From contig NIVC01003205.1 in NCBI GenBank assembly GCA_002269645.1, forward strand, positions 1-64,000: a DNA stretch of 64,000 nucleotides. Reading direction: 5' to 3'. Shown here in pieces: positions 1-64,000 of the stretch. The translations under genes were made by a program, and so were the position numbers. The notes below the pieces were generated by a model. That model saw only the letters and a list, made by a program, of their open reading frames with translations. It was not told where the DNA came from and ran no database searches. The DNA is from Macrostomum lignano. Lineage: Eukaryota. How positions within the stretch are numbered: position 1 is the first letter of the stretch; each line of letters begins with the position of its first letter.

Positions 1-799
1 CGTAGGTTTTGATTTCTAAAACCGAACTTGCTTTTGGGTGGACGCTCACGTCTGGGAGACGCGGGTGGCCTTTAACGCTTCCGTTCGAACAAAGAGGTTA
101 AAGGAAGACTTCCAGGAAGGAGTGCTAGAATGTACAGGGTGCCGCGCCCATGGTGGCTCGACAAGGGCGGCCCTGCATCCTGTTGAGGGCTTCAAGAACC
201 CCTTTCACCTCCAAGGCACTGTTTCAAATGAAGCCAGCAAAGGAGCCAGACCTGCAGTGCTAATCCAGCACAGGCGACGGGGTGAAATGAGTTCAATTTC
301 ATTGCATTTTTATAACGGTTTTTCCGATTATTTGATCCCGGGCTTTTAGATCCTTCGGCTTAATCCAAATTTTTAATCCCGAGATTTAGCCAGATATTGC
401 GATTCCCACTGCTGCGCCGCTGCTATTCTAATGAATGGTAATTCATCTCGAACTGTTCCTTATGGAGTTTAGTGATGTTCTATTATTTTGAGTAGAATCA
501 AATAATTTTAGCTTATTTAAAAATAGTGAAGACTAATGCAACACTCTAAATTAAACTTTGCAAAATAATTGCTCTTTCTGCGATTAATTTTGAAAAGTTT
601 TTTTAGAAGCTATAAAACGTGAAAATTAAAAAATGCTCACAAAAGCTCAATTAGCTGCTAAATGGCTGCTCTGCTAATGCTAAAAAATTCAACAAATTAC
701 TTTTGATCAAAAGCGTTGTTTCAGAAAGGCTTCATAAATTTGTCACCCACGATTCATGCAGAATAACCGTGGTGTCAGAATCTTAGGAAAAGAATGATT

Positions 800-3200
800 T
801 CAAACTGCAGAGAACTGCTGCTTGCGTGCTCAAGCCTAGAAACCCTCCTCAGTCCTTGCAGCTGGCCCAGCCGAAGCGCTACTCTGAATTGGGCAACCCC
901 TGTAACTGCATCCCGTTCCACTCAATCCCTGTGCAGAGGCTGACTGGCTGTGGAGTCAAGTCCTGGCGGTGTCGTTCGTGCAAGTAGATGCTGTTCGTGG
1001 GCCTCGCCCTTCCTGCTTACTGGCCTCGGGCCATTGTAAACATCGGCTTCTTCAGTCGGGCCATTGTGTCTTAAGTATGGTTGGAAATCTTTTCATCGAT
1101 GTTGAAAATTAACCGAATCATCACTTCGTCACACGCATGATTGTCTATAATACTGCTGTGTCCGTAGAGCTAAGTAAAAGTACGTGATGCTGTTCCCTAT
1201 TTATAAAGTTCATTGGGCCGTGTGCTTAAAGTCTAGCAAACACTTAAATTTCTTAAAGCAAGTGGTCGCTGTTTTCTTGTGCTTCATTAGAGCCGTGCTC
1301 ATCCATGTCAGTTTGACCGTAAACTAGTTGTATTGTCACCCGAGAGGATTTGCACAGACAGTCCAGAGTTGAATTTAGTCAAGCTTCAGATTTCATTGAA
1401 GTAACACCGTATGCATTAAAGCTCTGAAGTACATGTCAGGCTCCAAAGCCGGACCTCCGATCCCTGGTTGAGGCCAGTTTGTAATTCTGGCTCTATCAAA
1501 GTTATTCAACTTTAACCATATGGTCTCGGGGACCAGCAGCTTGTTGGGTTTTAATTAACGATCAAATTGAGCAGCTGTTTGCGAAATAAGCAAGGGTGCT
1601 TAAGGATTGCGTTGGCTCAGGTTTTGATGGCGAGTTCGGGTTCCGATGGGTCCAGAAACTTTTGAGCTACCAGCTATCAGGTGTCCGCCGCTGTATTCAT
1701 TTGAATGGTAATCAACGCATATATGCCTGCTTTTGCTCTCAATGAACGCCCTGATTCCATTTGGCGTGCGAGGTGGGACTTCTGTGTTCAGCTTCTGGAT
1801 AGCAGACTTTAGACTAAGCTTTTTAATTTGTGTTCTGGCTCTGACCGTCTGAGAATGAGTTGCAGTGTGGGTAATAGCAAGTCTAATTAATAATTCTGTA
1901 GCTTTAATAGTAACAGTAGATTTCTTTGCTATGCTATGTTTTGCTATGAAAGTTTGGAACGTTGAATAGTACATGTGGATAAGGAACTTGGGTAAACTGT
2001 TTCGAACTTGGATGAATTTAACTTCGTATGAACAGATAAAGTAAGCACGCTTATCACTCACAATGTCACTCATTTGGTTTGACAAATTCTTGCGCTTGCT
2101 ACGCTTTGCGCTTTACAAGAGAGACCAGCAGATCGAAGAGAAACAGAGACACTACGGTGCACACGAAATCTGCTGGAAAAATTCTTGCGCGTCCGTCACC
2201 ACACAATCTGCTTTACAAGAGATCAACAGATCGAAAAAACGAAGAGGCACTGGGGAACACGCAAAATGCCCAGCACCATCCCGTTCAACCCGAATTCCCA
2301 AATCCTTTTTGCCTTTCCAGCTGCCCTTTGCACGCCTGCTTCCAATTATGGGCTGTCGGGAGAAGCAAGAAGAAGGAATCAGTGCTTTCAATTCTTTTTC
2401 CCTAGACTTCACTTATGTGGCATGCCCGCTCCCAATGCCCATTACTGTAGTCCTGAAGACCAAGGACCGATGCGCAGGGCAAGCGTCGGCATATTTCAGA
2501 AACTATCAGATTTAGTGGCATGCTTGTATATTCTATTGACACAGGGGCAAATGGCATTCCTTGGTCTCAGTTTACTTATTATTGTGTACTTATACAGGTA
2601 ATACGGCAGATTCGTTTCACCTCGCCGTGGCACCTGAATTCCTGTTTAAAGATAAAGTGACTTTATAACTCCTGTTGTTCAAACAGTAATTGCTCTGGCT
2701 ATGTGTACACCAGCTACTTACTAATCAAAGTGGTAATGCCACCCTGGCTGTTTGACCTTTGATTGTAAAAAGCCGGCAACTCTTTACGACCTCTATATCC
2801 CTGGTACGTGGTAGATTCTCGTAGGATGCATCGGCACTGAAGACTTTTATGGCCCATTCTTGTTAGACTTTAGTAACAGTTTCACAGGAGCACACAACGC
2901 TAGCTGCTTCCTTTTGCAGTTACCTTTGCATGCGCACTTTCCTAGCTAGCCGTATAACACAATGCTTTATTTGAACTGGGTCATCGGTTTGGAGCATTGG
3001 GGTGAAAAAGATCAATGACCGTGTGCTTTAGCGACTTCTTTCTCAAAACTGATGAAACTGCATGGCAAACTCCTAGAATTTTGTCTCATTCAAGCTTGGA
3101 AGTTTGTCTAACTTATTCATCACACAAAGCATCCCACCAAACTTGGTCTGTGAATTCATTTTCGCAGTTTCTTGTTTTGGGATTTTAGCATCAGAACAGT
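800..3200 (-). mobile_element. Possible heavily decayed non-LTR (LINE) retrotransposon remnant
   Basis: Minus-strand peptide scraps lie in the order expected for a LINE: endonuclease-like LCVMNKLDKL near 3100-3130, an RT-like TGLNQGSEV / LSGDNTT pair near 1330-1490, and 3'-end-like scraps near 950-1150. Many stops and frameshifts; the resemblance is weak. Confidence 0.25.
2084..2270. repeat. Diverged tandem duplication, ~95-bp period, 2 copies
   Basis: aaattcttgcgc...gctttacaagaga..cagcagatcgaa...cac..gg..acacg recurs at 2084 and 2179. Confidence 0.6.
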
Positions 3201-3451
3201 CGGCCAGAGATGGCTCTCTCATAGTTGATTGGCTGAGGCTAAAATACAGGGAATACTGAAAGCCATGCACCAAGAGCTTGCCCCATTGGACCTCAGGCGA
3301 TAGCTTCTGTGCATTAGATGGTATACCGCATACAGTCGGACCTGCCCCGCCTACTAGCAGCTGAGAGATCCTAAATCAACTGGATCGAAACGCCCAAGGC
3401 AAAGTAATCTGTCGGCACTTTTGGCCCTTGACTCTTCAGCTCTATCACTGC

Positions 3452-6400
3452 ATGAAAGGTGCATTCTTTAACGACTCATCTGAAGGAGCCAACGCTACTG
3501 GCAATGGCACCGAGGACGATTGCGCTAAAAGCTTACGTCTCTTCACTGACAGCGAGCGCCGCTTCATTCTTGTCACTGACGTTGGTCTATCCTCCGCAAT
3601 CTGCTTGCTTGGCCTGCTTCTCAATTCACTGTCTATTGTCGTGCTCAAGCGAGATGTGCGCCGATCATCAATGAGTATTCTACTCCTGGCTCTTGCAATC
3701 TGTGAGCTTTTTATTTCCTTTTTGTTAGTACAAAAAATACAGGGTGCAAACGATGGGATTACCTTTTCGGGTCTAGAAAGGCACCTCCGCACAATCTTTT
3801 TCTTCCCAAGACTAACAGTATTTCAGGTTTCGACTTAGCGTCGTGGCTTGAACGTTCAGATTTTTTACTAACTCAGATTATTAACCCCAGAAATATGCCA
3901 CTCCCAAAAATCGCCACCTTTACATAAATTCCTCATTTCTCTAGAAAACAGAGCCTTTCGCGAATTTCAGGAGCTCTGAGCTCATTTCTAACTGACTGGT
4001 GGCTGCTTCCCCACCTAATCCCCTTCTATTTAGCTTTATGCTATTCGAGATACTATTTCTTTTTTTCACTAGATTTACCAGCATAGATATGCATCCTAAT
4101 TTGATGCATATTTTATCAACCCGAGAATGGACGTCGTGTTGCTTTTATCAAAATGCTTTTAGTGAACTTCTTGTAGTGCAAGATAAGAAATGTGACGTGA
4201 GGAACAATATGTATAAGGATTCTTTAGTGCAAGAAAGGATTTAGCGTGAAAGAAAATCTCCCGTTTACAGCAAAAGAAGCTCGATCGCCAGAGCCAAGGC
4301 TTAGTTAAACTGAGACGTTTCACTTCGGATTGACGCGTTTGCTCACGGCCCGATCTCAACTCTCGCACTCGTCTTTTGAAAAGTTGTTCATCTTGATTTT
4401 TGAGCTCGCTATCGGTACTTCTTTAAATCCCGATCGCCCCCTGGAGCGCGCACTGGCTGAGTGTTTCCAGCTCGTACCAAGAGTGAGTGGCCGACTGTGA
4501 GGCCAGTGGAGGAGGGGGGGGAGAAAAAAGTTAGCAAAGTGAGCCAGGGAGCAAGAAGCTTTTTCTCTTTTCGCTTTGCCTGATTGAGCATACAAACCCC
4601 CGGTTAATATCGCAACTTGCGTTCGGCTTGATTAGCCAGGAGATTCGCCGGCGAGAGCCCTTTTGCTCCTTTGCTCTGATGCAGCTTAATCATCCTTTCG
4701 TTTCTCTTGACTGGCATCCCGAGAGACTGTTTATCAGAAGAAAATTCCAACTTGAGTCATTTTTAGACCCCTGGGAGGGAACGCGCTTGCAGCTACGAGT
4801 AACTCACGAGCAACTCAAGGCTCCTGCTGAGTATGTACGAGCTATATTGTATATATTAACCAGTGATTAAGAACAGTTTGACTTTTCCCTGTATTTAAGC
4901 TTGGCACACTTTCGACTTTTGCCAGTCGAAATTTGCTTATAAAAAAATAATCTAGTCATTTATAACGAAATCGTTTAAACAAGAGTTCTTTTTGTTCGGT
5001 GCATACGCTCGTATGTATACGAGACCCAACAAAGTACTGACATTTTCAGTCCTGTTGTATAACTGATTTCAGGGGACGTTTCGATTTCGCTTTTCGTTAA
5101 TTTCAGCAGAAATTAATTAATTCTTCGATCTACCAATGCAATGCATGACGTTTGCAGTGGGCTGTGATTCCAAAGGGTCAGGGTCGCCACTGAGTTGTCA
5201 GCCGGCAACTTGGCTACTGTTGCCTAAGCACCATATTGAAGTCCATTTTGATCAATGCATGATTAGTTCTGATCAGCGTGTACGAGTACAGAAAACCAAT
5301 TCTAGCTGGGTTGGGCCTCTGGAACTCATCATCCGGTACAGAGTTTGATGCACCGGGATGCAAATGATACACTTGTTCAATACACTCTTTGTCCTAATTT
5401 TGTTCTTATTTATAAAAAATTGCAGCCTTCCTTCACTGTAGCTGAACTTGAAGCACACATGCGGGATACATTAAGTCTCTGTTTCTTCTCTGTAACAGCT
5501 GTAATAAAAAATCTTAAGTGGACCCAGGCGCTGTCAATCAACGAAGTTAGTAGTATGCTATGCTATTGGATATTCTATTGGATATGTGGGAAAAGTTTTA
5601 CTTCAAACTTTCCCTCTTCAAATTGTCCCCTGTTTTATTTCGAGCGTAATGATTAAAATACGCTTTTACCCGCGTAAGAACGGTCGTTAACGAAACACTG
5701 TACCTGAATCTGTCACAATTCAGTGGCAAGACATTCTACCGACACCCAACCAACTGATTTTCTTCATTGCAGTCGATTTGACCTTCATCTTACTGTCGGC
5801 GCCCTACTTCGTTGTGTACATGGGCCTGGGCTCCATCATCCAGGACTCAAATGGCGTAACTCTGCAGACATGGCTCCATGCCAGTCCCGGCATTCAGTTA
5901 ATCCTGCCAGCTGTTTATTATCTGGGCAATGTTGCACGAACAGGTCGGAACTGGATTGTCCTGCTGGTGGCACTGGATCGCTATATGGTTGTGCAGAACC
6001 CGTTCTTATCCACGCAGCGCAGCAATCCGAAGCGGTCAAGGCTTTACTGCATATGCGTCACGATTACGGCCATGTTTTACAACTTCCCGCTATTCCTGGA
6101 GTATAAATCCGATACGATAAAGTGCTTAAATATCAGCTTGATTTTGGCGCGCCCGAAAAGTCTGGGTAGTGCGTACATGCTTATATATAAGAAATTGCTG
6201 TACATTCTCCTGCTTACAGTTGGGCCTATGTTATGCCTGACGGCCCTTAACATTCTTTTGATTCGAAGTTTGCTGGTGGCCTCGCGAATCCGCGCCGCCA
6301 TTACTCGGGAGACCACGCGGCGCACTGAGGAGACCAAAATGCTGGTCGTCATTATTGCCGTGTTCGTGCTTACCGAGATACCTGGCACCATCTGGCACAT

Positions 6401-6881
6401 GCTCCTGGGCACAAAATTCGACAAGAGCGCATGGTTCAACTCATACTTGTACTCGGTTGGCTCGCTACTGACACTATTCAATTCCGCTATCAACTTTTTC
6501 ATTTACTGCGTTTGGAGTCGCAACTTTCGGCGCAACATGCTCTACGCCATGCGCCGGCGAAAGAAGCCACCGGCCCGGGTGATTCGCTTTGACTCCGACT
6601 CAGACCGCACCCGGCAGCTCTTGCTACAGCAGCAGCAGCAGCAGCTGCTGTGTGTTCGGCAGCCACCGGGTCCCGAGCAGCAGCGACATCAACAGCGCGC
6701 GGAGTCCCTTCCTATGCAAGTTATGCGCGCTTCACCGTTGAACAGTGCAGGCGGTGTCGCTGATGGCTGCGGTGTTGCTGGAGGCTCTGTTGATGAAAAC
6801 TGTGACAGTAGAAGTGACAGCAGTGACCGCAATCACAATTTGCAGCAGCAGCGCGTGCAAATCAATCCCCTGCGTGTGTAA
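3452..6881 (+). CDS. Class A (rhodopsin-like) neuropeptide GPCR, FMRFamide-receptor-like, 2 exons, ~452 aa
   Basis: Exon 1 3452-3701 (ATG, N-glycosylation sequons NDS/NAT/NGT, TM1 GLLLNSLSIVVL); phase-1 donor T|GTGAGC. Exon 2 5773-6881 follows ttgcag. Splicing restores the TM2 motif LALAIFD. TM3 ALDRY, TM7 NSAINFFIY, Q-rich C-tail. Confidence 0.9.
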
Positions 6882-7751
6882 GAGATGCCCGCTGAATGCA
6901 AGGTACAATGTACCATTTTATCTATTGGAAAAAATATTTTTGAGATTTCTATATTGGCACAACAACTCTCATACTAGGTGGACGTGGTAGTCTGCACTGC
7001 AAATAAACTATAGCTTATAGTTATATTCAGCTTCCCCAAACACTAGCATTCTCTGCAGAGCCTGCAGGTTCTTGCAATAACTATGCCTAGATACCTCAGC
7101 TACCATGCATTTTGCGCGGTATAAAATCTAAAAGCCCGCCACTTGGAGTCTTCTCGCAGACAGATTCAGTTAAAATTCAATATCAAGTTTGCACTGGCTA
7201 TACACTTCGGGGAAAATATGGAACTGTAACATGCTGATTCATTGTTGCATATGCTTGCGTAATTACTTTGGTAACTATGTGTTTGCATTTGATTTTTACT
7301 TATGAATTCAAATATACAGTAGGCTATTAAGTGTGCTTCATGCTGTTGAGACTGTGTGTTTGAATTTTGCACTGAAAGATTCTGCGTTGAAGATGTCTGT
7401 GGTTGGATAGCAAAACAATTTAGTGGCTTTGTTTTGAGCGAACGGCAGAGCATCGCATTTCAGTGTAAATAAGTCCCAGAACTTTGTATTTTTCATCATA
7501 ATACATGAACACAAGAGTTTTTTTCCAGAACGAACTCTAGCCATATTGCCTTGTACAAGCTGGCGCAGGGGGGTCGCCCAAATCCCCACTCCTGTGGCTT
7601 CCCAAGCTAACGAATCGGCATAGCATGGGTCGAAGGGTTGCCTGCCTCGGTGCTCTGTGCCGGCAAGCAGGACTGAAAAGCAGGAAAGGGGCTGCTGCAG
7701 AACAGGACTAATTGCTGCAGCCGGTTTCATGCTCGAGTGACTTTACCAAAG

Positions 7752-7835
7752 CTTAAACTTTGGTAACTTACACTTAAACTTAAACTTAACTTAAACTAAC
7801 TTAAGGTAACTTAACTTAAGGTAACTTAAACTTAC
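7752..7835. repeat. Degenerate (TAAACT/TAACT)n simple repeat
   Basis: cttaaactt/taactta units visible directly; could be a retroelement tail. Confidence 0.6.
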
Positions 7836-8227
7836 AGTGATTGCCTTATCCCCTTAAACCACTGTTAACCGTCTTCGATCGCAAGAATTTTCAATCCAAC
7901 GAATCCAATACATGCCACTGCATGAAAGTGAAAGGCTTGTGCGACTGTCTTACTGAAAAATTGGATGGCCGTACAAATAACTGATGGCGTTTTATGTATC
8001 TTTGTCTTAAAAATGTATAAACGCGCTATTAAAATTAAATACTTAAAACCAGATAGAAAGCCGTAAGCATGTGATATGACTATAAATTGTATATGAAGTA
8101 AATTAAATTAAACAACTTTAAAAATAAGACCAAATTCGTGTGATCACACCATTTGTACTTCCACTTTCATTCGTTTTTGCACATTAGTAGTGTGAGTTGA
8201 TTCCTCATTCGGTGGCAGTGTGAATGA

Positions 8228-8520
8228 GCCTTTGGGTACACGAGCTATAGCCCTTCAAAATAAGCAGAAATGCCCCAAATGGCTTTTGGGTACACGAGCT
8301 ATAGCCCTTCAAAATAAGCAGAAATGCCCCAAATGGCTTTTGGGTACACGAGCTATAGCCCTTCAAAATAAACAGAAATGCTCTAAATGGCTTTTGGGTA
8401 CACGAGCTATAGCCCTTCAAAATAAGCAGAAATGCTCTAAATTGCTTTTGGGTACACGAGCTATACCCCTTCAAAAATGCCCCAAATGGCTTTTGGGTAC
8501 AGGAGTTCTAGCCCTTTAAA
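8228..8520. repeat. Minisatellite, 54-bp unit, ~5 copies
   Basis: gggtacacgagctatagcccttcaaaataagcagaaatgccccaaatggctttt at 8234, 8288, 8342, 8396, and a deleted copy at 8450. Confidence 0.95.
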
Positions 8521-8880
8521 ATAGAGATAAATAAGCTTTGTACAACTACAACAACAAAAATAAGGTCTATTTCGCCTGTACACAGTGTTTGAGTGCGGTT
8601 TTCAACCGGTGATATCTAAATTTTTCGGTATTCAACTTGTAGGATATGTCGGGAACACAATAGACTTCTAAAAATAGCCCTACAACAATGCAGTTTTCAA
8701 AAAATACTGCATTGGATAGCATAACTACCAGTGCCATAGACGTCCGCATGCTCAAACTTTTGTGGGATAATTAAAAAAACTTCATCTTGTCAAGCTTGAT
8801 GAAGTACGTAATATTGTATGGATTAAAAATTATGGACCATTAAGTTCTATGTTTTAGCAAAAAAGCAAACCCCCCCCCCA

Positions 8881-9060
8881 ATGTCTAATCCATCCGTACC
8901 GGCTGCAGAAGAGCTTGCTGCCGATCAGATCTTTATCGATTTCGAAATCGATAGCGAGTGGAAAAAGTGCATCTACAGTGACTGCAGCAGAGCGGGACCA
9001 CAGCGGTCTCGAAATAACTCTTCCACCGCCCTACCGGCGAGCTCAAGTCCTGTTCCAGTG
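8881..9060 (+). CDS. Possible upstream coding exon of the SUMO-like/P450 gene (join unresolved)
   Basis: ATG at 8881, open frame MSNPSVPAAEELAADQIFIDFEIDSEWKKC..., donor GTG|GTGAGG at 9061. This donor is phase 0, whereas exon 9239 needs phase 1 in its protein-like frame. Confidence 0.3.
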
Positions 9061-9238
9061 GTGAGGCTTTTTAAAATCTCCTGAAAATACACAACTCACG
9101 CCCACTGTAGGCCTAAAATGAGACTGCGAATAGTAAAGCCATTTAAATATAGTGTTCAAGAATCAAGAACTACTCCTAACTACTACTAGAGCTTACTAGT
9201 CTCGCCCAGTGCCAGTGGTTTAGATTGCTTCTAACCAG

Positions 9239-12200
9239 AGAAATACCCCTTACGGCCACAGCCAGAGCCGGGCTTCCTGCACGGCTGCCAGAAGACTTTG
9301 CGACAGTCCTTTGAGGCCACGAGCCTTCGTCGGGATGCTCACAGTGTCACCCTCTGGCTGTGCGTCAGGAAGCACAATTACGAGAACTACTTGTGGCAGT
9401 TTGTGCGCCTTGGCCGGTTCCACGGGAGCGAAGCGTACTCAAACTTGTCGCTGTGGACTGTTCAGCTGCGAGTTCGAATGCACCGACGAGTTCCCTTTGG
9501 TTGTCTTCTGCGAGGTCTTTGCTGCCGCTTCGGGCTCGGCTCGACAAGTGAGGCTCTTAAACTGTGTTTGGACGGCTTCTACGGCATGCCTGGCTTTGGC
9601 GACATTTTTGGAAACCATAGTGACGGTAAGCTGTGAGCCATGGCATATTATTTAACTTACTTTAAATTATATTATACTGAAGTAGTATATTAAAGTTCAT
9701 TTTTTACTTCACTACTTGTCGCACAAATTGAGTCACATCACATATTTACACGTTAGTGAAGGGGAGGCAAAGACAAGACAAACCGAGTGTGGCGATGGCA
9801 AGGCAGCGAAAAGCCAGAGGATGCAACCCTCAGACGATCGTATTTATTTCATGACTTGTTAAAACGAATTAAACTGATTAAAAATTATAAATAGCGAGGA
9901 AAAAAAATTCAACCGCGAGCAACCCCGCGCAGCCACAAAGGTGGCGGCCTAAATAGGCACGCGCACGCACCAACGCACCCACCACCCCACCAGACAGCCA
10001 GCACCCAAACAGCCCCCCTTGCACTAACAGCGGTTAGCCCTCGCGGGCTCGCGCAAACCGATGCATTAGTGAAGGGGAGGCAAAGACAAGACAAACCGAG
10101 TGTGGCGATGGCGAGGCAGCGAAAAGCCAGAGGATGCAACCCCAAGGCCAAACAAACAAATGAATGAACGAAGGAGAGAATTTACGAAACGGCGGAAATA
10201 AGGCTGGGGATAAGAACGGAAATAAAACTTTGAACACAAGCAAAAGTTACTCAAAGGCAACTCTCGTTAAAAGCACCAGCAAAACGCGAACCAGCCCGCA
10301 CAGAATCAGCAGATGGAAGGTAGGCAGTCACAGCATCACTTCGCCAGTCACCGATGCACTTCACCTCCTGAACAGATAGTCCGAGACGGTAGGCCCAGGT
10401 GGCACCACCTCTGCGCAGGCTGTGCGCTGAGAAAGAACGAGCGTCCTGCTCAGCAGTTGCTAGGCAGCGCTTGAGGAACCTGTCGAATCTTGAGGCAGAC
10501 AGGACAACAGAGGATCCGCTCGCCAACTGGTAGGAGAACACAGGCTGCCTGCAGCCAAGCTTGCTGACACGGAGGTGACCCTCTAGCGCAGCCACTGGGC
10601 AAAGCGGATGTCCTTCTTTTAGCCTTGGAAGCAACACCCGGTGCAGCTTCGCGCCGAACTGATTCGTCTTGCCATAACTGACAGAGAGCACAACCCCCTT
10701 CGGGTGGCGTTGAAAGGCTGAGACGGAAATCGGTGAAGCGGACTGCTGACTGGGCAGGAGACTGGAGCGCCGAAACATCCCCCACCAAGCAATAAGCGTC
10801 ACAAGCCAGCAGACTCTGTCAAGCGAACTGCTCGAGTTAAGCCGGTTTTTCACAGACAGCAGCATCGCAGGCGAGATCGGCAGCTTCCGTCTTGGTCGCT
10901 GGCCCATCCTCCGTTTAGCGCCGCGAACGAGCAGTGAGACCAGGTGGTGTTTTGTTAGGTCCTCAGCACCACAGGCTTTGAACCAGCTGGACAGTGCACT
11001 GACATGGACACGCAGACTGTTGAACGATCTCAGGCGGCATTCGACCAGGTGAGCCAGGTAGTTGAGTAGCACCGACCGGTCGGATCGAGCCGGGTTGGTC
11101 CCGTTCTCGTTGCAGAAGCTGTGCCAGGACCGGACGGCCGATGAGATCGCCCTGCGTGACTGCGGTGCGTATGCTGCGGCGAGGAGGCTGGAGGCGGCGG
11201 CGCCGAGGGTCGGCGTTGCAGGGAGGCGGCCTGTGAAAATAAAAAACGGGAGGCAAAAACAGAAAACGCGTGATCCGAAAACTCCACAGGGCAAACTGGT
11301 ACAGACCCGTAAACACGGAAAATAAAATTAAGCAACTCATGACGCGAGTGCAGGCGGGACCCTGCATCAGCAAACAGCTGATAAGCACCAGGAACGTGAA
11401 AGACCTCAAATTCAACGTCAAAACGCAGACAGAGCAACGCCACAGACTGCAGCAACCACATCAGACGCGAGTCCTTGGAGACACCTCGCCTTAGAATCCA
11501 ACACGCCGTCTCATTGTCGCAGTACACAGCAAGCCGACAACCAGCCAAGGATTGGCCCCATCTCAAAACAGCCAGCAATATAACCACAGCCTCCTTGTAA
11601 TTGATGCAGTAATTCTGAAAAACACCATTTGCGTCGATCTGCCAGTCAATAAAGCACCAATCACGAATCCCATCACCGTCACGGAGCACCGCCGCGGCGC
11701 CTGAAGACGACGAGTCAGTCTCTATGGCAACACAAGCCCTCGGCGAAGTCCACAGGCCAACACCGATGCGATGCTGCAAAGCCAACCGCCACCAGGAGAG
11801 GTGGTGCACCACGGAGGGACTAACAAGAACCCTGTCATGAGGCCGATGCAGCTTGTTAACAATGTCGATAAGAGGTCGGAGGAAAACTCTCCCGTGCCGA
11901 ACAACTTGCGACGCCCAGTTTAACTTGCCGATCAACTTCTGCAAACACGACTTTGACAGCCTTTTCTTCGAAGAGCAGAGGGATAAAACATGCAATAAGT
12001 CTTGGACTTTTTCGGCAGGAAGAGACATCTGGCCTGCCACGCTATCAAATAAAATGCCCAGAAAGGTCATCCGCGTTGTCGGCGGAACACACTTGCTACG
12101 GTTAACGGTGAAGCCTAGCCGCTCGAGCAGATCGATGAGATGGTTGTAGAACTTCCAGCAGGACTCCAGATCTCCACAAAAGGCGAAGTCATCCATGTAG

Positions 12201-15200
12201 GCCTCCATAGCGTAGAAACCATGCTTCAACATCATAAAACGCACAGCTTGGCTCAGCTCGTAAAAGCAGAAGACGGAAGCCGAAGCACCAAACGGGAGCC
12301 GCGTGTCGTACAGGTACACTGGCTGGCCCTCGCCTTGGAGCTGAATCTTCATGCCTGTGACCCGGTGGTCATCAGGGTGCACACCACATGAACGATATGC
12401 TTGCGACAGATCCACTTTGCACATGTACGCGCCGCTGTACAGCTTCGAGGCAAAGTTGCTGGCCGAAGTAAAACGCAACTTCCGTTTCGACTCAAAGAAA
12501 TCATTCACAGAGGCGCCAGTTGGCAGGCTGCAGTCGTGAATAAGGCGGATGGAAGACGAATCCGCCTTAGGGATCGCACCAAGGGCACTAACGATGAGCG
12601 GCCGGTTGCCTGCCTGGCAGCGCCTGTAGCGGTCCTGCTTGAGCTCCTGGCGCACCTGGGCCTCAACAGCTTGCTGGTGAATGGTAGCTGATCTGTGATT
12701 TGCCATCTCAGTGTGGTTCTTACAATCCATCACTTTATTAGTAATTCGAAAGCCATTCTTCACACCATCGAGCACGAACCTGACACGGTCCTCCGGCATC
12801 TCGGTCCCAGCCAGCTCTTCCCGCCAAACCGCAAACACAAGGTCGCTCGACAACTCAGTTGAACTCGGGTCACATAGGGGGAGCTCCCCCGTGGGGGCAC
12901 AGGAGGGCGACCCGACGGCAGACATTGAGTCCTGTGCCCCCACCTCGCACGCTAGTTTTTTGAAAATTGGCCCGGGTCCCCATCAGCGTGGGCTCGGGCT
13001 TCAGAGTGCGGCTGTGAGCACCTGCGGCACTGATGGGCGAAGCGGCAGTGAGTTCTGTTGCAGCCGCTAAGACTGTTGAAGTCGAAACAGACAGGTGGCT
13101 GCGTTCGCTTTTTAGGCGCTGTTGCGTTTATCATTTTTGTTGGTGCCATCAAGTGTGTTGCCACCAGACCCAGGTCTGCGCTAACAGCGCTCCACCGCGT
13201 TCCATCATGCTGGAGAAGCCGACATTCGTCATCATATCTCATGACTTTAGTGCGATCGAAGCCTAAATCTAGCAGGTCACCAATTCTAGCGTTATGTCGG
13301 AGATGATCGATCAACTCGGATGAATCGATTCTGCCATCAACAATGCGCAGCAGTTTGCCATCACGCAGCATTTGCACCAGTAAGTTACAGCTACCGGAGA
13401 TGAAATCGCCAAACGACAGTGACTCGGGACTGACGTGTCTCAACCTCTCTGGCTTTGCCGCTCCCACAACAGACTGGCTTCCTTGTCTCCGCTTACGCTC
13501 ACTGATAAAATCAACGACTCTGTACACCGCCGGCGCCTGAGCATGCGAAGTTGCAGCCCCAGCCTGCCCGAGTATACACTCGCCAACCAAATCATGCCAC
13601 TCACCGGGAGTCTGATCACGTTCTCTCGCAGCCGCCGTGCCACTGTGACGCGCTTCAGCGAGCTCGGCTTCGAGCTGAGCCTCTCTTTTTTTCAGGTCCA
13701 GCAACCGAATGCGCAGTTCAGTCTCTCGCAGCTGATCCTCGAGACCGCCTCCCGTCGCCGCCCGACCCTCGGCCGAGGCGCCCACCGCCGGTAGCATCTC
13801 GTCCTCAGGTGGAGCCAGACTTAGCTCGGGTGCGCCCGCATTCGTCGGTGATGTCTTGTCATCTTGAGCACGACGAGATGAGCCTCTGTCCTGCTCCAAC
13901 GCCTGCCGCTCAAGCTCCTTGGCAATGCTGAGTTTTAGACGACTTGTTAGCTCTTGCTTATTGCCATTAGTAGGCAGGCCGCGCTCACTAAGGGCTTCTC
14001 GTAGCGCTTTGTTAGTTGCGGGCAGTACAAGGCTATCTGCCATGATTCAGCAAAAAAATTCAACCGCGAGCAACCCCGCGCAGCCACAAAGGTGGCGGCC
14101 TAAATAGGCACGCGCACGCACCAACGCACCCACCACCCCACCAGACAGCCAGCACCCAAACAGCCCCCCCTTGCACTAACAGCGGTTAGCCCTCGCGGGC
14201 TCGCGCAAACCGATGCATAACAATGAAGATTGCGGTGCGAAAACAAAAAAATAGAAGATATTTAAGATTGACAAGCAAAAAATAGCTAGGAAATTTTAAC
14301 ATACTACTTGGGACTCTGAGCACTTCAACGTTGAGAACTCGAGTGATGCGGAGCTGTGCTCAAATTCGTGTGCACCACGCCAGAAGAGGCACCCTCTGCG
14401 TTCAACCAGGCCCAAGGCGGAGACATTCTACTATTGTCTGTCTCGAAAACCATAGACACAATCTACTATTGTCTACCTCCAAAATCATAGACACAATTAA
14501 TCTACTATTGCCTCTCGAAAACCATAGACACAATCTACCATTGTCTGCCTCCAAAAACATAGACACAATCTACTATTGTCTCTCGAAAACCATAGACACA
14601 ATCTACCATTGTCTGCCTCCAAAACCACAGACACAATCTACCATTGTCTGCCTCCAAAACCACAGACACAATCTACCCTTGTCTGCCTCCAAAAACATAG
14701 ACACAATCTACTATTGTCTCTCGAAAACCATAGACACAATCTACAATTGTCTGACTCCAAAACCATAGACACAATCTACCATGCATTGATGCCTCCAAAA
14801 CCACAGACACAATTGATCATTGTCTGCCTCCAAAACCATAGACACAATCTACCATTGTCTACCTCCAAAACCATAGACACAATCTACCATTGTCTGCCTC
14901 CAAAACCATAGACACAATCTACCCTTGTCTGCCTCCAAAACCATAGACACAATCTACCCTTGTCTACCTCCAAAACCATAGACACAATCTACCCTTGTCT
15001 GCCTCCAAAACCATAGACACAATCTACCCGTGTCTGCTTCAAAAAACACAGACACAATTTACCATTTACCATACAACCTCCAGAACTATGGACCCAATCT
15101 ACCCATTTTTTAGACTGGTGTCCCCGAATCGAGAGTTAAAAAAGTGGATGACAGACAAACTTGTGCTAAACAGTCCTGTTTTTCACATTTAGATGCAGTT

Positions 15201-15637
15201 CCGTGGATGGAAATCTCAAATCAATCAACGGCGGACAGCCTCCAGCTACACGATGGAGACATTATATTTGTCAGCTATTCAAACGAAAAACTCGAAAGCC
15301 TGGCTAGAGCTCGGAAGCGTGCTCTCGTAAATCAGTCGGCATCCAGCAACGTTGCTCGGTCTTTTGCTCCCAGAAGCAGTACAACCACTGATACTGACTC
15401 TATTTCTTTAGCACCATTCGGAAAGCTCTCAAAGCCAATCTCGCAGAATGCCATGCCACTGGCAGATTCGGTCTCGCCGCCGCCACTGCACATGGCGACA
15501 AAGATGCCTACGCAGCCTCGGGCCCGGCGCGCATCAGTGCCCGCGGCTCACCCGGGCCAGCCAATGTGCATCTCTGCCGCCGCCACCTCGGCAGACATCC
15601 AGTTCTGTGAGGCGGTTATCAACACCAGCAAAACAGA
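9239..15637 (+). CDS. Two exons (9239-9625, 15193-15637) encoding an integral SUMO-like (Rad60-SLD type) ubiquitin-fold domain plus a Ser/Pro-rich linker
   Basis: Acceptor ccag|9239; donor G|GTAAGC at 9626 (phase 1); acceptor tttag|15193 (phase 1). The spliced peptide TVQLRVRMHRRVPFGCLLRGLCCRFGL...LKLCLDG...WMEISNQSTADSLQLHDGDIIFV follows the SUMO pattern [24 protein letters not shown]...[28 protein letters not shown]. No terminal di-Gly. Confidence 0.7.
9753..9829 (-). repeat. Split direct repeat B2 (3' terminus of the element)
   Basis: ttagtgaaggggaggcaaagacaagac...gatgcaaccc; matches 10066-10142 except ggcaagg/ggcgagg. Confidence 0.95.
9901..10142 (-). repeat. Internal B1-A2 repeat junction
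   Basis: A2 (9901-10066) abuts B1 (10066-10142) at gatgcaTtagtg, which is the predicted circle-junction sequence. Confidence 0.95.
10251..11294 (-). CDS. Tyrosine recombinase (DIRS/Ngaro ORF3)
   Basis: Catalytic motifs GMFRRSS (R), K in SYGKTN, HSLRRGGA (HxxR), GDWRS, AVTAY (Y). N-terminal SAM-like core-binding region. Overlaps the RT/RH ORF by 265 nt. No AUG at the ORF start. Confidence 0.95.
   Translation of the reverse strand: MPCGVFGSRVFCFCLPFFIFTGRLPATPTLGAAASSLLAAAYAPQSRRAISSAVRSWHSFCNENGTNPARSDRSVLLNYLAHLVECRLRSFNSLRVHVSALSSWFKACGAEDLTKHHLVSLLVRGAKRRMGQRPRRKLPISPAMLLSVKNRLNSSSSLDRVCWLVTLIAWWGMFRRSSLLPSQQSASPISVSAFQRHPKGVVLSVSYGKTNQFGAKLHRVLLPRLKEGHPLCPVAALEGHLRVSKLGCRQPVFSYQLASGSSVVLSASRFDRFLKRCLATAEQDARSFSAHSLRRGGATWAYRLGLSVQEVKCIGDWRSDAVTAYLPSADSVRAGSRFAGAFNESCL
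11030..12943 (-). CDS. Reverse transcriptase-RNase H (DIRS-type pol)
   Basis: RLIHDCS, KVDLSQAY, RLPFGASAS, YMDD, MTFLGI; RNase H motifs IETDSS, INYKEA, CDNETA. Confidence 0.95.
   Translation of the reverse strand: MGAQDSMSAVGSPSCAPTGELPLCDPSSTELSSDLVFAVWREELAGTEMPEDRVRFVLDGVKNGFRITNKVMDCKNHTEMANHRSATIHQQAVEAQVRQELKQDRYRRCQAGNRPLIVSALGAIPKADSSSIRLIHDCSLPTGASVNDFFESKRKLRFTSASNFASKLYSGAYMCKVDLSQAYRSCGVHPDDHRVTGMKIQLQGEGQPVYLYDTRLPFGASASVFCFYELSQAVRFMMLKHGFYAMEAYMDDFAFCGDLESCWKFYNHLIDLLERLGFTVNRSKCVPPTTRMTFLGILFDSVAGQMSLPAEKVQDLLHVLSLCSSKKRLSKSCLQKLIGKLNWASQVVRHGRVFLRPLIDIVNKLHRPHDRVLVSPSVVHHLSWWRLALQHRIGVGLWTSPRACVAIETDSSSSGAAAVLRDGDGIRDWCFIDWQIDANGVFQNYCINYKEAVVILLAVLRWGQSLAGCRLAVYCDNETACWILRRGVSKDSRLMWLLQSVALLCLRFDVEFEVFHVPGAYQLFADAGSRLHSRHELLNFIFRVYGSVPVCPVEFSDHAFSVFASRFLFSQAASLQRRPSAPPPPASSPQHTHRSHAGRSHRPSGPGTASATRTGPTRLDPTGRCYSTTWLTWSNAA
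12865..12961 (-). promoter_or_regulatory. Predicted -1 programmed ribosomal frameshift signal (A_AAA_AAC plus stem/pseudoknot)
   Basis: Heptamer at 12961-12955, in frame and directly before the gag UAG; pol is in the -1 frame and open through the site; perfect 14-bp inverted repeat at 12943-12930/12904-12891. Confidence 0.8.
12952..14043 (-). CDS. Gag-like ORF1 with N-terminal SAP domain, coiled coil and C-terminal Cys/His zinc-finger region
   Basis: ATNKALREALSERGLPTNGNKQELTSRL fits the SAP consensus; heptad-like LEDQLRETELRIRLLDLKKREAQLEAEL; CFDFNSLSGCNRTHCRFAHQCRRCSQPH. Confidence 0.9.
   Translation of the reverse strand: MADSLVLPATNKALREALSERGLPTNGNKQELTSRLKLSIAKELERQALEQDRGSSRRAQDDKTSPTNAGAPELSLAPPEDEMLPAVGASAEGRAATGGGLEDQLRETELRIRLLDLKKREAQLEAELAEARHSGTAAARERDQTPGEWHDLVGECILGQAGAATSHAQAPAVYRVVDFISERKRRQGSQSVVGAAKPERLRHVSPESLSFGDFISGSCNLLVQMLRDGKLLRIVDGRIDSSELIDHLRHNARIGDLLDLGFDRTKVMRYDDECRLLQHDGTRWSAVSADLGLVATHLMAPTKMINATAPKKRTQPPVCFDFNSLSGCNRTHCRFAHQCRRCSQPHSEARAHADGDPGQFSKN
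14052..14218 (-). repeat. Split direct repeat A1 (5' terminus of the element)
   Basis: Identical to 9901-10066 apart from one extra C in the C-run. Confidence 0.95.
14421..15104. repeat. Minisatellite, 35-bp unit (34-bp variants), ~19 copies, intronic
   Basis: tgtctgcctccaaaaccatagacacaatctaccat; period 35 read at 14821/14856. Confidence 0.95.
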
Positions 15638-15870
15638 GTTGGTGCATTTACGACTTGGCTTTTCTTTCTTTGTCTATGCGGCTTTGACTTATGACCCCAG
15701 GAAAAAGATTTTCATACACGATACCTGGTTGATTCTTCAACCAGGCTTTAGCCACTTCATTCAGTGTGTCGGCTCTCATATTTCGTATCAATCGGATCAG
15801 ATTATTGAGATTTTCATTTACCAATTTTTATGATATCTCGTAAACATCTAACTGATTAACAAACAAACAG

Positions 15871-18366
15871 GTTAGACCAAAGCCTGGCTGAGGATGGCAT
15901 CGAGACAGAAGTGTTCGCAAAAGATGGCTGGGGCCTTCATCCCGGTGCACTAAATAAGCTACATCAAGCGCATTCAGACATTGGAGACCTCGTGCGCGTG
16001 TCCTATCCCAGCTCCAAGCGTACAGAGAAACTTGGCTTAGTGCTCACACCGGAGCTGATGACTTGGATGTTGGACGCTGCCAAAGATCACCGCACTCCAC
16101 TCATCCATCCACTGCTCCCGAAAATACGAGCAAAGGTGTTCAGGTGCGACACAGCCTCAGACGTTGATGCCGCCGATGGACTCGGAGCTGGCATCGGAGC
16201 TGGTAGAGGAGCTCTTGAGGAGCTGCGAAATTTCGCCAGCAAAGTTGACAGCATGCTGCGGGTCCGCTGCGCCGGCTCAGGAAGCTTCTTGGATATCTGG
16301 TCGCCAGAGAGTGCAGCCTATTTTGTCGTGGATACTTTCTTTGGTTCCTCGATCTGCAGCATCTATGGAATCGAGCGGGACCATCGCTTCCACTCGTACG
16401 CTGTGGACGCAGCGTTGCATGAGCTTGAAAAAGGTTTTGTGACATTCTTCAGCGGCAATTCCGGTAGTCAAGCAAAATTGCGTAAAGCCGACCTGGACAA
16501 AGCCTGGGAGAATCTCTATCGCCTGCACCCGACAGCCCAGGAGCTGGCTGCCGCTGAGCCATGTCATCATTTCAAGGATTTACTCAACAGAGCCCTAAAG
16601 AGTGCGTGCAACTGCTTGTTGACTGTTTGATTTACCATATTGTCCTAAGCAAAGCGCTATGAGCATAGACACTGGCACAGGGAACAGAACAGCAGTGCCC
16701 GTCCTAAGCAAAACGCTATGAGCATAGACACTGGCACAGGGAACAGAACAGCAGTGCCTGTCCTAACCAAAACGCTATGAGCATAGAAACTGGCACAGGG
16801 AACAGAACAGCAGTGCCCGTCCTAAGCAAAACGCTATGAGCATAGACACTGGCACAGGGGAACAGAACAGCAGTGCCTGTCCTAACCGGACCAAAACACT
16901 ATGAGCATAGACACTGGCACAGGGAACAGAATGGCAGCGCCCACGCCTCTTGTGTTCCACTTTAAAGTTGATAACCAAAATGCTCACTTTTAGTGGAAAC
17001 CGGGTCTGACCAATACAAGTCGCACCTCCAATCTAAACTAGCAGCAATAGCTTTATTTGTTATCTCAGAAAATTAACTCATGTATTTTCCAGATCCAAAT
17101 AAGTCTTGGAGAGCCTTTGTCGGCTGCAGCATCAACTGTCTCTATAGCGACTACAGTGCTAAGAAAGCAGCTTTCTGGGCAATTCACTATCTCATATCTC
17201 ACACAGCCGTGCAGGAGAGCCTGTTAGCCGAGATCGATTCCATGGCGACCGCAGCAAGACCGCACGAATTTCGGCGATTGACGCTCAAGGAGCTTGATGA
17301 GATGCCATTTCTTGGTGGGTGGCACTTGCTTTGATTCTATTGAATATTTCGCGAAGCTCAGAGTCAACTTTTCATTTCAGAGGCCTTCGTAAAAGAAGTT
17401 TACCGGCTCACGTCGGGGCAGTTCGTTAGCTTCAGAGCTGGAACTGACTTGTTGTTGCAGACGCAGAAGAACTCTGAAGGCATCTGCTTGCACAGCGGTG
17501 AAGAGATCGGGGTGCTGCTTCGTTCATTGAACATGGACCCCAGTCTGTTCAAAAATCCAGAGGTGAGTTTTTGGCTGTTAGTACTGAAAGTGCAGGTGAA
17601 CATAAATCTATGTTGTTAGTTATTCTGGGTCTAAATTACTCAGTACTAGCTTAAGATTAGTGATTACTTTTGACATTCGCTTCGATATAGTTATAAGTAA
17701 AAAAGCTAGCGAACTATTTAGCAGCATTCAGATCTTAAAAATCTAAAGTCATCTCATTCTTTTGGAATAGAAGATCATAATCCGGTGCGGTTTGCGAAGC
17801 TTAAAATACGGCCTGCTAAGTTACTTATTCAGGGGAGGAGGGTTGGTGCCGTACGTAAGGGTGGTGGTCTACTTGTAGAGTCTCGAAGTCAAAAGCAGAA
17901 CTTTTGAGATGTCGTTCAGACCTTACAATGCACACTCCGATCTCCTTGGCGGCAGCAATGACGCGACACCTTGAATCCTACTTGAAGTATCGTAAAACGA
18001 ATTCAATCCTAACTAGGATGATTTCTAGTGTGCTTCAACAAAGTCTTTTATTGCCGTACAGAAATGCGAATTCTCGTCCATTGTTCCACACAGGCGTTCC
18101 AGCCGCAGCGCTTTCTGTTTGAGACCCAGCATGCGGAGCTCCTGGCCCTGCCGTTCGGCTGTCTGTGGCCTCGCCGGCGCCTCGGGCTGTTGAAGCTTAA
18201 GCTGTTCTTGGTGCTGCTGCTGAGCCGGTGCCGCATTCGGGCTGATGAAGGCACAGGCGCTCAGGTTGACGCCAGCGCCTTCTGCGTTGATATTCTGCCC
18301 TGGACGGAGGACGTTGTCTTTCAGTTCCAGGCCAGGGAGCAGATGAGAGCGACATTTACGCTTTAG
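15871..18366 (+). CDS. Cytochrome P450-fold domain, CYP7/CYP8-like, with degenerate heme motif; 4 exons, ~468 aa
   Basis: Exons 15871-16601, 17093-17314, 17381-17562, 18094-18366; all GT-AG junctions are phase-compatible. I/J-helix AAFWAIHYLISHTAVQESLLAEID (cf. CYP8A1 AAFWLLLFLLKNPEA), ExxR KEVYR, DPSLFKNPE, PQRF, PFG. No in-frame ATG or TM anchor at the start, so an upstream exon is required. Confidence 0.88.
16642..16935. repeat. Minisatellite, 59-bp unit, ~5 copies, in a P450 intron
   Basis: gtcctaagcaaaacgctatgagcatagacactggcacagggaacagaacagcagtgccc at 16642, 16701, 16760, 16819, 16879; alternating variants. Confidence 0.95.
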
Positions 18367-18740
18367 TGTGACGCGGCTCTTTCACTAGCCTCATGTGAAA
18401 ATCAATCAGAGCTGAGCCCAATATTTTAAACTAATTGCGCCAGGTATTGCATATCTCCCTCCCTTTGCTTCTGTTCCGCCATATTTTTACGATATAGGTG
18501 TTAATTATCTTGTTACTATTCATTTCCTGTTCTGATTTGTCATGTAAAAGAGTAAGCAGCAGAAGGGCTATAGCATTTTATATAGAATATTGTTTTTTAC
18601 TATAGACGTCTATATTAGTTCAGTAGTTAGAGCAATAAAAAGGAATTTCAGCTACGGCTCATGTTTTCGGTAAGTGAAACTGTACGTGTGAACTTAAAAT
18701 CTGTCACTTTTATATCTACTAAGTCGGAATTTGTGTAGAG

Positions 18741-18984
18741 GGCTACTCACACCTGTCTCCCAGACTCAGTTTACTGGGATTTGAGTAGATGGCTACTCAC
18801 ACCTGTCTCCCAGACTCAGTTTACTGGGATTTGAGTAGAAGGCTACTCACACCTGTCTCCCAGACTCAGTTTACTGGGATTTGAGTAGAAGGCTACTCAC
18901 ACCTGTCTCCCAGACTCAGTTTACTGGGATTTGAGTAGATGGCTACTCACACCTGTCTCCCAGACTCAGTTTACTGGGATTTGA
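18741..18984. repeat. Minisatellite, 50-bp hairpin-forming unit, ~4.9 copies
   Basis: ggctactcacacctgtctcccagactcagtttactgggatttgagtagat at 18741, 18791, 18841, 18891, 18941. Confidence 0.95.
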
Positions 18985-20115
18985 CTTAATTTGACTTAGT
19001 TTACTTAATTAAAAGCTAGGCAATAAGTAATCAGGCTTTTGTAGGTTTCGAATGCCTGGAAAAATTCTCAAGGTCGTCTCATGTACATGTTGGTGACAGG
19101 AGCATTCCGTATGTGCTTCGGAAGGCAAAAACATGCATGGCTCTAAGTAAAGGGCAGATCAATCAGTCCTGAGCAGAACATTTTTCAGAGAATTTTGGAC
19201 ATCTGAACTACTCTCGTTACCTTAGCCAACCAAGACATCGCCAGCATCTGAGAGCATCTCTAATTTTTCACCAATTCTGAAACCGTTTGATCTTTGACAT
19301 TATTAATTAAAGTCTTTCATGTCCTTCATTACATTTAGGGCCCTTCTAATTTCTTCAAGGAATAATTGAGACACTGCTGCACGCCTATTTACCAATAAGT
19401 GAGATTTCACTAAGATTGAAGACTAGTCATAGGAAACTGATTCTGAGATGGCAAATTAGAAAATTGGGTTCACCGAAGTGGACGGCTACAAAAATGACTT
19501 CGGCTTCACAACTGATTTGAGTTTTTTGACAGGTTAATTACATTTTATAATGCGTCCTAGAGCTTGAGCAGTATTAAAATCTCAGCTATTGAAGATTACC
19601 CCGGTGTCGCCACTAATTATACAGAGAAATGAAAAGGCATCAAAGAGCCAGCAAAGCTGCTCCGAGTCCATAAACTGTTTGTAAAAGGCATGGAGCACGG
19701 GCTAAACTATTGACGCATTTGGAGAGGCACCAGAAGGCCTCAATACTGCCGGCTCCTCAAAAATCGATGGGTTTTAATTCTAAAATGAATTCCCTTTCAC
19801 GCAAATTTTATTACCCAAGGCCGAGATTCCTTCACAGCCGGAATCGGAGATGTTCTCCAAAGGAAACTTAACTATTGACAGGTTTTGTCTTTGCTTTCCT
19901 TAAATTTGTTCTCTGAGACAAAAATCGATATCAAACCACTAATCCAGGAAATTTATCCCGAAATGGGAAAAATGTCCCTTAGTATAATGTGATTAGCAGA
20001 TCGAAGGTCCTAGTTACATACAAGCAGTCACTGATCAGACCCCCGACGATATAAAGAGCGACTTTATCAGGAATGTTTTGATAAAAATTGCAGTTTTTCA
20101 GCATCAATGAGCCGC

Positions 20116-23100
20116 CTAGCAGTAGCTGCAGGACGCTGGCCGGTGACCGCTCTGGTGCCGCGAGTCCGCCTGGGCGATCGAGCCGCTGGTTTGGAAGTTT
20201 TGCTTTGCCAGAAGCTTCCTGAAGATCATTGAATTGATAAGTCAAGTTTCAATCCATCAGCGCCGCTATTTAGGTCTTGGGTATTAATTATTATTAATAA
20301 CGGGGTATGATAGGGAATAAAAAAGAAACGAAGTTATATTGTTTCTTCAGCACTTCTTCATGATTTCGTTTACAACAAAAGCCATCAGCCATAGCCTCCT
20401 CCCCTCAGCCCTGCGAAGCCATTCAAACCATAGTCAGAAGCTGACCTAACTAGCACCAATCAGATCCCATGAGGCAAGTTGAGCAGCTATGTAATTCAGT
20501 AGTGCACTAAAATTGAGTTGTCATCATTCTGATTGTGTATTTGCCATCATGCTGATCGTGTATTTGCCATCATGCTGATCGTGTATTTGCCATCATGCTG
20601 ATCGTGTATTTGCCATCAATCTGATTGTGTATTTGCCATCATGCTGATCGTGTATTTGCCATCATGCTGATTGTGTGTTTGCCATCATGCTGATCGTGTA
20701 TTTGCCATCATGCTGATCGTGTATTTGCCATCAATCTGATTGTGTATTTGCCATCATGCTGATCGTGTATTTGCCATCATGCTGATTGTGTGTTTGCCAT
20801 CATGCTGATCGTGTATTTGCCAGCATGCTGATCGCGTATTTGCCATCATGCTGATCGTGTATTTGCCATCAATCTGATTGTGTATTTGCCATCATGCTGA
20901 TCGTGTATTTGCCATCATGCTGATCGTGTATTTGCCATCATGCTGATCGTGTATTTGCCATCATGCTGATCGTGTATTTGCCATCAATCTGATTGTGTAT
21001 TTGCCATCATGCTGATCGTGTATTTGCCATCATGCTGATTGTGTGTTTGCCATCATGCTGATCGTGTATTTGCCAGCATGCTGATCGTGTATTTGCCATC
21101 ATGCTGATCGTGTATTTGCGATCATGCTGATTGTGTATTTGGCATCATTCTGATCGTGTATTTGCCATCATGCTGATCGTGTATTTGCCATCAATTTTGC
21201 CATCATGCCATCATGCTGATAGTGTATTTGCCATCATGCTGATCGTGTATTTGCGATCATGCTGATTGTGTATTTGGCATCATGCTGATCGTGTATTTGC
21301 CATCATTCTGATCGTGTATTTGCCATCAATTTTGCCATCATGCCATCATGCTGATTGTGTATTTGCCATCATGCTAATCGTGTATTTGCGATCATGCTGA
21401 TTGTGTATTTGGCATCATGCTGATCGTGTATTTGCCATCATGCTGATCGTGTATTTGCCATCATTCTGATCGTGTATTTGCCATCATTCTGATTGTGTAT
21501 TTGCCATCATGCTGATCGTGTATTTGCCATCATTCTGATCGTGTATTTGCCATCATTCTGATCGTGTATTTGCCATCAATTTTGCCATCATGCCATCATG
21601 CTGATTGTGTATTTGCCATCATGCTAATCGTGTATTTGCGATCATGCTGATTGTGTATTTGCCATCATGCTGATCGTGTATTTGCCATCATGCTGATCGT
21701 GTATTTGCCATCATTCTGATCGTGTATTTGCCATCATTCTGATTGTGTATTTGCCATCATGCTGATCGTGTATTTGCCAGCATGCTGATCGTGTATTTGC
21801 CATCATTCTGATCGTGTATTTGCCATCAATTTTGCCATCATGCCATCATGCTGATTGTGTATTTGCCATCATGCTAATCGTGTATTTGCGATCATGCTGA
21901 TTGTGTATTTGCCATCATGCTGATCGTGTATTTGCCATCATTCTGATCGTGTATTTGCCATCATTCTGATCGTGTATTTGCCATGAATCTGATAGTGTAT
22001 TTGCCATCATGCTGATCGTGTATTTGCCATGAATCTGATCGTGTATTTGCCATCAATTTTGCCATCATGCTGATCGTGCATTTGCCATCATGCTGATCGT
22101 GTATTTGCCATCAATCTGATCGTGTATTTGCCATCATGCTGATCGTGTATTTGCCATCATGCTGATTGTGTATTTGCCATCATGCTGATCGTGTATTTGC
22201 CATCATGCTGATTGTGTATTTGCCATCATGCTGATCGTGTATTTGCCAGCATGCTGATCGTGTATTTGCCATCATGCTGATCGTGTATTTGCCATCATGC
22301 TGATCGTGCATTTGCCATCATGCTGATCGTGTATTTGCCATCATGCTGATCGTGTATTTGCCATCATTCTGATTGTGTATTTGCCATCATGCTGACCGTG
22401 TGATGACTGAAAACACCAACTGAAAACTGATGCGTCGCACGATATTTCAAGCTGATAAATACAAATTTACGTACTTTGTCCGGATCGCTGCAGCTTGGGC
22501 GAGATGGACCAGTGAAGGCTTGAATTTCATAGTTAACGTGGAAATCGTTATAGCACGCTTTTCAAGAGCATCTAGGCAGAAGAAGAAAGGCAACTTACCG
22601 TCCTATTGTTTGGAAGCAGAGGTCAACATTGTGCCCCGTCCTGGCGCTCGTCTCCATAAAACACATTATGTCGCACTCCTGTGGGCAGCATTGAAATCAA
22701 AATGACCCCCTTGATTTTCTGGATTGAAAACTCAGAATTAACCTGTGTGACCCACCTGAGCTAGCCGCTGCCCTTCGTGAGCGCTAACCTGCCTTTCAGA
22801 GTCCAGATCAGCCTTGTTGGCTACCAAAATGATGAATACATCCTCAGAGCCGTATTCGCGAATTTCCGTGAGCCAGGAGCGGACACTGCTGAATGTCTGG
22901 CGGCTGGTCAGATCGTAGAATAGCAGAATAGCTGTGCTCGGCAAAAAGTCGGATTGAGAGCTTCCAGCTCACTGAGACTGTTTTCATTGATGCAGTCACT
23001 CAACAGACCTATGCTTTCGCTTCTGCACTTGTCTAAATTAATTCTTCCCATCTCAGCCTCTTGCCTACCTGCCGGTTCTTCTTTATACTCGAATTTAAGC

Positions 23101-24526
23101 AAATGACCGCTGCCTTTTATCACGCTTACTTTTTAACTACTCGTAACTCTAGTCGAATGGTTTTGTCACTTTGGAACTACTAAAGTAGGAATTCACATTT
23201 CCATGATAGCAATACACTTGCGCATGCGCGTGAAAGAGGAAACGGTTTGTAATGCTCACAGTCAGCATCTCTGTAGTACGCACTGGTGATGCTCCGATAT
23301 CGCTCCGTACCGGCCGTGTCCCAGACCTGAAAGATGGGACACGTGCTGCATGGTTGGTCAATTGCATGAGCGCAAAGTTTTCAGCTCTCTGGGTTTAAAA
23401 TGTGGAAAGAATAAATATCTGCTCAAGAGAAAGATGATTCACATTCTAGAAGCTTCTATATTTTTCTTACTTCATGTTTCTTCATCAGAAATAGCTCGTA
23501 GTCCTGGGCAATACAGTAGAAACATATACGTATGCATCCTAGCAGCATAGATTTCGTCAAACTACATGTAGCTTTGTGAGCAATTGGAATTATTCTAATT
23601 GAGCTTAAAGTGAACTGTAAAAGTACGAGCGTATATTTTACCTGAAAGCGAACTCTGTAGCCATCCACTGGCAGTGTTTTGCTCTGGAATAAACATATAT
23701 ATAAATTACTGACTGAGGATCTGGGAGGCTGCCAAGCTGCAAAACGATTGCATGTACGAGTCTTGAAGCATAGAATTTGTAAAGACGGTCTCTTTGATCG
23801 TGGGCTCATAGTGCCCGGAGGGTGCAAGTGTCCCTGGGGGGGCCTTTCAGGTGAATGACCGCGCTCTTAGCCGCGTGGGCTGTCTGCGCAAGGTGAACTG
23901 ACCTGCGCAGGGAACTGGTAAATGGACCACTTGGTATCGCCATGAGCCTCAAAAGTTAGTGCCCCTACTATAGTGTGACCGATTTAATTTTTTAACATTC
24001 TACATCTACATTTCAGCAACATGAAACATGAATTGGCTCGAAAGGTTCCAATGGGGAAGTCTCGGCAATAGAAAAGCTGTGACACATATATATGCCCCAG
24101 GCCGCCGAAACATCGTCATAAAATGGACGGGAAAACCTCGTCAGGAAGAAATGAGATGCTCGCTGAAAAAATAGCACCTCATAGATCGTTCTCCATCATC
24201 TATTAAGTTAATTTGCATGAGACGCACATCTTAGTATGCCTTAAAAGATTTAAGAACTGAGAGTAAGAAGGTGAAAAAATACAGCGAACCCTGTAGTCGA
24301 CCCCGACCGTGCTGATGAAAGTGCTGCCGGGAAACTTGGCGTCCTTGAACTGGTGCATAAAGCTGGTCTTGCCGGTGCCGCTGTCGCCAACCAGCATCAC
24401 CTTGCACGATACATCGAAGGGATCGATGCTGATAGACTTCTTCAGCAAGCACCGGCCTGGCTCCTCCTCTGCGTCCGAGTCGCCCGGCAGGGCAAACCGA
24501 ACTCCCGATGCTTCCGAGGCCAGTTC
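20116..24526 (-). CDS. Rab26/Rab37-like small GTPase (5' end not located), 6 exons
   Basis: Exons 24526-24290, 23683-23642, 23326-23260, 22931-22756, 22678-22599, 20218-20116; all phases match. KVMLVGDSGTGKT, STVGVDYR, WDTAGTERYRS, NKAD, ETSAR, C-terminal ...ASCSYC*. FKDAKFPGSTFISTVG is Rab26/37-like. Confidence 0.9.
20518..22401. repeat. Satellite-like array, 23-bp unit, ~80 copies, in the last Rab intron
   Basis: ttgccatcatgctgatcgtgtat, with recurring variants (atcaatctgatt, cattctgatc, gcgatcatg, aattttgccatcatgcc). Confidence 0.97.
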
Positions 24527-25659
24527 CTATCCTGCAAAAGCGCACACATGGCTGTATCTGAGTGGAAGATCAAAATTATGCAAACCACAATGGCTGAAAT
24601 AATCCACAGTGTATATGCTGCATAATTAAGTATGTACAAGCTTCTGCTGCAATTTCATTTACAATTGAAGACTTACAAAACACGGCTGTGTGCACAAATG
24701 CAACTCGTGTTGGTCGGATAAAACAAAGCAAAACAGTAGATAAAGAGCTGAGTTAGGATTGCACTTGCAAGTCTTATACACGTGTAGCTCCGCTTGACTT
24801 TATGCACACAATTTTATTACTGCAAGCACAGCAGTTCATGCAACTGCGGGAGACTGATAAGATCGAGCATTTATAGCTATTTTTAACTGACGGACAGCGG
24901 TGTCACCAACAATTAATGTACAATTTGCATTTGCAGTGTTCGACTCTATATAGCTCGTACTGAAATAATGAGCGATTTAGATATAAATATAATAATAAGA
25001 AGCTGTGCATTTACATGTATCTAAAATACGCTCATAAGTTATAATCATACGAACTATGATCCACGAACTTTAATTAATGTATGAACATGTCGTTTAATGG
25101 CCTGCACTTTCCAATGCATGGACGTGATGGGTTTTTATAGGCATCAAAAACGCCTGGCAAAAGCGCCAGTCTCACAGAGTGGTCGAGGAGCTGGGTGTAA
25201 GAAAGCTGCACTTAACTGCAATCTGCAGCCTGTGCGATTCCAGCAAGCTGCATGCTGTCCATGCGGCGCTCACTGATCCTGATCCCTATTCAATCTGGAT
25301 TTCAGAGCTGTTTGCGCTCACAAGTCTTCTGCACAATGGTGCGAGTCACGACAGGCAGCTCTGGAAAATGACAAGCGAGAACTGTTGATAGGCAAAATGT
25401 TTCTTGAACTTTGTAGTAGGGATTCGAATATAAAACCTTTTGCAGTGCAGTGAACTCCTTATGTATTAGAGGCAGGCAGATGGCTGTGTGCACCCTGGCG
25501 CACTTTAAGCGACATTGTCACAACCGGCATATACTGGCCATTCCGCCGACTCCCCTGAGCAGGTAAACAAGCGCGCGGATACGTACGCTCAAGCACACAT
25601 GTAGCGGCCCTAACTTCATTTATCGTTAGGCATTTACACTTCACTGTGCCTTTGGGGGT

Positions 25660-25800
25660 TGGCCCTCAAAGGCGTTAATTGCATTCACGACCGAGCAGAG
25701 CCAAGCCGAGATTCCAATTTAGATCCAAATTAATGTGACTGCACTTGGAATCGAGCCTGGGCCGCTGGCACATAAGAGCGCTTGGCTACGTAAATACGAC
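25660..25800 (-). mobile_element. Possible tRNA-derived SINE head
   Basis: B-box-like GGCTCGATTCC (25757-25747) and A-box-like TAGCCAAGCG (25788-25779), but only ~21 nt apart; no complete cloverleaf. Confidence 0.3.
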
Positions 25801-25954
25801 CCCCCCCCTCCACAAATTCGATGGTGCTGCTAAGCGGTGCTGGTGTATAGTAGTTTTCTTTCTGTAACGCCTGGAAACACTTATGACTGCGAATTGTTTT
25901 TTGTAGTCCTTTAGTATTTTTATATGCAATTAATTAAGTATTGCATATATTGCA

Positions 25955-26095
25955 TAGCTGGAGTCGCCGACGGCGCAACAAGTCGCTTGGACAGACCAGG
26001 CCGGCGCGGCGATACAAAGCCGCGTTGGTCACTCGCTCGTAGCCGATCTTGAAGGCGGGGCGCAGCAGCCCAGCGTGCACCGCGTCAACTTGTTG
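25955..26095 (-). mobile_element. Short LINE RT 3' fragment
   Basis: Minus frame QQVDAVHAGLLRPAFKIGYERVTNAALYRRAGLVCPSDLLRRRRLQL is homologous to the LINE at 46650-47690 (VDAAHAGLPRAVYK / TNAALYRRTGLYRPSELFRCRRLQL). Confidence 0.75.
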
Positions 26096-27207
26096 CCCAC
26101 CCACACCCTAGTATATATCAACACAGTATAAAATTATTCGCCTAAGATTGAATGCAATGGTTTTTTAGGCATTTCACAAATTGTAAAGGCTACTGAGAGT
26201 CGAATCCAAATCTACTCAAAATCGACTAGCCCCACTTGTGTTCAGATACCAAATCTGATTTCGTTAGCTCCTACATGATGCCACTTCTCAACTATCAGTG
26301 CACTCGCAATCACAACTGCCACCGGCTTCACGACAGCATTAATATTCACAAATACGGGTATTGCATAAGTTTGCAGTCCTTTTGCAAAATATACATTTAA
26401 GAAGAGCTTTATTATTGAAGATGCTGCACTTTTCTTTACTAAATAACTATATTGTAGTAAAGATAAAATTTTAAAGACTACTTTATTTAATGAATTGGTT
26501 AACAAACTAATTTGAAAAAACATGATCACACAGACGGAACTACTCCAAACTACGGATGAGTAACTAAAACAGTAATAGGAAGCAAAAGCCAAAAATAACT
26601 ACTGATCAGTAGACACAACAGATAATGAGCAGGAAGAACATACAATATTTGTTTCACTATTTGTGTACAAGTATCGATTAGTGAACCGAACCAGCCAACC
26701 TATTTAACAGAATACAGGAAAGATCTGCGCATGCTTGACTAGGCTACGAAATAATGTACCGATAAACATGCAGTTACAGTAGTGCTTATTGCAGTCATAT
26801 GCCATTCCTACACTGTAAATATTTTTCAATAAAAAACTGAATAAGGGTAGGTAAGGCAAATGAAAAAGCCCAGGTTCTGAAACACGATGGCCGTACAATT
26901 ACGAGTAATAAAACATGTAATCTGTGTAAAACAGTCAATATGACTCGTGTGCAATAAATGGCCGCATAGAAGTGAAATCAATTTCGGCAAGTAAACGACG
27001 CTTTAAAAATTGACTCAGATTGCAACTACTTTTTTCTAAATAGGCTTCGTTTTACAAGGGTTAAACAAACAAACATCGAAGAATATACTAACCGGTTGGG
27101 ATTGAATATCGCATCGAATAATGACGCATCTACTAGGCGGTAAGAGTTAAGAAAACCTGTCAAGTTGATAGTTGACTCCGCTCGTCTTCACTTGCTCCGG
27201 CAGACCT

Positions 27208-30200
27208 CTAATACTGAGAGTCAGAGAGGCGACTGGCGGCATAGTCAGTGCCGCGCTTCCTCAACTCGCCCTCAGCTGAAAGCATCAGGAAAATGACAGC
27301 AAATTTAGTTACATAATATACACAATACACCAGTCACTGAAGCAAACTTGCTACTTTTATTGCTTTAGTTGACGCGAAACTAAATAAATTGTAAGTAATT
27401 TTCTTCAGCTTCTCGAACTCACTTTCGAAAGCTCTATGTCAAATACAATCAATTTCAAACTAATTTTGCATTTGCAAGTTCTAGTGGGAAAGCCTTGTGC
27501 TGGGAAATGTTCTGAAATACGAAACTGTTAAAGCAAATAATCCAATTTATCCAGGTAGATTAGTAGAAACGCACTGTCTAGCTAGGCCAGAGAAACTTCA
27601 AAGAGGACCAGCAGAGAGAGTACAAGGACAAAGTAGAAAGGTCAGGAAGAAACACACAAGACTACGGGAGGAAGGAAACAACAAATGGCACACACAGAAA
27701 GTACGGTTGCGAATGCAGCACGAACAGGAGGGTGATAGAAAACCTTGCCATTTGCTTAACTTTTGGGCCTTAAACATGGGCAAAGCTTTTCTGCACTGCC
27801 TACTTCAACTTCAAGAACGAAGGAATAAATGTCAAGGGTTAAGCTTCGCGAGGATGACTGGAAAATAATTGAATAATGACAGTACCTTTGAAGCAATGCT
27901 AGACACTAAAGTAGATCAAGTAACAGACGAAAGAAAACTACGTTTACGAACAGCTAACACTTACGACCCATAGATGAATAACATATTCGCAATGACATAC
28001 TCGTTGTTAACGTTATAGTGACAAGAATCGATATTGCAAACAACTCACTAGTGACACTGGCTACTCTGGGGCGACTCTTGTGACTTTTTAACGACTCGAA
28101 CGATTGTAATGCGACGGAGGCGACTGTTGAGTCACGAGCGCATCACGTGAGTTGTATAATTTTAAGAGTCACGAAAGTCGCCCAAGAGTCGTTGTGTTAG
28201 CGTTTAACCTTACTACAAACAAGTAGACTAAATAGACTTTTATAATATGAAATGCGATTCTAATGCATACTCGTAAAGTGACGCAGATGCACTTTAGACG
28301 CAAACCCAGTGACTCTTCACTCTACAGCGACTCCAGCACGCAAACAGAGTTATTTGCGTCGCCCCAAAGTCACTAGAGTCGCGCCCAAAGTAATTTGCGT
28401 CACCCCAGAGTCACTAGGGTCGCGAACAGAGTTATTGCGTCACCCCAGAGTCACTAGGGTCGCGAACAGAGTTATTGCGTCACCCCAGAGTCACTAGGGT
28501 CGCGAACAGAGTTATTGCGTCACCCCAGAGTCACTAGGGTCGCGAACAGAGTTATTGCGTCACCCCAGAGTCACTAGGGTCGCGAACAGAGTTATTGCGT
28601 CACCCCAGAGTCACTAGAGTCGCGAACAGAGTTATTGCGTCACCCCAGAGTCACTAGGGTCGCGAACAGAGTTATTGCGTCACCCCAGAGTCACTAGGGT
28701 CGCGAACAGAGTTATTGCGTCACCCCAGAGTCACTAGGGTCGCGAACAGAGTTATTGCGTCACCCCAGAGTCACTAGGGTCGCGAACAGAGTTATTGCGT
28801 CACCCCAGAGTCACTAGAGTCGCGAACAGAGTTATTGCGTCACCCCAGAGTCACTAGAGTCGCGAACAGAGTTATTGCGTCACCCCAGAGTCACTAGAGT
28901 CGCGAACAGAGTTATTGCGTCACCCCAGAGTCACTAGGGTCGCGAACAGAGTTATTGCGTCACCCCAGAGTCACTAGGGTCGCGAACAGAGTTATTGCGT
29001 CACCCCAGAGTCACTAGGGTCGCGAACAGAGTTATTGCGTCACCCCAGAGTCACTAGGGTCGCGAACAGAGTTATTGCGTCACCCCAGAGTCACTAGGGT
29101 CGCGAACAGAGTTATTGCGTCACCCCAGAGTCACTAGAGTCGCGAACAGAGTTATTGCGTCACCCCAGAGTCACTAGGGTCGCGAACAGAGTTATTGCGT
29201 CACCCCAGAGTCACTAGAGTCGCGCCCAGTCATTTTCGTCACTTGAATCGTAGACAGTAAAACTCCTCAAATTGACTCTTTAGTGAATTGTACCATGACA
29301 TCTTGTCGTTTTAGAGTCGTCTAGAGTCACTTATTTCTTTTTTTACCTATGTTACCTGCAACGAATCTGAAACAACGCAAATGACTCTGGGACGCTTATT
29401 GACCTAGGTACTGTTTCGATTGGGATAAGCCTATGGGTATTTTGTTGTACTTTTTATTTGCAACTCAGTTTGTCATAAATTACCATAGACTAATTTCCTT
29501 TTACAGTTCTTTCTCGCAGTTAAGTTTCTCGCCCCAAGCCCTCTCGTCTTTAACTCATAAAATATATTGCAATTCAAATCTAACTTAAGTTGTAGTTTCA
29601 CTACAAATTGGTCCGGTGAGGCGGCGAAAGATATTACTCGCATACTCAATACTCACAGAAGACAAATCCAATGACGGACAGTGCAAGCAACAATTCCGCT
29701 CCTACACCACCTACAACCACTGAGTTGATCTGCCTAGTATCGCTGAAGCACAACGACCGGAGTCGTTCTCAGCTGCACCAAATATTCGATCGTATTCTCT
29801 GGACAAAGACGTCGTCGTTTGGAGTGAGACGTCAACGCCGTATCCTCGCCCGATCATTCCGCCGTCCCTCCGCGACGCCGTGATTGCCTCCTTCCATCGA
29901 CTTGGTCATTTCGGCTACCGTAAAACAGCAAAACTCATCACAGAACGTTACTTTTGGCCCGGAATGCGCAAGTCCATCAAGACCTACTGCTGGAACTGCC
30001 AGGACTGCCAACGGAGTAAAGTCACTCGCCACACTGTCTCCCCGCAACAGGCCTTCGCATTACCATCAAATCGCTTTGAGGCGGTACACATCGATATTGT
30101 GGGACCACTTCCACCCCCAGCCCTCTCGCCCCAAGCCCTCTCGTCTTTAACTCATAAAATATATTGCAATTCAAATCTAAGTTAAGTTGTAGTTTCACTA

Positions 30201-30629
30201 CAAGCCAAATACAATAGTTATGGCACAACAATGGCTTACCCTCATTGACTAACTGTCCAGCGGCATCCTGCATTTTGTCAATAGTGTCATCAATGCGCTT
30301 CTGGTGCTTGATCACGAATGGGCGGATAACACGGTTGTACAGAAGCACAGACCCATTGGCCTGGATGGGTACCATCAGATATATTAGGAATATGCACTTG
30401 ATGAAGGCATACAGTGGAATCCACCACAGGAAAATGTCAGTAAAGGTCTCGAGCAGACTGAAGCCAGCATATACAACCCAGTAGGTGAGCCACTTTGTAT
30501 CGTCGTCTTTGGCACGAGTCTCGATAGCTTTAACGGAGGCATAGGCTGGATAGAGGAAGCCAATGAAATTAGCTAGGAACTGGGAGCCATAGCCAAACAT
30601 AAGATAGATGGCTATGAAGACCAGGATAC
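27208..30629 (-). CDS. REEP5: REEP5/DP1/Yop1 (TB2/DP1, HVA22 family) ER-shaping protein, 3' exons only
   Basis: Exon 30629-30240 (GILVFIAIYLMFGYGSQFLANFIGFLYPAYASVKAIE...DDTKWLTYWVVY...), bounded by tttag| and G|GTAAGC. Probable last exon 27275-27208 (AEGELRKRG...Y*) is phase compatible. 5' exon not found. Confidence 0.88.
28345..29229. repeat. Minisatellite, 40-bp unit, ~21 copies, in a REEP5 intron
   Basis: gcgtcaccccagagtcactagggtcgcgaacagagttatt, period 40, with a g/a variant (ctagggt/ctagagt). Confidence 0.97.
29527..30202 (+). mobile_element. Internally deleted Ty3/Gypsy LTR retrotransposon remnant
   Basis: 79-bp direct repeats at 29527-29605 and 30124-30202 (1 mismatch) ending in ...cactaCA. 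PBS TGGTCCGGTGAGGCGG at 29609. Gag-like start at 29671. Integrase HHCC (HRLGHFG...YFWPGM...CWNCQDC) and core start HIDIVGPLP. Confidence 0.85.
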
Positions 30630-32560
30630 CTAAAAAGAGAATGATATTTACTGTTAATATCTTAAGAGAATGGAACTTAGAAGTTGAAAAAATTCTCATT
30701 TATAACCCAATACAAAGAGAAAAACTGCACATTTTGCAATGCTCATTGCTTTATCTACCTATTTTAATAGCTGTTGACTTTTTTTCCATTTTTTACTAAT
30801 TAACAACATATATAAGGTTTCATATAACCTTTAATTTTAAAGTTCATAAAAATTGCCTAACTTAACAACTACAATATTTTAATAGATACTTATTGAAATT
30901 AAGTCTGATCTAGAGTCCAACCAAGATCTCAATCTCAATTTCAAAATTTCAAGACTCAGCCTTTTTGGGTCATTTGTGCATAATGCAGAATTAGCACTTT
31001 TTTGTTTGCTAGTGTATTGACGGCTTCTTCAATTAAAATACATTAACATTGTATTTCTACGAAACAGATTCAAATACAAGTTTTATTGGTATTTTTAAGG
31101 GAAATTACAGATTTTTGTTTGTTTTTTGCAAAAAAAAGTTCAAGCACATGGCACAATCAAACTATTTTGCAGTGTTGGGCAAAGTTCTGGCACTTCCAGC
31201 ACGTTTAGTACCAGAAGTTACTTTTTTCAAAGCAGCACTTTTTTCCAGTTCTTTTTTTAGAATGCCAGACTTTAGTAATGGAAGTTACTTTTTGATAAGT
31301 CCAGTCCTCCAGTACTTGAAAATGAAATTTTAGGTGCCAAACAGTCAATATAGCACAAAAAATTTCCTAAAAGTGCAAAAATATAAAGTTAAAAAAGATT
31401 ATCCTAGATCATGTGGTTTTTACTTTTTAAGTTAAAGCACATTTTTAGCATCATATTAGTTTAAATTAAAGACAGTTTTGAGCATATACTTAAAAATCCA
31501 AAGATGAAAGACCTGCCAACTTAAGCTTATATAATGGAGCCAAAATAATCTATATACACAAATGATATATCATTCTGCTCATAGTAGAAAGCTAGGTTTG
31601 GCAAAAAATAATGCAAATTAGATTTAAGATAGGGGACCCAAGCAAGGGTTTAATTAGGGACTTCAATTAAAAAATTCCTATTAAAAAAGAACCAAAAGGA
31701 ATGCCAATATACCAAAAACTGCTTAACACATTTATTTTACATTTTATTCACTTTTAAAATCACTTTAAATCATCACTGCAAGGCATTAAAATGTAGCATA
31801 AAAAGTTATAGAAGCATAGCTTATATTCACTTTTGTTATACAATCATTTAAATGATGAAATTATATGTAAGTGATTATAAGACAAAACTGAAAGAGCTTA
31901 TAGGTTTTGAATTATGGTCATACCAATAGTAGAATTGTATCAGAACTGTATCACAAAATTGAATGGAATAGTAGGGTCCCAAATTAGCAATTTGATCATT
32001 TTTATTCTATAGACACAAAGTCCCAGTTCACATTAAACATTATACCTCTATCAATAATTTGTAGGGTTGAGAACAAAAATATTTGTTATAATAAGGTTTT
32101 GCACTTTACCTTCACTTTTGTCTTACAATCTTTCCTCAATATAAAACATACATCTATTTTACTAAGGAGATTATGAAACAAAAGTGAGGGGAAACATAAG
32201 TAAGTACATTAGTTATAATAAATGTCTCTTTCTTGATTTGTAGAATATCCAAGAAATAGCTAAGATAAAAAGCAGAATGTCCATCAGATGAAAATGTGAT
32301 CTAGCAAAAAATTATATTAGTTTAAATGATGAGCTACAATTCTTATTGTAGCAACAACAATTCTTATTGTAGCTTATCATTTGAACTAATATATGTTCTT
32401 ATCTATATAGCTCTAGCTCTAGATAGATGAGCTGGTATTTTTAGTTTTTAGTTTTTAGCTCTAGACTCTAGAGCTCTAGAGCATTATTCGTTTAATTTTG
32501 TACTAATGGCCATTGTACTTGCCTATTTACACTAACTTTAGCTTACACAAACCATGACCA

Positions 32561-35500
32561 ATGGAGATTAAATTTGGTGCACGTTTCGCCACTTTCAAAG
32601 AGCTTAAGACTGCACTGCAGACTTTTGAAAAAGAAAACTTTGTAAAGTTTTACCTTTCGCGATTCACGTAGCCCAGCACAATATCGAAGAAAATACTTGC
32701 GACCAGCTGAAGACACATTGGGCCTTGCTGCTGTCAAATTTGCCTGTGTGCATGGTGGCAAGAATTACACATCGAAATCGCATGGATCAAGGCCACAACA
32801 AGGGTAAGTTCAACCATTGAGTTTATTGATCTAATGTGATACTTTATCTTATCTTGATAGGCCCTATTGATCTAATCTCATACATTGTCATTAGTTATAA
32901 GATCAAGGATTGTTCTTAATTATTTATACTTTTGCATGCAGCCAGGGAACCACTGGACTGAACCAGCCAACTGGTTGTTATAAGCTTTAGTGTCACTAGC
33001 TATTATAGGCCTAGTGCATTTATCATTCTATAATATAATTTGATACAAGAGTTGTTTCTTTTTTTTCTATTCAAAAATTATGTACCTTATCCTTATGCAA
33101 AGCACTTACTTTGTACTTGTGACATAAATGATCTAGAAATGATCTCTATGACTCGTATGAGTCTCTATCATGGACATGGAGTTACCATTTTTTGGCTTTA
33201 GGTATATCAAAAACATCCAGCACTCATGATGACAATGATGTCATGCTAGTGGTATAAAAATTTTGTAATTGGCAAGACAATTGGCTGCATGATTTATCCA
33301 TATATTCAACAACTCACTGAGCAATAGAGGAAGGGTCAAATTGATCTTAGTAGTATATATCTCATAATGGCCAGATGACATGGGTCTAGTGTAGGCTATT
33401 GATTTGATTGTCTATTATTATTAATCTAACTACTAATCATATAACCCTGATAAAAATGTATTGGAGGCCTTTAAAATATGTATGAAGGCAATTTGTATAT
33501 GTAAGTGTAACATAATACAAGTATGCTACAATGAAAATAGAAGTTGGAAGGGAAGTAACTTAATATGGAATAGAGATTGCAAAAACTATATTTTCTTTAA
33601 ACTTGGTACATAGCAATAAAAAAATTATAAAGCACAATTTGATTGTTGCTAGTTAATTTTTTTAGAGTATTTAGTATTATTACTGAAATCTTTGGCAGTG
33701 ACATAGTTGTGAATTTCATATACTTTGCAGATACTTTATTAATTTTCAATAATTTTATTAGGCCAAACAAGTGTACTAAGTTGAGTAATAGGGCATACCT
33801 TAAGCTAGACAGCTGTGGGTTTGCTCTGACTTGTGGTTTTAGCTGAAATGGCTTCAACCAAGAAGTAACAATTTTCTACTTTAAGCATTCTAGCTTAGAA
33901 ACATACATCCCACCTAGTAGAGATGCAGTATATATCTCTTATTCAATCATTCTAACAAAACCCATCAGACTTTATTAATAATGATGTTGGGCTTCCATAA
34001 AGGAATCCATGTCAAATAGCATTCCCATCTGTTAATTCAGGGAAATAACCTTACTAAATTCTAACAATACATTTCCCCTCTAGTTGGGGAAATCAATTTG
34101 GTTCCATCTCCTAATGCTAAGATTTGAGTCAAATCTCGGCTCTAACCATAGACAAAAAATCCCACAAACAATTTAGAAAAAAACTTCAATCAAGTTGATT
34201 TGTAACAACCACTAGTCAGATAAGTCAGGTATGTATTAAATTGTGCTTTAAATGTGACAAGCAAATTAAACAATCGAACATTCAAATAAACAGATGGTAG
34301 AAACAGGAAATTGTTTATTTTCAAGACAAAGGTCAATGTCTGTTACAATTTTATTGGTACTACAGAGTACAGTCCTTGGTTTGCCATGGGAGATGAATCA
34401 ACATCTTACACAAACTGTGGAAATTCTTGGCTGGGAAAGTTTGGAGATCAGACAACTTTAAGGCTTTCCTCCTCTGTACACTTATTGCTATCGATGGCAA
34501 AACCTTAAGCAACTGGTAAAAGGAGATGCTGAAGGAAAAAACATGATAGAAGATGGGAACAGAGTTGAGGGGTAAAGAGAGGTACAGAGGGGAATGAAAT
34601 GGTAGAAGGAAGAGGGGAGAATCAGAAGCAAAACAACAAGCCTAGAACATTCTTATTTGATCGAGCATGCAAGAATGCTTTGGAAGTCGCCATATGCGTG
34701 CAGAAATGCAAGTGTCTATGGTAAAAGCACATTCAATTTGCATGTGCACTCCGTGCAGGAATGTCAATCGTGCAAGAATGTAATGCGCGATGTTTCTATA
34801 TTTAGCATAACAGCCATAGACTACAAGCATAATCTTTCAATCGTGCAAGAATGTTCAGACTAGCTTGTGCATATTTTGTCTATGGTTCAAGTCTAATTCC
34901 ACACAACCAGCTCCACCCTTGTCTTCTTTAGCCACACATGTTGGATCAAATAAGAATGGGAATCAAGCACTTTGACTTGTGCGTCTATGGCAAAAACCCT
35001 TGTGCGCTATGCGCACTTGTGTTTCAGCCATTGATGCACTCGTCAGCATGCTAGATTCCTCCATTGGAACCAACTTGATTGAAGTTTTGTTTCCAAATTA
35101 CTTGCTGAAATTTTTTTGTCTATTGTTAGAGCCAAGATTTGACTCGAATCTTAGCATTAGGAGATGGCTCCAAATTGATTGAAGTTTTCACGAGACTAGA
35201 GTGAAAATGGTATAATTTTGATGTTGAATCATTACATATTATTTTATTAATCATTTTATTGACTTCTTTTTAAATTTTCATTAACTTTTACTAACTTTGC
35301 CAAATCTGGGGAAAACACTTAATAAACACTGCTAAGACTACTACTAACACTACTACTCATTCAAACCTACTGAGCCCTACAACACCTCAATTATATGTCC
35401 ATTGGCCAAGCAGCTGACTAGCATCACTTTATTTGTAGCAATGCAGTGGTTTTGCAATTGCTGCATTTAATTTCTTTCCTTTCATTTTCCCCAAATTATA

Positions 35501-36570
35501 GATGGCCTTTAAGCATTTGGCCCAGGAGAGACGGCTCAGTGATACAGAAGAGCAGGCTGCAATTCGAGCATTGAAGCTCGGAGCCAACAAGAAGATCCTG
35601 CAGGAGCATATTGAAGCAGAGACAGGCAAGATCCTTCTGAAAGACCTACACAGGCTCTCAAAAAAGGCTACTGACTCTCATGGTGACAAAAACAAGATTC
35701 TCACAGACATGTCCTCAGAGGAAGGGATATCAGTGCACGTCTTCACAGGTGATGATGACATATTGTCAGGCATATTGTTTCAGGATGCAGAAATGAAGAA
35801 CGTCATGCAGTGCTTTCCTGAAATACTATTTGTGGATGCAATATATGGAGTAAACAACCTTGGCTTTGCGCTTTACATTCTTGCTGTCGAGGATGGAAAT
35901 GGCAAAACAGAAATAGCTGCTGTGTGGCTTTTGGAAGCTGAGACAAAACAGGCCATCGAAGTTGTTATAGACAAAATCAAACGGGACAACCCATCGTGAA
36001 CAGATGTAAAGGTCATAATGGCCTATAAAGATTTTGTTGAGAGAGATGTGTTTGGAGCTGCCTTTCCTGAAGCTAAAATTCCTTCTCTCCCTTCCTCTTC
36101 CACATACATGTACTCTCAATCTTTCTATGCCCCTTTCTTCCTAAATCTTTGCCCTCTTCTCTCTCCCTTAATCTCGCCCTTACCCACACCTTTAATTGTC
36201 TTCCATACCTTTCTCTCCTACACCCTCATTTCCTCTTCTAGTCGTGCTCCATTGGATAACAAATGATATGACGACCAAGGCAACACTGCAAGGTAGATGC
36301 TTGATCAGCCCTACCGATATTTGAAATTGCTACATTTTGGCTTCCGTGACTGCCATGTGAAACTGGAAGAGTACACCCATTTTTTCAGACAATGGCTTTC
36401 GAGAGCTTCGACGTAGGGTGGCTTGGCTGAAGGTTTCCTCCTGGCAGTGTGGAATTTGCCACGGTGATCTGGGGGACGCCCCAAGCATTGCGTGTGACAG
36501 ATGCCTGCAATGGAACCACATTTCTTGTCAAAATTTGTCGTCGCCCCCTAATTCTAAACTCTTTTTTGCA
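32561..36570 (+). mobile_element. Decayed MULE (Mutator-like, ZSWIM3-type) transposase with intron and C-terminal PHD finger
   Basis: N-terminal piece MEIKFGARFATFKELK...FACVHGGKNY...RPQQG|gtaag (32561-32803, frameshifted). MULE core FPEILFVDAIY...EDGNGKTEIAAVWLL (35502-35999, in-frame stop, then KVIMAYKDFVERDVF). PHD CGICH...ACDRCLQWNHISC (~36440-36570). Confidence 0.8.
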
Positions 36571-36869
36571 TTGCTTGTAGATGCCAGTCTTGAATGTTTT
36601 GTCAATCGTCTATAAGGTATAGACAGAAGAGATAGACAGAAGATATTTCTCTCAGAACAGAAATATAGAAATGTCAGGTGTCAGATCTGCTATTGTCTTA
36701 ATTCAACCATTCTCTATATATATTCTCTCTGTCTCTCTCTATTTATCTCTGTTTCTCTCTCTATATTGATATCTCTCTCCCTTTGTCTCTTTTTATATGT
36801 ATCTCTAATCTCTCTCCCTTTGTCTCTTTTTATATGTATCTCTAATCTCTCTGTTTCTATCTCTCTCTA

Positions 36870-36984
<115 letters not shown>

Positions 36985-37135
36985 AGTATATCACTTTGTG
37001 TCTGCCTCCGCATTCGCTCACTCGCAACTGTATTCAGAGAGACTCAATCAGACACAGACACCGCAGCTCTTAGTTTTTACATGTATTCTTCATTGTTTGC
37101 TTTTTCTCTTTTCTTTACATGTCTGAGTTGTTTAT

Positions 37136-37717
37136 GTGCGCATTTTGATCATCATCAGTCAGCAGATCGACTGCAACGCCACGAACGCCGTCTATGCTGT
37201 GTTCTGCCGCCGGTGCGACCACACAGTCTACGTCGGCGAGACCGCCAACAGCATCTGTGGTCGCATGCTGGCGCACATCGGTGACATCCGGCACACCCGT
37301 GACACTCCGGTAGCGCGCCACTTCACCAGCGGTGGCCACAGTCTGACGGACTTTGCCTTCACCGGCATCTGGACATGCGATGGCACAGGTCCCAGAGCTG
37401 ACGAGTGGCGTCAGCGCCAGGAGGCCAAGTTTATTGAGGTCCTGAGGACTCATGTTCCACACGGCGCCAACGAACTTGCCGGCATATTGCACAAACCGGC
37501 CATCCCGCTGATCCTGCCCTACTGTGCGACCTCCGACACCCTGGCTGCCAAAGTGAAGGACAGGGTGATACGCCACTGCGAGACCCCGGTGCTGCCGCCT
37601 ACACCAAGGGGAGAAGCCTCCGGACTCTGCTCTCTCATAGTCGGCTCGATCCTGCCAACTAGGCCCCTTTTGACGCCTGTACAAAGGCTCTTTTACTGCT
37701 ATTTTTCCCCTCTGTGA
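37136..37717 (+). CDS. GIY-YIG endonuclease (C-terminus of the Penelope-like ORF, truncated)
   Basis: CNATNAVYAVFCRRCDHTVYVGET...RMLAH...VARHF...HS...QEAKFI...T..PHGAN, the PLE-type GIY-YIG with CCHH residues. Confidence 0.85.
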   Translation: MRILIIISQQIDCNATNAVYAVFCRRCDHTVYVGETANSICGRMLAHIGDIRHTRDTPVARHFTSGGHSLTDFAFTGIWTCDGTGPRADEWRQRQEAKFIEVLRTHVPHGANELAGILHKPAIPLILPYCATSDTLAAKVKDRVIRHCETPVLPPTPRGEASGLCSLIVGSILPTRPLLTPVQRLFYCYFSPL

Positions 37718-38089
37718 TTTTTTCATTGACTTTATTTTTATTTATTCAGATTATTTATTCTCTGCTTTTTATTCATTTTTCTGACACTGTGTACAGTGCA
37801 CCTGCATTTTTTGCTCTGAGCATTTAATAATAATTTTTATTTACCTTCTCTATTTATTTTGCCATTTATTTTTACAATTTTTATTCTACACACTTAAAGG
37901 TCGTCTAGGCCCACTTGTACAGTTTTAGCCACCCCCCACTTTTCTCATAGTCTCGGACTTGTTTTTATGTACTGACCATGCGTACTGTTTTAAGTGCTTG
38001 AGCACATCAATTTATCGATCGTCTCTCCCTGGCGATATCGCCTTTATATATTGATGGCAATTTGCGCCAAATAAACTTCACTCGCTTAC

Positions 38090-38126
38090 AGCCCTGACGA
38101 AGAAATTTAATTTCGAAATATCGGCT
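38090..38126 (+). ncRNA. Candidate minimal type I hammerhead ribozyme
   Basis: agcc-CUGACGA-A-[GAAAU uua AUUUC]-GAAA-ua-UC-ggcu: core boxes, stem I agcc/ggcu, 5-bp stem II, 1-bp stem III with palindromic AUAU; predicted cleavage after C38122. Confidence 0.55.
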
Positions 38127-38856
38127 ACTTAATTTAAATTGACTTTTTTCAGTCCTTTCTGACTTTCTACTGTGTCAGTGCCCGGGATTGGAGGCGCCCT
38201 CCTCTCTCTCTCTCTCTCTCCCTCTCTCTCTCTCTCTGTCTCTAGTATATCACTTTGTGTCTGCCTCCGCATTCGCTCACTCGCAACTATATTCAGAGAG
38301 ACTCAATCAGACACAGACACCGCAGCTCTTAGTTTTTACATGTATTCTTCATTGTTTGCTTTTTCTCTTTTCTTTACATGTCTGAGTTGTTTATGTGCGC
38401 ATTTTGATCGTAGCTTGAAATATCTTTTTCTGCTAAAAATTAACGTGTTCTCCTTTTAAAACATAGTTACTGTATTGTGTTTGTTTTGGTTAGTTAATTT
38501 GACAGTCCTTGTCATGTCTTTTGCTGTCTACTTAGAAGTAGCGAAGCAGGACACTGTTACTATTATTTAGAAAAATTCTCCTAATCGGCAAGTCAGTAAA
38601 CGAGCTAGGACCAACGTCGTACTGACAGGCCTTTTTCCAGTGGGTTCTTCATCCAGTTTATATGCTAAAAACTTTTGGAATGCTGCTAAATAAAATCGCT
38701 ATATATTGTAATATAGTACAGTGCTTTGAGAGTCTGATTTGTTGGGCCTTGCTTTGGTCTTTTTGGACAGTAATTAACTACATTTTCATCAAAATCGTGA
38801 GTAACCGCAAATAATATATTTTTTTAATTGATTGCAATTTATTGATTCGCTATAAC

Positions 38857-39719
38857 CAGTGTTGGGAAGTTACTAAAAAAGTAACTTGCGTTACCATAAC
38901 TTTAGTTACCAATTTTTAAAAAGTAACTTACGTTAGCCTAGTAACTTTAAACAAAACCCAGTAACTTTCAAGTTACTGTCCATTACTCACTTTTGTCAGC
39001 CATGTTATTAACAAAATTTTCTACTTTTTTCACATTGCACATTTTTTCCACATTGTTGTTACCGAAATTTGCCATTGGGCATTGGGATTAACAGACAGAG
39101 ACAGGAATTGGCGACACGATGCAAGGCAAGTAGAAGGACCAATGGGCAATGGCAATCAATAATTAAAATTATAAATGATAAAATAAACTAATATCAATAA
39201 TTCAATAGAGTAAAATAAATAGATTTGTATAAAATGGTGTAGTGTACTGCAGTGCCAGTGGAGGGACTTGTGGAGGCTACAGATGAATTTCTTTCTCTGG
39301 TTGTTTGTTTGAATCAAACTTGAAAATTTTTAGTAACTTGAAAATGAAAGGCGAAAATATTTTACCGAAATTAACAAAGTAAAAATGTTTCAAGTATTTC
39401 TTCATTAATTAAGTGCAATACCATATGATACTATTCACTTAATTTTGAATTTAGGAATGAAAAATGCAAAAACATGTGACAACCAATGTAATAGCTAAGC
39501 ATTTTAGTTTTAAATTTAAATATTGCAATTGTTGCAAAGTTATAACTGTAACGGACTTCCAAAATATGAGTAACTTACTGTTACTCCGTTACTAAAATAA
39601 ATAAATAAGTAACTTACATAAGGAACGCTTTACGAAAAAGTAACTTGCGTTACCATTTGCAAGTACTGCAAAGTACCGAGTCATTTCCAATGACTCGGTA
39701 ACGGAAGTGCCCAACACTG
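38857..39719. mobile_element. Non-autonomous hAT-type DNA transposon (863 bp)
   Basis: TIRs CAGTGTTGGG/CCCAACACTG; perfect 8-bp TSD gctataac at 38849-38856 and 39720-39727; dense subterminal gtaac/gttac motifs. Confidence 0.92.
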
Positions 39720-40564
39720 GCTATAACCAAACACAAAATTAGTATTTACACTATTAACTTAGTATCGGTTTTATCGCTCTCTCTGGTCTTGGAATTGTAG
39801 CTTTCTACTTAAATTTGCGCTATGCTTTGATAGTTGACTATCACTGAGTATAAAATATTGAAATAGAGACTATCATTACATCTATTACATCATCAGAGAC
39901 TACTATCATTGAGACTGTTGTCATCTTTGGACAAGTTGTCAGTACCCCGCCTTTATATTATTTGTGCTAATCATAAGCACGAAAGTTGAAAACATAACCA
40001 ACAATATATTGAAATATTTCTGTGCCAGCCAAAGCTACCTGCTTAATAAAGTGTACCTTGCAGATGCAACCTGCCACTCCAATCTCTCTCTTTCTCTCTC
40101 CTTCTCCAGCTCTCTCTACATCTTTCTCTATCTCCAGTCCCTTCATCTTCAAAACATGCCAGCAGAAGCGACTTGCTTATTCAAAGCGTGCCATGCAGAA
40201 GTTTAAAGAGTTCCTTTTAAATCATTATCTAGCAAAATGGCGAAAGGAAATTATACTCACGTTTTTACATGTATGTTTGAAAGATAATAAGAATGAAAAC
40301 TGCATGTGGCATTTTAGTGCAGACAGATATATTTACATTTAGGTAATATACAAGCGTATACATGTATTTATGAACATGCAGAACTTATTGGCATTATTTG
40401 GCATTACAATTGTCAACCAGTACACAAAGTTTGCATAAGTCGGTTCAAAGTGGCAATCACTCATTCAACTTATCTGAAACATCTATACCCAGATCAAGTC
40501 TTCAAAATAATCTCAGTTTCTAAAATACTACAAAGTCTTTAGTACATGTACATGTAAATATATG

Positions 40565-40775
40565 ACTCAGCCAGACAAATAACGACAACAGCTATTTATC
40601 CGGCTCAGCCAGAAAAATAACGACATTAGCTATTTGTCCGGCCCAGCCAGAAAAGAAACGAAAATGGCTATTTATACAGCTTAGCTAGACAAATAATGAC
40701 AATTGCTATTTTCCGGCTCAGCCGGAAAAAAAGCGAAAATGGCTATTTATATGGCTCAGCTAGACAAATAGCCAC
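40565..40775. repeat. Degenerate minisatellite, ~38-bp unit, ~5.5 copies
   Basis: ctcagccagacaaataacgacaacagctatttatccgg and variants. Confidence 0.85.
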
Positions 40776-42718
40776 TACGTTGATTTTAAGAGTAATTTAA
40801 CTTATAATTTAGCTATCTTCCAAGAGGGATCATATATCAAGTCTTGACTCCCATAGGGATAGTGTTATGTGATCATAAAACAAAAGAATGCCAAAGTTGC
40901 CAACTTTTGACATAGTAAAAAAAATAAAATAACTTTTGAAATCTTATTGGATTTCCAACAAAAAAAGTATAAAATTATTAATTAGGCTCTATCTTATCAT
41001 ATTATATTAATTAAGTAGACATAGGCCTAGGCCTACAATTTTATAAAAATAAAAATATATCAAATCTATTGCTTACCAAGAGCAAGGTATATGCGCTTTA
41101 AACCACTTTTTTCTTCAAATTGCTGACAAACCTGACCAACAATATTATCTTTATAAAGAAACTTATTGAGTTTGTCAATATACTCCATTATCAAATCTAT
41201 TAGGGCCTATTATCTTTTAATTGCTTGACTCAATAGGCAAATCAATCTACAGCCTTTTTAATCTGCACTAAAAAATTAAAAGCACATGTATGATTGATGA
41301 TTCATGGAGTCATTAGTCTGAGACATGGACTTCTTTTCTCTCTCTTTTTAGTTTTAATAGTTTTACAATAATTTAAGTTTTACAGAATTTTACAGGACTG
41401 TTTGAACGATCGAGAGCAAAAGCTGTGGGTGTGTGAACTCCAGGTACCAGATAGGCCTATTCAGTGATAATTGTGACGAGCTGTTGCTCATTGCAGTAGC
41501 TAATAATTCTTCCGCCCTTTTTACTTTATTATTTTTTCGATCGGCCTTAAAACAAGATTGAAAAAAAATTAAATTTTACTACGTAAACAAACAACACAAA
41601 CAAGTAAAGAAACCAACTTAATCATTTTTCTAGGGCCAATTTACCTAAAAATAAGCTAAAACGATAGAAATATAGGGCATAATCCTTTTCAGAAAGTTCT
41701 AAAATTCCTGAGATATGTCTTTACGAGTTAGTCAGTTAGGCAGGGGGGAAGACCTATCAGACGGAGATGGTTTACTTTTATACTAAACTAGCTCTTATAT
41801 TTTATACTGCTGGCAGTCTTTACTATTTACTATTAATTCGAAGAAGCGAATTTACTATTTTTACTTTCTGACTTTGTCTTCTAATATTGAGGCCAGTCAA
41901 GTTACAACATCAATTTGAAGGCAAGGCTCTGAGCATTAAAGTTGAATTGGCCCGCTAGCTGTGGACTCCCGGCCGGTATAGTCGCTATCATGAAGGCTGA
42001 AAACCCTAGTCATAACCATAGCTCTTTAACCATAAACCTAACTCTACAGCAATATTTTGGTCTTGTGAAGTAATGGCATTGAAAGAGCTATAGTTTTCCC
42101 GATCAGTTCCGAATTATATGATGGTATTTCGACATTGTAAACATCTTTTAGGTTTAGCAGTGATCCGTTTAGTCAAATAATTTATCAATAAAGCATTTTA
42201 ATAATGGTATTTTTGAGAGGAATTATGCAGCACTACCAAATCCTATGCTAAGCTGACAGAAGCATGAACCCCAAAAGCATCGATTTGCAAAGAAATTACA
42301 TGCATGTGATCCCTGTAGTGCCTGCATGCATAGCCGTTTAGATTGATAGCCGGTTCTAACTTTTTTCGAATTTGGAGAGTTGATTATCCAGGGTTATTGC
42401 ATAGCGCGGCGATCTTGCTTTATCTTCAAATCTTCTGCTTAAAAATTTCCCTGCGCTAACTTAATTGCTGCGATCGTCTTGTTACCAAAGGATATATTGG
42501 CCACAGACATACTACGATCTAAATGAGAAACCATAGAAGCTATGATAGCTGCTTTCATTCATATAGCACGGAGTCCATCTGAGATCACTCCCTCGGCGTT
42601 TTATATAAATGTAGTTCGATATTCAAACAGCTGTGTTGGAAGTTGTAGACAAGGTCATATTTCAGAGCGACTTATAATCTGTTTGCTGCCCCCGGCCCCT
42701 GTTGCATTACGGCTGAAG

Positions 42719-43174
42719 ATGCGCAGCAAAGGTTTAGAAAATGAGAACGAGTTCACAAAGCCTTTGGATGATTCATCCGCTACATTCTCTCTCTACAGAA
42801 GCCTGATAATTAAATCTCTAATTTCGGTGCTTTGCGACCAAGCCTTCTCATTATGCACTGGAATTGCATTGGCCATGATGCTGTGGGCAACGGTGCTCTA
42901 CTGCTACCATACTCGCTACTTCTTCATTGGAACGGTGGATCGCATGTTCGGGTCGCAGGTATTCTCTATTGTGCGCTTCCGAGTGCTGTCATTTCTGCGC
43001 AACGCCTACATTTGGTACGTTAGCCAGTCCGAGCAGAACCGTGCGGGCGCTCGGCTGCAGACAATCAAGTGGGAGTTCATCAAGGAGATGTATCCGGCTG
43101 AATTTGCGCGCTTCCGTGAGCAAAATCTGCTCAACCAGCTTTATCAGAATAACGAACGAAAGACTGATGATTAG
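42719..43174 (+). CDS. Orphan ORF (~151 aa) with one hydrophobic segment
   Basis: ATG at 42719; GC3-rich codons from ~42870; hydrophobic LCTGIALAMMLWATVLYCY; family not recognised. Confidence 0.4.
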   Translation: MRSKGLENENEFTKPLDDSSATFSLYRSLIIKSLISVLCDQAFSLCTGIALAMMLWATVLYCYHTRYFFIGTVDRMFGSQVFSIVRFRVLSFLRNAYIWYVSQSEQNRAGARLQTIKWEFIKEMYPAEFARFREQNLLNQLYQNNERKTDD

Positions 43175-44678
43175 TAAGTTGTGGATTATCCTTTGGTGTA
43201 GCTGATACAGATCGCCTTTGACTACTTGTTCGTGTACAACAACGTTCCATGTTGCTCTCTTACACGCCATAACAATTTGTACCAATATTCTGAGCAAGAA
43301 ATCTGATAGTTCTGTATTAAATTAAACTGGATTGAAGCAATATGGCTAGTTAATATCGAAAAATCGTATAAAGGCAGTGAACAAGATGTTTTTGCTTTTG
43401 TGATGAACAGCAATTTCCTTTTTCTCGTTTTAATCATTTTACCCTCCCTACGACTACAACATTAACTATAAATCACTAACTCCTACTCGATCTATTCCAA
43501 CTGGCTTGGCTTTTGCTGCCTCACTTTTTCACCATCTAATAAACCATGCATATTGCTGAATAACCAATCTAACAAAATATAATAAGCATCGATTATTAGA
43601 GCTTGAAACTGTAAATGCTTCGTTTAGCACTATACAATTTTGGATGCCAAAGGATTTAAAAAGGCCTTCACTATGTTCCATACCTAGCCATACATGTACT
43701 GCCTGATCATGAGGTGTCACAAATTCGAAGTAATGTGTTAATATAGCTTTCTACTGTATGCTAATAATGCTAATAATATGATAATAACTGCACGGGAGTT
43801 GTCAACACCCTTGGCGTAACGCCTTCTTCGACGATACCGACCCACAACCAAGCGCTGAAGCAATCCTGCCCAATCCGCTGACTCATATCATTCACGCACA
43901 GGCACGCTGCTAGGAGGAAACGAGTCGCGGCGGGAAAATGAGAAAAAAGTAACGCTTGAGTGACTTTGATCAATCGGCGGAGGGGGGGGTGGGTGAGCAA
44001 AATCAAAATCAAGAAGACTGGGGGAGGAAACTTTAGGCATTGTTACATCATAAGTTTGCTGATCGATTTTCATAAAGCTTGTTTAACGAATTCGTGTTAA
44101 TTAATAGTTCAATAGTTTTCGTATAGTTAAATAAATAGGCTTGCTATGCTATGAAGTTCTGCTTGGTGGGCTATTCATAAAAGTACGAGGTATAACTGTC
44201 CCAAATCTGCGGCAGTTAATTACACTCACTGCAGCCGTCAGGACTGACTCATGACTGCCAGCAATGCTCGCGTTTCTGATTCCAGCAGATTGCTTACTGC
44301 ACTGACCTAGGCTAACGAAGATTCGGAGTAAGTGAAAACTTCCTGTTTGACACGTTGCTGCCATTCCGTAGAGACGAAAACGAACTGCGTTCTAATTAAC
44401 TCTAACAGCTGTGTACGAATTTGCATTAAATTATATGCAAGGCAACTATAATGCCAAGCAACAATCACAATCGCTAGTCTTAATAAAAAGAGCTGCTTGG
44501 CATATTAACCAGCATAAGAACTCAAAGATTATTATTTTGTAACGATTCAGTATTTTTGCAGGTAAAAAGCAGAAAACAACAGTAAAGCGAATTGCTACGA
44601 GAAAGACAAAGACTGGACCAAGAACCGGAAAATCAGTGGCAAAAGCAAGCAAAGAAGATCAGAAACTACAAAATATAG

Positions 44679-45983
44679 ATGGCATCGTTGTGCTCAGTGG
44701 TTTGCAATATTTTACTCGCAGTACTCTGTGCCAGTGCACTTACAGGAGCCATAAGGGAAGAAAATGCGACCCAGCTAGAGGTCATCATGCACCAATATGA
44801 TCGCCTCTTTCGGCCATCGCCTTCGCTGGATCAGAACAATGGAACCAATGACAAAGCCGACGAAATGCTACAAACTGCTACTCAAGTTGAAATCGGCGTC
44901 AATGTGCTTAGCCTTGGCCCAGTTGATCAGGTACGAATGGAGTTCAGGGTTGAGATGCAACTGCTAATGCGCTGGATTGACCCACGTTTGCGCCGAAACA
45001 GCGCCTCAAAGTCAGTAAGCAGCCAATTTGTTGAGGAAGCGCTGGTCCTTAGCCGCAGGGCGGATTCAGTATGGCTTCCGGGTGTGTACTTTCCCGGTGC
45101 TACAGTCGTGCGCCGGCCTGACCGGCCATCCAGAAACATTCTGCTTTGGTTGTGGCCGAATGGAATGCTTCAGTACAGCCAGAAGTTGGATGTAGTTTTC
45201 CGCTGCCGCATGGATGTAAAATGTTTTCCATTCGACACTCAGACTTGCTTAGTTGACATTGGAGTTTTTGACTTGAGCAGCAATGATCAGCAACTCAGTT
45301 GGTTTAAAAATGGAGTCACTTTTGAAAACCCGAATGCTGAGTTCAACAGTGAGTTTCATTCGCCTGTTATCGAAACAGCCAGCGCGGAATCGTTTTCAGC
45401 CGAGACCGGACTCAACTTCAGTCATCTCACTGCGTCATTTTCCCTGCGCCGACGCCACACTCGTTACATCCTGACTAACTACTTGCCATCTACATTTATT
45501 GTGCTCACTACTTGGTCATCGTTCGCCATCGATCATAAGTCACCTCCAGCCAGAGTGTCCTTGTCATCTCTATGTCTAGTGGCCCAGCTTACACAAAGTC
45601 TCAGTTTGGAGTCCAAACTGCCCCAGGTGTCATACGTTACCAGTCTCGGCATATGGCACACCGGCTGCATAGCATTTGTGTACCTATCCTTGCTGGAGTA
45701 CATGGTCATTAACTTGCTAAGGATCCGGAAGCTGCGGCGACGTAAGCGCCAACAAGCGCTGGCCGCAAAGCGCCGGCGCGGGGGCACACTGGGCCCGGCT
45801 GGTGCAAGTGAGGCGGCCGCTGCCATTGTGGCTGGTGCCGTAGTTCACCTTAGCAGCGGCCGCAAAGTCTGTTGGTATCTCACGCCCTCGCGGCTGGACT
45901 TATTCTGTCTGTTTGCTTATCCTATTGCCTTCTTTTTGTTCAATGTACTTTACTGGACACTTGCAGTGGACTGGCAGGACTGA
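44679..45983 (+). CDS. Cys-loop ligand-gated anion channel subunit (GlyR/GluCl/GABA-A-like), intronless, 434 aa
   Basis: Signal peptide; WIDPRL; VWLPGVYF; Cys-loop CRMDVKCFPFDTQTC; M1 YLPSTFIVLTTWSSF; PARVSL anion-selectivity motif; LPQVSYVT; M4 RLDLFCLFAYPIAF. Confidence 0.95.
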   Translation: MASLCSVVCNILLAVLCASALTGAIREENATQLEVIMHQYDRLFRPSPSLDQNNGTNDKADEMLQTATQVEIGVNVLSLGPVDQVRMEFRVEMQLLMRWIDPRLRRNSASKSVSSQFVEEALVLSRRADSVWLPGVYFPGATVVRRPDRPSRNILLWLWPNGMLQYSQKLDVVFRCRMDVKCFPFDTQTCLVDIGVFDLSSNDQQLSWFKNGVTFENPNAEFNSEFHSPVIETASAESFSAETGLNFSHLTASFSLRRRHTRYILTNYLPSTFIVLTTWSSFAIDHKSPPARVSLSSLCLVAQLTQSLSLESKLPQVSYVTSLGIWHTGCIAFVYLSLLEYMVINLLRIRKLRRRKRQQALAAKRRRGGTLGPAGASEAAAAIVAGAVVHLSSGRKVCWYLTPSRLDLFCLFAYPIAFFLFNVLYWTLAVDWQD

Positions 45984-46589
45984 GCGATGAGTTCAGCTGA
46001 AAATCCTCATTCAGATGTTTTCATGAACTGATAATAACAGTTTCATAGAGCCCTAGTTTGCGCTTTTTGTTGCAGATTTAAACAAAAGTGCTAGAACATT
46101 TTTCTCTAAATAAAATGAATACAAAGCTACCCATTATGTATTTTTTAAATCAAATAGTTAATTTAGATTGTCTTGATCCTCTTTCGGATAAAGTCACCAT
46201 TAAGCACAAGAAGTGGTTCAGCATTCTGCCTTTTTTACTCTTTACATTATAAAATTAATTTTGCACTTTTTCCGCTATTTCTCGTAGTACAAGTGCGGCT
46301 GATTATACAGTTTTATGTCTTTAATTGCACCAATATTTGTCAACTACTGTCATAAAATCTTTGAGACTTCTTCTTCGATAAAATTCAGCAATACATAACA
46401 AAATCTTCGTTCCATCATTCAACTTACGAGTTTCTATCAAAGTGATTCGAGAATCAAATTTAAATTTGGGCTGAATTTCGCTCAAAAAGGTGCTGAAAGC
46501 GCTGCAGCTTGTTGTTCCACTGTATACAGTCAACTGTTTCAACTGATAGGTTGTGCGCATTCAAGCAACGCTCTATCACCATGAAAAAT

Positions 46590-46590
<1 letters not shown>

Positions 46591-46641
<51 letters not shown>
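46591..46641. repeat. (CAA)17 microsatellite, probable 3' tail of the adjacent LINE
   Basis: Pure CAA run immediately 3' (minus strand) of the LINE RT end. Confidence 0.9.
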
Positions 46642-46649
46642 AATACGTT

Positions 46650-47690
46650 GTCTGTCAGTCAGCAGACAACGTCACAATGCGTGTTTCAAGGCCTGGGCGC
46701 GAACGTAGACCGTACCGCCGGCTGTGTCCGGGGCGCCGGCATCAGTCAGCAGACAGTCGACGAAACGCCGAGTGCGCGCCTGCCCCCTCCGGTAGGGTGC
46801 CTGCAGCGTCAGTAGCAGCACCTCGTGCACCGGCTGTGGGGAGAACGACTCGGCTTGGATAATATGGCTTACTAGCTGAAGTCGCCGACAGCGAAACAGT
46901 TCGCTGGGACGATACAGGCCGGTGCGGCGATAGAGTGCCGCATTGGTGAGCTTTGGCAATCTTGTAGACGGCGCGTGGCAGGCCAGCGTGCGCTGCATCG
47001 ACCAGCTGTTCGAGCGATTCCGTCAGCGTCCAGGTCTCGGCATTGTACAACAGGACGGTCTCGATCACCGCCTGGAACAACGCCGCCCTCTGACGTTCAG
47101 GCAGGGCTTCGGACTGCAGGACAGCCCTCACAGAGGCAAGTCCATCACCTGTCCGTCAGCGCCTCGGCAGGCAGAAAATAGCGGCCTTGATGTCGTCCGG
47201 TACGCTGAGTACGACGGTCTTCTGCGTGTTGACCACCAGGCCGACACTAGCTGGCGCTGGGCGCCCTCGACGATCGAGGACAGCAGGGCGAGGCTGTCAG
47301 CGTAGCCAAGCAAGCTGAGCCGCCTCTCCGGTTAGCGTCGACCCACGCATCGCTGCAACAGGAAGTCATCCTTGTTAGAAGGGATCGAGTAGTCCGCAGC
47401 ACCCAGTCAAGCACCAGGACGAAAAGGAACAGCGCGAGCGTATTTCCCTAAAGGACCCCAGAGGATGTCTCAAAGAAATCCGACATGCCGTCCGGTGTTA
47501 GCACAGCAACTTTCATGCCATGATACAGCGCCATGACAGCGGATATACTCACGAAGCACCATTGGGAGTACGGCCCTCACGACCAAGTCGAAAGCCTTCC
47601 TGAATTCAATAAAGAGAGCAATCAGGCTCAACTGGCGGTCCGCGCTTCCTCGATGACAGCAGCAATAAAGTCAGCAAAGTCAGCCTACTA
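46650..47690 (-). mobile_element. Decayed 5'-truncated non-LTR retrotransposon (RT domain, RTE-like)
   Basis: SGVL*GNTLALFLF (QG motif), LGYADSLALLS (YADD), ALFQAVIETVLLYNAETWTLT, then a (TTG)n tail; stops and frameshifts. Confidence 0.85.
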
Positions 47691-47702
47691 AATACAAACC
47701 GG

Positions 47703-48367
47703 CTACAACCACCTGTCCTCACCATAGTTGGTCACCAGGGGAGCGCAAGCCTCCTCGAAGTTAAGGTATGCCTGTAGAAGTTCAGAATTTTCCACGGAAA
47801 GGTCAATAAAAGTGACGTCTTTTGTGTAACAATTTCCACTTAAGGGGCTGGGAGAAGTACTGGGTGTAAATAGGTGTCCTTTGCTAAAAGTCCACTTCTT
47901 AATACATTGGCGTCGTTGAAAAGAAAAAGAAAAACAGCACACAGTTGTCTGGTTTCCTATCCTCTTCAGAGTTTAACCAAGGGAGCATGGGATTCCTTTC
48001 TGATGATCCCTCTCCCGAATCGGCTGTACATTGCATTTTTTTCGAAAACGCAGATTTGCACAAATTCAGTCACGGGTTTTTTCCTTTCCTTCTGTACTTC
48101 TGGTTTTAGTTCGGCAGAAAGAATCGGAAATTCGTCCCGCTGTGCATGAAGATGCACGAAGTGTTCCCATCCTGCTGCGTAGTAGCGCAACATCCAGTTC
48201 ATATGTACTGGTGGCTCGTAAAAAGGGCAACAGCGATACGATCGTAGAAAGGGTAGCGAAGAGTTGAAGCCTTTAAATTGAACGGCTGGAAGATCATTTG
48301 AATCCTGATTCAGCCATCTACATTTATACAGAACAAACCGGGTGGTAATACCGACGGCCGTTTCCAT
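47703..48367 (-). CDS. Possible orphan coding exons (48367-~47970 and ~47895-47703)
   Basis: Two consecutive open minus frames with protein-like composition (PFYEPPVHMNWMLRYYAAGWEHF...; KDVTFIDLSVENSELLQAYLNFEEAC); splice join unresolved; family not recognised. Confidence 0.3.
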
Positions 48368-49004
48368 GCAACACCTGCAGCAGAGATCAGCAAACCAGTC
48401 TAGCAGTAATCACTATACGCTGTCGATGGTGCGGAGCCTTGCGGATAGCTCGGCCGGTGAGCCAGGTGCCCTCCGGTTGACTATCAGCTGCCCACCCGGT
48501 ACTGTCCTGACTCAGAGTGGCAAACGCTTGCGAATTGCGCCAGTGCCTCAACTACAGCAGCCCCAGCAGCATAAGGAAAGGGCGTCCGCACTGCAGTTGC
48601 TAGAACAGAAGCCAGCGCAACGGGACTCCCACCAACAGAATATTTCAAAGCAGCATCGACCAATTTTGAAATCCAGTCCTGGCCACACATATTTGCCTCA
48701 GCTCCAACAGCATGACCAACAAGAGGACCAGCGGGAATTCCTTCCTTTGGTGCGCAAGAAGCAGCACCAAACCCAAGATGCTCAGCAAGCTATTGGCAGT
48801 GGCGGGACTCGCAGTGTTCGCTTCAATATCGCAGGAAATTCTGTTTACGAATATCAGCAGCAACCAGACGCAGCGGTCGAGTCGCACGAGTCAACTCGTA
48901 ACTCAGAAAACCGTCTCTGGTTTGACCACATGTGCCGGCGTATGAGTACTCAACTCTGGCAACAAGAAGACCACCCATGCACCTCTGAGCAGCGTCAGGC
49001 GTGA
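48342..49004 (+). CDS. Q-rich, likely disordered ORF/exon (~213-220 aa) with an RVxF-like motif
   Basis: Long open frame, ATG at 48366, acceptor tatacag at 48331; RSVRF resembles a PP1-docking motif. Confidence 0.45.
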   Translation: MVIPTAVSMQHLQQRSANQSSSNHYTLSMVRSLADSSAGEPGALRLTISCPPGTVLTQSGKRLRIAPVPQLQQPQQHKERASALQLLEQKPAQRDSHQQNISKQHRPILKSSPGHTYLPQLQQHDQQEDQREFLPLVRKKQHQTQDAQQAIGSGGTRSVRFNIAGNSVYEYQQQPDAAVESHESTRNSENRLWFDHMCRRMSTQLWQQEDHPCTSEQRQA

Positions 49005-50009
49005 GTTCGACTTTTTGCTGCCTACAGCAGGCGATGCCCAGCGCATTTACCATTGTAGTGCAACTCTGCCTGCTCGCTGCCAGCGTTTAAAATACGTATT
49101 TTTCAATGGGACACCATTGATCTTTTATTGCACCAATAGCCACTCAATCGGATGGTTCAAATGAAAGATCAGTGAGTAAAATTCAGATTTTCATCAGATC
49201 TACGGTCCGATGGATCTATCAGATTATTGAATGTTTTCACAGAAATATGACACAAAAACACATTGTATCCATTCACAGCTCATTCAAATTCATAGCTTTT
49301 AATTGTATCAATTTTAATTTATGATTCAAATGATTCAATAATATTCGGAACTCTTTTCTTTATTTTTAAAGCATAAATGCAAGAAGTTACAAAAGATGCT
49401 GCCAAATTTACACTGCAAACGAGTATCCCATGCTATTTCCAATACGAGCGTATTATAATGCTGCGTACATACAAAGAAGGGTGAGTCGGTCTTAGAAATT
49501 TCACCCCAATTTTTACCGGCTAATCAAGATGAAAATCAAATCATAGCTTTTGAAAGCCTCACGCTAAAAGCGAGCGCTACCTTTTAATCCCGCCAAAAAC
49601 TTTAGAGCATCATGACCAGAATGCCTTGAAAAATTTCAGATGATGGGGTTCTGTCTTCAAGGGACGCTGTCATTTGAGGCGCTGCCCCATTGGGAGGATG
49701 TACTTGGGATCGCTGTCAAGGACCTTATGCGCGCACCGTTCTTTTGGGCGTACAATACTCGCGCATGCACTTTTAAGTGCACGCGCTCTCCCCCCCGGGT
49801 GGCGTGACCTGTTTTTCACTCGCTAATAAATACCATCGGTTGGGCCATCTAACAGGGTTTATCCTTCATTTCTGAACACTTCGACCTCTCGCCTTAGTCA
49901 TTACTGGCACTGTGACACGTTGCACCATCTAATAGGCACAGTATGGTTGCGATTTCAGGGGCCGGTTTTAACCGGCTTTGTAATCGTGTTTAGCCGACGG
50001 GGCCGCCCC

Positions 50010-50352
50010 TCCGCCCGTCTGTGCGTGCGGCCCGCGCGTGTGCATCCCTGCCGCAAGGTGGGGTGCTGGGTGGGTGCCGGCCGGCAGGCGGGGTGTTGGG
50101 TTGGGGGTGGGCGGCGTCGGCCCCCTTTTATTTGTGCGCTCACGCTCTCTCGTGCGCGCTGCGAGAGCGCTTTGGCTCGTAAAATTTTTTTTATTATTTT
50201 TCTTGAAATGCTTTTATTCCTTTGCTACGTGACTTCCCTTTTAATCGCCTCAAATCCTAAAATATATTCGCTATCGCAGGACTCGTTTCGTCCGCTGCCT
50301 TTGTCGCCACGCCTGTGCCTTCCCTCTTGCTGCTTTTGGCCCTGTTGGCTAA
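50010..50352 (+). mobile_element. Solo A-spacer-B remnant of a diverged Ngaro-like element
   Basis: 50053-50101 aligns with the sense strand of repeat A (gcaagg..ggg..ctg..tgggtgc.ggc.g.c.gg.ggggtg.tgggt), followed by a T-run, an AT-rich spacer and a B-like cgctgcctt..tcgccac...ctaa; no ORFs. Confidence 0.5.
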
Positions 50353-51312
50353 AATACGAGGTATTGAATTCAGACGGCCAATATACAGGCTGGGACTGCA
50401 AGCTTATAATTTAGGACAACTTACTACCATATTATCACAAATTGCAACGAGTTCTTTTTCATTTCTTGAAATCTACTCTTGTTATGGATAAAAGAAATTC
50501 TATTAAAGCCACAGACTTTGTCCAAGTCTCACGGGAAAACGAATTTTATAAGTGAAAGGACCAGGAAAGGACCAGGAAAGGACCAGGAAAGGACCATAGT
50601 GAATTTAATAGGCGGTTCATTACACAGTCGGAACGAGATTTCCAACAAAATCCAAAATGCCCAAGCATTTTTCACTAGCTACTTCCGGGCTGTGTACTCA
50701 TTTCGATGCCACCGTACAGCATCTTTAGCAAAACTGATAACTTTCTTGCATTGAGTCAAGTTTTTGAAGGCTTACAGCTTTGAAACGCAGTGGAATGCAG
50801 ATTCAAGATTGTGGCATTCGATACAGCCTCAGTGACCGAGCAGTAGAGGAGCGCAAGGAGCGGAAAACTCCATTTGATCCCATGAGTTGTCAGAATCGAA
50901 TGAGTTTTAGCAATCGAAAAAGCGCATTATTAAATAAATAAATAAAAACTGGTGGCATTTTATTGGCATCAAATTTGACGCTACAAATAAAGAGGCACAC
51001 AGGGTTCCTTCAACAACTCAAAACAGAAAAAATATGCAGAGGCATGAAAGTGATAGTCTCTCAAGCAAAAACATTTCATCGCGCTTGCAAAATTTCAGCT
51101 GTTAGGAATGCCATTTTAGAAATTAAGTTACAAGAAGTTTGATAAAATTATTAAAGTATTTTTCACTCTACAAAAATATACAAGTAGCAAGCTTATAAAG
51201 TAAAAATTTCTCTCGTGGCAAAGTGAAATAGTGTCAGCATGCTTTAATAAGCAAGTCTATTGGGAGCTAGAAAAGTCAATGTGATAAGAAAAGGGCAAGT
51301 CAGTCGATCAGC

Positions 51313-54300
51313 TCAGCCACTCCGATCGACCAGAGGTCTACTCAGAGCTTGCCCTGAGCCGACGCTACGCTTCAACTTTCCTCTGTATGGAGCCGCTGCC
51401 CGCGTTGCTTCAGTGCGCGACTGCGACACTTGCGAAGACTCGCGTCGCGCTGGCGTCTTTGCTGGCTCGTACGAAAGAAGGACGCTGGGAGAGCTGCTAA
51501 TCAGGTCTGTCCTCTCAGTCTGACGCTGGCCGTCAGGTGTTTTTTGCTGCTCTGTTAACTCCGGCTTGGCTTGCTGAGCCTGCAGCGGCTGCCTGCGCTG
51601 GCTCCCGGCCCTATTTTGCTGCACAGAATTTTCCCGCTGGGCCTGAGCGCTACTGAGCCCTCCCTGTTGCTTCTGCTTGGTAGAAGCAGCCGTCGGTAGC
51701 ACATTTGGACTTGCGGCTTGCCGGCGAAGCGTTGGAGACGCATGCAATGCTTGCTGCCGTTTGGAGCTGGCAGCGATGAGAGGCGCCTAAAAGTGCATTT
51801 GGGATACCATGCGTTTTTGTTTTAACTCAGTTTCACAAATAATATAAGCAGGATAAGATAAGCATGTAGCTGATCCTGCTCGCCGCCTTCGGCAGCAACT
51901 ACCTGTGGTGAGCCTCCTCCATGCAGCGGCAACTTTGACGGCGACGACCTTGACTGTGACCGCGGCGCAGTGGCTCCACAGTGAAGAACTTGGAAGCTTC
52001 CCAGGCTTTTGAGCGGAAGCAGCTGAAGACCCTTCTTAGACTTGTCGAAGCAATCGAGAGCAATGTCTGGAAGAAAATTCCGCCAAATGTGCAGCCAAAT
52101 AAAAATTATAACTGGAGAAAAACAGGACAGCATGGGGTAGGCAGGGTTAGTTTTATTTTCTCAAGTTAAAGTCCGATGTCTATCAGATGCGCCCTGAGCC
52201 ATCCAATGCAAGCAAGATTAACTAGCGCGCCATTAGCTTACGAATCGTTCGGTCGATCAGAGGTGGCAGCAGATCCTTCAGCAGCTGGCAGTTTACGTGC
52301 ATGGCCGGGTTCGTGTTGACTTCAATGAGGAAAAGCTAAAAGAATAAAATCCGATGGGATTCTAATTTTCACTTCCGTTATTGGTTTAGTGTCGATTATG
52401 TAACTTTTTAGCTTATTCGATTCCTATCAATCAATCTATCAAGCTATCAATCTTCCACTATCGATATTTTTGGATGCGGCTTATTCAGCCTGCAGTTTTG
52501 TTTCATTTTTTGAAATTTAATAAACAGTCATAGCAATCCACAACGCAATACAAGGCTAATCCAGCTGGAATGCCTTAGGAAATGTTCAACTTGTCAGCAA
52601 ACAGAATAAAAAGCAAGAAACTAACCAAACTCAGGAAAATATACAAACCTTGTAGTTGTCATCGATCATAAAGTCGATGCCATAAAGCTCAAAGTAGCCT
52701 AGCCGAGCGGTAAGCTTGTGCTTCACGGCACTGAACATGTGCAGTAGGATTGATTTCATGTGCTTTTCCATTCCATTGAAGACCCAGTCCTTCTCTGGAG
52801 GTGGTGGTGCTCTCTTACCGTCCTCTGCTTCTTTGTTTTCGCTTTCTAGCAGCGAGTTCAGGTAGTCATTCAACTGCGCCATGCTCCACACTGTGTCGTT
52901 CTTTACTTCTTCGTATTTTTCGTCCTTCTTTTGAATGTACTGATTTGTGAGATGGGTGCACAAGTTTGAATCATCAGTATCATACTTGTGGATGCTTAGC
53001 CTCAGGTAGCCATGATGAAATAGTACCAGGTAAGGTGCGGTGCTGCCAATGAGCATGTACGCACGAACATCGAATTTGCGACCGTGAATGAGCAACGGGT
53101 TCATAATGTACCTGCAAAGTAATGCAAATTATAATGTTGCATAATGCTACAACAAGCGCCATCTTACATGTAGCTTTTCTATTTCGCTATTAGTAGGTTT
53201 ACTATAGTATAGAGGACCAATTAGGCCAAAAAGTGAAGCCGGTTTATAGAATCCAGCCACCCTGAATGAAGGAACACCATGCTTTAAATACCTATCTAGC
53301 AGGAATTGGGCAAAAAACTAAATCTTGGCTACCAGACTAGTGGCTAAGTGGCTGGAATTTGCCTCCATGCACAAAGCCCAAGGGATCCTATCCCTGGTCT
53401 GGTCCTGATCCTGACGTCACTAGACTTGTACAGCCTAAACCCTCATGTTTCAGAGGGGGGATTTCACGGGTAGGTCGTCTGGTCATTTGGGTGTAAAAGC
53501 TTGTCATTCAGCTAGCCCAAAGAGACTTTTTAGTTAAACTTTATTCGAGTCACCTACTAAGTAAATAAAATATAAATAGTGACATGTAATGGTACATGTC
53601 AATACCAGGTCGATATGGGGATTACATACGGTATTAGGTCTGCTGTGATCCTATGAGCATACATCATGCTATTCCTGTGTCGCCAAGATAGCAAGTTGCA
53701 GGTCTAGCTTTCTCACCTTTGCACAATTCTTCCCATGCTCTTGCCAGCCTTGGCTTGATTCCCTGCTGACGGCTTCTGCTCGTCCTTCTGCTGCAACTCC
53801 TCGCGGAACTTTGCTAGATCGCGTATCAGAAAGATGCCTTTGCCCTGGTTGAGTCCAGTGGGTTTGTTGATCCAGATTTCGCCCGGCTTGAAGGCCTCAA
53901 AAAAGGCCTCCCGCTCGCGAGGATAGTCCAGCACGTAGGTCTCGGGAAAAAAATCTGTCATCTGCATAGACAGCTGGCGACTGCTCATGCTGACACTGAC
54001 CCTTTCGAACTCTCTGAGAGACGTGAGAAGACCGAGTTTATTGCAGATGAGCTCGCAATTAGGAATGTGATTCACCAGCTGCCGGCCTTCGCGGAAGTTT
54101 CCGTAGTTAACCATGCCTTTCGTTTCAGTCCAGCTGAGTTTCCAGTCGTCCGACGTCTTATCCGTGGTCTTTGTCCAACCCAGGCGACTCATTGCAGCCT
54201 CCACCCTGCGAGCGGGAGAAATAGTTGGACACTTGAAGGCTGGTGCTGACAGAAAAGTTTAAAGTCTAAATAAAGAAAGAATAAATGACAAGAAAGTTAG

Positions 54301-55935
54301 AATGACACTGTAGAAACAAGGCAGAGTCATTGTGATTCCACCTCAAATCACAATGACTGCATGTTTAGGAGCGCCGCTTTTCAGAAATTTTAGTCCTTTA
54401 AACTTCTTGATGCAGCGGAGGAAACTAGTCTTATGGTCGTGGACAGGAGCTAACCTGAAAATATAATTTCTACTCAGTATAGCAAAGCTGGCAAGCATCA
54501 AGAATCTCACAGAGCTTGTCCGTTGTGTCCCTGTGCGAGATAGACGCTCTGCTTTGGATCACTCTTCTTGCTAGCTTTGGCGTCGCCGTCTGCCCGCTTC
54601 TTGGGGCCAACTGGGGCCGTGGCGCTAGCATTTTTCTCTTCTTCCGTCTCACGGGCTTGCTGCTTTGTAGCACTTGGAACAGCAGACATGAAACCGGTTT
54701 GACACTGCTGATGAGGCTGTGGCTGCTTCTCTTGCTGGTAGACGCGATGGAGTAGCTGCTGTCGTTTCTCCGAAGTTCGAAAACAGTCAGATGATGGCTG
54801 CCAGATCCACTGACTATTAAAGACTGGAAGGATTGGAATAAAGAATGGCTGTTTACTCTTTATCGCTCAAAATGCAGCTTCGCTCATTATCTCACTCTTT
54901 AAGTAACTTCTAAAATGCGATTGTTCTATGCTTGAACTACAGCGCCTTAACATAGCGACGGGGTGCCTCAGGTGTACTGAATCTGTGCAGAGTGTACTGA
55001 GTATGGGATGGGGTACAGGGTCTGTGTACGGGGCACACATTGAGAGTCATTTGCATAGCCTTTCCTTTCCATTTAATTTGTGCGCTTGGTTGCTATGGCA
55101 GGGGGCAGGGTAGGCTGCTGAACTAACAATGACCTACAGCTCATGTGTTTGCGGGATAGGCAGCCAGTACTCATTGGCGTACATTGAGGCATCGGAAAGC
55201 TTACTGAACATACCCACCCTCTCTCAAATAGCTTTGCCTTACCTTTTAGGATAGCAACTCTCTTCAATCCTGATATGTTGCTAATTCTGCTACCTATCTT
55301 TATCCTCCTCCCACTTGTGGGATACAGCTTTTGCATGAATGAGGGAGTTCATAAGTTAGTTCATAAAACTTTATGAGTCTTTGAGTGAGTGAGTGAGTGA
55401 GTGATGGAGTGAGTGAGTGAGTGAGTGAGTGAGTGAGTGAGTGAGTGAGTGAGTGAGTGAGTGATTGAGTGTGTGAGTGATTGAGTGCATGAGTGAGTGA
55501 GTGAGTGAGTGAGTGAGTGAGTGAGTGAGTGAGTGAGTGAGTGAGTGAGTGAGTGAGTGAGTGAGTGAGTGAGTGAGTGAGTGAGTGAGTGAGTGAGTGA
55601 GTGAGTGAGTGAGTGAGTGAGTGAGTGAGTGAGTGAGTGAGTGAGTGAGTGAGTGAGTGAGTGAGTGAGTGAGTGAGTGAGTGAGTGAGTGAGTGAGTGA
55701 GTGAGTGAGTGAGTGAGTGAGTGAGTGAGTGAGTGAGTGAGTGAGTGAGTGAGTTACCTTTTGTGACTTCTTCCAAGTAATCAAAATACTGAGGTTCTGA
55801 CGGCACAGGAAAGTGGAAGGGCTGCAAACGGGAACTCGGCCTCCTATTTGCAGTAGCCAATATCCTGTACAACTTAACTGAGCTGGCACTGCTGTTTGGG
55901 CGCTGAACAAACTGGTGAACCTGCGAGTTGCGCAT
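51313..55935 (-). CDS. TTLL10: Tubulin polyglycylase TTLL10, 7 exons, ~724 aa
   Basis: Exons 55935-55758, 54823-54511, 54205-53717, 53111-52649, 52335-52242, 52066-51903, 51786-51313; all phases match. [72 protein letters not shown]. The first and last exons are less certain. Confidence 0.92.
55383..55754. repeat. (GAGT)n microsatellite, ~90 units
   Basis: Near-pure tetranucleotide run starting at the 5' splice site of a TTLL10 intron. Confidence 0.98.
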
Positions 55936-57580
55936 TCGACGGACAAGAATGCTCAACCAAGCCTGTGAGTTTAGCTGGCGCACAGGGTAATATGTTGCTG
56001 CACCAATCCCTCGTCTAGTTGCTCTTATATGTACTCGTATCTGAGAGGTCTCTTGGGCTGCTTAGCATATAAAACTCCGTTGAGAGAATTATGCACACCT
56101 GCTAGCATCTGAGCGTTTTGCTTGAAGTATCCAACAATAGATTGAAAAGAGAATGAAAGAAAATCTTACCTGACTCTGAAAGACAGGCAACTCCCTCGCC
56201 TGAAAGCAATGTGGCGTGCCATATGAATGCAACCGTACTTTACGAGGCCTAACACCCTCGTCTGTAAAAACGAGGCAATGATAGTCTAAAAAGAAAACTA
56301 CTGCATCTAACTTGACTATATTGCGCGGTTTACCTAACCGTTAACTACATGTATGAGAATGCACTGAGCCTGGCCTGTAGATAGGGCTTTAATTAATAGA
56401 CAGTCCAGTTCACCTAATTAAATCTGTGACGATGTCACTTTCTTTCATACTTCTTTCCAATTTTGCGTCGTACGTGTAAAGCATATATCATCTCTTTCTA
56501 CATGTACATTGCACTTAAATTTAATCTTCTTATTTTATTTTTTATTAGCGTTGACGTATTTTTTGTTATACCGGATAATTCATAGAAATAGTTAGCAGTA
56601 AAACGTAAAACGTATATAAAACGTATTCAAATCTATTTACTCTCACTCTTGCTCTCTCTCGCGCTCATCCTTTCTGCACACCGCCTCATTTTGCAATACT
56701 ATTACGCTCCGCTCGTTGCTATCTTTAATGTTAGGAATGGATTATTTCGTTTGTTAATTTATTGAATAAACGATCGGCTTTCACACCATATCGGCATCGA
56801 TTCGTTCATATTATCAAATAATCGATCTAAATTCGTCACAAATCGACCTCGTGTTGGGTAGTATTCACAACTAAGTTCTTGGTCAAAGAATTACTGAAGC
56901 AAGGATCTGGACTTACAGTAGTACACTTGGAAAATTCAGGAAAATAGGCTGAAGGCCGATATTTGAAGCGAAATGAATGCATTATGGGATAGGAAGTTTG
57001 ATTTCATTTGAATCCCGGTTTAGTTTATACGTTTATTTTCATAGCGTGCGAATTCTGTTTAAGTATGCATTTTACAACATGTGCTCAGCCTCTCTGACTT
57101 CTGGGTCCTGTTGATTCTTCCTGGTATAAAAAGCTGTAATAAGCCATCGGGTGAGGGAGGCCAGTTACCTTCGTAATTCTTTGCTCAACGAGCGCTCTGA
57201 GATTGAGGATTAGTAATTAAAATAGCAGTGATTCACAGTTAAAGCTGTACCACTAGTGCCATGCACTCGGTTTTGCTTTGGTGTTGACGTGCGGAATTCA
57301 TTTGAAATTGTGAAATCGGTGACTCAAATACGCAATGTTTATTTTCGAGCTTTTCCCGCGCTTTAATAATGAGCACTTTGCTGTTAATCACTGCTCTGCA
57401 TGAGTATGGATCGGCTTGTATGCACATTTTCCCTATGTACCGAAGGTTTACTGCAAGTGTAATTTTTATCGTTTTATTGGTAGTGAGGAGCTGCAAGACT
57501 ACAGCTGTGAGGCAGACTGCATGGCACTGCAGCATTCAATGGGTCCGTCACCATGACCTGGTGCCGAAAGTCCAGCAGCC

Positions 57581-57952
57581 TCACTTTCTCCGCAAGCCCC
57601 AGCGCTTCCGGCGGCTGTTATTGCTTTTTCCGCCGCGACTGCGACGGCCTCCGCGCCGGTCTCGACCGTCGCCATCACTGCCGCGGCTCTGCTGCTGGTC
57701 CATTCGGACGGCAACCTTCATGATGGCGTAGTAGCATAGCCGGTTGCATCTCTCGTTATCCTCGCAGTCCTCCTCGCAGTCGGCTGGAACGCTTCCTGTC
57801 TGCATCATCAAGGCCAGCTTCATCATCGGCAAGTTCTCCCGTATGTCTGAATAGGCCACCGAGTTTCCAGGCGGGCAGTTGATGTTGTCTACAACGCACG
57901 GCCGTACGAACATGTCCATCTGGTCGTCAGTCAAGGCAGGACTCTGAGCAGC
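57581..57952 (-). CDS. Orphan terminal exon: Cys-rich segment followed by a basic Arg/Gly-rich tail
   Basis: Acceptor ttttcag|; GC3-rich frame ...RPCVVDNINCPPGN...DCEEDCEDNERCNRLCYY...RRGGRRSRGGKSNNSRRKRWGLRRK*. Confidence 0.45.
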   Translation of the reverse strand, partial: AAQSPALTDDQMDMFVRPCVVDNINCPPGNSVAYSDIRENLPMMKLALMMQTGSVPADCEEDCEDNERCNRLCYYAIMKVAVRMDQQQSRGSDGDGRDRRGGRRSRGGKSNNSRRKRWGLRRK

Positions 57953-58744
57953 CTGAAAAGTTCAGAAGTTGTATCTATACAACGCTATTTGGGCCTGAAT
58001 TTAATACGAACTTCGAATGCTAAGGCGAAGCCTTCATCACTAAGCTCTGAAACCTGCCAAAAAAGCAAGTAATCTACTATCTACTTGTGTAGATCGCAAT
58101 AACTATAAAAAATTGCTTACTTTCACAACTTTAAACATGTTATATGAAGCTAAATCTGTTTAATATAACAAAAGATGATCAAAACGAAAAAGGGCTGCTA
58201 CACAGAGGCTAAATGAAATAATCAATTCGGACTTACAGCTGTGGCAGCCAGCACCAGAATACTTATGAAAATTTTCATTGTAGCTTGTAAACACTTCGCT
58301 AGCTTGCATGAACAGATACGAGCCAACTGATTAAAAATTTACCCACAACAGGAATACTAACCATGTCTATATATATCCGAATTTAACTTCCTCCAATTAT
58401 CCCCACCGAGAACAGCTGATTGCAGGCTTGAGGTCAGTTGAGCTTCGATTATAATAGTTGCTTCACAACATGAAAGCCATCCGATGGTTTGGTTGGCAAG
58501 CTAATTACATATTTTTTAAACTCTCCACTCTGTTCATCGAGATGGGAATGAGACAAAGTTTTAGCTGTCTCCGGCTCGGCAACTGAACTTTGAGTTAGAA
58601 ATTGCAGTTTAATTTTGAGATGGTGGCAGCGCTAATTTTCCCTACGCAGCTTCAGCTGATCCGGTGAATCCCATTTAATCTAACCTAATAGCCCTAACTG
58701 GCCAATTCAGCTAATTCAGCTAGTAGCGAATAAATGTGAAGTAG

Positions 58745-59137
58745 AAAGTGACAGATGAAGGCCGAAGAGAGCAAGAACAAAACCTCGTCGAAGTGACAGA
58801 TGAAGGCCAAAGAGAGCAAGAACTGAACCCCGTAGAAGTGACAAACTGAACCCCGTAGAAGTGACAGATGAAGGCCAAAGAGCGCAAGAACTGAACCCCG
58901 TAGAAGTGACAAACTGAACCCCGTAGAAGTGACAGATGAAGGCCAAAGAGAGCAAGAACTGAACCCCGTCGAAGTGACAAACTGAACCCCGTAGAAGTGA
59001 CAGATGAAGGCCAAAGAGAGCAAGAACTGAACCCCGTCGAAGTGACAGATGAGGGCCAAAGAAAGCAAGAACTGAACCCCGTCGAAGTGACAGGTGAAAG
59101 CCAAAGAGAGCAAGATCTGAACCCCGTCGAAGTGACA
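58745..59137. repeat. Composite minisatellite of 45-bp and 23-bp related units
   Basis: aagtgacagatgaaggccaaagagagcaagaactgaaccccgtag interspersed with aagtgacaaactgaaccccgtag. Confidence 0.9.
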
Positions 59138-59804
59138 ATTACAAATGAAGACTAGAGAGAACAAACTCCGAACTCCGTTAAACGTTCAGGAAAGGATTCC
59201 TAAATAGAAAGTGCTTAACAATGAGAAGAAAGGATGCCATCGCATACACATCAAATAGTGACTACTTTGAGTAGGAACAAGCGCGCTGGTGTGCAGCGAT
59301 ATTCGGCACATGCAAAAGGTTTTAGGCGTCCCTTCATGTAAGGTATATATGTAAACCGATGCTTGTATTTATACATGTGCATGTAAATTATTGTAGTTTA
59401 AACTAGCAATTAAGCCCCCTTCGGTGGACCTTTACTACGCGTGTACCTAATTTACCCGTTGAAATTCTAGGTTGTACGATTATGAGATTTTCCCGCCAAA
59501 GTTTTCCTGCAGCGAAGTTTTTTTCCGCAGCGAAGTTTTCGTGTCGAGATTTTGTTGTCGATATTTGGCAGTTGACACACCAGTGATATGTACATCGCAT
59601 TCTTATTCTATGATTTCTGGAAGACGGCAGGAAAACTACTGGGGTTCCAGTGGATTCAGGGGCTCCAGAAGAGCGCCAAAGTATCGGAAAATATCGCGCT
59701 CCCAGTGTTCCATCGATAGACCAACCCAATGCTTACCTGTCAGCCAAGTTAACCATGTACTAACTTTAGACTCCTTACCTCAAGACCTATTAAACATTGT
59801 TATT

Positions 59805-60417
59805 GTATACTGTCCGTCAAAAGTTCCGGAACCCTTGCTACGATGTCTTCTAGCGGACATAATTTCAGTCCGTTTCAATTGTAACTTGATTCAAATGAAA
59901 GCTGCGGATCTCAGCTCCATGATGTGGTCAAGAAAAAGTTTATTCGAAGGAGCGCGTGTGAACAGGCCAGTGTTATGTACATAAAGGTTAGAGAAAAAAA
60001 GTGAGGAAAAGACAAACAAGCAATTGTTTTTTACTCTTTTTTACTCTCCCATGAAAGCTGACTGCACAAGAATCCATAAGAGCCTGTTGATTTCAACACA
60101 AGTTTTGGCCATAGACTAATGTTAGCCAGGCTGAACACTGCGCGCAAACCGATTCCTTCCCATGTGTGTTTGCTCCATAGACTCAGCAACCATAGACAAT
60201 TGCTTGTTTGTCTTTTCCTCACTTTTTTCTCTAACCTTTATGTAAATAACACTGGCCTGTTCACACGCGCTCCTTCGAATAAACTTTTTCTTGACCACAT
60301 CATGGAGCTGAGATCCGCAGCTTTCATTTGAATCAAGTTACAATTGAAACGGACTGAAATTATGTCCGCTAGAAGACATCGTAGCAAGGGTTCCGGAACT
60401 TTTGACGGACAGTATAC
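59805..60417. mobile_element. Foldback/MITE with ~222-bp inverted arms and a 168-bp spacer
   Basis: Arms 59805-60027 and 60196-60417 differ by one substitution and one indel. Ends (TA)TACTGTCC.../...GGACAGTA(TA) are consistent with a TA target (Tc1/mariner-like). Confidence 0.88.
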
Positions 60418-60610
60418 CATGACCTTTTTGCCTAGCGGGCACTCAGATCCCTTCAATACCATAGACTACATTTAAGCCCGCATGAATTGAAAAAAGTCTA
60501 AGTCAAAACTTTCATTTAATGCCCGCAAATTTTCGGGCAGTTTAACAGCAGTTTGACATATATTTTCAAAAGAACACGAGCGCGATATTCTCTGCATTAT
60601 TCCTTATGTA

Positions 60611-61478
60611 GCCTAGTTGGTATTTCGAGCTTTCAATAGATACGGAAATCAGGCTTGCGAGACTGAAACTTTTCTGTCTATGGTCGGCACTCGTTGGCAT
60701 AGCAGAGTTGAATCCTTGGGGCATCAATTTGATCATTCTAATCATATAACGTTAGATATCCAGTGCTATAACACAAGTCGTTTACTTATCATTGAGAAAA
60801 TCTAAAGCAGAACATTACTCTAAACAAATAAAAGCTTTAGCGTTGGATGTCGTCGAGTCAGGCTGGAATAAACCTCAGCATCTGCCGGTACCAGCCTCCG
60901 CATTTTGCAACGGTCACTTCACGGGTTGCGTCCTCTGCAACCCTCTGTAGGACAAGGATTCGCCACTCTCGTAGCAAATGACCATCAGGCGGAGTGTCTT
61001 GCAGTTTTGGTTGAGCCAGCTGGCATTTTATGGCTGCCTTCAGGCAGTCGTGCGCGTTCTCCACAGGATTGAGGAATGGCGAGCATGGAGGCCACCAGGC
61101 GCCAAGCGGGCTTAAATTGATCTGGGATTGCCACTCCATGATGAAAACGGGCTCCATCCATGATCACACAGAACTCCTCGCCATAAGGTACATCACCACG
61201 ACTCGTCACGCATTGCACCAGATTATTGATGGACGTCTGGAACCTGACTGCCGTCGTAGTCTCTCCGAGGATCATATGATGTAAAAACAAATTAAAAACA
61301 GGTTTCGCTGACAGTAAAAATGTGCATTGAATGCATAGAATGATCAAATTGATGTCCCCAGGATTAAATTGAACTCCGTTATACCAACGAGTGTCGACCA
61401 TAGACAGAAAATTTTCTGTCTCGGAAGCCTGATTTCCGTATCTATGATTAAATTGAAAGCTTGCAGTACCAAGTAGGC
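60611..61478 (-). mobile_element. Internally deleted Tc1/IS630-like DNA transposon
   Basis: Imperfect ~100-bp inverted repeats at 60611-60713 and 61368-61478; frameshifted DDE fragment FCVIMDGARFHH ... PPCSPFLNPVEN (61290-60858); N-terminus missing. Confidence 0.85.
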
Positions 61479-63024
61479 CGCAAAAATGAATACTAAATCA
61501 GCGTATAATAACTCGGAAACATGTCGATGCAATCATAAAACATAGAACAAATGTCAGTACTAAGATGCTTAAACTCATCAGTTATTCCACTTACATGTAG
61601 ATAAAACACTTGATTCCTTCCTTCTCCAGCTAAACAGTTGGCTCCCGCTGGCTCTCAGTCGCGGTGGTTGCAGACGCGACCTTAAACGCACTAGAAACAG
61701 ACAGTTTAGCAGCAGTAGAAGCTGACAGTTCAGCAGCCAGAAAAGTCTTCACTCTTCCAAGCATAGATCGCCGTCTGCTTCTCTGTTGACTGTACAGCAG
61801 AGGCCTTCTCCAAATTAGCAATCTAACTGAGGATAATCGGTCGCCCATTTGAGGTTAATCGGTCGTGGTGAGCATGAAGTCTTCGATTATGCTTGATTCG
61901 ATGGCTAGAAGTCCATCAAATTGCGAAATTGCCGTCCACAAACTCCACTTCATCGGTGCCTAATGCGGCTATCTCTCCTTCAAGAATGCCATTATAATTG
62001 ATCATTTTATTGCCTTCACATGTAAACTGTATATGCTGTACTGCAACGTGTTTCTAGACTGCTGTGCTGCATGACAAGCTTCGTTTTTATCAAATGAAAG
62101 TGTCTGTGGTTGACATCGTCCATGATTCCATAGCATATAAACGCAGAATTAAGGCAAAACAGGGGAGCTTGTGTTCAACCACGAAGTCAGAAAGACAAAA
62201 GCACTTTGACTCATATTTTTGTTTGATTAAAAAACTTGCCTAGTAAATTCCTGTTGCACAGCGCAAGTCGGAGGTCAAAAAATTATGAAGCCCGAATTTT
62301 TGCAATCTTCAAGCCCAGCCAGAGGAAAAAGAAAATTCCATGCTCAGAGGAAGACTTCCACTTGTATCTGCTAAAAGTGGCGCATCAGTTTGGAAAATTA
62401 CCCCGCACTTCCATGCGGCTGAGGGCGCTATGATTACAAAAAATCTTAAGTTGTGGGGACTTTTTGATTTTTAGATAAAAATATGAAGTCATGTGGTATT
62501 TACGGTAGAAAATGGGTTAGAAGTGTTTTCATTTTGGTAAAATTCTGCAGAAAACTTTTAAACGCTTTAAGTCGTCCAACATGAATCATACATTTGCATA
62601 CATTTGCTGCAGACTATCCATAAAATGGCCAAACTGTCGCAATTTCTGGGCTGAATATGAGCTTTGCCACCTAAAGCTGTGACTAACTCGTATGAATTTA
62701 AATTATAGCTGAAATTTGCATTATTTGCATTTATCTGACCCAATAAATACTTGTTATTCCCAGTTATTCCCATTAGTTTTACATGGCCTTTTATTTCAAA
62801 TCACTGAATTCATTGAATAATACGAGCCGTAGTTGCTAAAAAGTACAAAAAGATCTGAAATTTTTTTCTAATCAAATTTGACAATTTTATATTATATATT
62901 TATAGAGATTGAACTTTGGCAGTCTCGTTGACTAACTCAACGGCCTGGAGGGGGTTGGCTACAGTTGCTCTAATTTCAGGTGTGTAGCGCTCCTTTCAAG
63001 CGCACTAAAGAGTTGTCCAGCGAA

Positions 63025-63790
63025 TCACCTCTTTTGCAGCTGTATAACTGTGCTGTGTGCGTTCATGAACATTGCAGTGCTAATGCGCTTATTAAGTACA
63101 GGGCTTTGGCCCAGAGCGGGATTGTTTGTCTCGGTAACTAACTCGGTTACAGCTTTATTCTGGCCCACTTCCCGTAGCGGCTTTTTTTGCCAGGCATTTT
63201 CAAGAATGGCGCCATAGTGTGATCGAACCTGAACCCCCAATCTCTACAAGTCAGCCTTTGCCATGGGTGTGACACTTTTGGTCATTTATTAAGTCACCTT
63301 GAATCCGCCGTAGCGGTGCGCAGGTCTTTCCACCGCAGAGTATTGCTTTTCAGTTAGCGCGTGAAGGAAGGTTTACTAGTACCTTCCCAGCGGTTTATCA
63401 GTCAAGTTTGAATTCGGCACATTGGAATTTCCCCCTAAGGTAACGAACATTGTCCCCCACCATTCCAAGCCGGTGCTATAAATGGAGCCACTTTGCCAGG
63501 GCGGAGAGTTTGGAGAGCAGAATTTTGGCTTAGAACTCCGTCTCTTTTAGCCAACAAATTTCAAGCTCTACCCAACCAGAAATGGATCCGACCTCCGAAT
63601 CCCTGCGCGTTCGCCGGCTTCGCTGCCCTACGGTGCCATGCCTACTCTGTCTGTGCCCAGCGCTTCTGCTGCTCGAGCAGCAGATTCTGCTTGGCGCGCT
63701 GGCACTGCTTTGCTGTGCACTCCAGCTGACCCAGGCGAGGGCCCTCATCTTGGCGAGCACTGGCCTCGGCTCCGTGAAGGATCTGCGCTG
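63025..63790 (-). CDS. Possible exons of an unidentified gene (~63790-63570 and ~63228-63034)
   Basis: GC-rich open frames bounded by plausible AG/GT sites; no recognisable domain. Confidence 0.25.
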
Positions 63791-64000
63791 GGCTGTAAGC
63801 AAATTTCTCAACTCTGACGCGTGTTTGCATTTTGTAGCATTAAGAACACGCCAGGAATAGCTGTAGAACTATATTATGTAGATTTGGCTTCTCTAAAATG
63901 CACCCCACAAGCTACAGAAATGAGTGACATCTTCACTTGTATTTGTATTCCCAGGATAAATAGTTGCAGTTTCAATCAAGTTGGTTTTACGGCTTTATAA

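What the first reader, a model, noticed from the sequence alone, without database searches (positions are those of the whole stretch)
9239..18366. Predicted chimeric host gene: SUMO-like domain fused to a soluble cytochrome P450 fold
The P450 frame is closed by TAA at 15857 and lacks an ATG or TM anchor before its conserved start, so it needs an upstream exon. The nearest coding exon ends ~230 bp away, where composition turns T-rich; donor GA|GTTGGT (15638, phase 2) matches acceptor aaacag|G (15871, phase 2). That exon completes a SUMO-like fold begun at 9239-9625. The model is >=745 aa: SLD + Ser/Pro linker + P450. Established: animal P450s normally begin with a membrane anchor or mitochondrial presequence, and integral SLDs are known from Rad60/Esc2/NIP45. 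I do not recognise this combination. The 15638 donor is only moderately strong.
Basis: inference. Interest (0 to 1): 0.84.

Follow-up and report, generated by a model that had tools for sequence, protein, structure and literature searches.

The report
SUMO-like domain fused to cysteine-less P450
A flatworm (Macrostomum lignano) gene really does join a SUMO-like domain to a membrane-anchor-less cytochrome P450 fold that has lost its haem-binding cysteine; this domain combination was not found described, and the gene sits in GenBank only as a "hypothetical protein".

Summary
The window is GenBank NIVC01003205.1 (Macrostomum lignano), bases 1-64000. The finding coincides with the annotated gene BOX15_Mlig033662g1 (8881-18366, 798 aa, "hypothetical protein").

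**Gene model.** They are kept in two other genomic copies. The 5' end needs correcting: exon 2 starts at 9262, not 9239, and an ATG exon at 8881-9060 was missed.

**SUMO-like domain.** Pfam does not detect it. It is supported by:
- a profile of its family, whose top ~45 of the 60 listed PDB matches are SUMO entries;
- hhalign against SUMO2 at 88.7% probability, against ubiquitin at 0.2%;
- an AlphaFold model (pLDDT 87) whose top 27 Foldseek matches are all SUMO/Smt3 entries.

It belongs to a family of small standalone proteins seen so far almost only in M. lignano. They share the same three-exon structure.

**P450 half.** It is related to the CYP7/CYP8 group. It lacks the membrane anchor, and tryptophan sits where the axial cysteine should be.

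**Selection and verdict.** Copies show purifying selection (dN/dS about 0.22). I read this as a real fusion gene encoding a soluble, probably non-monooxygenase P450-fold protein carrying a non-conjugatable SUMO mimic. Its function is unknown.

The parts
8881..9060 (+). Exon 1. Holds the ATG and 60 codons of an acidic, Ser/Pro-rich N-terminus; donor CCAGTG|gtgagg.
   Evidence: Identical to the start of PAA52634.1.
9262..9625 (+). Exon 2 (residues 61-181 plus 1 nt). Holds the N-terminal helix, strand 1, two inserted helices, strand 2, helix 1 and strand 3 of the SUMO-like domain. Acceptor ccacag|CC, donor GTGACG|gtaagc.
9295..9625 (+). First part of the region homologous to the standalone M. lignano SUMO-like-domain family (residues 72-181).
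9626..15192 (+). Intron 2 (5567 bp here; 600 bp in copy g3 and 846 bp in copy g2). It is enlarged by a retroelement insertion and a 35-bp tandem array.
15193..15323 (+). Second part of the SUMO-like domain family region (residues 182-225). Holds the PWMEIS loop, the last strand (IIFVSY) and a C-terminal helix. There is no Gly-Gly.
15324..15637 (+). Linker (residues 226-329 plus 2 nt), rich in Ser, Ala and Pro (15%, 15% and 11%). It ends at donor AACAGA|gttggt.
   Evidence: It is the fastest-evolving part (3 nonsynonymous and 2 synonymous changes).
15638..15870 (+). Intron 3, the fusion intron (233 bp, T-rich, GT..AG, no poly(A) signal). If it were retained, the frame would run on to TGA at 15831-15833.
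15871..16601 (+). Exon 4, the start of the P450 fold. It has no membrane anchor, no PPLVPG hinge and no in-frame ATG before Met393.
17093..17314 (+). Exon 5, the I-helix region of the P450 fold.
17381..17562 (+). Exon 6, with the K-helix ExxR motif (EVYR, 17395-17406) and the following strands.
18094..18366 (+). Exon 7. Holds the PQRF meander motif (18103-18114), the degenerate Cys-pocket, the L-helix, the C-terminus and the TAG stop.
18166..18168 (+). TGG codon, Trp733, at the position of the haem-ligating cysteine (FGCLWPRRR against FGSLCPGKR or YGVLCPG in the nearest relatives). One base away from TGC or TGT.
   Evidence: The same residue is present in all five database copies.
9745..14215 (-). 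Intact tyrosine-recombinase (DIRS/PAT-like) retrotransposon lying inside intron 2. It is not part of the gene product and is absent from the other two copies.

Best explanation
**Shown.**
- 8881-18366 is one seven-exon gene of Macrostomum lignano, Mlig033662.g1.
- Its 798-aa product has four parts: an acidic N-terminus; a roughly 150-residue SUMO-like beta-grasp domain with two inserted helices, a long loop and no C-terminal Gly-Gly; a roughly 105-residue Ser/Ala/Pro-rich linker; and a complete P450 fold related to CYP7/CYP8.
- The P450 fold has neither a membrane anchor nor an axial cysteine; Trp733 sits in the cysteine's place.

**Inferred with good support: origin.** The gene arose when a three-exon gene of the Macrostomum SUMO-like-domain family lost its stop. 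Its last exon acquired a donor that splices into a 5'-truncated P450 gene. Exons 1-3 have the same two intron positions as the standalone paralogues.

**Inferred: state of the P450 fold.**
- The protein is cytosolic or nuclear and soluble.
- The P450 fold is kept intact (ExxR and PxRF retained, dN/dS about 0.13), but it can no longer work as a haem-thiolate monooxygenase.
- It therefore most likely serves as a ligand-binding or scaffold module. Lipids or sterols are a guess from its CYP7/8 ancestry.

**Inferred, weakest step: role of the SUMO-like domain.** It cannot be cleaved or conjugated. It would act as a built-in SUMO mimic that docks the protein onto partners that read SUMO surfaces (SIM-containing proteins or Ubc9).

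**My estimates.** Single real gene 0.9; fusion origin 0.75; not a haem-thiolate enzyme 0.7; SUMO-mimic docking 0.3.
For: **Gene model**
- The window's protein is identical to PAA52634.1, whose gene range is 8881-18366 on NIVC01003205.1. That record is identical to the window over bases 1-28366.
- This annotation was built from RNA-seq with StringTie/TACO, a de novo transcriptome, TBONE cutting at mapped spliced-leader and poly(A) sites, and TransDecoder ORFs (PMC5730564).
- Copies g2 and g3 keep all seven exons, all GT-AG sites and intact ORFs.

**Constraint (window copy against g3)**
- Exons differ at 0.79% of sites with no indel.
- Introns differ at 1.87% with 7 indels (Fisher p = 0.0057).
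- dN/dS is 0.22 (binomial p = 0.0013). For the P450 part it is 0.13. The SUMO-like domain has 0 nonsynonymous and 2 synonymous changes.

**SUMO-like domain**
- The top ~45 of the 60 listed PDB matches to the family profile are SUMO, Smt3 or SUMO fusions (single-copy chains E from 0.002).
- hhalign to SUMO2 gives 88.7% probability, P 2.6e-6, over 57 columns from strand 2 to the last strand. To ubiquitin it gives 0.2%.
- AlphaFold2 with 9 family sequences gives pLDDT 87 and pTM 0.79.
- Foldseek against the PDB: 72 hits at E<=0.001; the top 27 are all SUMO/Smt3 entries, and only a few ubiquitin-like folds appear lower in the 50 listed. Target-normalised TM-scores reach 0.86.

**Family and origin**
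- There are at least 8 divergent standalone paralogue groups of 218-372 aa, all from M. lignano apart from one transcript-like contig from an unidentified sequencing run.
- Mlig015520 and Mlig022324 have introns at the same two places as exons 1-3 here.

**P450 half**
- Pfam gives 67 bits.
- The nearest relatives are an M. lignano P450 (E 1.8e-30) and a Littorina 'CYP7A1-like' protein.
- The subfamily profile hits CYP7A1 at 2e-60, CYP8B1 at 2e-55 and prostacyclin synthase at 1e-47, against 4e-21 for the next family.
- The cysteine of the relatives aligns with Trp733, or with Arg or Trp in alignments to PDB P450s.
- No hydrophobic anchor is present.

**Spliced leader**
- Joined at 15871, the leader's terminal ATG is out of frame and meets a stop after 7 codons.
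Against: - I saw no read-level transcript data. Support for the 15637->15871 junction is indirect: an annotation built from RNA-seq, matching phases, and conservation in three copies.
- Intron 3 differs between copies no more than the exons do (2 of 233 sites), so divergence cannot show that it is non-coding.
- The dN/dS figures rest on only 19 substitutions.
- The structural model uses a 9-sequence alignment.
- Pfam finds no Rad60-SLD or ubiquitin domain in any family member.
- A cysteine lies two residues before Trp733 (FGC), so an unorthodox haem ligation cannot be excluded.
- No orthologue from another species was found, so the age of the fusion and of the Cys->Trp change is unknown.
- There is no evidence at all on binding partners, ligands or expression site.
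Confidence: 0.55

Rival explanations
1. There are two adjacent genes, a SUMO-like-domain gene ending at the 15833 stop and a separate P450 gene. They were merged by transcript assembly because both lie in one polycistronic transcription unit. The P450 mRNA would start by spliced-leader trans-splicing.
For: M. lignano has many operon-like units resolved by trans-splicing. The standalone paralogues end in the exon that corresponds to exon 3. The donor GTTGGT is not strong. In-frame AG sites at 15893 and 15905 could in principle accept the leader's ATG.
Against: - The annotation pipeline cuts units at mapped leader sites, yet it kept one gene in all three copies.
- The translated ORF crosses the junction, which needs intron 3 removed.
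- The leader ATG at the real acceptor 15871 is out of frame.
- The first internal Met is residue 393, which would delete the start of the fold.
- Intron 3 has no poly(A) signal.
- The phases match and both splice sites are kept in three copies.
Confidence: 0.07
2. The fusion is real and the P450 domain is still a working haem enzyme. It would use another axial ligand, for example Cys731 two residues upstream. It might be an isomerase-type enzyme like prostacyclin synthase, which needs no reductase and so no membrane.
For: - The domain is under purifying selection (dN/dS 0.13).
- ExxR and PxRF are retained.
- A new Cys sits at position -2, where the relatives have Val or Ser.
- The subfamily is related to CYP8A1, prostacyclin synthase. 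That this enzyme works without a redox partner is established knowledge.
Against: - The ligand position holds Trp in all copies.
- The glycine after it is Arg (PRRR against PGKR), so the Cys-pocket is reshaped.
- From my own knowledge, I know of no P450 that ligates haem through a cysteine shifted by two residues.
Confidence: 0.15
3. The gene is a young chimeric gene with no function of its own. It is transcribed, but the P450 half is a decaying duplicate.
For: The Cys ligand and the anchor are lost. The P450 part is only 29% identical to its closest relative. No orthologue was found outside M. lignano.
Against: - Three copies keep a 2397-nt ORF with no indel or stop, while their introns carry 7 indels.
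- dN/dS is 0.22, significantly below 1.
- At 29-41% identity to its paralogues the fusion is old, yet the frame is intact.
Confidence: 0.1
4. The N-terminal module is a beta-grasp domain that resembles SUMO only by convergence or through model bias. It has nothing to do with SUMO-type interactions.
For: Pfam finds nothing. E-values against single SUMO chains are only 0.002-0.05. The domain carries large insertions, and the AlphaFold alignment is shallow.
Against: Sequence profile and predicted structure independently pick SUMO rather than ubiquitin. The family's invariant R-x-G and D-G residues fall on the RQG and DG of SUMO2 in the alignment.
Confidence: 0.1

Closest known systems
CYP7/CYP8 group of animal cytochromes P450 (CYP7A1, CYP8B1, prostacyclin synthase CYP8A1)
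   Same: It has the P450 fold with ExxR and PxRF. The subfamily profile hits these structures far better than any other P450 (2e-60 to 1e-47, against 4e-21 for the next family). The nearest named relative is 'cytochrome P450 7A1-like' from Littorina.
   Different: There is no N-terminal membrane anchor or PPLVPG hinge. The axial Cys is replaced by Trp. It is only 20-29% identical to its relatives. It carries about 330 N-terminal residues unrelated to P450.
SUMO (SUMO1/2/3, Smt3)
   Same: The beta-grasp is predicted with target-normalised TM-scores up to 0.86. There is profile similarity from strand 2 to the last strand at 28% identity, including the RQG- and DG-like motifs.
   Different: It is not a free modifier: there is no Gly-Gly, and the domain is internal. 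It has two helices inserted between strands 1 and 2, a loop of about 40 residues after strand 3, and flanking helices.
Integral SUMO-like-domain proteins Rad60 / Esc2 / NIP45
   Same: A non-conjugatable SUMO-like domain is built into a larger protein. That these domains bind Ubc9 or SUMO-pathway partners is established knowledge.
   Different: Those proteins have two tandem SLDs at the very C-terminus and N-terminal SIMs. Here there is a single domain followed by 570 residues. There is no Pfam Rad60-SLD hit, and the N-terminal IFIDFEID stretch does not fit the SIM consensus as I recall it.
Standalone SUMO-like-domain family of M. lignano (Mlig015520, Mlig022324, Mlig027574, Mlig014754, Mlig010594, Mlig006860, Mlig027033; all 'hypothetical protein')
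   Same: The domain is 25-42% identical over about 150 residues. Intron positions are identical in the two paralogues checked.
   Different: Those genes stop about 80 residues after the domain. This one reads on into a P450.
Natural P450 fusion proteins (P450 BM3-type reductase fusions, ferredoxin or dioxygenase-P450 fusions) and cysteine-less P450 homologues used as helper proteins (EryCII/DesVIII type). Both are recalled from my own knowledge and were not tested here.
   Same: In the first group a P450 fold is joined to another domain in one polypeptide. In the second a P450 fold is kept without the haem cysteine for a non-catalytic role.
   Different: The partner domain here is neither redox nor catalytic. 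The helper proteins are bacterial and are not fused to a ubiquitin-like domain.

Membership tests
Cytochrome P450 superfamily (PF00067) | Match to the Pfam p450 model above its gathering score | tested here: met
   67.4 bits against a cut-off of 22.8, over residues 271-432 of the P450 part.
Cytochrome P450 superfamily (PF00067) | K-helix ExxR and meander PERF-type motif | tested here: met
   EVYR (residues 653-656) and PQRF (712-715). E, R, R and F are invariant in the alignment with the relatives.
Cytochrome P450 superfamily (PF00067) | Cys-pocket FxxGxRxCxG with the axial haem-thiolate cysteine | tested here: not met
   FGCLWPRRRLG. The relatives' LCPG cysteine, and the ICPG of CYP7A1, align with Trp733. 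PDB alignments place Trp or Arg there. The same holds in all five database copies.
Cytochrome P450 superfamily (PF00067) | Haem binding and a 450-nm CO spectrum | not testable with these tools
   This needs purified protein.
Animal microsomal or mitochondrial P450 | N-terminal membrane anchor or mitochondrial presequence | tested here: not met
   The highest 19-residue hydropathy mean is 1.59, and that stretch is the L-helix. The relatives score 2.06-2.38 at their N-termini. The N-terminus here is acidic.
CYP7/CYP8 group | Closest sequence relationship to CYP7A1, CYP8B1 or CYP8A1 | tested here: inconclusive
   The profile of this domain plus three relatives hits them at 2e-60 to 1e-47. The domain alone gives only 30-36 bits to several animal P450 families, with CYP7A1 the longest match.
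SUMO (conjugatable modifier) | SUMO-type beta-grasp fold | tested here: met
   Model pLDDT 87. The top 27 Foldseek PDB hits are all SUMO/Smt3 entries, with E from 3.5e-5 and target-normalised TM-scores up to 0.86. This is predicted, not solved.
SUMO (conjugatable modifier) | Sequence similarity to SUMO rather than to other ubiquitin-like proteins | tested here: met
   The top ~45 of the 60 listed matches of the family profile against the PDB are SUMO entries. hhalign gives 88.7% probability to SUMO2 and 0.2% to ubiquitin.
SUMO (conjugatable modifier) | C-terminal Gly-Gly exposed by processing | tested here: not met
   After the last strand the sequence runs IIFVSYSNEKLESLARAR... and continues for about 570 residues.
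Rad60 / Esc2 / NIP45 family | Two tandem SUMO-like domains at the C-terminus | tested here: not met
   One domain (residues ~88-210) is followed by the linker and the P450.
Rad60 / Esc2 / NIP45 family | Match to Pfam Rad60-SLD (PF11976) | tested here: not met
   No hit at E<=1 for this protein or E<=10 for nine family members. UniProt names one paralogue 'Rad60-SLD domain-containing protein', but names of that batch look unreliable.
Rad60 / Esc2 / NIP45 family | Binding of the domain to Ubc9 or SUMO-pathway partners | not testable with these tools
   This needs a binding assay.
M. lignano standalone SUMO-like-domain family (unnamed) | Homology over the ~150-residue domain and a shared exon structure | tested here: met
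   E 8e-28 to 2e-5 against eight representatives. W-T, R-x-G, DGF-G and P are invariant. Introns fall at the same two positions in Mlig015520 and Mlig022324.

The most novel reading that the evidence does not exclude
A SUMO-derived domain family expanded in Macrostomum. One member captured a CYP7/8-type P450 that then gave up haem-thiolate chemistry. The result is a soluble, haem-free P450-fold lipid or sterol sensor that a built-in SUMO mimic plugs into the SUMO or Ubc9 interaction network. This would be a new way of using both folds.
Probability: 0.15. Interest if true: 0.75.

Novelty: new variant of a known kind. Interest (0 to 1): 0.5.

Why it matters
**Why it is unusual**
- P450s are among the best-catalogued enzyme families, and animal members are almost always membrane-anchored haem-thiolate enzymes.
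- This one is soluble, lacks the cysteine, is still under purifying selection and is welded to a SUMO-like domain.
- If it functions, it would be an animal example of a P450 fold reused for a non-monooxygenase role.
- It would also be an example of an integral SUMO-like domain outside the Rad60/NIP45 type.

**Evolutionary interest**
- It is a clean case of gene birth by fusion. The standalone form of the upstream partner still exists in the same genome with the same intron positions.

**Testability and limits**
- M. lignano has RNAi, in situ hybridisation and transgenesis, so function is testable.
- The gene is known from one species only, and nothing is known of its function.

Tried and rejected
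**N-terminal half: searches that found nothing**
- Pfam on the N-terminal half gave no hit at E<=1.
- Pfam on nine family members gave no ubiquitin-like hit.
- A single-sequence search of the PDB found nothing at E<=10.
- Single-sequence AlphaFold gave pLDDT 37 and was unusable.
- A word-index search with the family profile found only one more M. lignano paralogue.

**Fused architecture elsewhere**
- Only M. lignano copies appeared in the 5.8-billion-protein search.
- The exhaustive HMMER search of 1.84 billion representatives found none among the 150 best hits listed.

**Transcript-level evidence**
- No assembled RNA contig carries exactly these proteins.

**Spliced leader**
- There is no leader gene in the window.
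- A 20-mer near-match at 25942 is chance.

**Origin of the fusion intron**
- The one P450 paralogue with a genome record (Mlig023623) has no intron at the fusion point. Simple shuffling at an existing intron is therefore not shown.
- I looked in intron 3 for remains of a P450 anchor. The hydrophobic read-through peptide is explained by the T-rich composition and is in the wrong frame, so I rejected it.

**SIM in exon 1**
- IFIDFEID does not fit the consensus as I recall it, so I make no claim.

**Expression and literature**
- Mlig033662 does not occur in the searchable full texts or in the supplements held for three of four papers tried; the fourth had none held.
- A literature search for a SUMO-like domain together with P450 returned nothing relevant.

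**Rfam**
- The window has no match.

Full report
**What the window is.** The first 28,366 bases are identical to GenBank NIVC01003205.1 of the Macrostomum lignano Mlig_3_7 assembly. The gene called there at 8881-18366 encodes PAA52634.1, 'hypothetical protein BOX15_Mlig033662g1', 798 aa. That protein is identical to the product I built from the window. The finding is therefore an annotated but uncharacterised gene.

**Check of the observation.** I translated all frames and read every junction. The gene has seven exons, all with GT-AG introns:

| Exon | Window coordinates |
|---|---|
| 1 | 8881-9060 |
| 2 | 9262-9625 |
| 3 | 15193-15637 |
| 4 | 15871-16601 |
| 5 | 17093-17314 |
| 6 | 17381-17562 |
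| 7 | 18094-18366 |

9625|GTAAGC joins tttag|AT at 15193 in phase 1. AACAGA|GTTGGT at 15637 joins aaacag|G at 15871 and forms Glu330.
- The P450 frame is closed upstream by TAA at 15857. It has no in-frame ATG before Met393.
- Intron 3 is 233 bp, 37% T, and has no poly(A) signal.
- Two details were wrong. Exon 2 starts at 9262 rather than 9239. An ATG exon at 8881-9060, preceded by in-frame stops, was missed.

**Is it one gene?**
- The GenBank annotation was made from RNA-seq. It used StringTie and TACO assemblies merged with a de novo transcriptome, cut at mapped spliced-leader and poly(A) sites by TBONE. ORFs were called by TransDecoder (PMC5730564). An ORF that crosses Glu330 therefore implies transcripts with intron 3 removed.
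- Three genomic copies (g1 is the window, g2 is L004, g3 is L001) carry the same 798-aa model, the same seven exons and the same splice sites.
- Two UniProt models derived from another annotation carry the same junction peptide ...INTSKTELDQSLAEDG....
- The M. lignano spliced leader ends in ATG (PMC8629364). Joined at 15871 it is out of frame and stops after seven codons.
- I could not inspect reads or long cDNAs, so the junction evidence is strong but indirect.

**Selective constraint.** Between the window copy and g3:
- Exons differ at 19 of 2397 sites (0.79%) with no indel.
- The alignable introns differ at 1.87% and carry 7 indels (Fisher p = 0.0057).
- Nei-Gojobori dN/dS is 0.22. Eight nonsynonymous and 11 synonymous changes give a binomial p of 0.0013 against neutrality.
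- For the P450 part dN/dS is 0.13. The SUMO-like domain has 0 nonsynonymous and 2 synonymous changes. The linker is the least constrained.
- The counts are small, but they point away from a decaying pseudogene.

**The N-terminal domain.** Direct searches with the single sequence all failed:
- Pfam found nothing.
- A PDB sequence search found nothing.
- Single-sequence AlphaFold gave pLDDT 37.

The exhaustive HMMER search of 1.84 billion representatives gave the key lead.
- Residues about 55-247 match eight small proteins of 218-372 aa with E from 8e-28 to 2e-5.
- Seven are M. lignano 'hypothetical proteins': Mlig015520, 022324, 027574, 014754, 010594, 006860 and 027033. One comes from a transcript-like contig of sequencing run SRR30276812, organism not identified.
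- Their alignment has invariant W-T, R-x-G, D-G-F-x-G and P residues.

Tests with a profile of this family:
- Against PDB sequences, the top ~45 of the 60 matches listed are SUMO2/3, SUMO1, Smt3, Drosophila SUMO or SUMO fusions. Single-copy chains have E from 0.002.
- hhalign to human SUMO2 gives 88.7% probability and P 2.6e-6 over 57 columns from strand 2 to the last strand. To ubiquitin it gives 0.2%.
- AlphaFold2 with the nine-sequence alignment gives pLDDT 87 and pTM 0.79.

The model, in protein numbering:

| Element | Residues |
|---|---|
| helix | 73-86 |
| strand 1 | 88-96 |
| two inserted helices | 100-124 |
| strand 2 | 126-134 |
| helix 1 | 139-150 |
| strand 3 | 159-162 |
| long loop | 163-204 |
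| last strand | 205-210 |
| C-terminal helix | 213-224 |

- Foldseek against the PDB returns 72 hits at E<=0.001. The top 27 are all SUMO/Smt3 entries, and only a few other ubiquitin-like folds appear lower in the 50 listed. Target-normalised TM-scores reach 0.86.
- There is no Gly-Gly after the last strand. The domain cannot be a conjugatable modifier.
- It is also not a Rad60/NIP45-type protein, because there is one domain and it is not C-terminal.

**Origin.** The standalone paralogues Mlig015520 (L005) and Mlig022324 (L006) have three coding exons.
- Their introns fall before the ...PE|P... start of the domain exon and inside ...DIFxxxx|DACPWME... These are the same two positions as introns 1 and 2 here.
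- Their third exon ends with a stop about 80 residues after the junction. Here exon 3 runs on for 148 codons and is spliced to the P450.
- The simplest reading is a fusion of a family member with a 5'-truncated P450 gene.
- The one P450 paralogue with a genome record (Mlig023623, L007) has no intron at the fusion point, but it shares the intron just before the K-helix. How intron 3 arose is therefore open.

**The P450 half.**
- Pfam p450 scores 67 bits.
- The best non-self hit is an M. lignano P450 of 499 aa (29% identity, E 1.8e-30). Next come another M. lignano P450 and a Littorina 'cytochrome P450 7A1-like' protein.
- A profile of these four hits CYP7A1 (2e-60), CYP8B1 (2e-55) and prostacyclin synthase (1e-47), well ahead of CYP51 (4e-21).
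- The relatives begin with a hydrophobic anchor and the EPPLVPG hinge. Here that segment is absent, and the fold starts just after the junction.
- ExxR (EVYR) and PxRF (PQRF) are kept.
- In the Cys-pocket the relatives read (F/Y)G(S/V)LCP(G/A), where this protein reads FGCLWPR. The axial cysteine is Trp733 (TGG, 18166-18168), one base from a Cys codon. It is the same in all five database copies. Alignments to solved P450s likewise put Trp or Arg at the ligand position.
- By the defining feature of the family, this is not a haem-thiolate protein. A cysteine two residues earlier leaves a small door open.

**How it most likely works.**
- Shown: one gene, and a soluble product made of a SUMO-like domain, a flexible linker and a cysteine-less P450 fold, with both domains constrained.
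- Inferred, P450 fold: it is kept as a binding or scaffold module rather than as a monooxygenase.
- Inferred, SUMO-like domain: it cannot be released, and it presents SUMO-like surfaces to partners. The best-conserved stretch aligns with strand 2 and helix 1 of SUMO. From my own knowledge these form the SIM-binding groove. The invariant D of DGF aligns with the acidic residue that I recall as used for binding the back of Ubc9. Both points are leads from memory, not tests.
- I put the SUMO-mimic docking idea at about 0.3.

**Comparison and novelty.**
- Integral SUMO-like domains, P450 fusion proteins and cysteine-less P450 homologues are each known kinds.
- I found this combination neither in the literature search nor in the protein searches.
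- The gene model itself is not new. The new points are the recognition of the domain, of its family, of the lost cysteine and of the fusion origin.
- I rate it a new variant of a known kind, of moderate interest. The limits are that it is seen in one species and that nothing is known about function or expression.

**Surroundings.**
- Intron 2 holds a recent, intact tyrosine-recombinase retrotransposon on the minus strand (9745-14215). It is absent from the other two copies.
- Several tandem arrays in and around the gene vary in copy number between copies.
- The neighbouring genes are ordinary: a GPCR, an Arf-like GTPase, a TB2/DP1/HVA22 protein and a Cys-loop channel.

Noticed in passing
window 9745-14215 (- strand): An intact DIRS/PAT-like tyrosine-recombinase retrotransposon sits inside intron 2. 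It has a SAP/gag-like ORF at 12952-14043, an RT+RNase H ORF at 11030-12943 and a recombinase ORF at 10251-11294. Its split direct repeats (9753-9829 = 10066-10142; 9901-10066 = 14052-14218) are 99-100% identical. It is absent from gene copies g2 and g3, so the insertion is recent.
   Followed up: partly
window 14423-15066, 16642-16942, 18729-18984, 8223-8523: Tandem arrays of 35, 59, 50 and 54 bp lie in introns 2 and 4 and in both flanks of the gene. Copy number differs between the genomic copies; for example intron 4 is 234 bp longer here than in g3.
   Followed up: partly
window 20518-22401 and 28339-29224: There are two large minisatellites: a 23-bp unit in about 80 copies and a 40-bp unit in about 22 copies. 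The first lies within the span of the Arf/Ras-like GTPase gene (20116-24397, - strand).
   Followed up: no
L005 10001-12070, L006 10001-11795 and other M. lignano loci: A family of at least eight divergent small proteins with the same SUMO-like domain, all annotated 'hypothetical protein'. In the searches run here it appears only in M. lignano, plus one contig from sequencing run SRR30276812 (L002). It has no Pfam family.
   Followed up: partly
UniProt names returned for P0002, P0003, P0005, P0155, P0165-P0167: The names given to M. lignano A0A1I8... entries (FERM, protein kinase, Spt5-NGN, SH2, TF-B3, UAS) do not fit the sequences and look unreliable. The name 'Rad60-SLD domain-containing protein' on paralogue A0A1I8GFI7 may or may not be meaningful.
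   Followed up: no
window 5778-6881 (+), 30022-30699 (-), 44679-45983 (+): Long ORFs with Pfam hits to a rhodopsin-type GPCR, TB2/DP1/HVA22 and a Cys-loop ligand-gated channel. These are ordinary neighbouring host genes.
   Followed up: no
window 36724-36984 and 55382-55754: (TC)n and (TGAG)n microsatellites. The second explains the GC-skew spike at 55-56 kb.
   Followed up: no
L004 (copy g2) against the window and L001 (g3): The g2 protein shares the g3 residues in its first 300 residues and the g1 residues in the P450 half. This suggests recombination or gene conversion between copies.
   Followed up: no

Follow-up and report, generated by a model that had tools for sequence, protein, structure and literature searches.

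A Probable Programmed −1 Ribosomal Frameshift Signal at the gag/pol Junction of a Ngaro-Type Retrotransposon from the Flatworm Macrostomum lignano

How can a retrotransposon make its reverse transcriptase when gag closes with a stop codon and pol continues in another reading frame? The question is raised by a tyrosine-recombinase retrotransposon that lies within a 64,000-nt stretch of the genome of Macrostomum lignano (contig NIVC01003205.1, positions 1–64,000; herein referred to as the window, with all coordinates counted from its first nucleotide). Reviews mention merely "overlapping" or "frameshifted" ORFs in tyrosine-recombinase retrotransposons. An earlier sequence-only reading of the window proposed that the gag/pol junction of this element carries a virus-like −1 frameshift signal with a three-stem pseudoknot as its stimulator, and the two parts of that proposal are considered separately below.

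An Intact Ngaro-Type Element

The window contains one copy of the element, with three ORFs that are all open and follow the order gag, reverse transcriptase/RNase H (RT/RH) and tyrosine recombinase (YR).

9753–14218, minus strand: whole Ngaro-type YR retrotransposon, ~4.47 kb, bounded by split direct repeats, domains from Pfam
14052–14218, minus strand: split direct repeat A1 (element 5′ end), 99.4% identity to A2 (9901–10066) with one 1-nt indel
9753–10142, minus strand: 3′ repeat block, composed of B1 (10142–10066), A2 (10066–9901), a 71-nt gap and B2 (9829–9753)
12952–14043, minus strand: gag ORF, 363 codons plus TAG stop; Pfam SAP, E = 3.6e-7
11030–12982, minus strand: pol, encoding RT and RNase H in the −1 frame with respect to gag; Pfam matches to RVT_1 (E = 2.6e-9) and RT_RNaseH (E = 4.3e-6)
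10251–11327, minus strand: tyrosine-recombinase frame, −1 relative to pol, 295-nt overlap with pol, no ATG before 10907

The gag protein has its SAP domain at the N-terminus and a Cys/His-rich motif at the C-terminus, and both the RVT_1 and the RT_RNaseH match in pol exceed the Pfam gathering score. The recombinase match to Phage_integrase (E = 1.4e-4) reaches 22.1 bits, just under the gathering score of 27.1; its translation shows an HxxR motif and a C-terminal Tyr, and the third ORFs of related elements match the same Pfam family. The split repeats are arranged A1…B1–A2–B2, with B1 pairing as a repeat with B2, and do not take the form of inverted repeats with an internal complementary region. 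With the gag–RT/RH–YR order, these split direct repeats and no methyltransferase domain in pol (Pfam, E ≤ 0.01), the element is Ngaro-type, within the DIRS order. Its repeats are 98.7–99.4% identical and, together with the open ORFs, give it a young and intact appearance, which argues that the change of frame between gag and pol is not a product of decay.

A Slippery Heptamer and a Stable Hairpin at the gag/pol Junction

The features of the junction, in the order in which a ribosome would meet them, are as follows.

12955–12961, minus strand: slippery heptamer A_AAA_AAC in the gag frame and in X_XXY_YYZ phase, adjoining the gag stop
12952–12954, minus strand: gag stop codon TAG
12944–12954, minus strand: spacer between heptamer and hairpin S1, 11 nt, stop codon included
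12930–12943, minus strand: S1 5′ arm, 14/14 Watson–Crick pairs with 12891–12904
12905–12929, minus strand: S1 loop, 25 nt, containing the candidate S2 5′ arm (12907–12915)
12891–12904, minus strand: S1 3′ arm; S1 alone, −29.4 kcal/mol

On the minus strand gag ends CAA TTT TCA AAA AAC TAG, exactly as the sequence-only reading had described it, with an in-frame A_AAA_AAC heptamer at 12961–12955 in X_XXY_YYZ phase and with pol in the −1 frame, reading KKLACEVGAQD… across the site into RT/RNase H. In this frame a TGA occupies 12985–12983; from 12982 onwards pol is open, overlapping gag by 28 nt (9 codons). Among the 363 codons of gag this heptamer is the sole in-frame X_XXY_YYZ, and the chance of finding such a heptamer in the 9-codon overlap is ~0.02 by a first-principles estimate. 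A_AAA_AAC, like G_GGA_AAC, is among the shiftiest heptamers for mammalian ribosomes (PMC5009743).

Downstream, the 11-nt spacer is also as reported and exceeds the usual 5–9 nt (the nearest relative has 7 nt). The claimed 14 perfect pairs of S1 (12943–12930 with 12904–12891) are present, and no other perfect hairpin of 14 bp or more occurs in the 64-kb window. Its stability is exceptional by each local measure: for the hairpin, z = −4.03 and a single one of 200 shuffles is equally stable, and its region ranks first of ~1460 sliding windows across the 4.47-kb element, both raw and GC-corrected. Folds of the whole region (116–120 nt) give z-scores of only −1.37 in the window element and −0.94 in its nearest relative because the flanks dilute the signal, and the hairpin-only folds and the sliding scan are the more informative measures. 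A hairpin of 14 bp is, by itself, a sufficient kind of frameshift stimulator (PMC3203594).

We consider it likely that the junction constitutes a programmed −1 ribosomal frameshift signal, which would act on the RNA of this intact Ngaro-type element in its unspliced form. We infer both the slippage and its efficiency; in the mechanism that we propose, most ribosomes would stop at the gag TAG and yield Gag, and a minority, paused by S1 (12943–12891), would slip back by one base on A_AAA_AAC (12961–12955) and continue through RT/RNase H in the −1 frame, so that a Gag-Pol fusion would be made in a low and fixed proportion.

Recoding in Related Lineages

The nearest relative, represented by four copies (L001, L004, L005 and L006; herein the L001 family), shares 53% identity with the window element in pol and 43% in gag. 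All four copies carry the same A_AAA_AAC against the gag stop and have a −1 pol, and their putative stimulator is a different hairpin, with a bipartite 9+9-bp stem that begins 7 nt downstream of the heptamer (z = −3.91). The earlier claim that the junction bears a −1 frameshift signal gains considerably from this recurrence of heptamer, frame relation and strong hairpin, and it is further backed by two more distant elements (L016 and L017), in which G_GGA_AAC lies in a 25–31-nt overlap and pol is again in the −1 frame. Downstream of the L016 site, neither nested folding nor a simple pseudoknot scan detected a structure, and the simple scan of L017 returned one weak, sterically doubtful pseudoknot candidate; clearly strong downstream structure is hence found in two independent lineages only, the window element and the L001 family. 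Heptamer, frame relation and hairpin are, in relatives, either conserved or replaced.

Sister lineages solve the same problem in another way. In L002, L003 and L013–15, gag and pol are in frame across one stop codon, in the contexts UGA CUA G (L002), UGA CUC G (L003) and UAG CUA G (L013–15). A sliding scan of L002 and L003 found nothing remarkable in the way of strong structure downstream of the stop, and a single fold of the L013 downstream region gave z = −0.81. The mode of recoding tracks phylogeny, and because the sister lineages place pol behind one in-frame stop, the family as a whole appears to make Gag-Pol by translational recoding. In frameshift-type lineages the stretch from the site to the first conserved motif of pol is longer by ~25 codons, which are poorly conserved and hold the hairpins.

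The window's own family is represented by one copy. An exact look-up of the window gag returned no match; at the protein level, queries with pol, with gag and with a profile of four sequences returned nothing closer than 50% identity besides the host's own gene model, and a metagenome scan for closer copies recovered five distant loci only. Over 201 nt around the site, no difference separates the four copies of the nearest relative.

Alternatives to Ribosomal Frameshifting

Other routes from gag to pol can be envisaged. RNA polymerase might add one A within the A6 run and thereby put gag and pol in one frame; the run coincides exactly with the junction in both the window element and the L001 family, and one added A would give an identical downstream reading. 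However, the G_GGA_AAC of L016 and L017 contains three A's only, which fits ribosomal rather than polymerase slippage, the A-run of the window stands in the exact X_XXY_YYZ phase, and very stable downstream hairpins are a hallmark of ribosomal frameshifting; we regard polymerase slippage as very unlikely. It is highly improbable that the change of frame is an accident, i.e., a decay mutation or an assembly error accompanied by a coincidental heptamer and hairpin. Such an accident would be in keeping with the single copy of the exact family and with a homopolymer run, which is typical for indel errors, but a relative with just 53% identity shows the same arrangement in four independent read sets, the three ORFs of the window element are otherwise open and its terminal repeats nearly identical, and a recoding mode is common to the sister lineages. 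Termination followed by reinitiation, in which ribosomes terminate at the end of gag and then restart on pol, draws on the L001 family, where the gag UGA overlaps a pol-frame AUG (UGAUG). The pol frame of the window element, however, has no AUG near the stop (the first is 11 codons downstream, in the S1 loop), and L016 and L017 likewise have no such AUG, leaving reinitiation extremely unlikely.

Splicing of gag to pol is the solution implied by a UniRef gene model (P0067) whose gag and YR match the window exactly and which excises the region of the site as an "intron," jumping from …HQCR to SSTELSS…. A GT does follow the conserved CRRC codons in all relatives, but the P0067 acceptor is GAG and has no pyrimidine tract, its donor scores <7/9 in the window, and the in-frame relatives offer no matching acceptor. 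Splicing at this place would also leave the conserved heptamers, the stop-CUAG contexts and the hairpins unexplained, and the convincing splice pair of the element is elsewhere, at 13604 and 11231. P0067 also deletes most of RT and therefore looks like a frame-bridging artefact, and we find gag-pol splicing hardly credible. Programmed −1 frameshifting remains the reading that we prefer.

The Proposed Three-Stem Pseudoknot

The second part of the earlier proposal was that the stimulator is a three-stem H-type pseudoknot of the coronavirus kind, made of S1, a second stem between the S1 loop and downstream sequence (S2), and a third stem inside loop 3 (S3).

12865–12873, minus strand: candidate S2 3′ arm, partner 12907–12915, 9 pairs including one G-U; duplex, −15.3 kcal/mol
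12877–12890, minus strand: S3 palindrome hairpin, 5 G-C pairs, adjoining S1; −10.5 kcal/mol

All three helices are present as written. The S2 pairing of 12915–12907 with 12873–12865 comprises 7 contiguous Watson–Crick pairs followed by a G-U and a C-G, and S3 is a 14-nt palindrome with 5 G-C pairs and a 4-nt loop. S3 appears in the MFE fold as well as in the centroid fold, and there are 16 perfect 14-nt palindromes in the 64-kb window (about 0.025 per 100 nt); it may be regarded as a plausible local hairpin. Given S1, the 7-bp Watson–Crick run of S2 has P = 0.045–0.066, a 9-bp run with G-U allowed has P = 0.13–0.17, and the duplex energy between the S1 loop and downstream sequence is ordinary (P = 0.15–0.26), so that S2 is borderline, and statistically weak, against chance.

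On energetic grounds a pseudoknot could form: S1 and S3 (−39.9) together with S2, less a pseudoknot penalty that we estimate at 7–10 kcal/mol, come out roughly level with, or marginally more favourable than, the −44.2 of the nested MFE. In a simple H-type scan the best combination is exactly S1+S2, and 1 of 478 element positions scores equally, with the S1+S2 score being dominated by S1. A 7-bp match between loop and downstream sequence also exists in one copy of the nearest relative (L005; P = 0.04–0.07); in the L001 family it lies only 7 nt past the stem. Against this stand the weakness of S2 conditional on S1 (P = 0.045–0.26, depending on the measure) and the complementarity of the same S2 loop segment to an upstream GACCCG-containing stretch (12984–12973), as a result of which the S2 match is not unique. 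Furthermore, loop 3, consisting of a 14-nt hairpin and 3 nt, would have to bridge the 14-bp S1, which is sterically marginal by a geometric estimate; the L001 family lays out its stimulator differently and has no equivalent of S3; and, since the four copies of this nearest relative are identical at the site, they provide no covariation evidence. A search of Rfam 15 found no match to a frameshift element and, in E-value mode, three chance-level matches to unrelated families. As originally stated, with its weak S2, marginal loop 3 geometry and a different layout in the relative, the three-stem pseudoknot is not supported, and we judge a predicted stimulator of this kind to be possible but unlikely.

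Comparison with Known Recoding Systems

The junction resembles canonical gag-pol −1 signals in its heptamers, in their phase at the end of gag, in the short overlap with a −1 pol, in the stable GC-rich structure just downstream, and in the presumed fixed ratio of Gag to Gag-Pol. It differs from them in its carrier, a tyrosine-recombinase retrotransposon without protease or DDE integrase, and in its 11-nt spacer, its unusually long S1 (14 perfect pairs) and its zero-frame stop directly adjoining the heptamer; neither in sequence nor in Rfam does the signal resemble a described frameshift element. Ty3/gypsy and other LTR retrotransposons reportedly recode gag-pol by −1 frameshifting or readthrough. 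The window element shares with them a Ty3/gypsy-related RT/RNase H and the alternation of −1 frameshifting and stop-codon readthrough among related lineages, but it belongs to another order (DIRS/Ngaro).

The proposed topology, in which S2 joins the S1 loop to downstream sequence and S3 lies within the long connecting loop, recalls the three-stem pseudoknot of coronaviruses. Here, however, it is a thermodynamic possibility only, with a longer S1, another heptamer, an S2 that is not significant and no Rfam match, and the topological likeness is not evidence of membership. The UGA CUAG readthrough context is known from mammalian genes (PMC4132726). L002 and L013–15 carry a stop-CUAG context where the window element has its frameshift site (L003 has UGA CUC G); the window element, with pol out of frame, does not use this context.

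A Candidate Intron and the Recombinase Frame

The recombinase frame raises a separate question. A candidate intron runs through the element.

11231–13604, minus strand: candidate intron, GTGAGT…polypyrimidine-CAG, joining gag codons 1–146 in frame to the recombinase

Its donor and acceptor occupy homologous positions, with matching phase, in all four clade-I lineages, and the exon-joining ORF test covered the window element, L005 and L002. With this intron (13604–11231) removed, the SAP domain of gag would be joined to the recombinase; the frameshift site lies inside the intron. A second frameshift at the pol/YR overlap was also considered: U_UUU_UUA at 11246 is the sole in-frame heptamer in pol and falls within this overlap, but it is not conserved in relatives, and the splice model is preferred.

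Implications for Tyrosine-Recombinase Retrotransposons

In the literature that we searched, which stopped short of the primary Ngaro papers, there is no description of a gag/pol recoding signal in DIRS/Ngaro elements, and the earlier claim that such a structure is undescribed for them is plausible. The mechanism of frameshifting itself is textbook knowledge, and the gain is therefore one of scope, not of principle: the canonical heptamers of vertebrate viruses would be used in a flatworm element too. For genome annotation, the site suggests a rule for elements of this type, as P0067 bridges it by an implausible intron and loses most of RT.

A more far-reaching possibility, which we hold to be decidedly doubtful, is that this clade of Ngaro-type elements follows a three-way, retrovirus-like programme of Gag by termination, Gag-RT/RH by recoding and SAP-recombinase by splicing, and that the window element has a genuine three-stem pseudoknot. 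If such a programme were true, the mode of recoding would have switched at the same codon position between −1 frameshifting and stop-CUAG readthrough, and the recombinase would come from a spliced RNA with the N-terminal SAP of Gag fused to it, the frameshift site being intronic. There is so far scarcely any account of how the proportion of structural to enzymatic protein is set in tyrosine-recombinase retrotransposons; with a concrete, conserved signal on the one hand and readthrough sister lineages on the other, the question may now be tested with existing flatworm data.

Element Anatomy and Classification

The element that carries the proposed signal lies on the minus strand of the window and encodes three unbroken genes (gag, pol and recombinase, in this order), each frame being −1 relative to its predecessor.

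Features of the element (minus strand)
14218–9753, minus: whole element, 4.47 kb, three open reading frames
14218–14052, minus: repeat A1, a single 1-nt indel apart from A2
14043–12952, minus: gag, 363 codons, with an N-terminal SAP domain (Pfam E = 3.6e-7) and a Cys/His-rich C-terminus
12982–11030, minus: pol open frame, RVT_1 (E = 2.6e-9) and RT_RNaseH (E = 4.3e-6)
11327–10251, minus: tyrosine recombinase (YR) frame, Phage_integrase (E = 1.4e-4, slightly under the gathering score)
10142–10066, minus: repeat B1, a single substitution apart from B2
10066–9901, minus: repeat A2
9829–9753, minus: repeat B2

The HxxR motif and C-terminal Tyr are visible in the recombinase-frame translation, and the element ends in split direct repeats (A1/A2, B1/B2). 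Its gag-RT/RH-YR gene order and split direct repeats, together with the absence of a methyltransferase, assign the element to the Ngaro type of the DIRS order. In the textbook Ngaro layout B2 directly follows A2; here a 71-nt segment (9830–9900) that matches nothing else in the element separates them. Tandem arrays lie beside the element at 14423–15066 (35 nt × 18.4), 16642–16942 (59 nt × 5.0) and 8223–8523 (54 nt × 5.7).

A Predicted Frameshift Site and an Exceptionally Stable Hairpin at the gag/pol Junction

Re-reading of the minus strand bore out every sequence statement of the sequence-only reading, which had proposed a −1 frameshift signal with a three-stem pseudoknot at this junction. 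gag ends TCA AAA AAC TAG, placing A_AAA_AAC (12961–12955) in X_XXY_YYZ phase; pol runs through the heptamer in the −1 frame, which a TGA at 12985–12983 closes upstream, such that the two genes overlap by only 28 nt. An 11-nt spacer leads to S1, 14 perfect pairs closing a 25-nt loop; S3, a palindrome (12890–12877), immediately adjoins S1, and S2 can form between the S1 loop (12915–12907) and 12873–12865. A_AAA_AAC is the sole in-frame X_XXY_YYZ heptamer in gag, and its occurrence within the nine-codon overlap is above chance expectation (approximately 0.02 by our own arithmetic, at ∼1/512 per codon). Spacer length excepted, the signal has the defining sequence features of retroviral and LTR-retrotransposon gag-pol frameshift sites.

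S1 clearly exceeds chance. No other perfect hairpin in the 64-kb window reaches 14 bp with a loop of at most 40 nt, and S1 alone folds at −31.1 kcal/mol versus −19.2 ± 2.95 kcal/mol for dinucleotide shuffles (z = −4.03; 1 of 200 shuffles equally stable). Indeed, when stability was scanned across the whole element in windows of 60, 75, and 100 nt, the window starting at 12943 (S1) ranked first of ∼1,460, both raw and corrected for G+C.

Probable Recoding Modes among Related Elements

A protein search with pol returned nothing above 50% identity except the M. lignano gene model P0067 (UniRef A0A1I8G0Z6), whose gag and recombinase portions match those of the window exactly, so that this flatworm is very probably the host. 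Junctions were compared in DNA from nine lineages.

gag/pol junctions of related element loci
L001, L004, L005, L006 (nearest relative's family, four sequencing runs; 53% pol and 43% gag identity): gag end CCA AAA AAC TGA
L002, 1533–1540: gag and pol in frame, single stop between, UGA CUA G
L003, 1107–1113: gag and pol in frame, single stop between, UGA CUC G
L013–L015 (second clade; L013 2666–2672): gag and pol in frame, single stop, UAG CUA G
L016, L017 (second clade): G_GGA_AAC in a 25–31-nt overlap, pol −1
L012 775–1031, L018 1272–1522 (66% identical to each other): pol +1, overlapping gag by ∼250 nt

At 53% pol identity, the L001 family keeps the identical A_AAA_AAC heptamer abutting the gag stop, with pol −1. 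Seven nucleotides past it begins a bipartite stem of 9+9 bp (9-nt bulge, 21-nt loop; −33.7 kcal/mol, z = −3.91, 0 of 200 shuffles as stable). Within the same family a second heptamer, C_CCA_AAA, immediately precedes A_AAA_AAC.

The in-frame stops of the other relatives occupy the position of the window's frameshift site, and UGA-CUAG is a readthrough context (PMC4132726). L002 and L003, which belong to the window's clade, have no notable downstream structure (rank ∼500–1,100 of 1,000–1,260 windows). In frameshift-type lineages, ∼25 additional codons of poor conservation separate the site from the first conserved pol motif, and precisely this stretch forms the hairpins. At two further loci (L007 at 478, L009 at 317), too, gag and pol share a frame that is interrupted by a single stop in a stop-CUAG-type context, and the frameshift-type L001 and readthrough-type L003, 53% identical in pol, come from the same run (SRR31628392). 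In a neighbor-joining tree of pol proteins, lineages cluster by recoding mode inside each of two clades, both of which include frameshift and readthrough types, indicating that the modes are old and have been maintained.

The Proposed Pseudoknot

The helices of the proposed three-stem pseudoknot can pair as written, but S2 is not clearly above chance. Conditional on S1, and with shuffles or the same geometry slid along the element as respective controls, the 7-bp Watson–Crick run between the loop and the next 60 nt has P = 0.045 and 0.066, the 9-bp run with G-U allowed 0.13 and 0.17, and the best loop-downstream duplex energy 0.26 and 0.15. The loop segment needed for S2 has another possible partner shortly before the heptamer: 12984–12973 (minus) shows 83% complementarity to 12914–12903 across 12 nt. 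S3 is stable as a local hairpin (−10.5 kcal/mol); the window holds 16 perfect 14-nt palindromes. With S1+S3 at −39.9, the S2 duplex at −15.3 and the nested optimum at −44.2 kcal/mol, the knot is energetically possible and, once a usual pseudoknot penalty is charged (our own estimate), would roughly match the nested fold. Loop 3, a 14-nt hairpin plus 3 nt, has to bridge 14 bp, which we estimate to be sterically marginal. Hairpins of comparable composition can replace a pseudoknot (PMC3203594), and S2 is therefore not required by any of the data here.

The L001 family has a 7-bp loop-to-downstream match (P = 0.04–0.07), set only 7 nt past its 18-bp composite stem, and an equivalent of S3 is absent; the three-stem design is thus not a conserved feature. 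The suggested likeness to coronavirus-type signals extends to the possible pairings, S2 being borderline against chance, but not to an S3 equivalent in the relative or to the curated frameshift-element families of Rfam, to none of which the signal belongs.

Mechanism and Alternative Explanations

Programmed −1 ribosomal frameshifting on unspliced RNA is the best-supported account of this anatomy and its conservation, from which we infer slippage and its efficiency: the TAG would stop the majority of ribosomes, a fraction would slip on A_AAA_AAC as S1 resists unwinding, and those that slipped would continue to produce Gag-RT/RH. A full-text literature search, with the two primary Ngaro sources outside its coverage, found no recoding signal described for DIRS or Ngaro elements; the only comments met were that the ORFs of YR elements can overlap or be "frameshifted", and an earlier mention at the ORF level may exist.

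Four read sets of a relative that is 53% identical show the very same arrangement, and the element is otherwise intact; both facts contradict a frame change created by decay or an assembly indel. If the polymerase slipped on the A6 run, the same protein would result; this fits neither the lineages with G_GGA_AAC nor the hairpins. Termination-reinitiation at the gag stop is suggested only by the L001 family, where the gag UGA overlaps a pol-frame AUG (UGAUG; L001 1057–1061, also L004–L006), and this has no counterpart in the window. Finally, P0067 bridges the site with an "intron" whose donor is weak and whose GAG acceptor lacks a pyrimidine tract; since the model also removes most of RT, this appears to be an artefact of annotation. 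Compared with the window (14043–10251), P0067 joins gag, a short pol piece and the recombinase as a "SAP domain-containing protein"; of its two predicted introns, only the second has an acceptor that looks real.

A Candidate Intron Joining the SAP Domain to the Recombinase

A strong acceptor-like site (12–13 of 14 pyrimidines, N, CAG|G) recurs in each of the four lineages that make up the window's clade, at a homologous spot in the pol/recombinase overlap, directly ahead of the recombinase homology. A donor-like GTGAG(T/C) stands in all four at a homologous place in gag, 214–237 codons before the gag stop, where the surrounding protein is not conserved; every donor and acceptor is in phase 1.

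Candidate exons and introns
Window, 14043–13605, minus: exon 1
Window, 13604–11231, minus: intron
Window, 11230–10251, minus: exon 2
L005, 620–2981: intron
L002, 820–3188: intron
L003: donor 460, acceptor exon base 2763

Joined unaltered, the exons form an open frame that spans 472 codons in the window, 448 in L005 and at least 364 in L002. pol itself contains a single in-frame X_XXY_YYZ heptamer, U_UUU_UUA (11246–11240, minus), which lies inside the pol/recombinase overlap as part of the candidate acceptor's pyrimidine tract; relatives do not conserve it. The frameshift site falls within the candidate intron, a likeness to retroviruses, in which gag-pol recoding occurs on unspliced RNA. Judged from these splice-like motifs, a spliced SAP-recombinase fusion is probably the route of recombinase expression; such splicing would explain a recombinase frame with neither an early ATG nor a conserved heptamer and, if it occurs, would fuse the SAP domain of Gag to the recombinase.

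Follow-up and report, generated by a model that had tools for sequence, protein, structure and literature searches.

The 64,000-nucleotide stretch of Macrostomum lignano DNA analysed here (the window) carries, at positions 8881-18366 of the forward strand, a gene of seven exons whose 798 codons contain no stop and whose splice junctions are all GT-AG. The exon map was derived by tblastn of the 798-residue deposited model (P0001), which also served as the query of an exhaustive protein search, and from an exact spliced model of a second genomic copy (L001). The GenBank models for the locus are BOX15_Mlig033662 g1-g3; the g1 protein is the product of the window, and the window protein is 99-100% identical to the M. 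lignano models. The 468 codons of a preliminary description (15871-16601, 17093-17314, 17381-17562 and 18094-18366) do join in frame, but they are only the C-terminal part of the 798-codon reading frame. The features of the locus are as follows.

8881-9060, forward strand: exon 1, residues 1-60, ATG at 8881; low-complexity N-terminus, GT donor
9262-9625, forward strand: exon 2, residues 61-181; first half of the SUMO-like beta-grasp from about 9319
10251-14043, reverse strand: DIRS-like retrotransposon (Pfam matches), inside intron 2 and outside the protein
15193-15637, forward strand: exon 3, residues 182-330; second half of the SUMO-like domain, as far as about 15344, followed by a linker rich in Ser, Pro and Ala
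15871-16601, forward strand: exon 4, residues 331-574; N-terminal half of the P450 fold
17093-17314, forward strand: exon 5, residues 574-648; I-helix at 17122-17178
17381-17562, forward strand: exon 6, residues 648-708; K-helix ExxR (KEVYR) at 17395-17406
18094-18366, forward strand: exon 7, residues 709-798 and stop; PxRF (PQRF) at 18103-18114, Cys-loop, L-helix and C-terminal sheets
18151-18210, forward strand: heme loop and start of the L-helix, encoding PFGCLWPRRRLGLLKLKLFL

The translation of exon 7 (18094-18366, forward strand) is AFQPQRFLFETQHAELLALPFGCLWPRRRLGLLKLKLFLVLLL...TFTL, followed by the stop. The retrotransposon has three open ORFs, corresponding to a SAP-domain gag-like protein, a reverse transcriptase with RNase H, and a tyrosine recombinase; intron 2 measures 5567 bp in the window, 600 bp in L001 and 846 bp in a third copy, L002. 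Variable minisatellites are also present in the introns of Mlig033662. The neighbours identified are a GPCR, an Arf/Ras-type GTPase, a TB2/DP1/HVA22 gene and a Cys-loop channel, and an Rfam scan of the window returned no RNA family. The BOX15 annotation rests on RNA-seq and assembled transcriptomes, and the limits of mature mRNAs were placed in it with the help of trans-splice and poly(A) data (PMC5730564). Given this transcript-derived annotation, Mlig033662 is probably expressed; the locus name had no match in the literature, in which expression data for Mlig033662 were not found.

The encoded protein, for which no membrane anchor is predicted, starts with a SUMO-like domain, continues with about 100 residues of low-complexity linker and ends with a complete clan-7 P450 fold. 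The names under which two of the UniProt models are deposited, 'FERM domain-containing' (P0003) and 'Protein kinase domain-containing' (P0002), were discarded, as they have no Pfam support and p450 is the sole match. Pfam reported nothing for the N-terminal 349 residues or for their paralogs. Structure prediction (AF2) gave pLDDT values of 70-94 over residues 80-230, the SUMO-like beta-grasp, and nearly all of the top 50 Foldseek matches for the N-terminal domain were SUMO/Smt3 proteins (SUMO1/2/3), with TM(target) of 0.7-0.83 and E-values of at least 6e-4. A profile of the domain matched SUMO2 with an E-value of 7e-6 for a tandem chain and of about 0.02 for single chains. The domain belongs to a family of small proteins that has expanded in Macrostomum (paralogs of 218-372 residues) and whose matches were confined to Macrostomum and one Logan transcript. 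It lacks a C-terminal Gly-Gly for conjugation, being internal and continuing into ...IIFVSYSNEKLESLARARK. In this respect it is like the RENi proteins (Rad60/Esc2/NIP45), whose SUMO-like beta-grasp is likewise internal and has no C-terminus fit for conjugation, although the similarity to the RENi domains is weak in sequence and the Macrostomum domain has long insertions.

The P450 part scores 67.4 bits with Pfam PF00067 (p450), where the cutoff is 22.8, and a profile made from the protein and its closest relatives can be aligned with CYP7A1 over the full length (3SN5; E 2.5e-66). Its AF2 model has a pLDDT of mostly 70-97 (60-96 in the exon 4 stretch, from about residue 353), values to be read in the light of an input alignment that consisted of canonical family members and biases the model toward the canonical fold. 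The best Foldseek matches of this part were CYP8B1, CYP7A1 and prostacyclin synthase (PGIS), with TM(target) of 0.70-0.75. Sequence and model support its assignment as a clan-7 (CYP7A1/CYP8B1/prostacyclin-synthase-like) P450 homologue without axial Cys or I-helix catalytic motif. Vertebrate CYP7A1 (3SN5), CYP8B1 (7LYX) and prostacyclin synthase CYP8A1 (2IAG), the top profile and structural matches, share its overall fold, but the window protein differs from them in having a Cys-loop three residues shorter and in lacking the thiolate ligand, the I-helix Asn-Thr and an evident membrane anchor.

The nearest homologues form a spiralian 'cytochrome P450 7A1-like / prostacyclin synthase-like' family, whose members we collected by a single-sequence search with a Littorina relative; the best match is an M. 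lignano protein (P0004, A0A1I8ITJ4; E 2e-30). Members such as P0004 and Littorina saxatilis XP_070192908 align with the window protein over their full length and share with it the length of the short Cys-loop, FG-x-[LI]-C-P-G, the C-terminal ILP motif and ExxR. The window protein departs from them by the Trp in place of Cys, the absence of anchor and hinge, degraded motifs and the SUMO-like fusion. Identity to the family is 20-26%. In a neighbour-joining tree with a CYP7-like outgroup, the window protein falls inside the family on a long branch, in a basal position near the M. lignano paralogs, and canonical Cys-bearing members (P0004 and P0010) persist in this species. Of the 107 positions with at least 90% conservation across the family, it has kept 37 (35%, hence 65% lost); other members keep 74-100% of the same positions, and the CYP7-like outgroup keeps 57%.

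P450s are defined by their axial cysteine. In the window protein, the position of this residue is taken by Trp733 (TGG at 18166-18168), which aligns exactly with Cys444 of CYP7A1 in a profile alignment that needs a gap of three residues in the Cys-loop. The translation thus bears out the earlier claim that W-P-R-R stands where C-P-G-R is expected, with the TGG at 18166, and also that a Cys lies at F+2 (Cys731, TGT at 18160-18162), two residues ahead of the ligand position. The loop itself begins two codons later than had been proposed, PFG starting at 18151 and not at 18145. Among the 66 family sequences covering the loop, 65 have the Cys, and Trp occurs in the window protein only. The shortness of the loop had been noted correctly, but it had been taken as degeneration, and this part of the claim we reject: all 65 Cys-bearing members covering the loop have the same short form, FG[SAT][LI]CPG, with Cys at F+4 and no insertion, so the loop of the window protein has the length of its family and differs by the change of Cys to Trp. 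Similarly, the Lys at the L-helix Glu position is no sign of decay from Glu, as the family already has Gln there.

Further changes affect the I-helix, which reads GCSINCLYSDYSAKKAAFW against a family consensus of GHNLVYLHVNYNTFRxxFW. Its oxygen-activation segment is LYSDYSA in the window protein and LHVNYNT in the family, and it contains neither an AGx(D/E)T-like pair nor the Asn-Thr of the CYP7/8 type, in agreement with what had been described. Elsewhere, the family motif YPPAIHKDPE has become LLRSLNMDPS (exon 6), GHNLVYLHVNYNT has become GCSINCLYSDYSA, and YGHEILPP has become FCVDILPW. ExxR (KEVYR) and PxRF (PQRF) are kept and the splice junctions are intact (AG/GT throughout, no stop), as previously stated. 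The sequence of the P450 part contains neither a membrane anchor nor the EPPLVPG hinge; this absence and the fusion to a SUMO-like domain had both escaped the preliminary description.

Judged by its sequence, the P450 part is homologous to an enzyme family but has itself lost an essential catalytic residue. By established P450 chemistry, the missing thiolate would make oxygen activation of the P450 type impossible for Mlig033662, and the bulk of the indole of Trp733 would on balance probably exclude or displace heme. The interpretation that we favour, and hold to be reasonably probable, is that Mlig033662 is a transcribed SUMO-like/P450 fusion whose P450 part is a selectively kept pseudoenzyme in non-catalytic reuse. 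The earlier pseudoenzyme proposal thereby survives in its core, an intact-frame clan-7 homologue without axial Cys and I-helix motif, but not in its appeal to loop length and the E-to-K change as decay. The P450 part descends from the spiralian CYP7A1-like family. It has shed the membrane anchor, the thiolate ligand, the I-helix motif of the family and roughly two thirds of the positions conserved there, and has retained a structural core of ExxR, PxRF and core Gly and Phe residues. The fold would most likely have been reused as a binding module for a protein partner or a small lipid-like ligand, because purifying selection has persisted since the Cys-to-Trp change, and a binding or scaffolding role of the protein seems plausible. 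The lipid/sterol sensing or scaffolding put forward earlier is a candidate role, the results favouring no particular ligand. More speculatively, the SUMO-like domain might tether or target the P450 module.

The alternative that fares best is that the P450 part is a non-canonical heme protein, using another proximal ligand (Cys731 after a register shift of two residues, water or another residue) or none; its function could then be redox, peroxidase-like, isomerase, or gas/ligand sensing. We consider both such a heme site and such a function rather unlikely. On the one hand, Cys731 is located two residues before the ligand position, where family members have Ser, Ala, Thr or Val; the structural core and, in the model, the cavity-forming fold appear to be kept; and one of the clan-7 relatives, prostacyclin synthase, is an isomerase. 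Moreover, bacterial homologues exist with Ser, Sec, Glu, Arg or a hydrophobic residue at the axial position, one of which is a proven Ser-ligated heme protein (PMC11703216). On the other hand, the Trp fills the exact ligand column and the start of the L-helix is unchanged in the AF2 model, at residue 736, three residues past Trp733. There would be little slack for a register shift, because the loop is already three residues shorter than that of CYP7A1. Furthermore, the near-invariant I-helix Asn-Thr, GHN and YPPAIH, which probably line the active site, have all been lost.

A different objection concerns the fusion itself, which could be an annotation artefact: exons 1-3 and exons 4-7 would then be two genes in one transcription unit, separated by spliced-leader (SL) trans-splicing. 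About 7% of the assembled M. lignano transcripts are polycistronic precursors (PMC5730564). In addition, the frame of exon 3 is open beyond its donor and runs to a stop at 15831-15833, so that a stand-alone SUMO-like protein of the size of the paralogs is conceivable. A separate P450 product, however, would have no start codon near its beginning, since the first in-frame Met of this part lies about 60 residues into exon 4. The splice between exons 3 and 4 is in phase and is used by all five deposited models, which come from two annotation efforts, and the annotation pipeline split transcription units wherever evidence of trans-splicing existed (PMC5730564). We therefore think it improbable that the gene is two genes.

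Another explanation is that the gene is a non-functional relic, that is, a P450 duplicate now drifting after the loss of its Cys, with a reading frame that is open by chance or youth and transcription that is mere noise. The extreme divergence of the P450 part (20-26% identity, 35% of conserved positions), the protein searches, which found no ortholog outside M. lignano, and the retrotransposon and variable minisatellites in the introns speak for such a relic. Comparison of the genomic copies tells against it. The three copies (window, L001 and L002) are all intact and all have the TGG, and the 798-codon reading frame has stayed open in each of them, with neutral sites differing by about 2%. 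When the window is compared with L001, the whole gene has a dS of 0.020 and a dN of 0.0044 (omega 0.22), and the P450 part, in which 7 synonymous changes stand against 3 non-synonymous ones, has an omega of 0.13 (binomial p = 0.002); the dN/dS check that had been suggested against orthologs was thus run between copies within M. lignano. In the P450 part of all three copies, 9 events are synonymous and 3 non-synonymous (p = 0.0002-0.006), so that this test is based on 12 events and reaches back only as far as the separation of the copies (dS about 0.02). Introns have diverged by 2.25%, which matches the synonymous sites (p = 0.86) and is about five times the divergence of the non-synonymous sites (p = 5e-6); at the intron rate, about 24 non-synonymous changes would be expected in the P450 part between the window and L001, where 3 are seen. 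Thus, the P450 part is held by purifying selection with an intact reading frame, over a shallow time depth. As the Cys-to-Trp change is older than the split of the copies, it is the Trp form on which selection has acted. A decaying pseudogene is therefore unlikely, and we give the drifting relic very little weight, in keeping with the earlier preference for retention over decay.

Finally, we reject a sequencing or assembly error that hides a true TGC or TGT codon, a negligible prospect even though TGG is a single third-position change from a Cys codon, because the W-for-C loop is found in three genomic copies and five deposited protein models; the TGG stands at three independent loci of the Mlig_3_7 assembly (window/g1, L001 and L002), the UniProt-only models P0002 and P0003 also have the Trp, and more than 60 other family-conserved positions are altered too.

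If the P450 part of Mlig033662 is a pseudoenzyme, the question is whether comparable proteins are known. A RefSeq-wide survey found the axial Cys in >99.5% of P450 homologues, and the reported exceptions are all bacterial (PMC11703216); our search of the literature on P450 pseudoenzymes of animals found no precedent. The exceptions, less than 0.5% of the homologues surveyed, include 20 bacterial ncCYP families in which the axial position is taken by Glu, Arg, Ser, Sec, Ala, Phe, Leu or Ile/Val (PMC11703216). They resemble Mlig033662 in having a natural non-Cys axial column, but Trp is absent from the residues listed and at least some of them bind heme, such as the Ser-ligated P450-G9 (PMC11703216). 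The best functional analogy would be that with the bacterial P450-derived glycosyltransferase activating factors (PDGAFs) EryCII, DesVIII and AknT, which have a P450 fold without axial Cys or heme and act as non-catalytic partner or chaperone of another protein (PMC3391682, PMC11703216). The PDGAFs differ in being bacterial, of independent origin, encoded beside their glycosyltransferase partner and devoid of a SUMO-like fusion; no glycosyltransferase was present among the neighbours of Mlig033662 that we examined.

We tentatively propose, at somewhat less than even confidence, that Mlig033662 may be the first animal P450 fold to have turned non-catalytic: a protein without membrane anchor, with Trp for Cys, probably free of heme, coupled to a SUMO-like domain and under purifying selection, which would act as a sensor or scaffold through its cavity or surface. 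If so, it would parallel, in a eukaryote, the PDGAF chaperones of bacteria, with a cavity inherited from a P450 lineage of the sterol/oxylipin type, and the P450 fold would be reusable for non-oxidative roles in metazoans too. The case would be a tractable one, as M. lignano offers RNAi, transgenesis and a canonical paralog for side-by-side comparison. For the family as a whole, a conserved spiralian CYP7-like group works with a Cys-loop three residues shorter than those of the solved CYP7A1 and CYP8B1 structures. Scans for FxxGxxxCxG would miss or mis-score such short-loop genes, which is relevant to the motif-based annotation of P450s.

The P450 domain that lacks the axial heme cysteine belongs to a larger protein, in which an N-terminal SUMO-like domain and a linker precede a clan-7 P450 fold. 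The gene occupies 8881-18366 on the plus strand, and its exon map comes from another genomic copy, L001, for which the exact spliced model was derived and then transferred to the window:

8881-9060, plus strand, exon 1
9262-9625, plus strand, exon 2
15193-15637, plus strand, exon 3
15871-16601, plus strand, exon 4 (AG/GT borders)
17093-17314, plus strand, exon 5 (AG/GT borders)
17381-17562, plus strand, exon 6 (AG/GT borders)
18094-18366, plus strand, exon 7 (AG/GT borders)

The seven exons give 798 codons, with GT-AG at every junction and no internal stops. Thus, the 468 stop-free codons with intact splice junctions reported in the preliminary description do result from in-phase joining of exons 4-7, but they are merely the C-terminal part of the 798-codon ORF. 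The ExxR and PxRF motifs, also described as intact, are present in the translation as KEVYR and PQRF. The deposited models of the gene are 798 aa long, and the window product shares 99-100% identity with the hypothetical proteins BOX15_Mlig033662 g1-g3 from M. lignano, a free-living flatworm, being identical to g1 (P0174). Two other entries, P0002 (A0A1I8J0L4) and P0003 (A0A1I8FUR6), are alternative models of the fusion gene; what they omit is either a part of exon 3 or else exon 5 together with the end of exon 4. Their UniProt names ('Protein kinase domain-containing' and 'FERM domain-containing', respectively) had no domain evidence behind them and look spurious. No paper mentioning the Mlig033662 gene was found.

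The P450 domain is very divergent, as its Pfam p450 match is limited to the C-terminal 160 residues (E 1.3e-18) and solved P450s were matched only weakly in single-sequence comparison, none with E below 3e-8. When 1.84 billion representatives were scanned exhaustively with HMMER, only 466 hits at E <= 1e-3 came back, a number far below our expectation for a typical P450. Closest were the canonical M. lignano P450s P0004 (A0A1I8ITJ4; E 2e-30) and P0010, the Littorina 'P450 7A1-like' protein P0012, and P0029, a Logan-assembly sequence on an apparently intron-free contig from a public sequencing run. With P0012 as query, 162 relatives were retrieved from gastropods, bivalves, cephalopods, annelids, nemerteans, Lingula, a bryozoan and M. 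lignano, annotated as 7A1-like, 8B1-like or prostacyclin synthase-like. The earlier assignment to CYP7/8 is right, because a profile of the window protein and four relatives matched CYP7A1, CYP8B1 and PGIS over its own full length (E 2.5e-66 to 3.5e-50); its Cys-loop shows a 3-residue gap relative to CYP7A1 and CYP8B1. Members of this spiralian 'CYP7A1-like' family (P0004, P0010, P0012, P0029 and P0176-P0291) have the Cys at F+4, in an FG[SAT][LI]CPG loop three residues shorter than that of CYP7A1/CYP8B1. This short loop is conserved in molluscs, annelids, nemerteans, a brachiopod, a bryozoan and a flatworm, and the near-invariant I-helix of the family reads GHNLVYLHVNYNT; no published description of these two features was found. 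The exhaustive search also yielded P0009 (923 aa), a CYP7-like protein with a canonical loop, built of two almost identical P450 units in tandem. It probably results from the mis-merging of a tandem duplicate in some other genome and served as outgroup only.

Across 23 Cys-bearing members, 107 columns reach 90% conservation or more; the window protein keeps 37 of these (35%), compared with 74-100% for individual members and 57% for the CYP7-like outgroup. Its pairwise identity to the relatives is 20-26%, versus 29-42% among the relatives themselves, and in an NJ tree it falls within the family on the longest branch. Its I-helix reads GCSINCLYSDYSAKKAAFW, versus GHNLVYLHVNYNTFRxxFW in the family; likewise, YPPAIHKDPE has become LLRSLNMDPS and YGHEILPP has become FCVDILPW. 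Comparison with the family also showed that the window protein lacks both the membrane anchor and the EPPLVPG hinge. Given the family alignment, which biases the model toward the family fold, AF2 confidently predicted a P450 fold for aa ~353-798, and Foldseek ranked CYP8B1, CYP7A1 and PGIS at the top (TM(target) 0.70-0.75). The axial ligand of a P450 normally lies three residues ahead of the start of the L-helix; in the model this helix begins at residue 736, three residues past Trp733.

Translation of 18094-18366 on the plus strand gives AFQPQRFLFETQHAELLALPFGCLWPRRRLGLLKLKLFLVLLLSRCRIRADEG...TFTL*, with PFG at 18151, two codons later than the heme loop had been placed. Two codons are of importance here:

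18160-18162, plus strand, TGT, Cys731, two residues upstream of Trp733
18166-18168, plus strand, TGG, Trp733, at the axial Cys position

The proposed Trp in place of the axial Cys is thus confirmed in the window. Among all retrieved family sequences, an HMM alignment showed Cys in 65 of the 66 that cover the loop, the sole exception being the Trp of the window protein, and no insertion between FG and Cys in any of them. Two other features had been taken for specific changes and are not: the loop of the window protein, FGCLWPRRR, has exactly the length of FG[SAT][LI]CPG[KRQ][KR] in 24 aligned members, so that its shortness is common to the whole family, and the supposed L-helix change from E to K occurs where the family has Gln. 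Being shared by the family, the shortness of the loop and the absence of the Glu are ancestral and do not conflict with a conserved Cys. The only heme-loop changes specific to the window protein are Cys to Trp and the new Cys731, whose column holds Ser, Ala, Thr or Val in the family. From established P450 chemistry, a P450 without the thiolate cannot form Compound I. We infer that Trp733 is unable to ligate the iron and that its large side chain at the ligand position probably leaves no room for heme. The new Cys731 could instead be the proximal ligand of a non-canonical heme protein, or such a protein could lack a proximal ligand; we consider this unlikely, although it is the strongest of the alternatives.

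As regards the N-terminal half, aa 55-247 match small proteins of 218-372 aa, of which every named one is from M. lignano (at least seven 90% clusters), and one Logan-assembly sequence from a public sequencing run. This small-protein family seems to have expanded in M. lignano and shares the motif CLDGFYG...DIFG...PWMEIS..ST..SL.L..GD.IF. Pfam gave no match for the N-terminal half or for these relatives. Matches of the small-protein profile to SUMO2/3 and Smt3 were weak but consistent, with E 7e-6 for a tandem chain and ~0.02 for single chains. AF2 with the small-protein alignment gave pLDDT 70-94 for aa 80-230, and the top Foldseek matches of this model were almost all SUMO/Smt3 (TM(target) up to 0.83). 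The domain, which has no C-terminal Gly-Gly, is an internal SUMO-like beta-grasp with insertions:

9319-9625 and 15193-15344, SUMO-like domain, aa ~80-232 (relatives P0005-P0008, P0013, P0115, P0130, P0152)

A Ser/Pro/Ala-rich linker of ~100 residues, predicted with low confidence, separates it from the P450 fold. The GenBank annotation was made by RNA-seq-guided transcript assembly; trans-splicing and poly(A) evidence defined the mRNA boundaries, and TransDecoder predicted the ORFs (PMC5730564). As the models are transcript-derived, they imply that the fusion gene is transcribed and its junctions are used. The fusion could be an artefact that joins two genes of a single transcription unit; this appears rather improbable and, if true, would leave the verdict on the P450 domain unchanged.

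The 798-codon ORF is open in all three copies of the Mlig_3_7 assembly (window, g1; L002, g2; L001, g3), and each of them carries TGG, which excludes a sequencing error behind this codon and indicates that the Cys-to-Trp change predates the copy split. The window and L001 differ at 19 of 2397 coding bases (dS 0.020, dN 0.0044, omega 0.22; p = 0.0013). In the P450 part there are 7 synonymous and 3 non-synonymous differences (dS 0.022, dN 0.0028, omega 0.13; p = 0.002), and across the three copies the events number 9 synonymous against 3 non-synonymous (p = 0.0002-0.006, according to the neutral fraction assumed). Intron divergence is 2.25% (29/1287), which is indistinguishable from that of synonymous sites (p = 0.86) and ~5-fold higher than that of non-synonymous sites (p = 5e-6); this also speaks against exon-specific homogenisation. 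These comparisons indicate that the Trp form has evolved under constraint since the copies split, and given this signal a drifting relic is improbable. The original pseudoenzyme reading is partly supported and is strengthened by the selection data, but its loop length needs correction and its architecture was incomplete.

Intron 2 of the window copy holds a DIRS-like retrotransposon:

10251-14043, minus strand, DIRS-like element with three open ORFs
12952-14043, minus strand, SAP-domain gag-like ORF
11030-12943, minus strand, RT and RNase H ORF
10251-11294, minus strand, tyrosine recombinase ORF

The element is absent from L001 and L002, and intron 2 measures 5567 bp in the window, 600 bp in L001 and 846 bp in L002, which suggests a recent insertion; the element may still be active. 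Introns 2 and 4 differ in length among the copies (491, 257 and 614 bp for intron 4). In the window they also contain minisatellites, at 14423-15066 (35 bp x 18) and 16642-16942 (59 bp x 5), respectively. Other repeats and neighbouring genes are:

5778-6881, plus strand, rhodopsin-type GPCR ORF
18729-18984, 50-bp unit, 5 times, 3' flank of the fusion gene
20518-22401, 23-bp unit, ~80 times
28339-29224, 40-bp unit, 22 times
30022-30699, minus strand, TB2/DP1/HVA22 family protein
44679-45983, plus strand, Cys-loop ligand-gated ion channel, LBD and TM domains in one ORF
55382-55754, (TGAG) x 93

L001 likewise has the 23-bp and 50-bp arrays downstream of the gene. An Arf/Ras/Roc GTPase gene on the minus strand lies directly downstream of the fusion gene in both L001 and L002.

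The most economical reading is that the gene arose as a lineage-specific duplicate of a spiralian CYP7-like gene, which would have lost its membrane anchor, gained 5' exons from the SUMO-like gene family, then been freed from the ancestral catalytic constraints and finally settled under a new one. Such an ancestry suggests a putative role in binding a ligand or scaffolding proteins, with SUMO-like interactions coupled to it. As a functional precedent, the bacterial P450-derived glycosyltransferase activating factors (PDGAFs; EryCII and others) come closest; they are Cys-less, heme-free P450 folds that activate glycosyltransferases (PMC3391682, PMC11703216). In a RefSeq-wide survey, more than 99.5% of P450 homologues had the Cys, and the 20 non-Cys families, with axial Glu, Arg, Ser, Sec, Ala, Phe, Leu or Ile/Val, were all bacterial (PMC11703216); Trp, found in the flatworm protein, is not among these residues. 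A Cys-less, non-catalytic P450 fold is known; what would be new here is its presence in an animal and its fusion to a SUMO-like domain.
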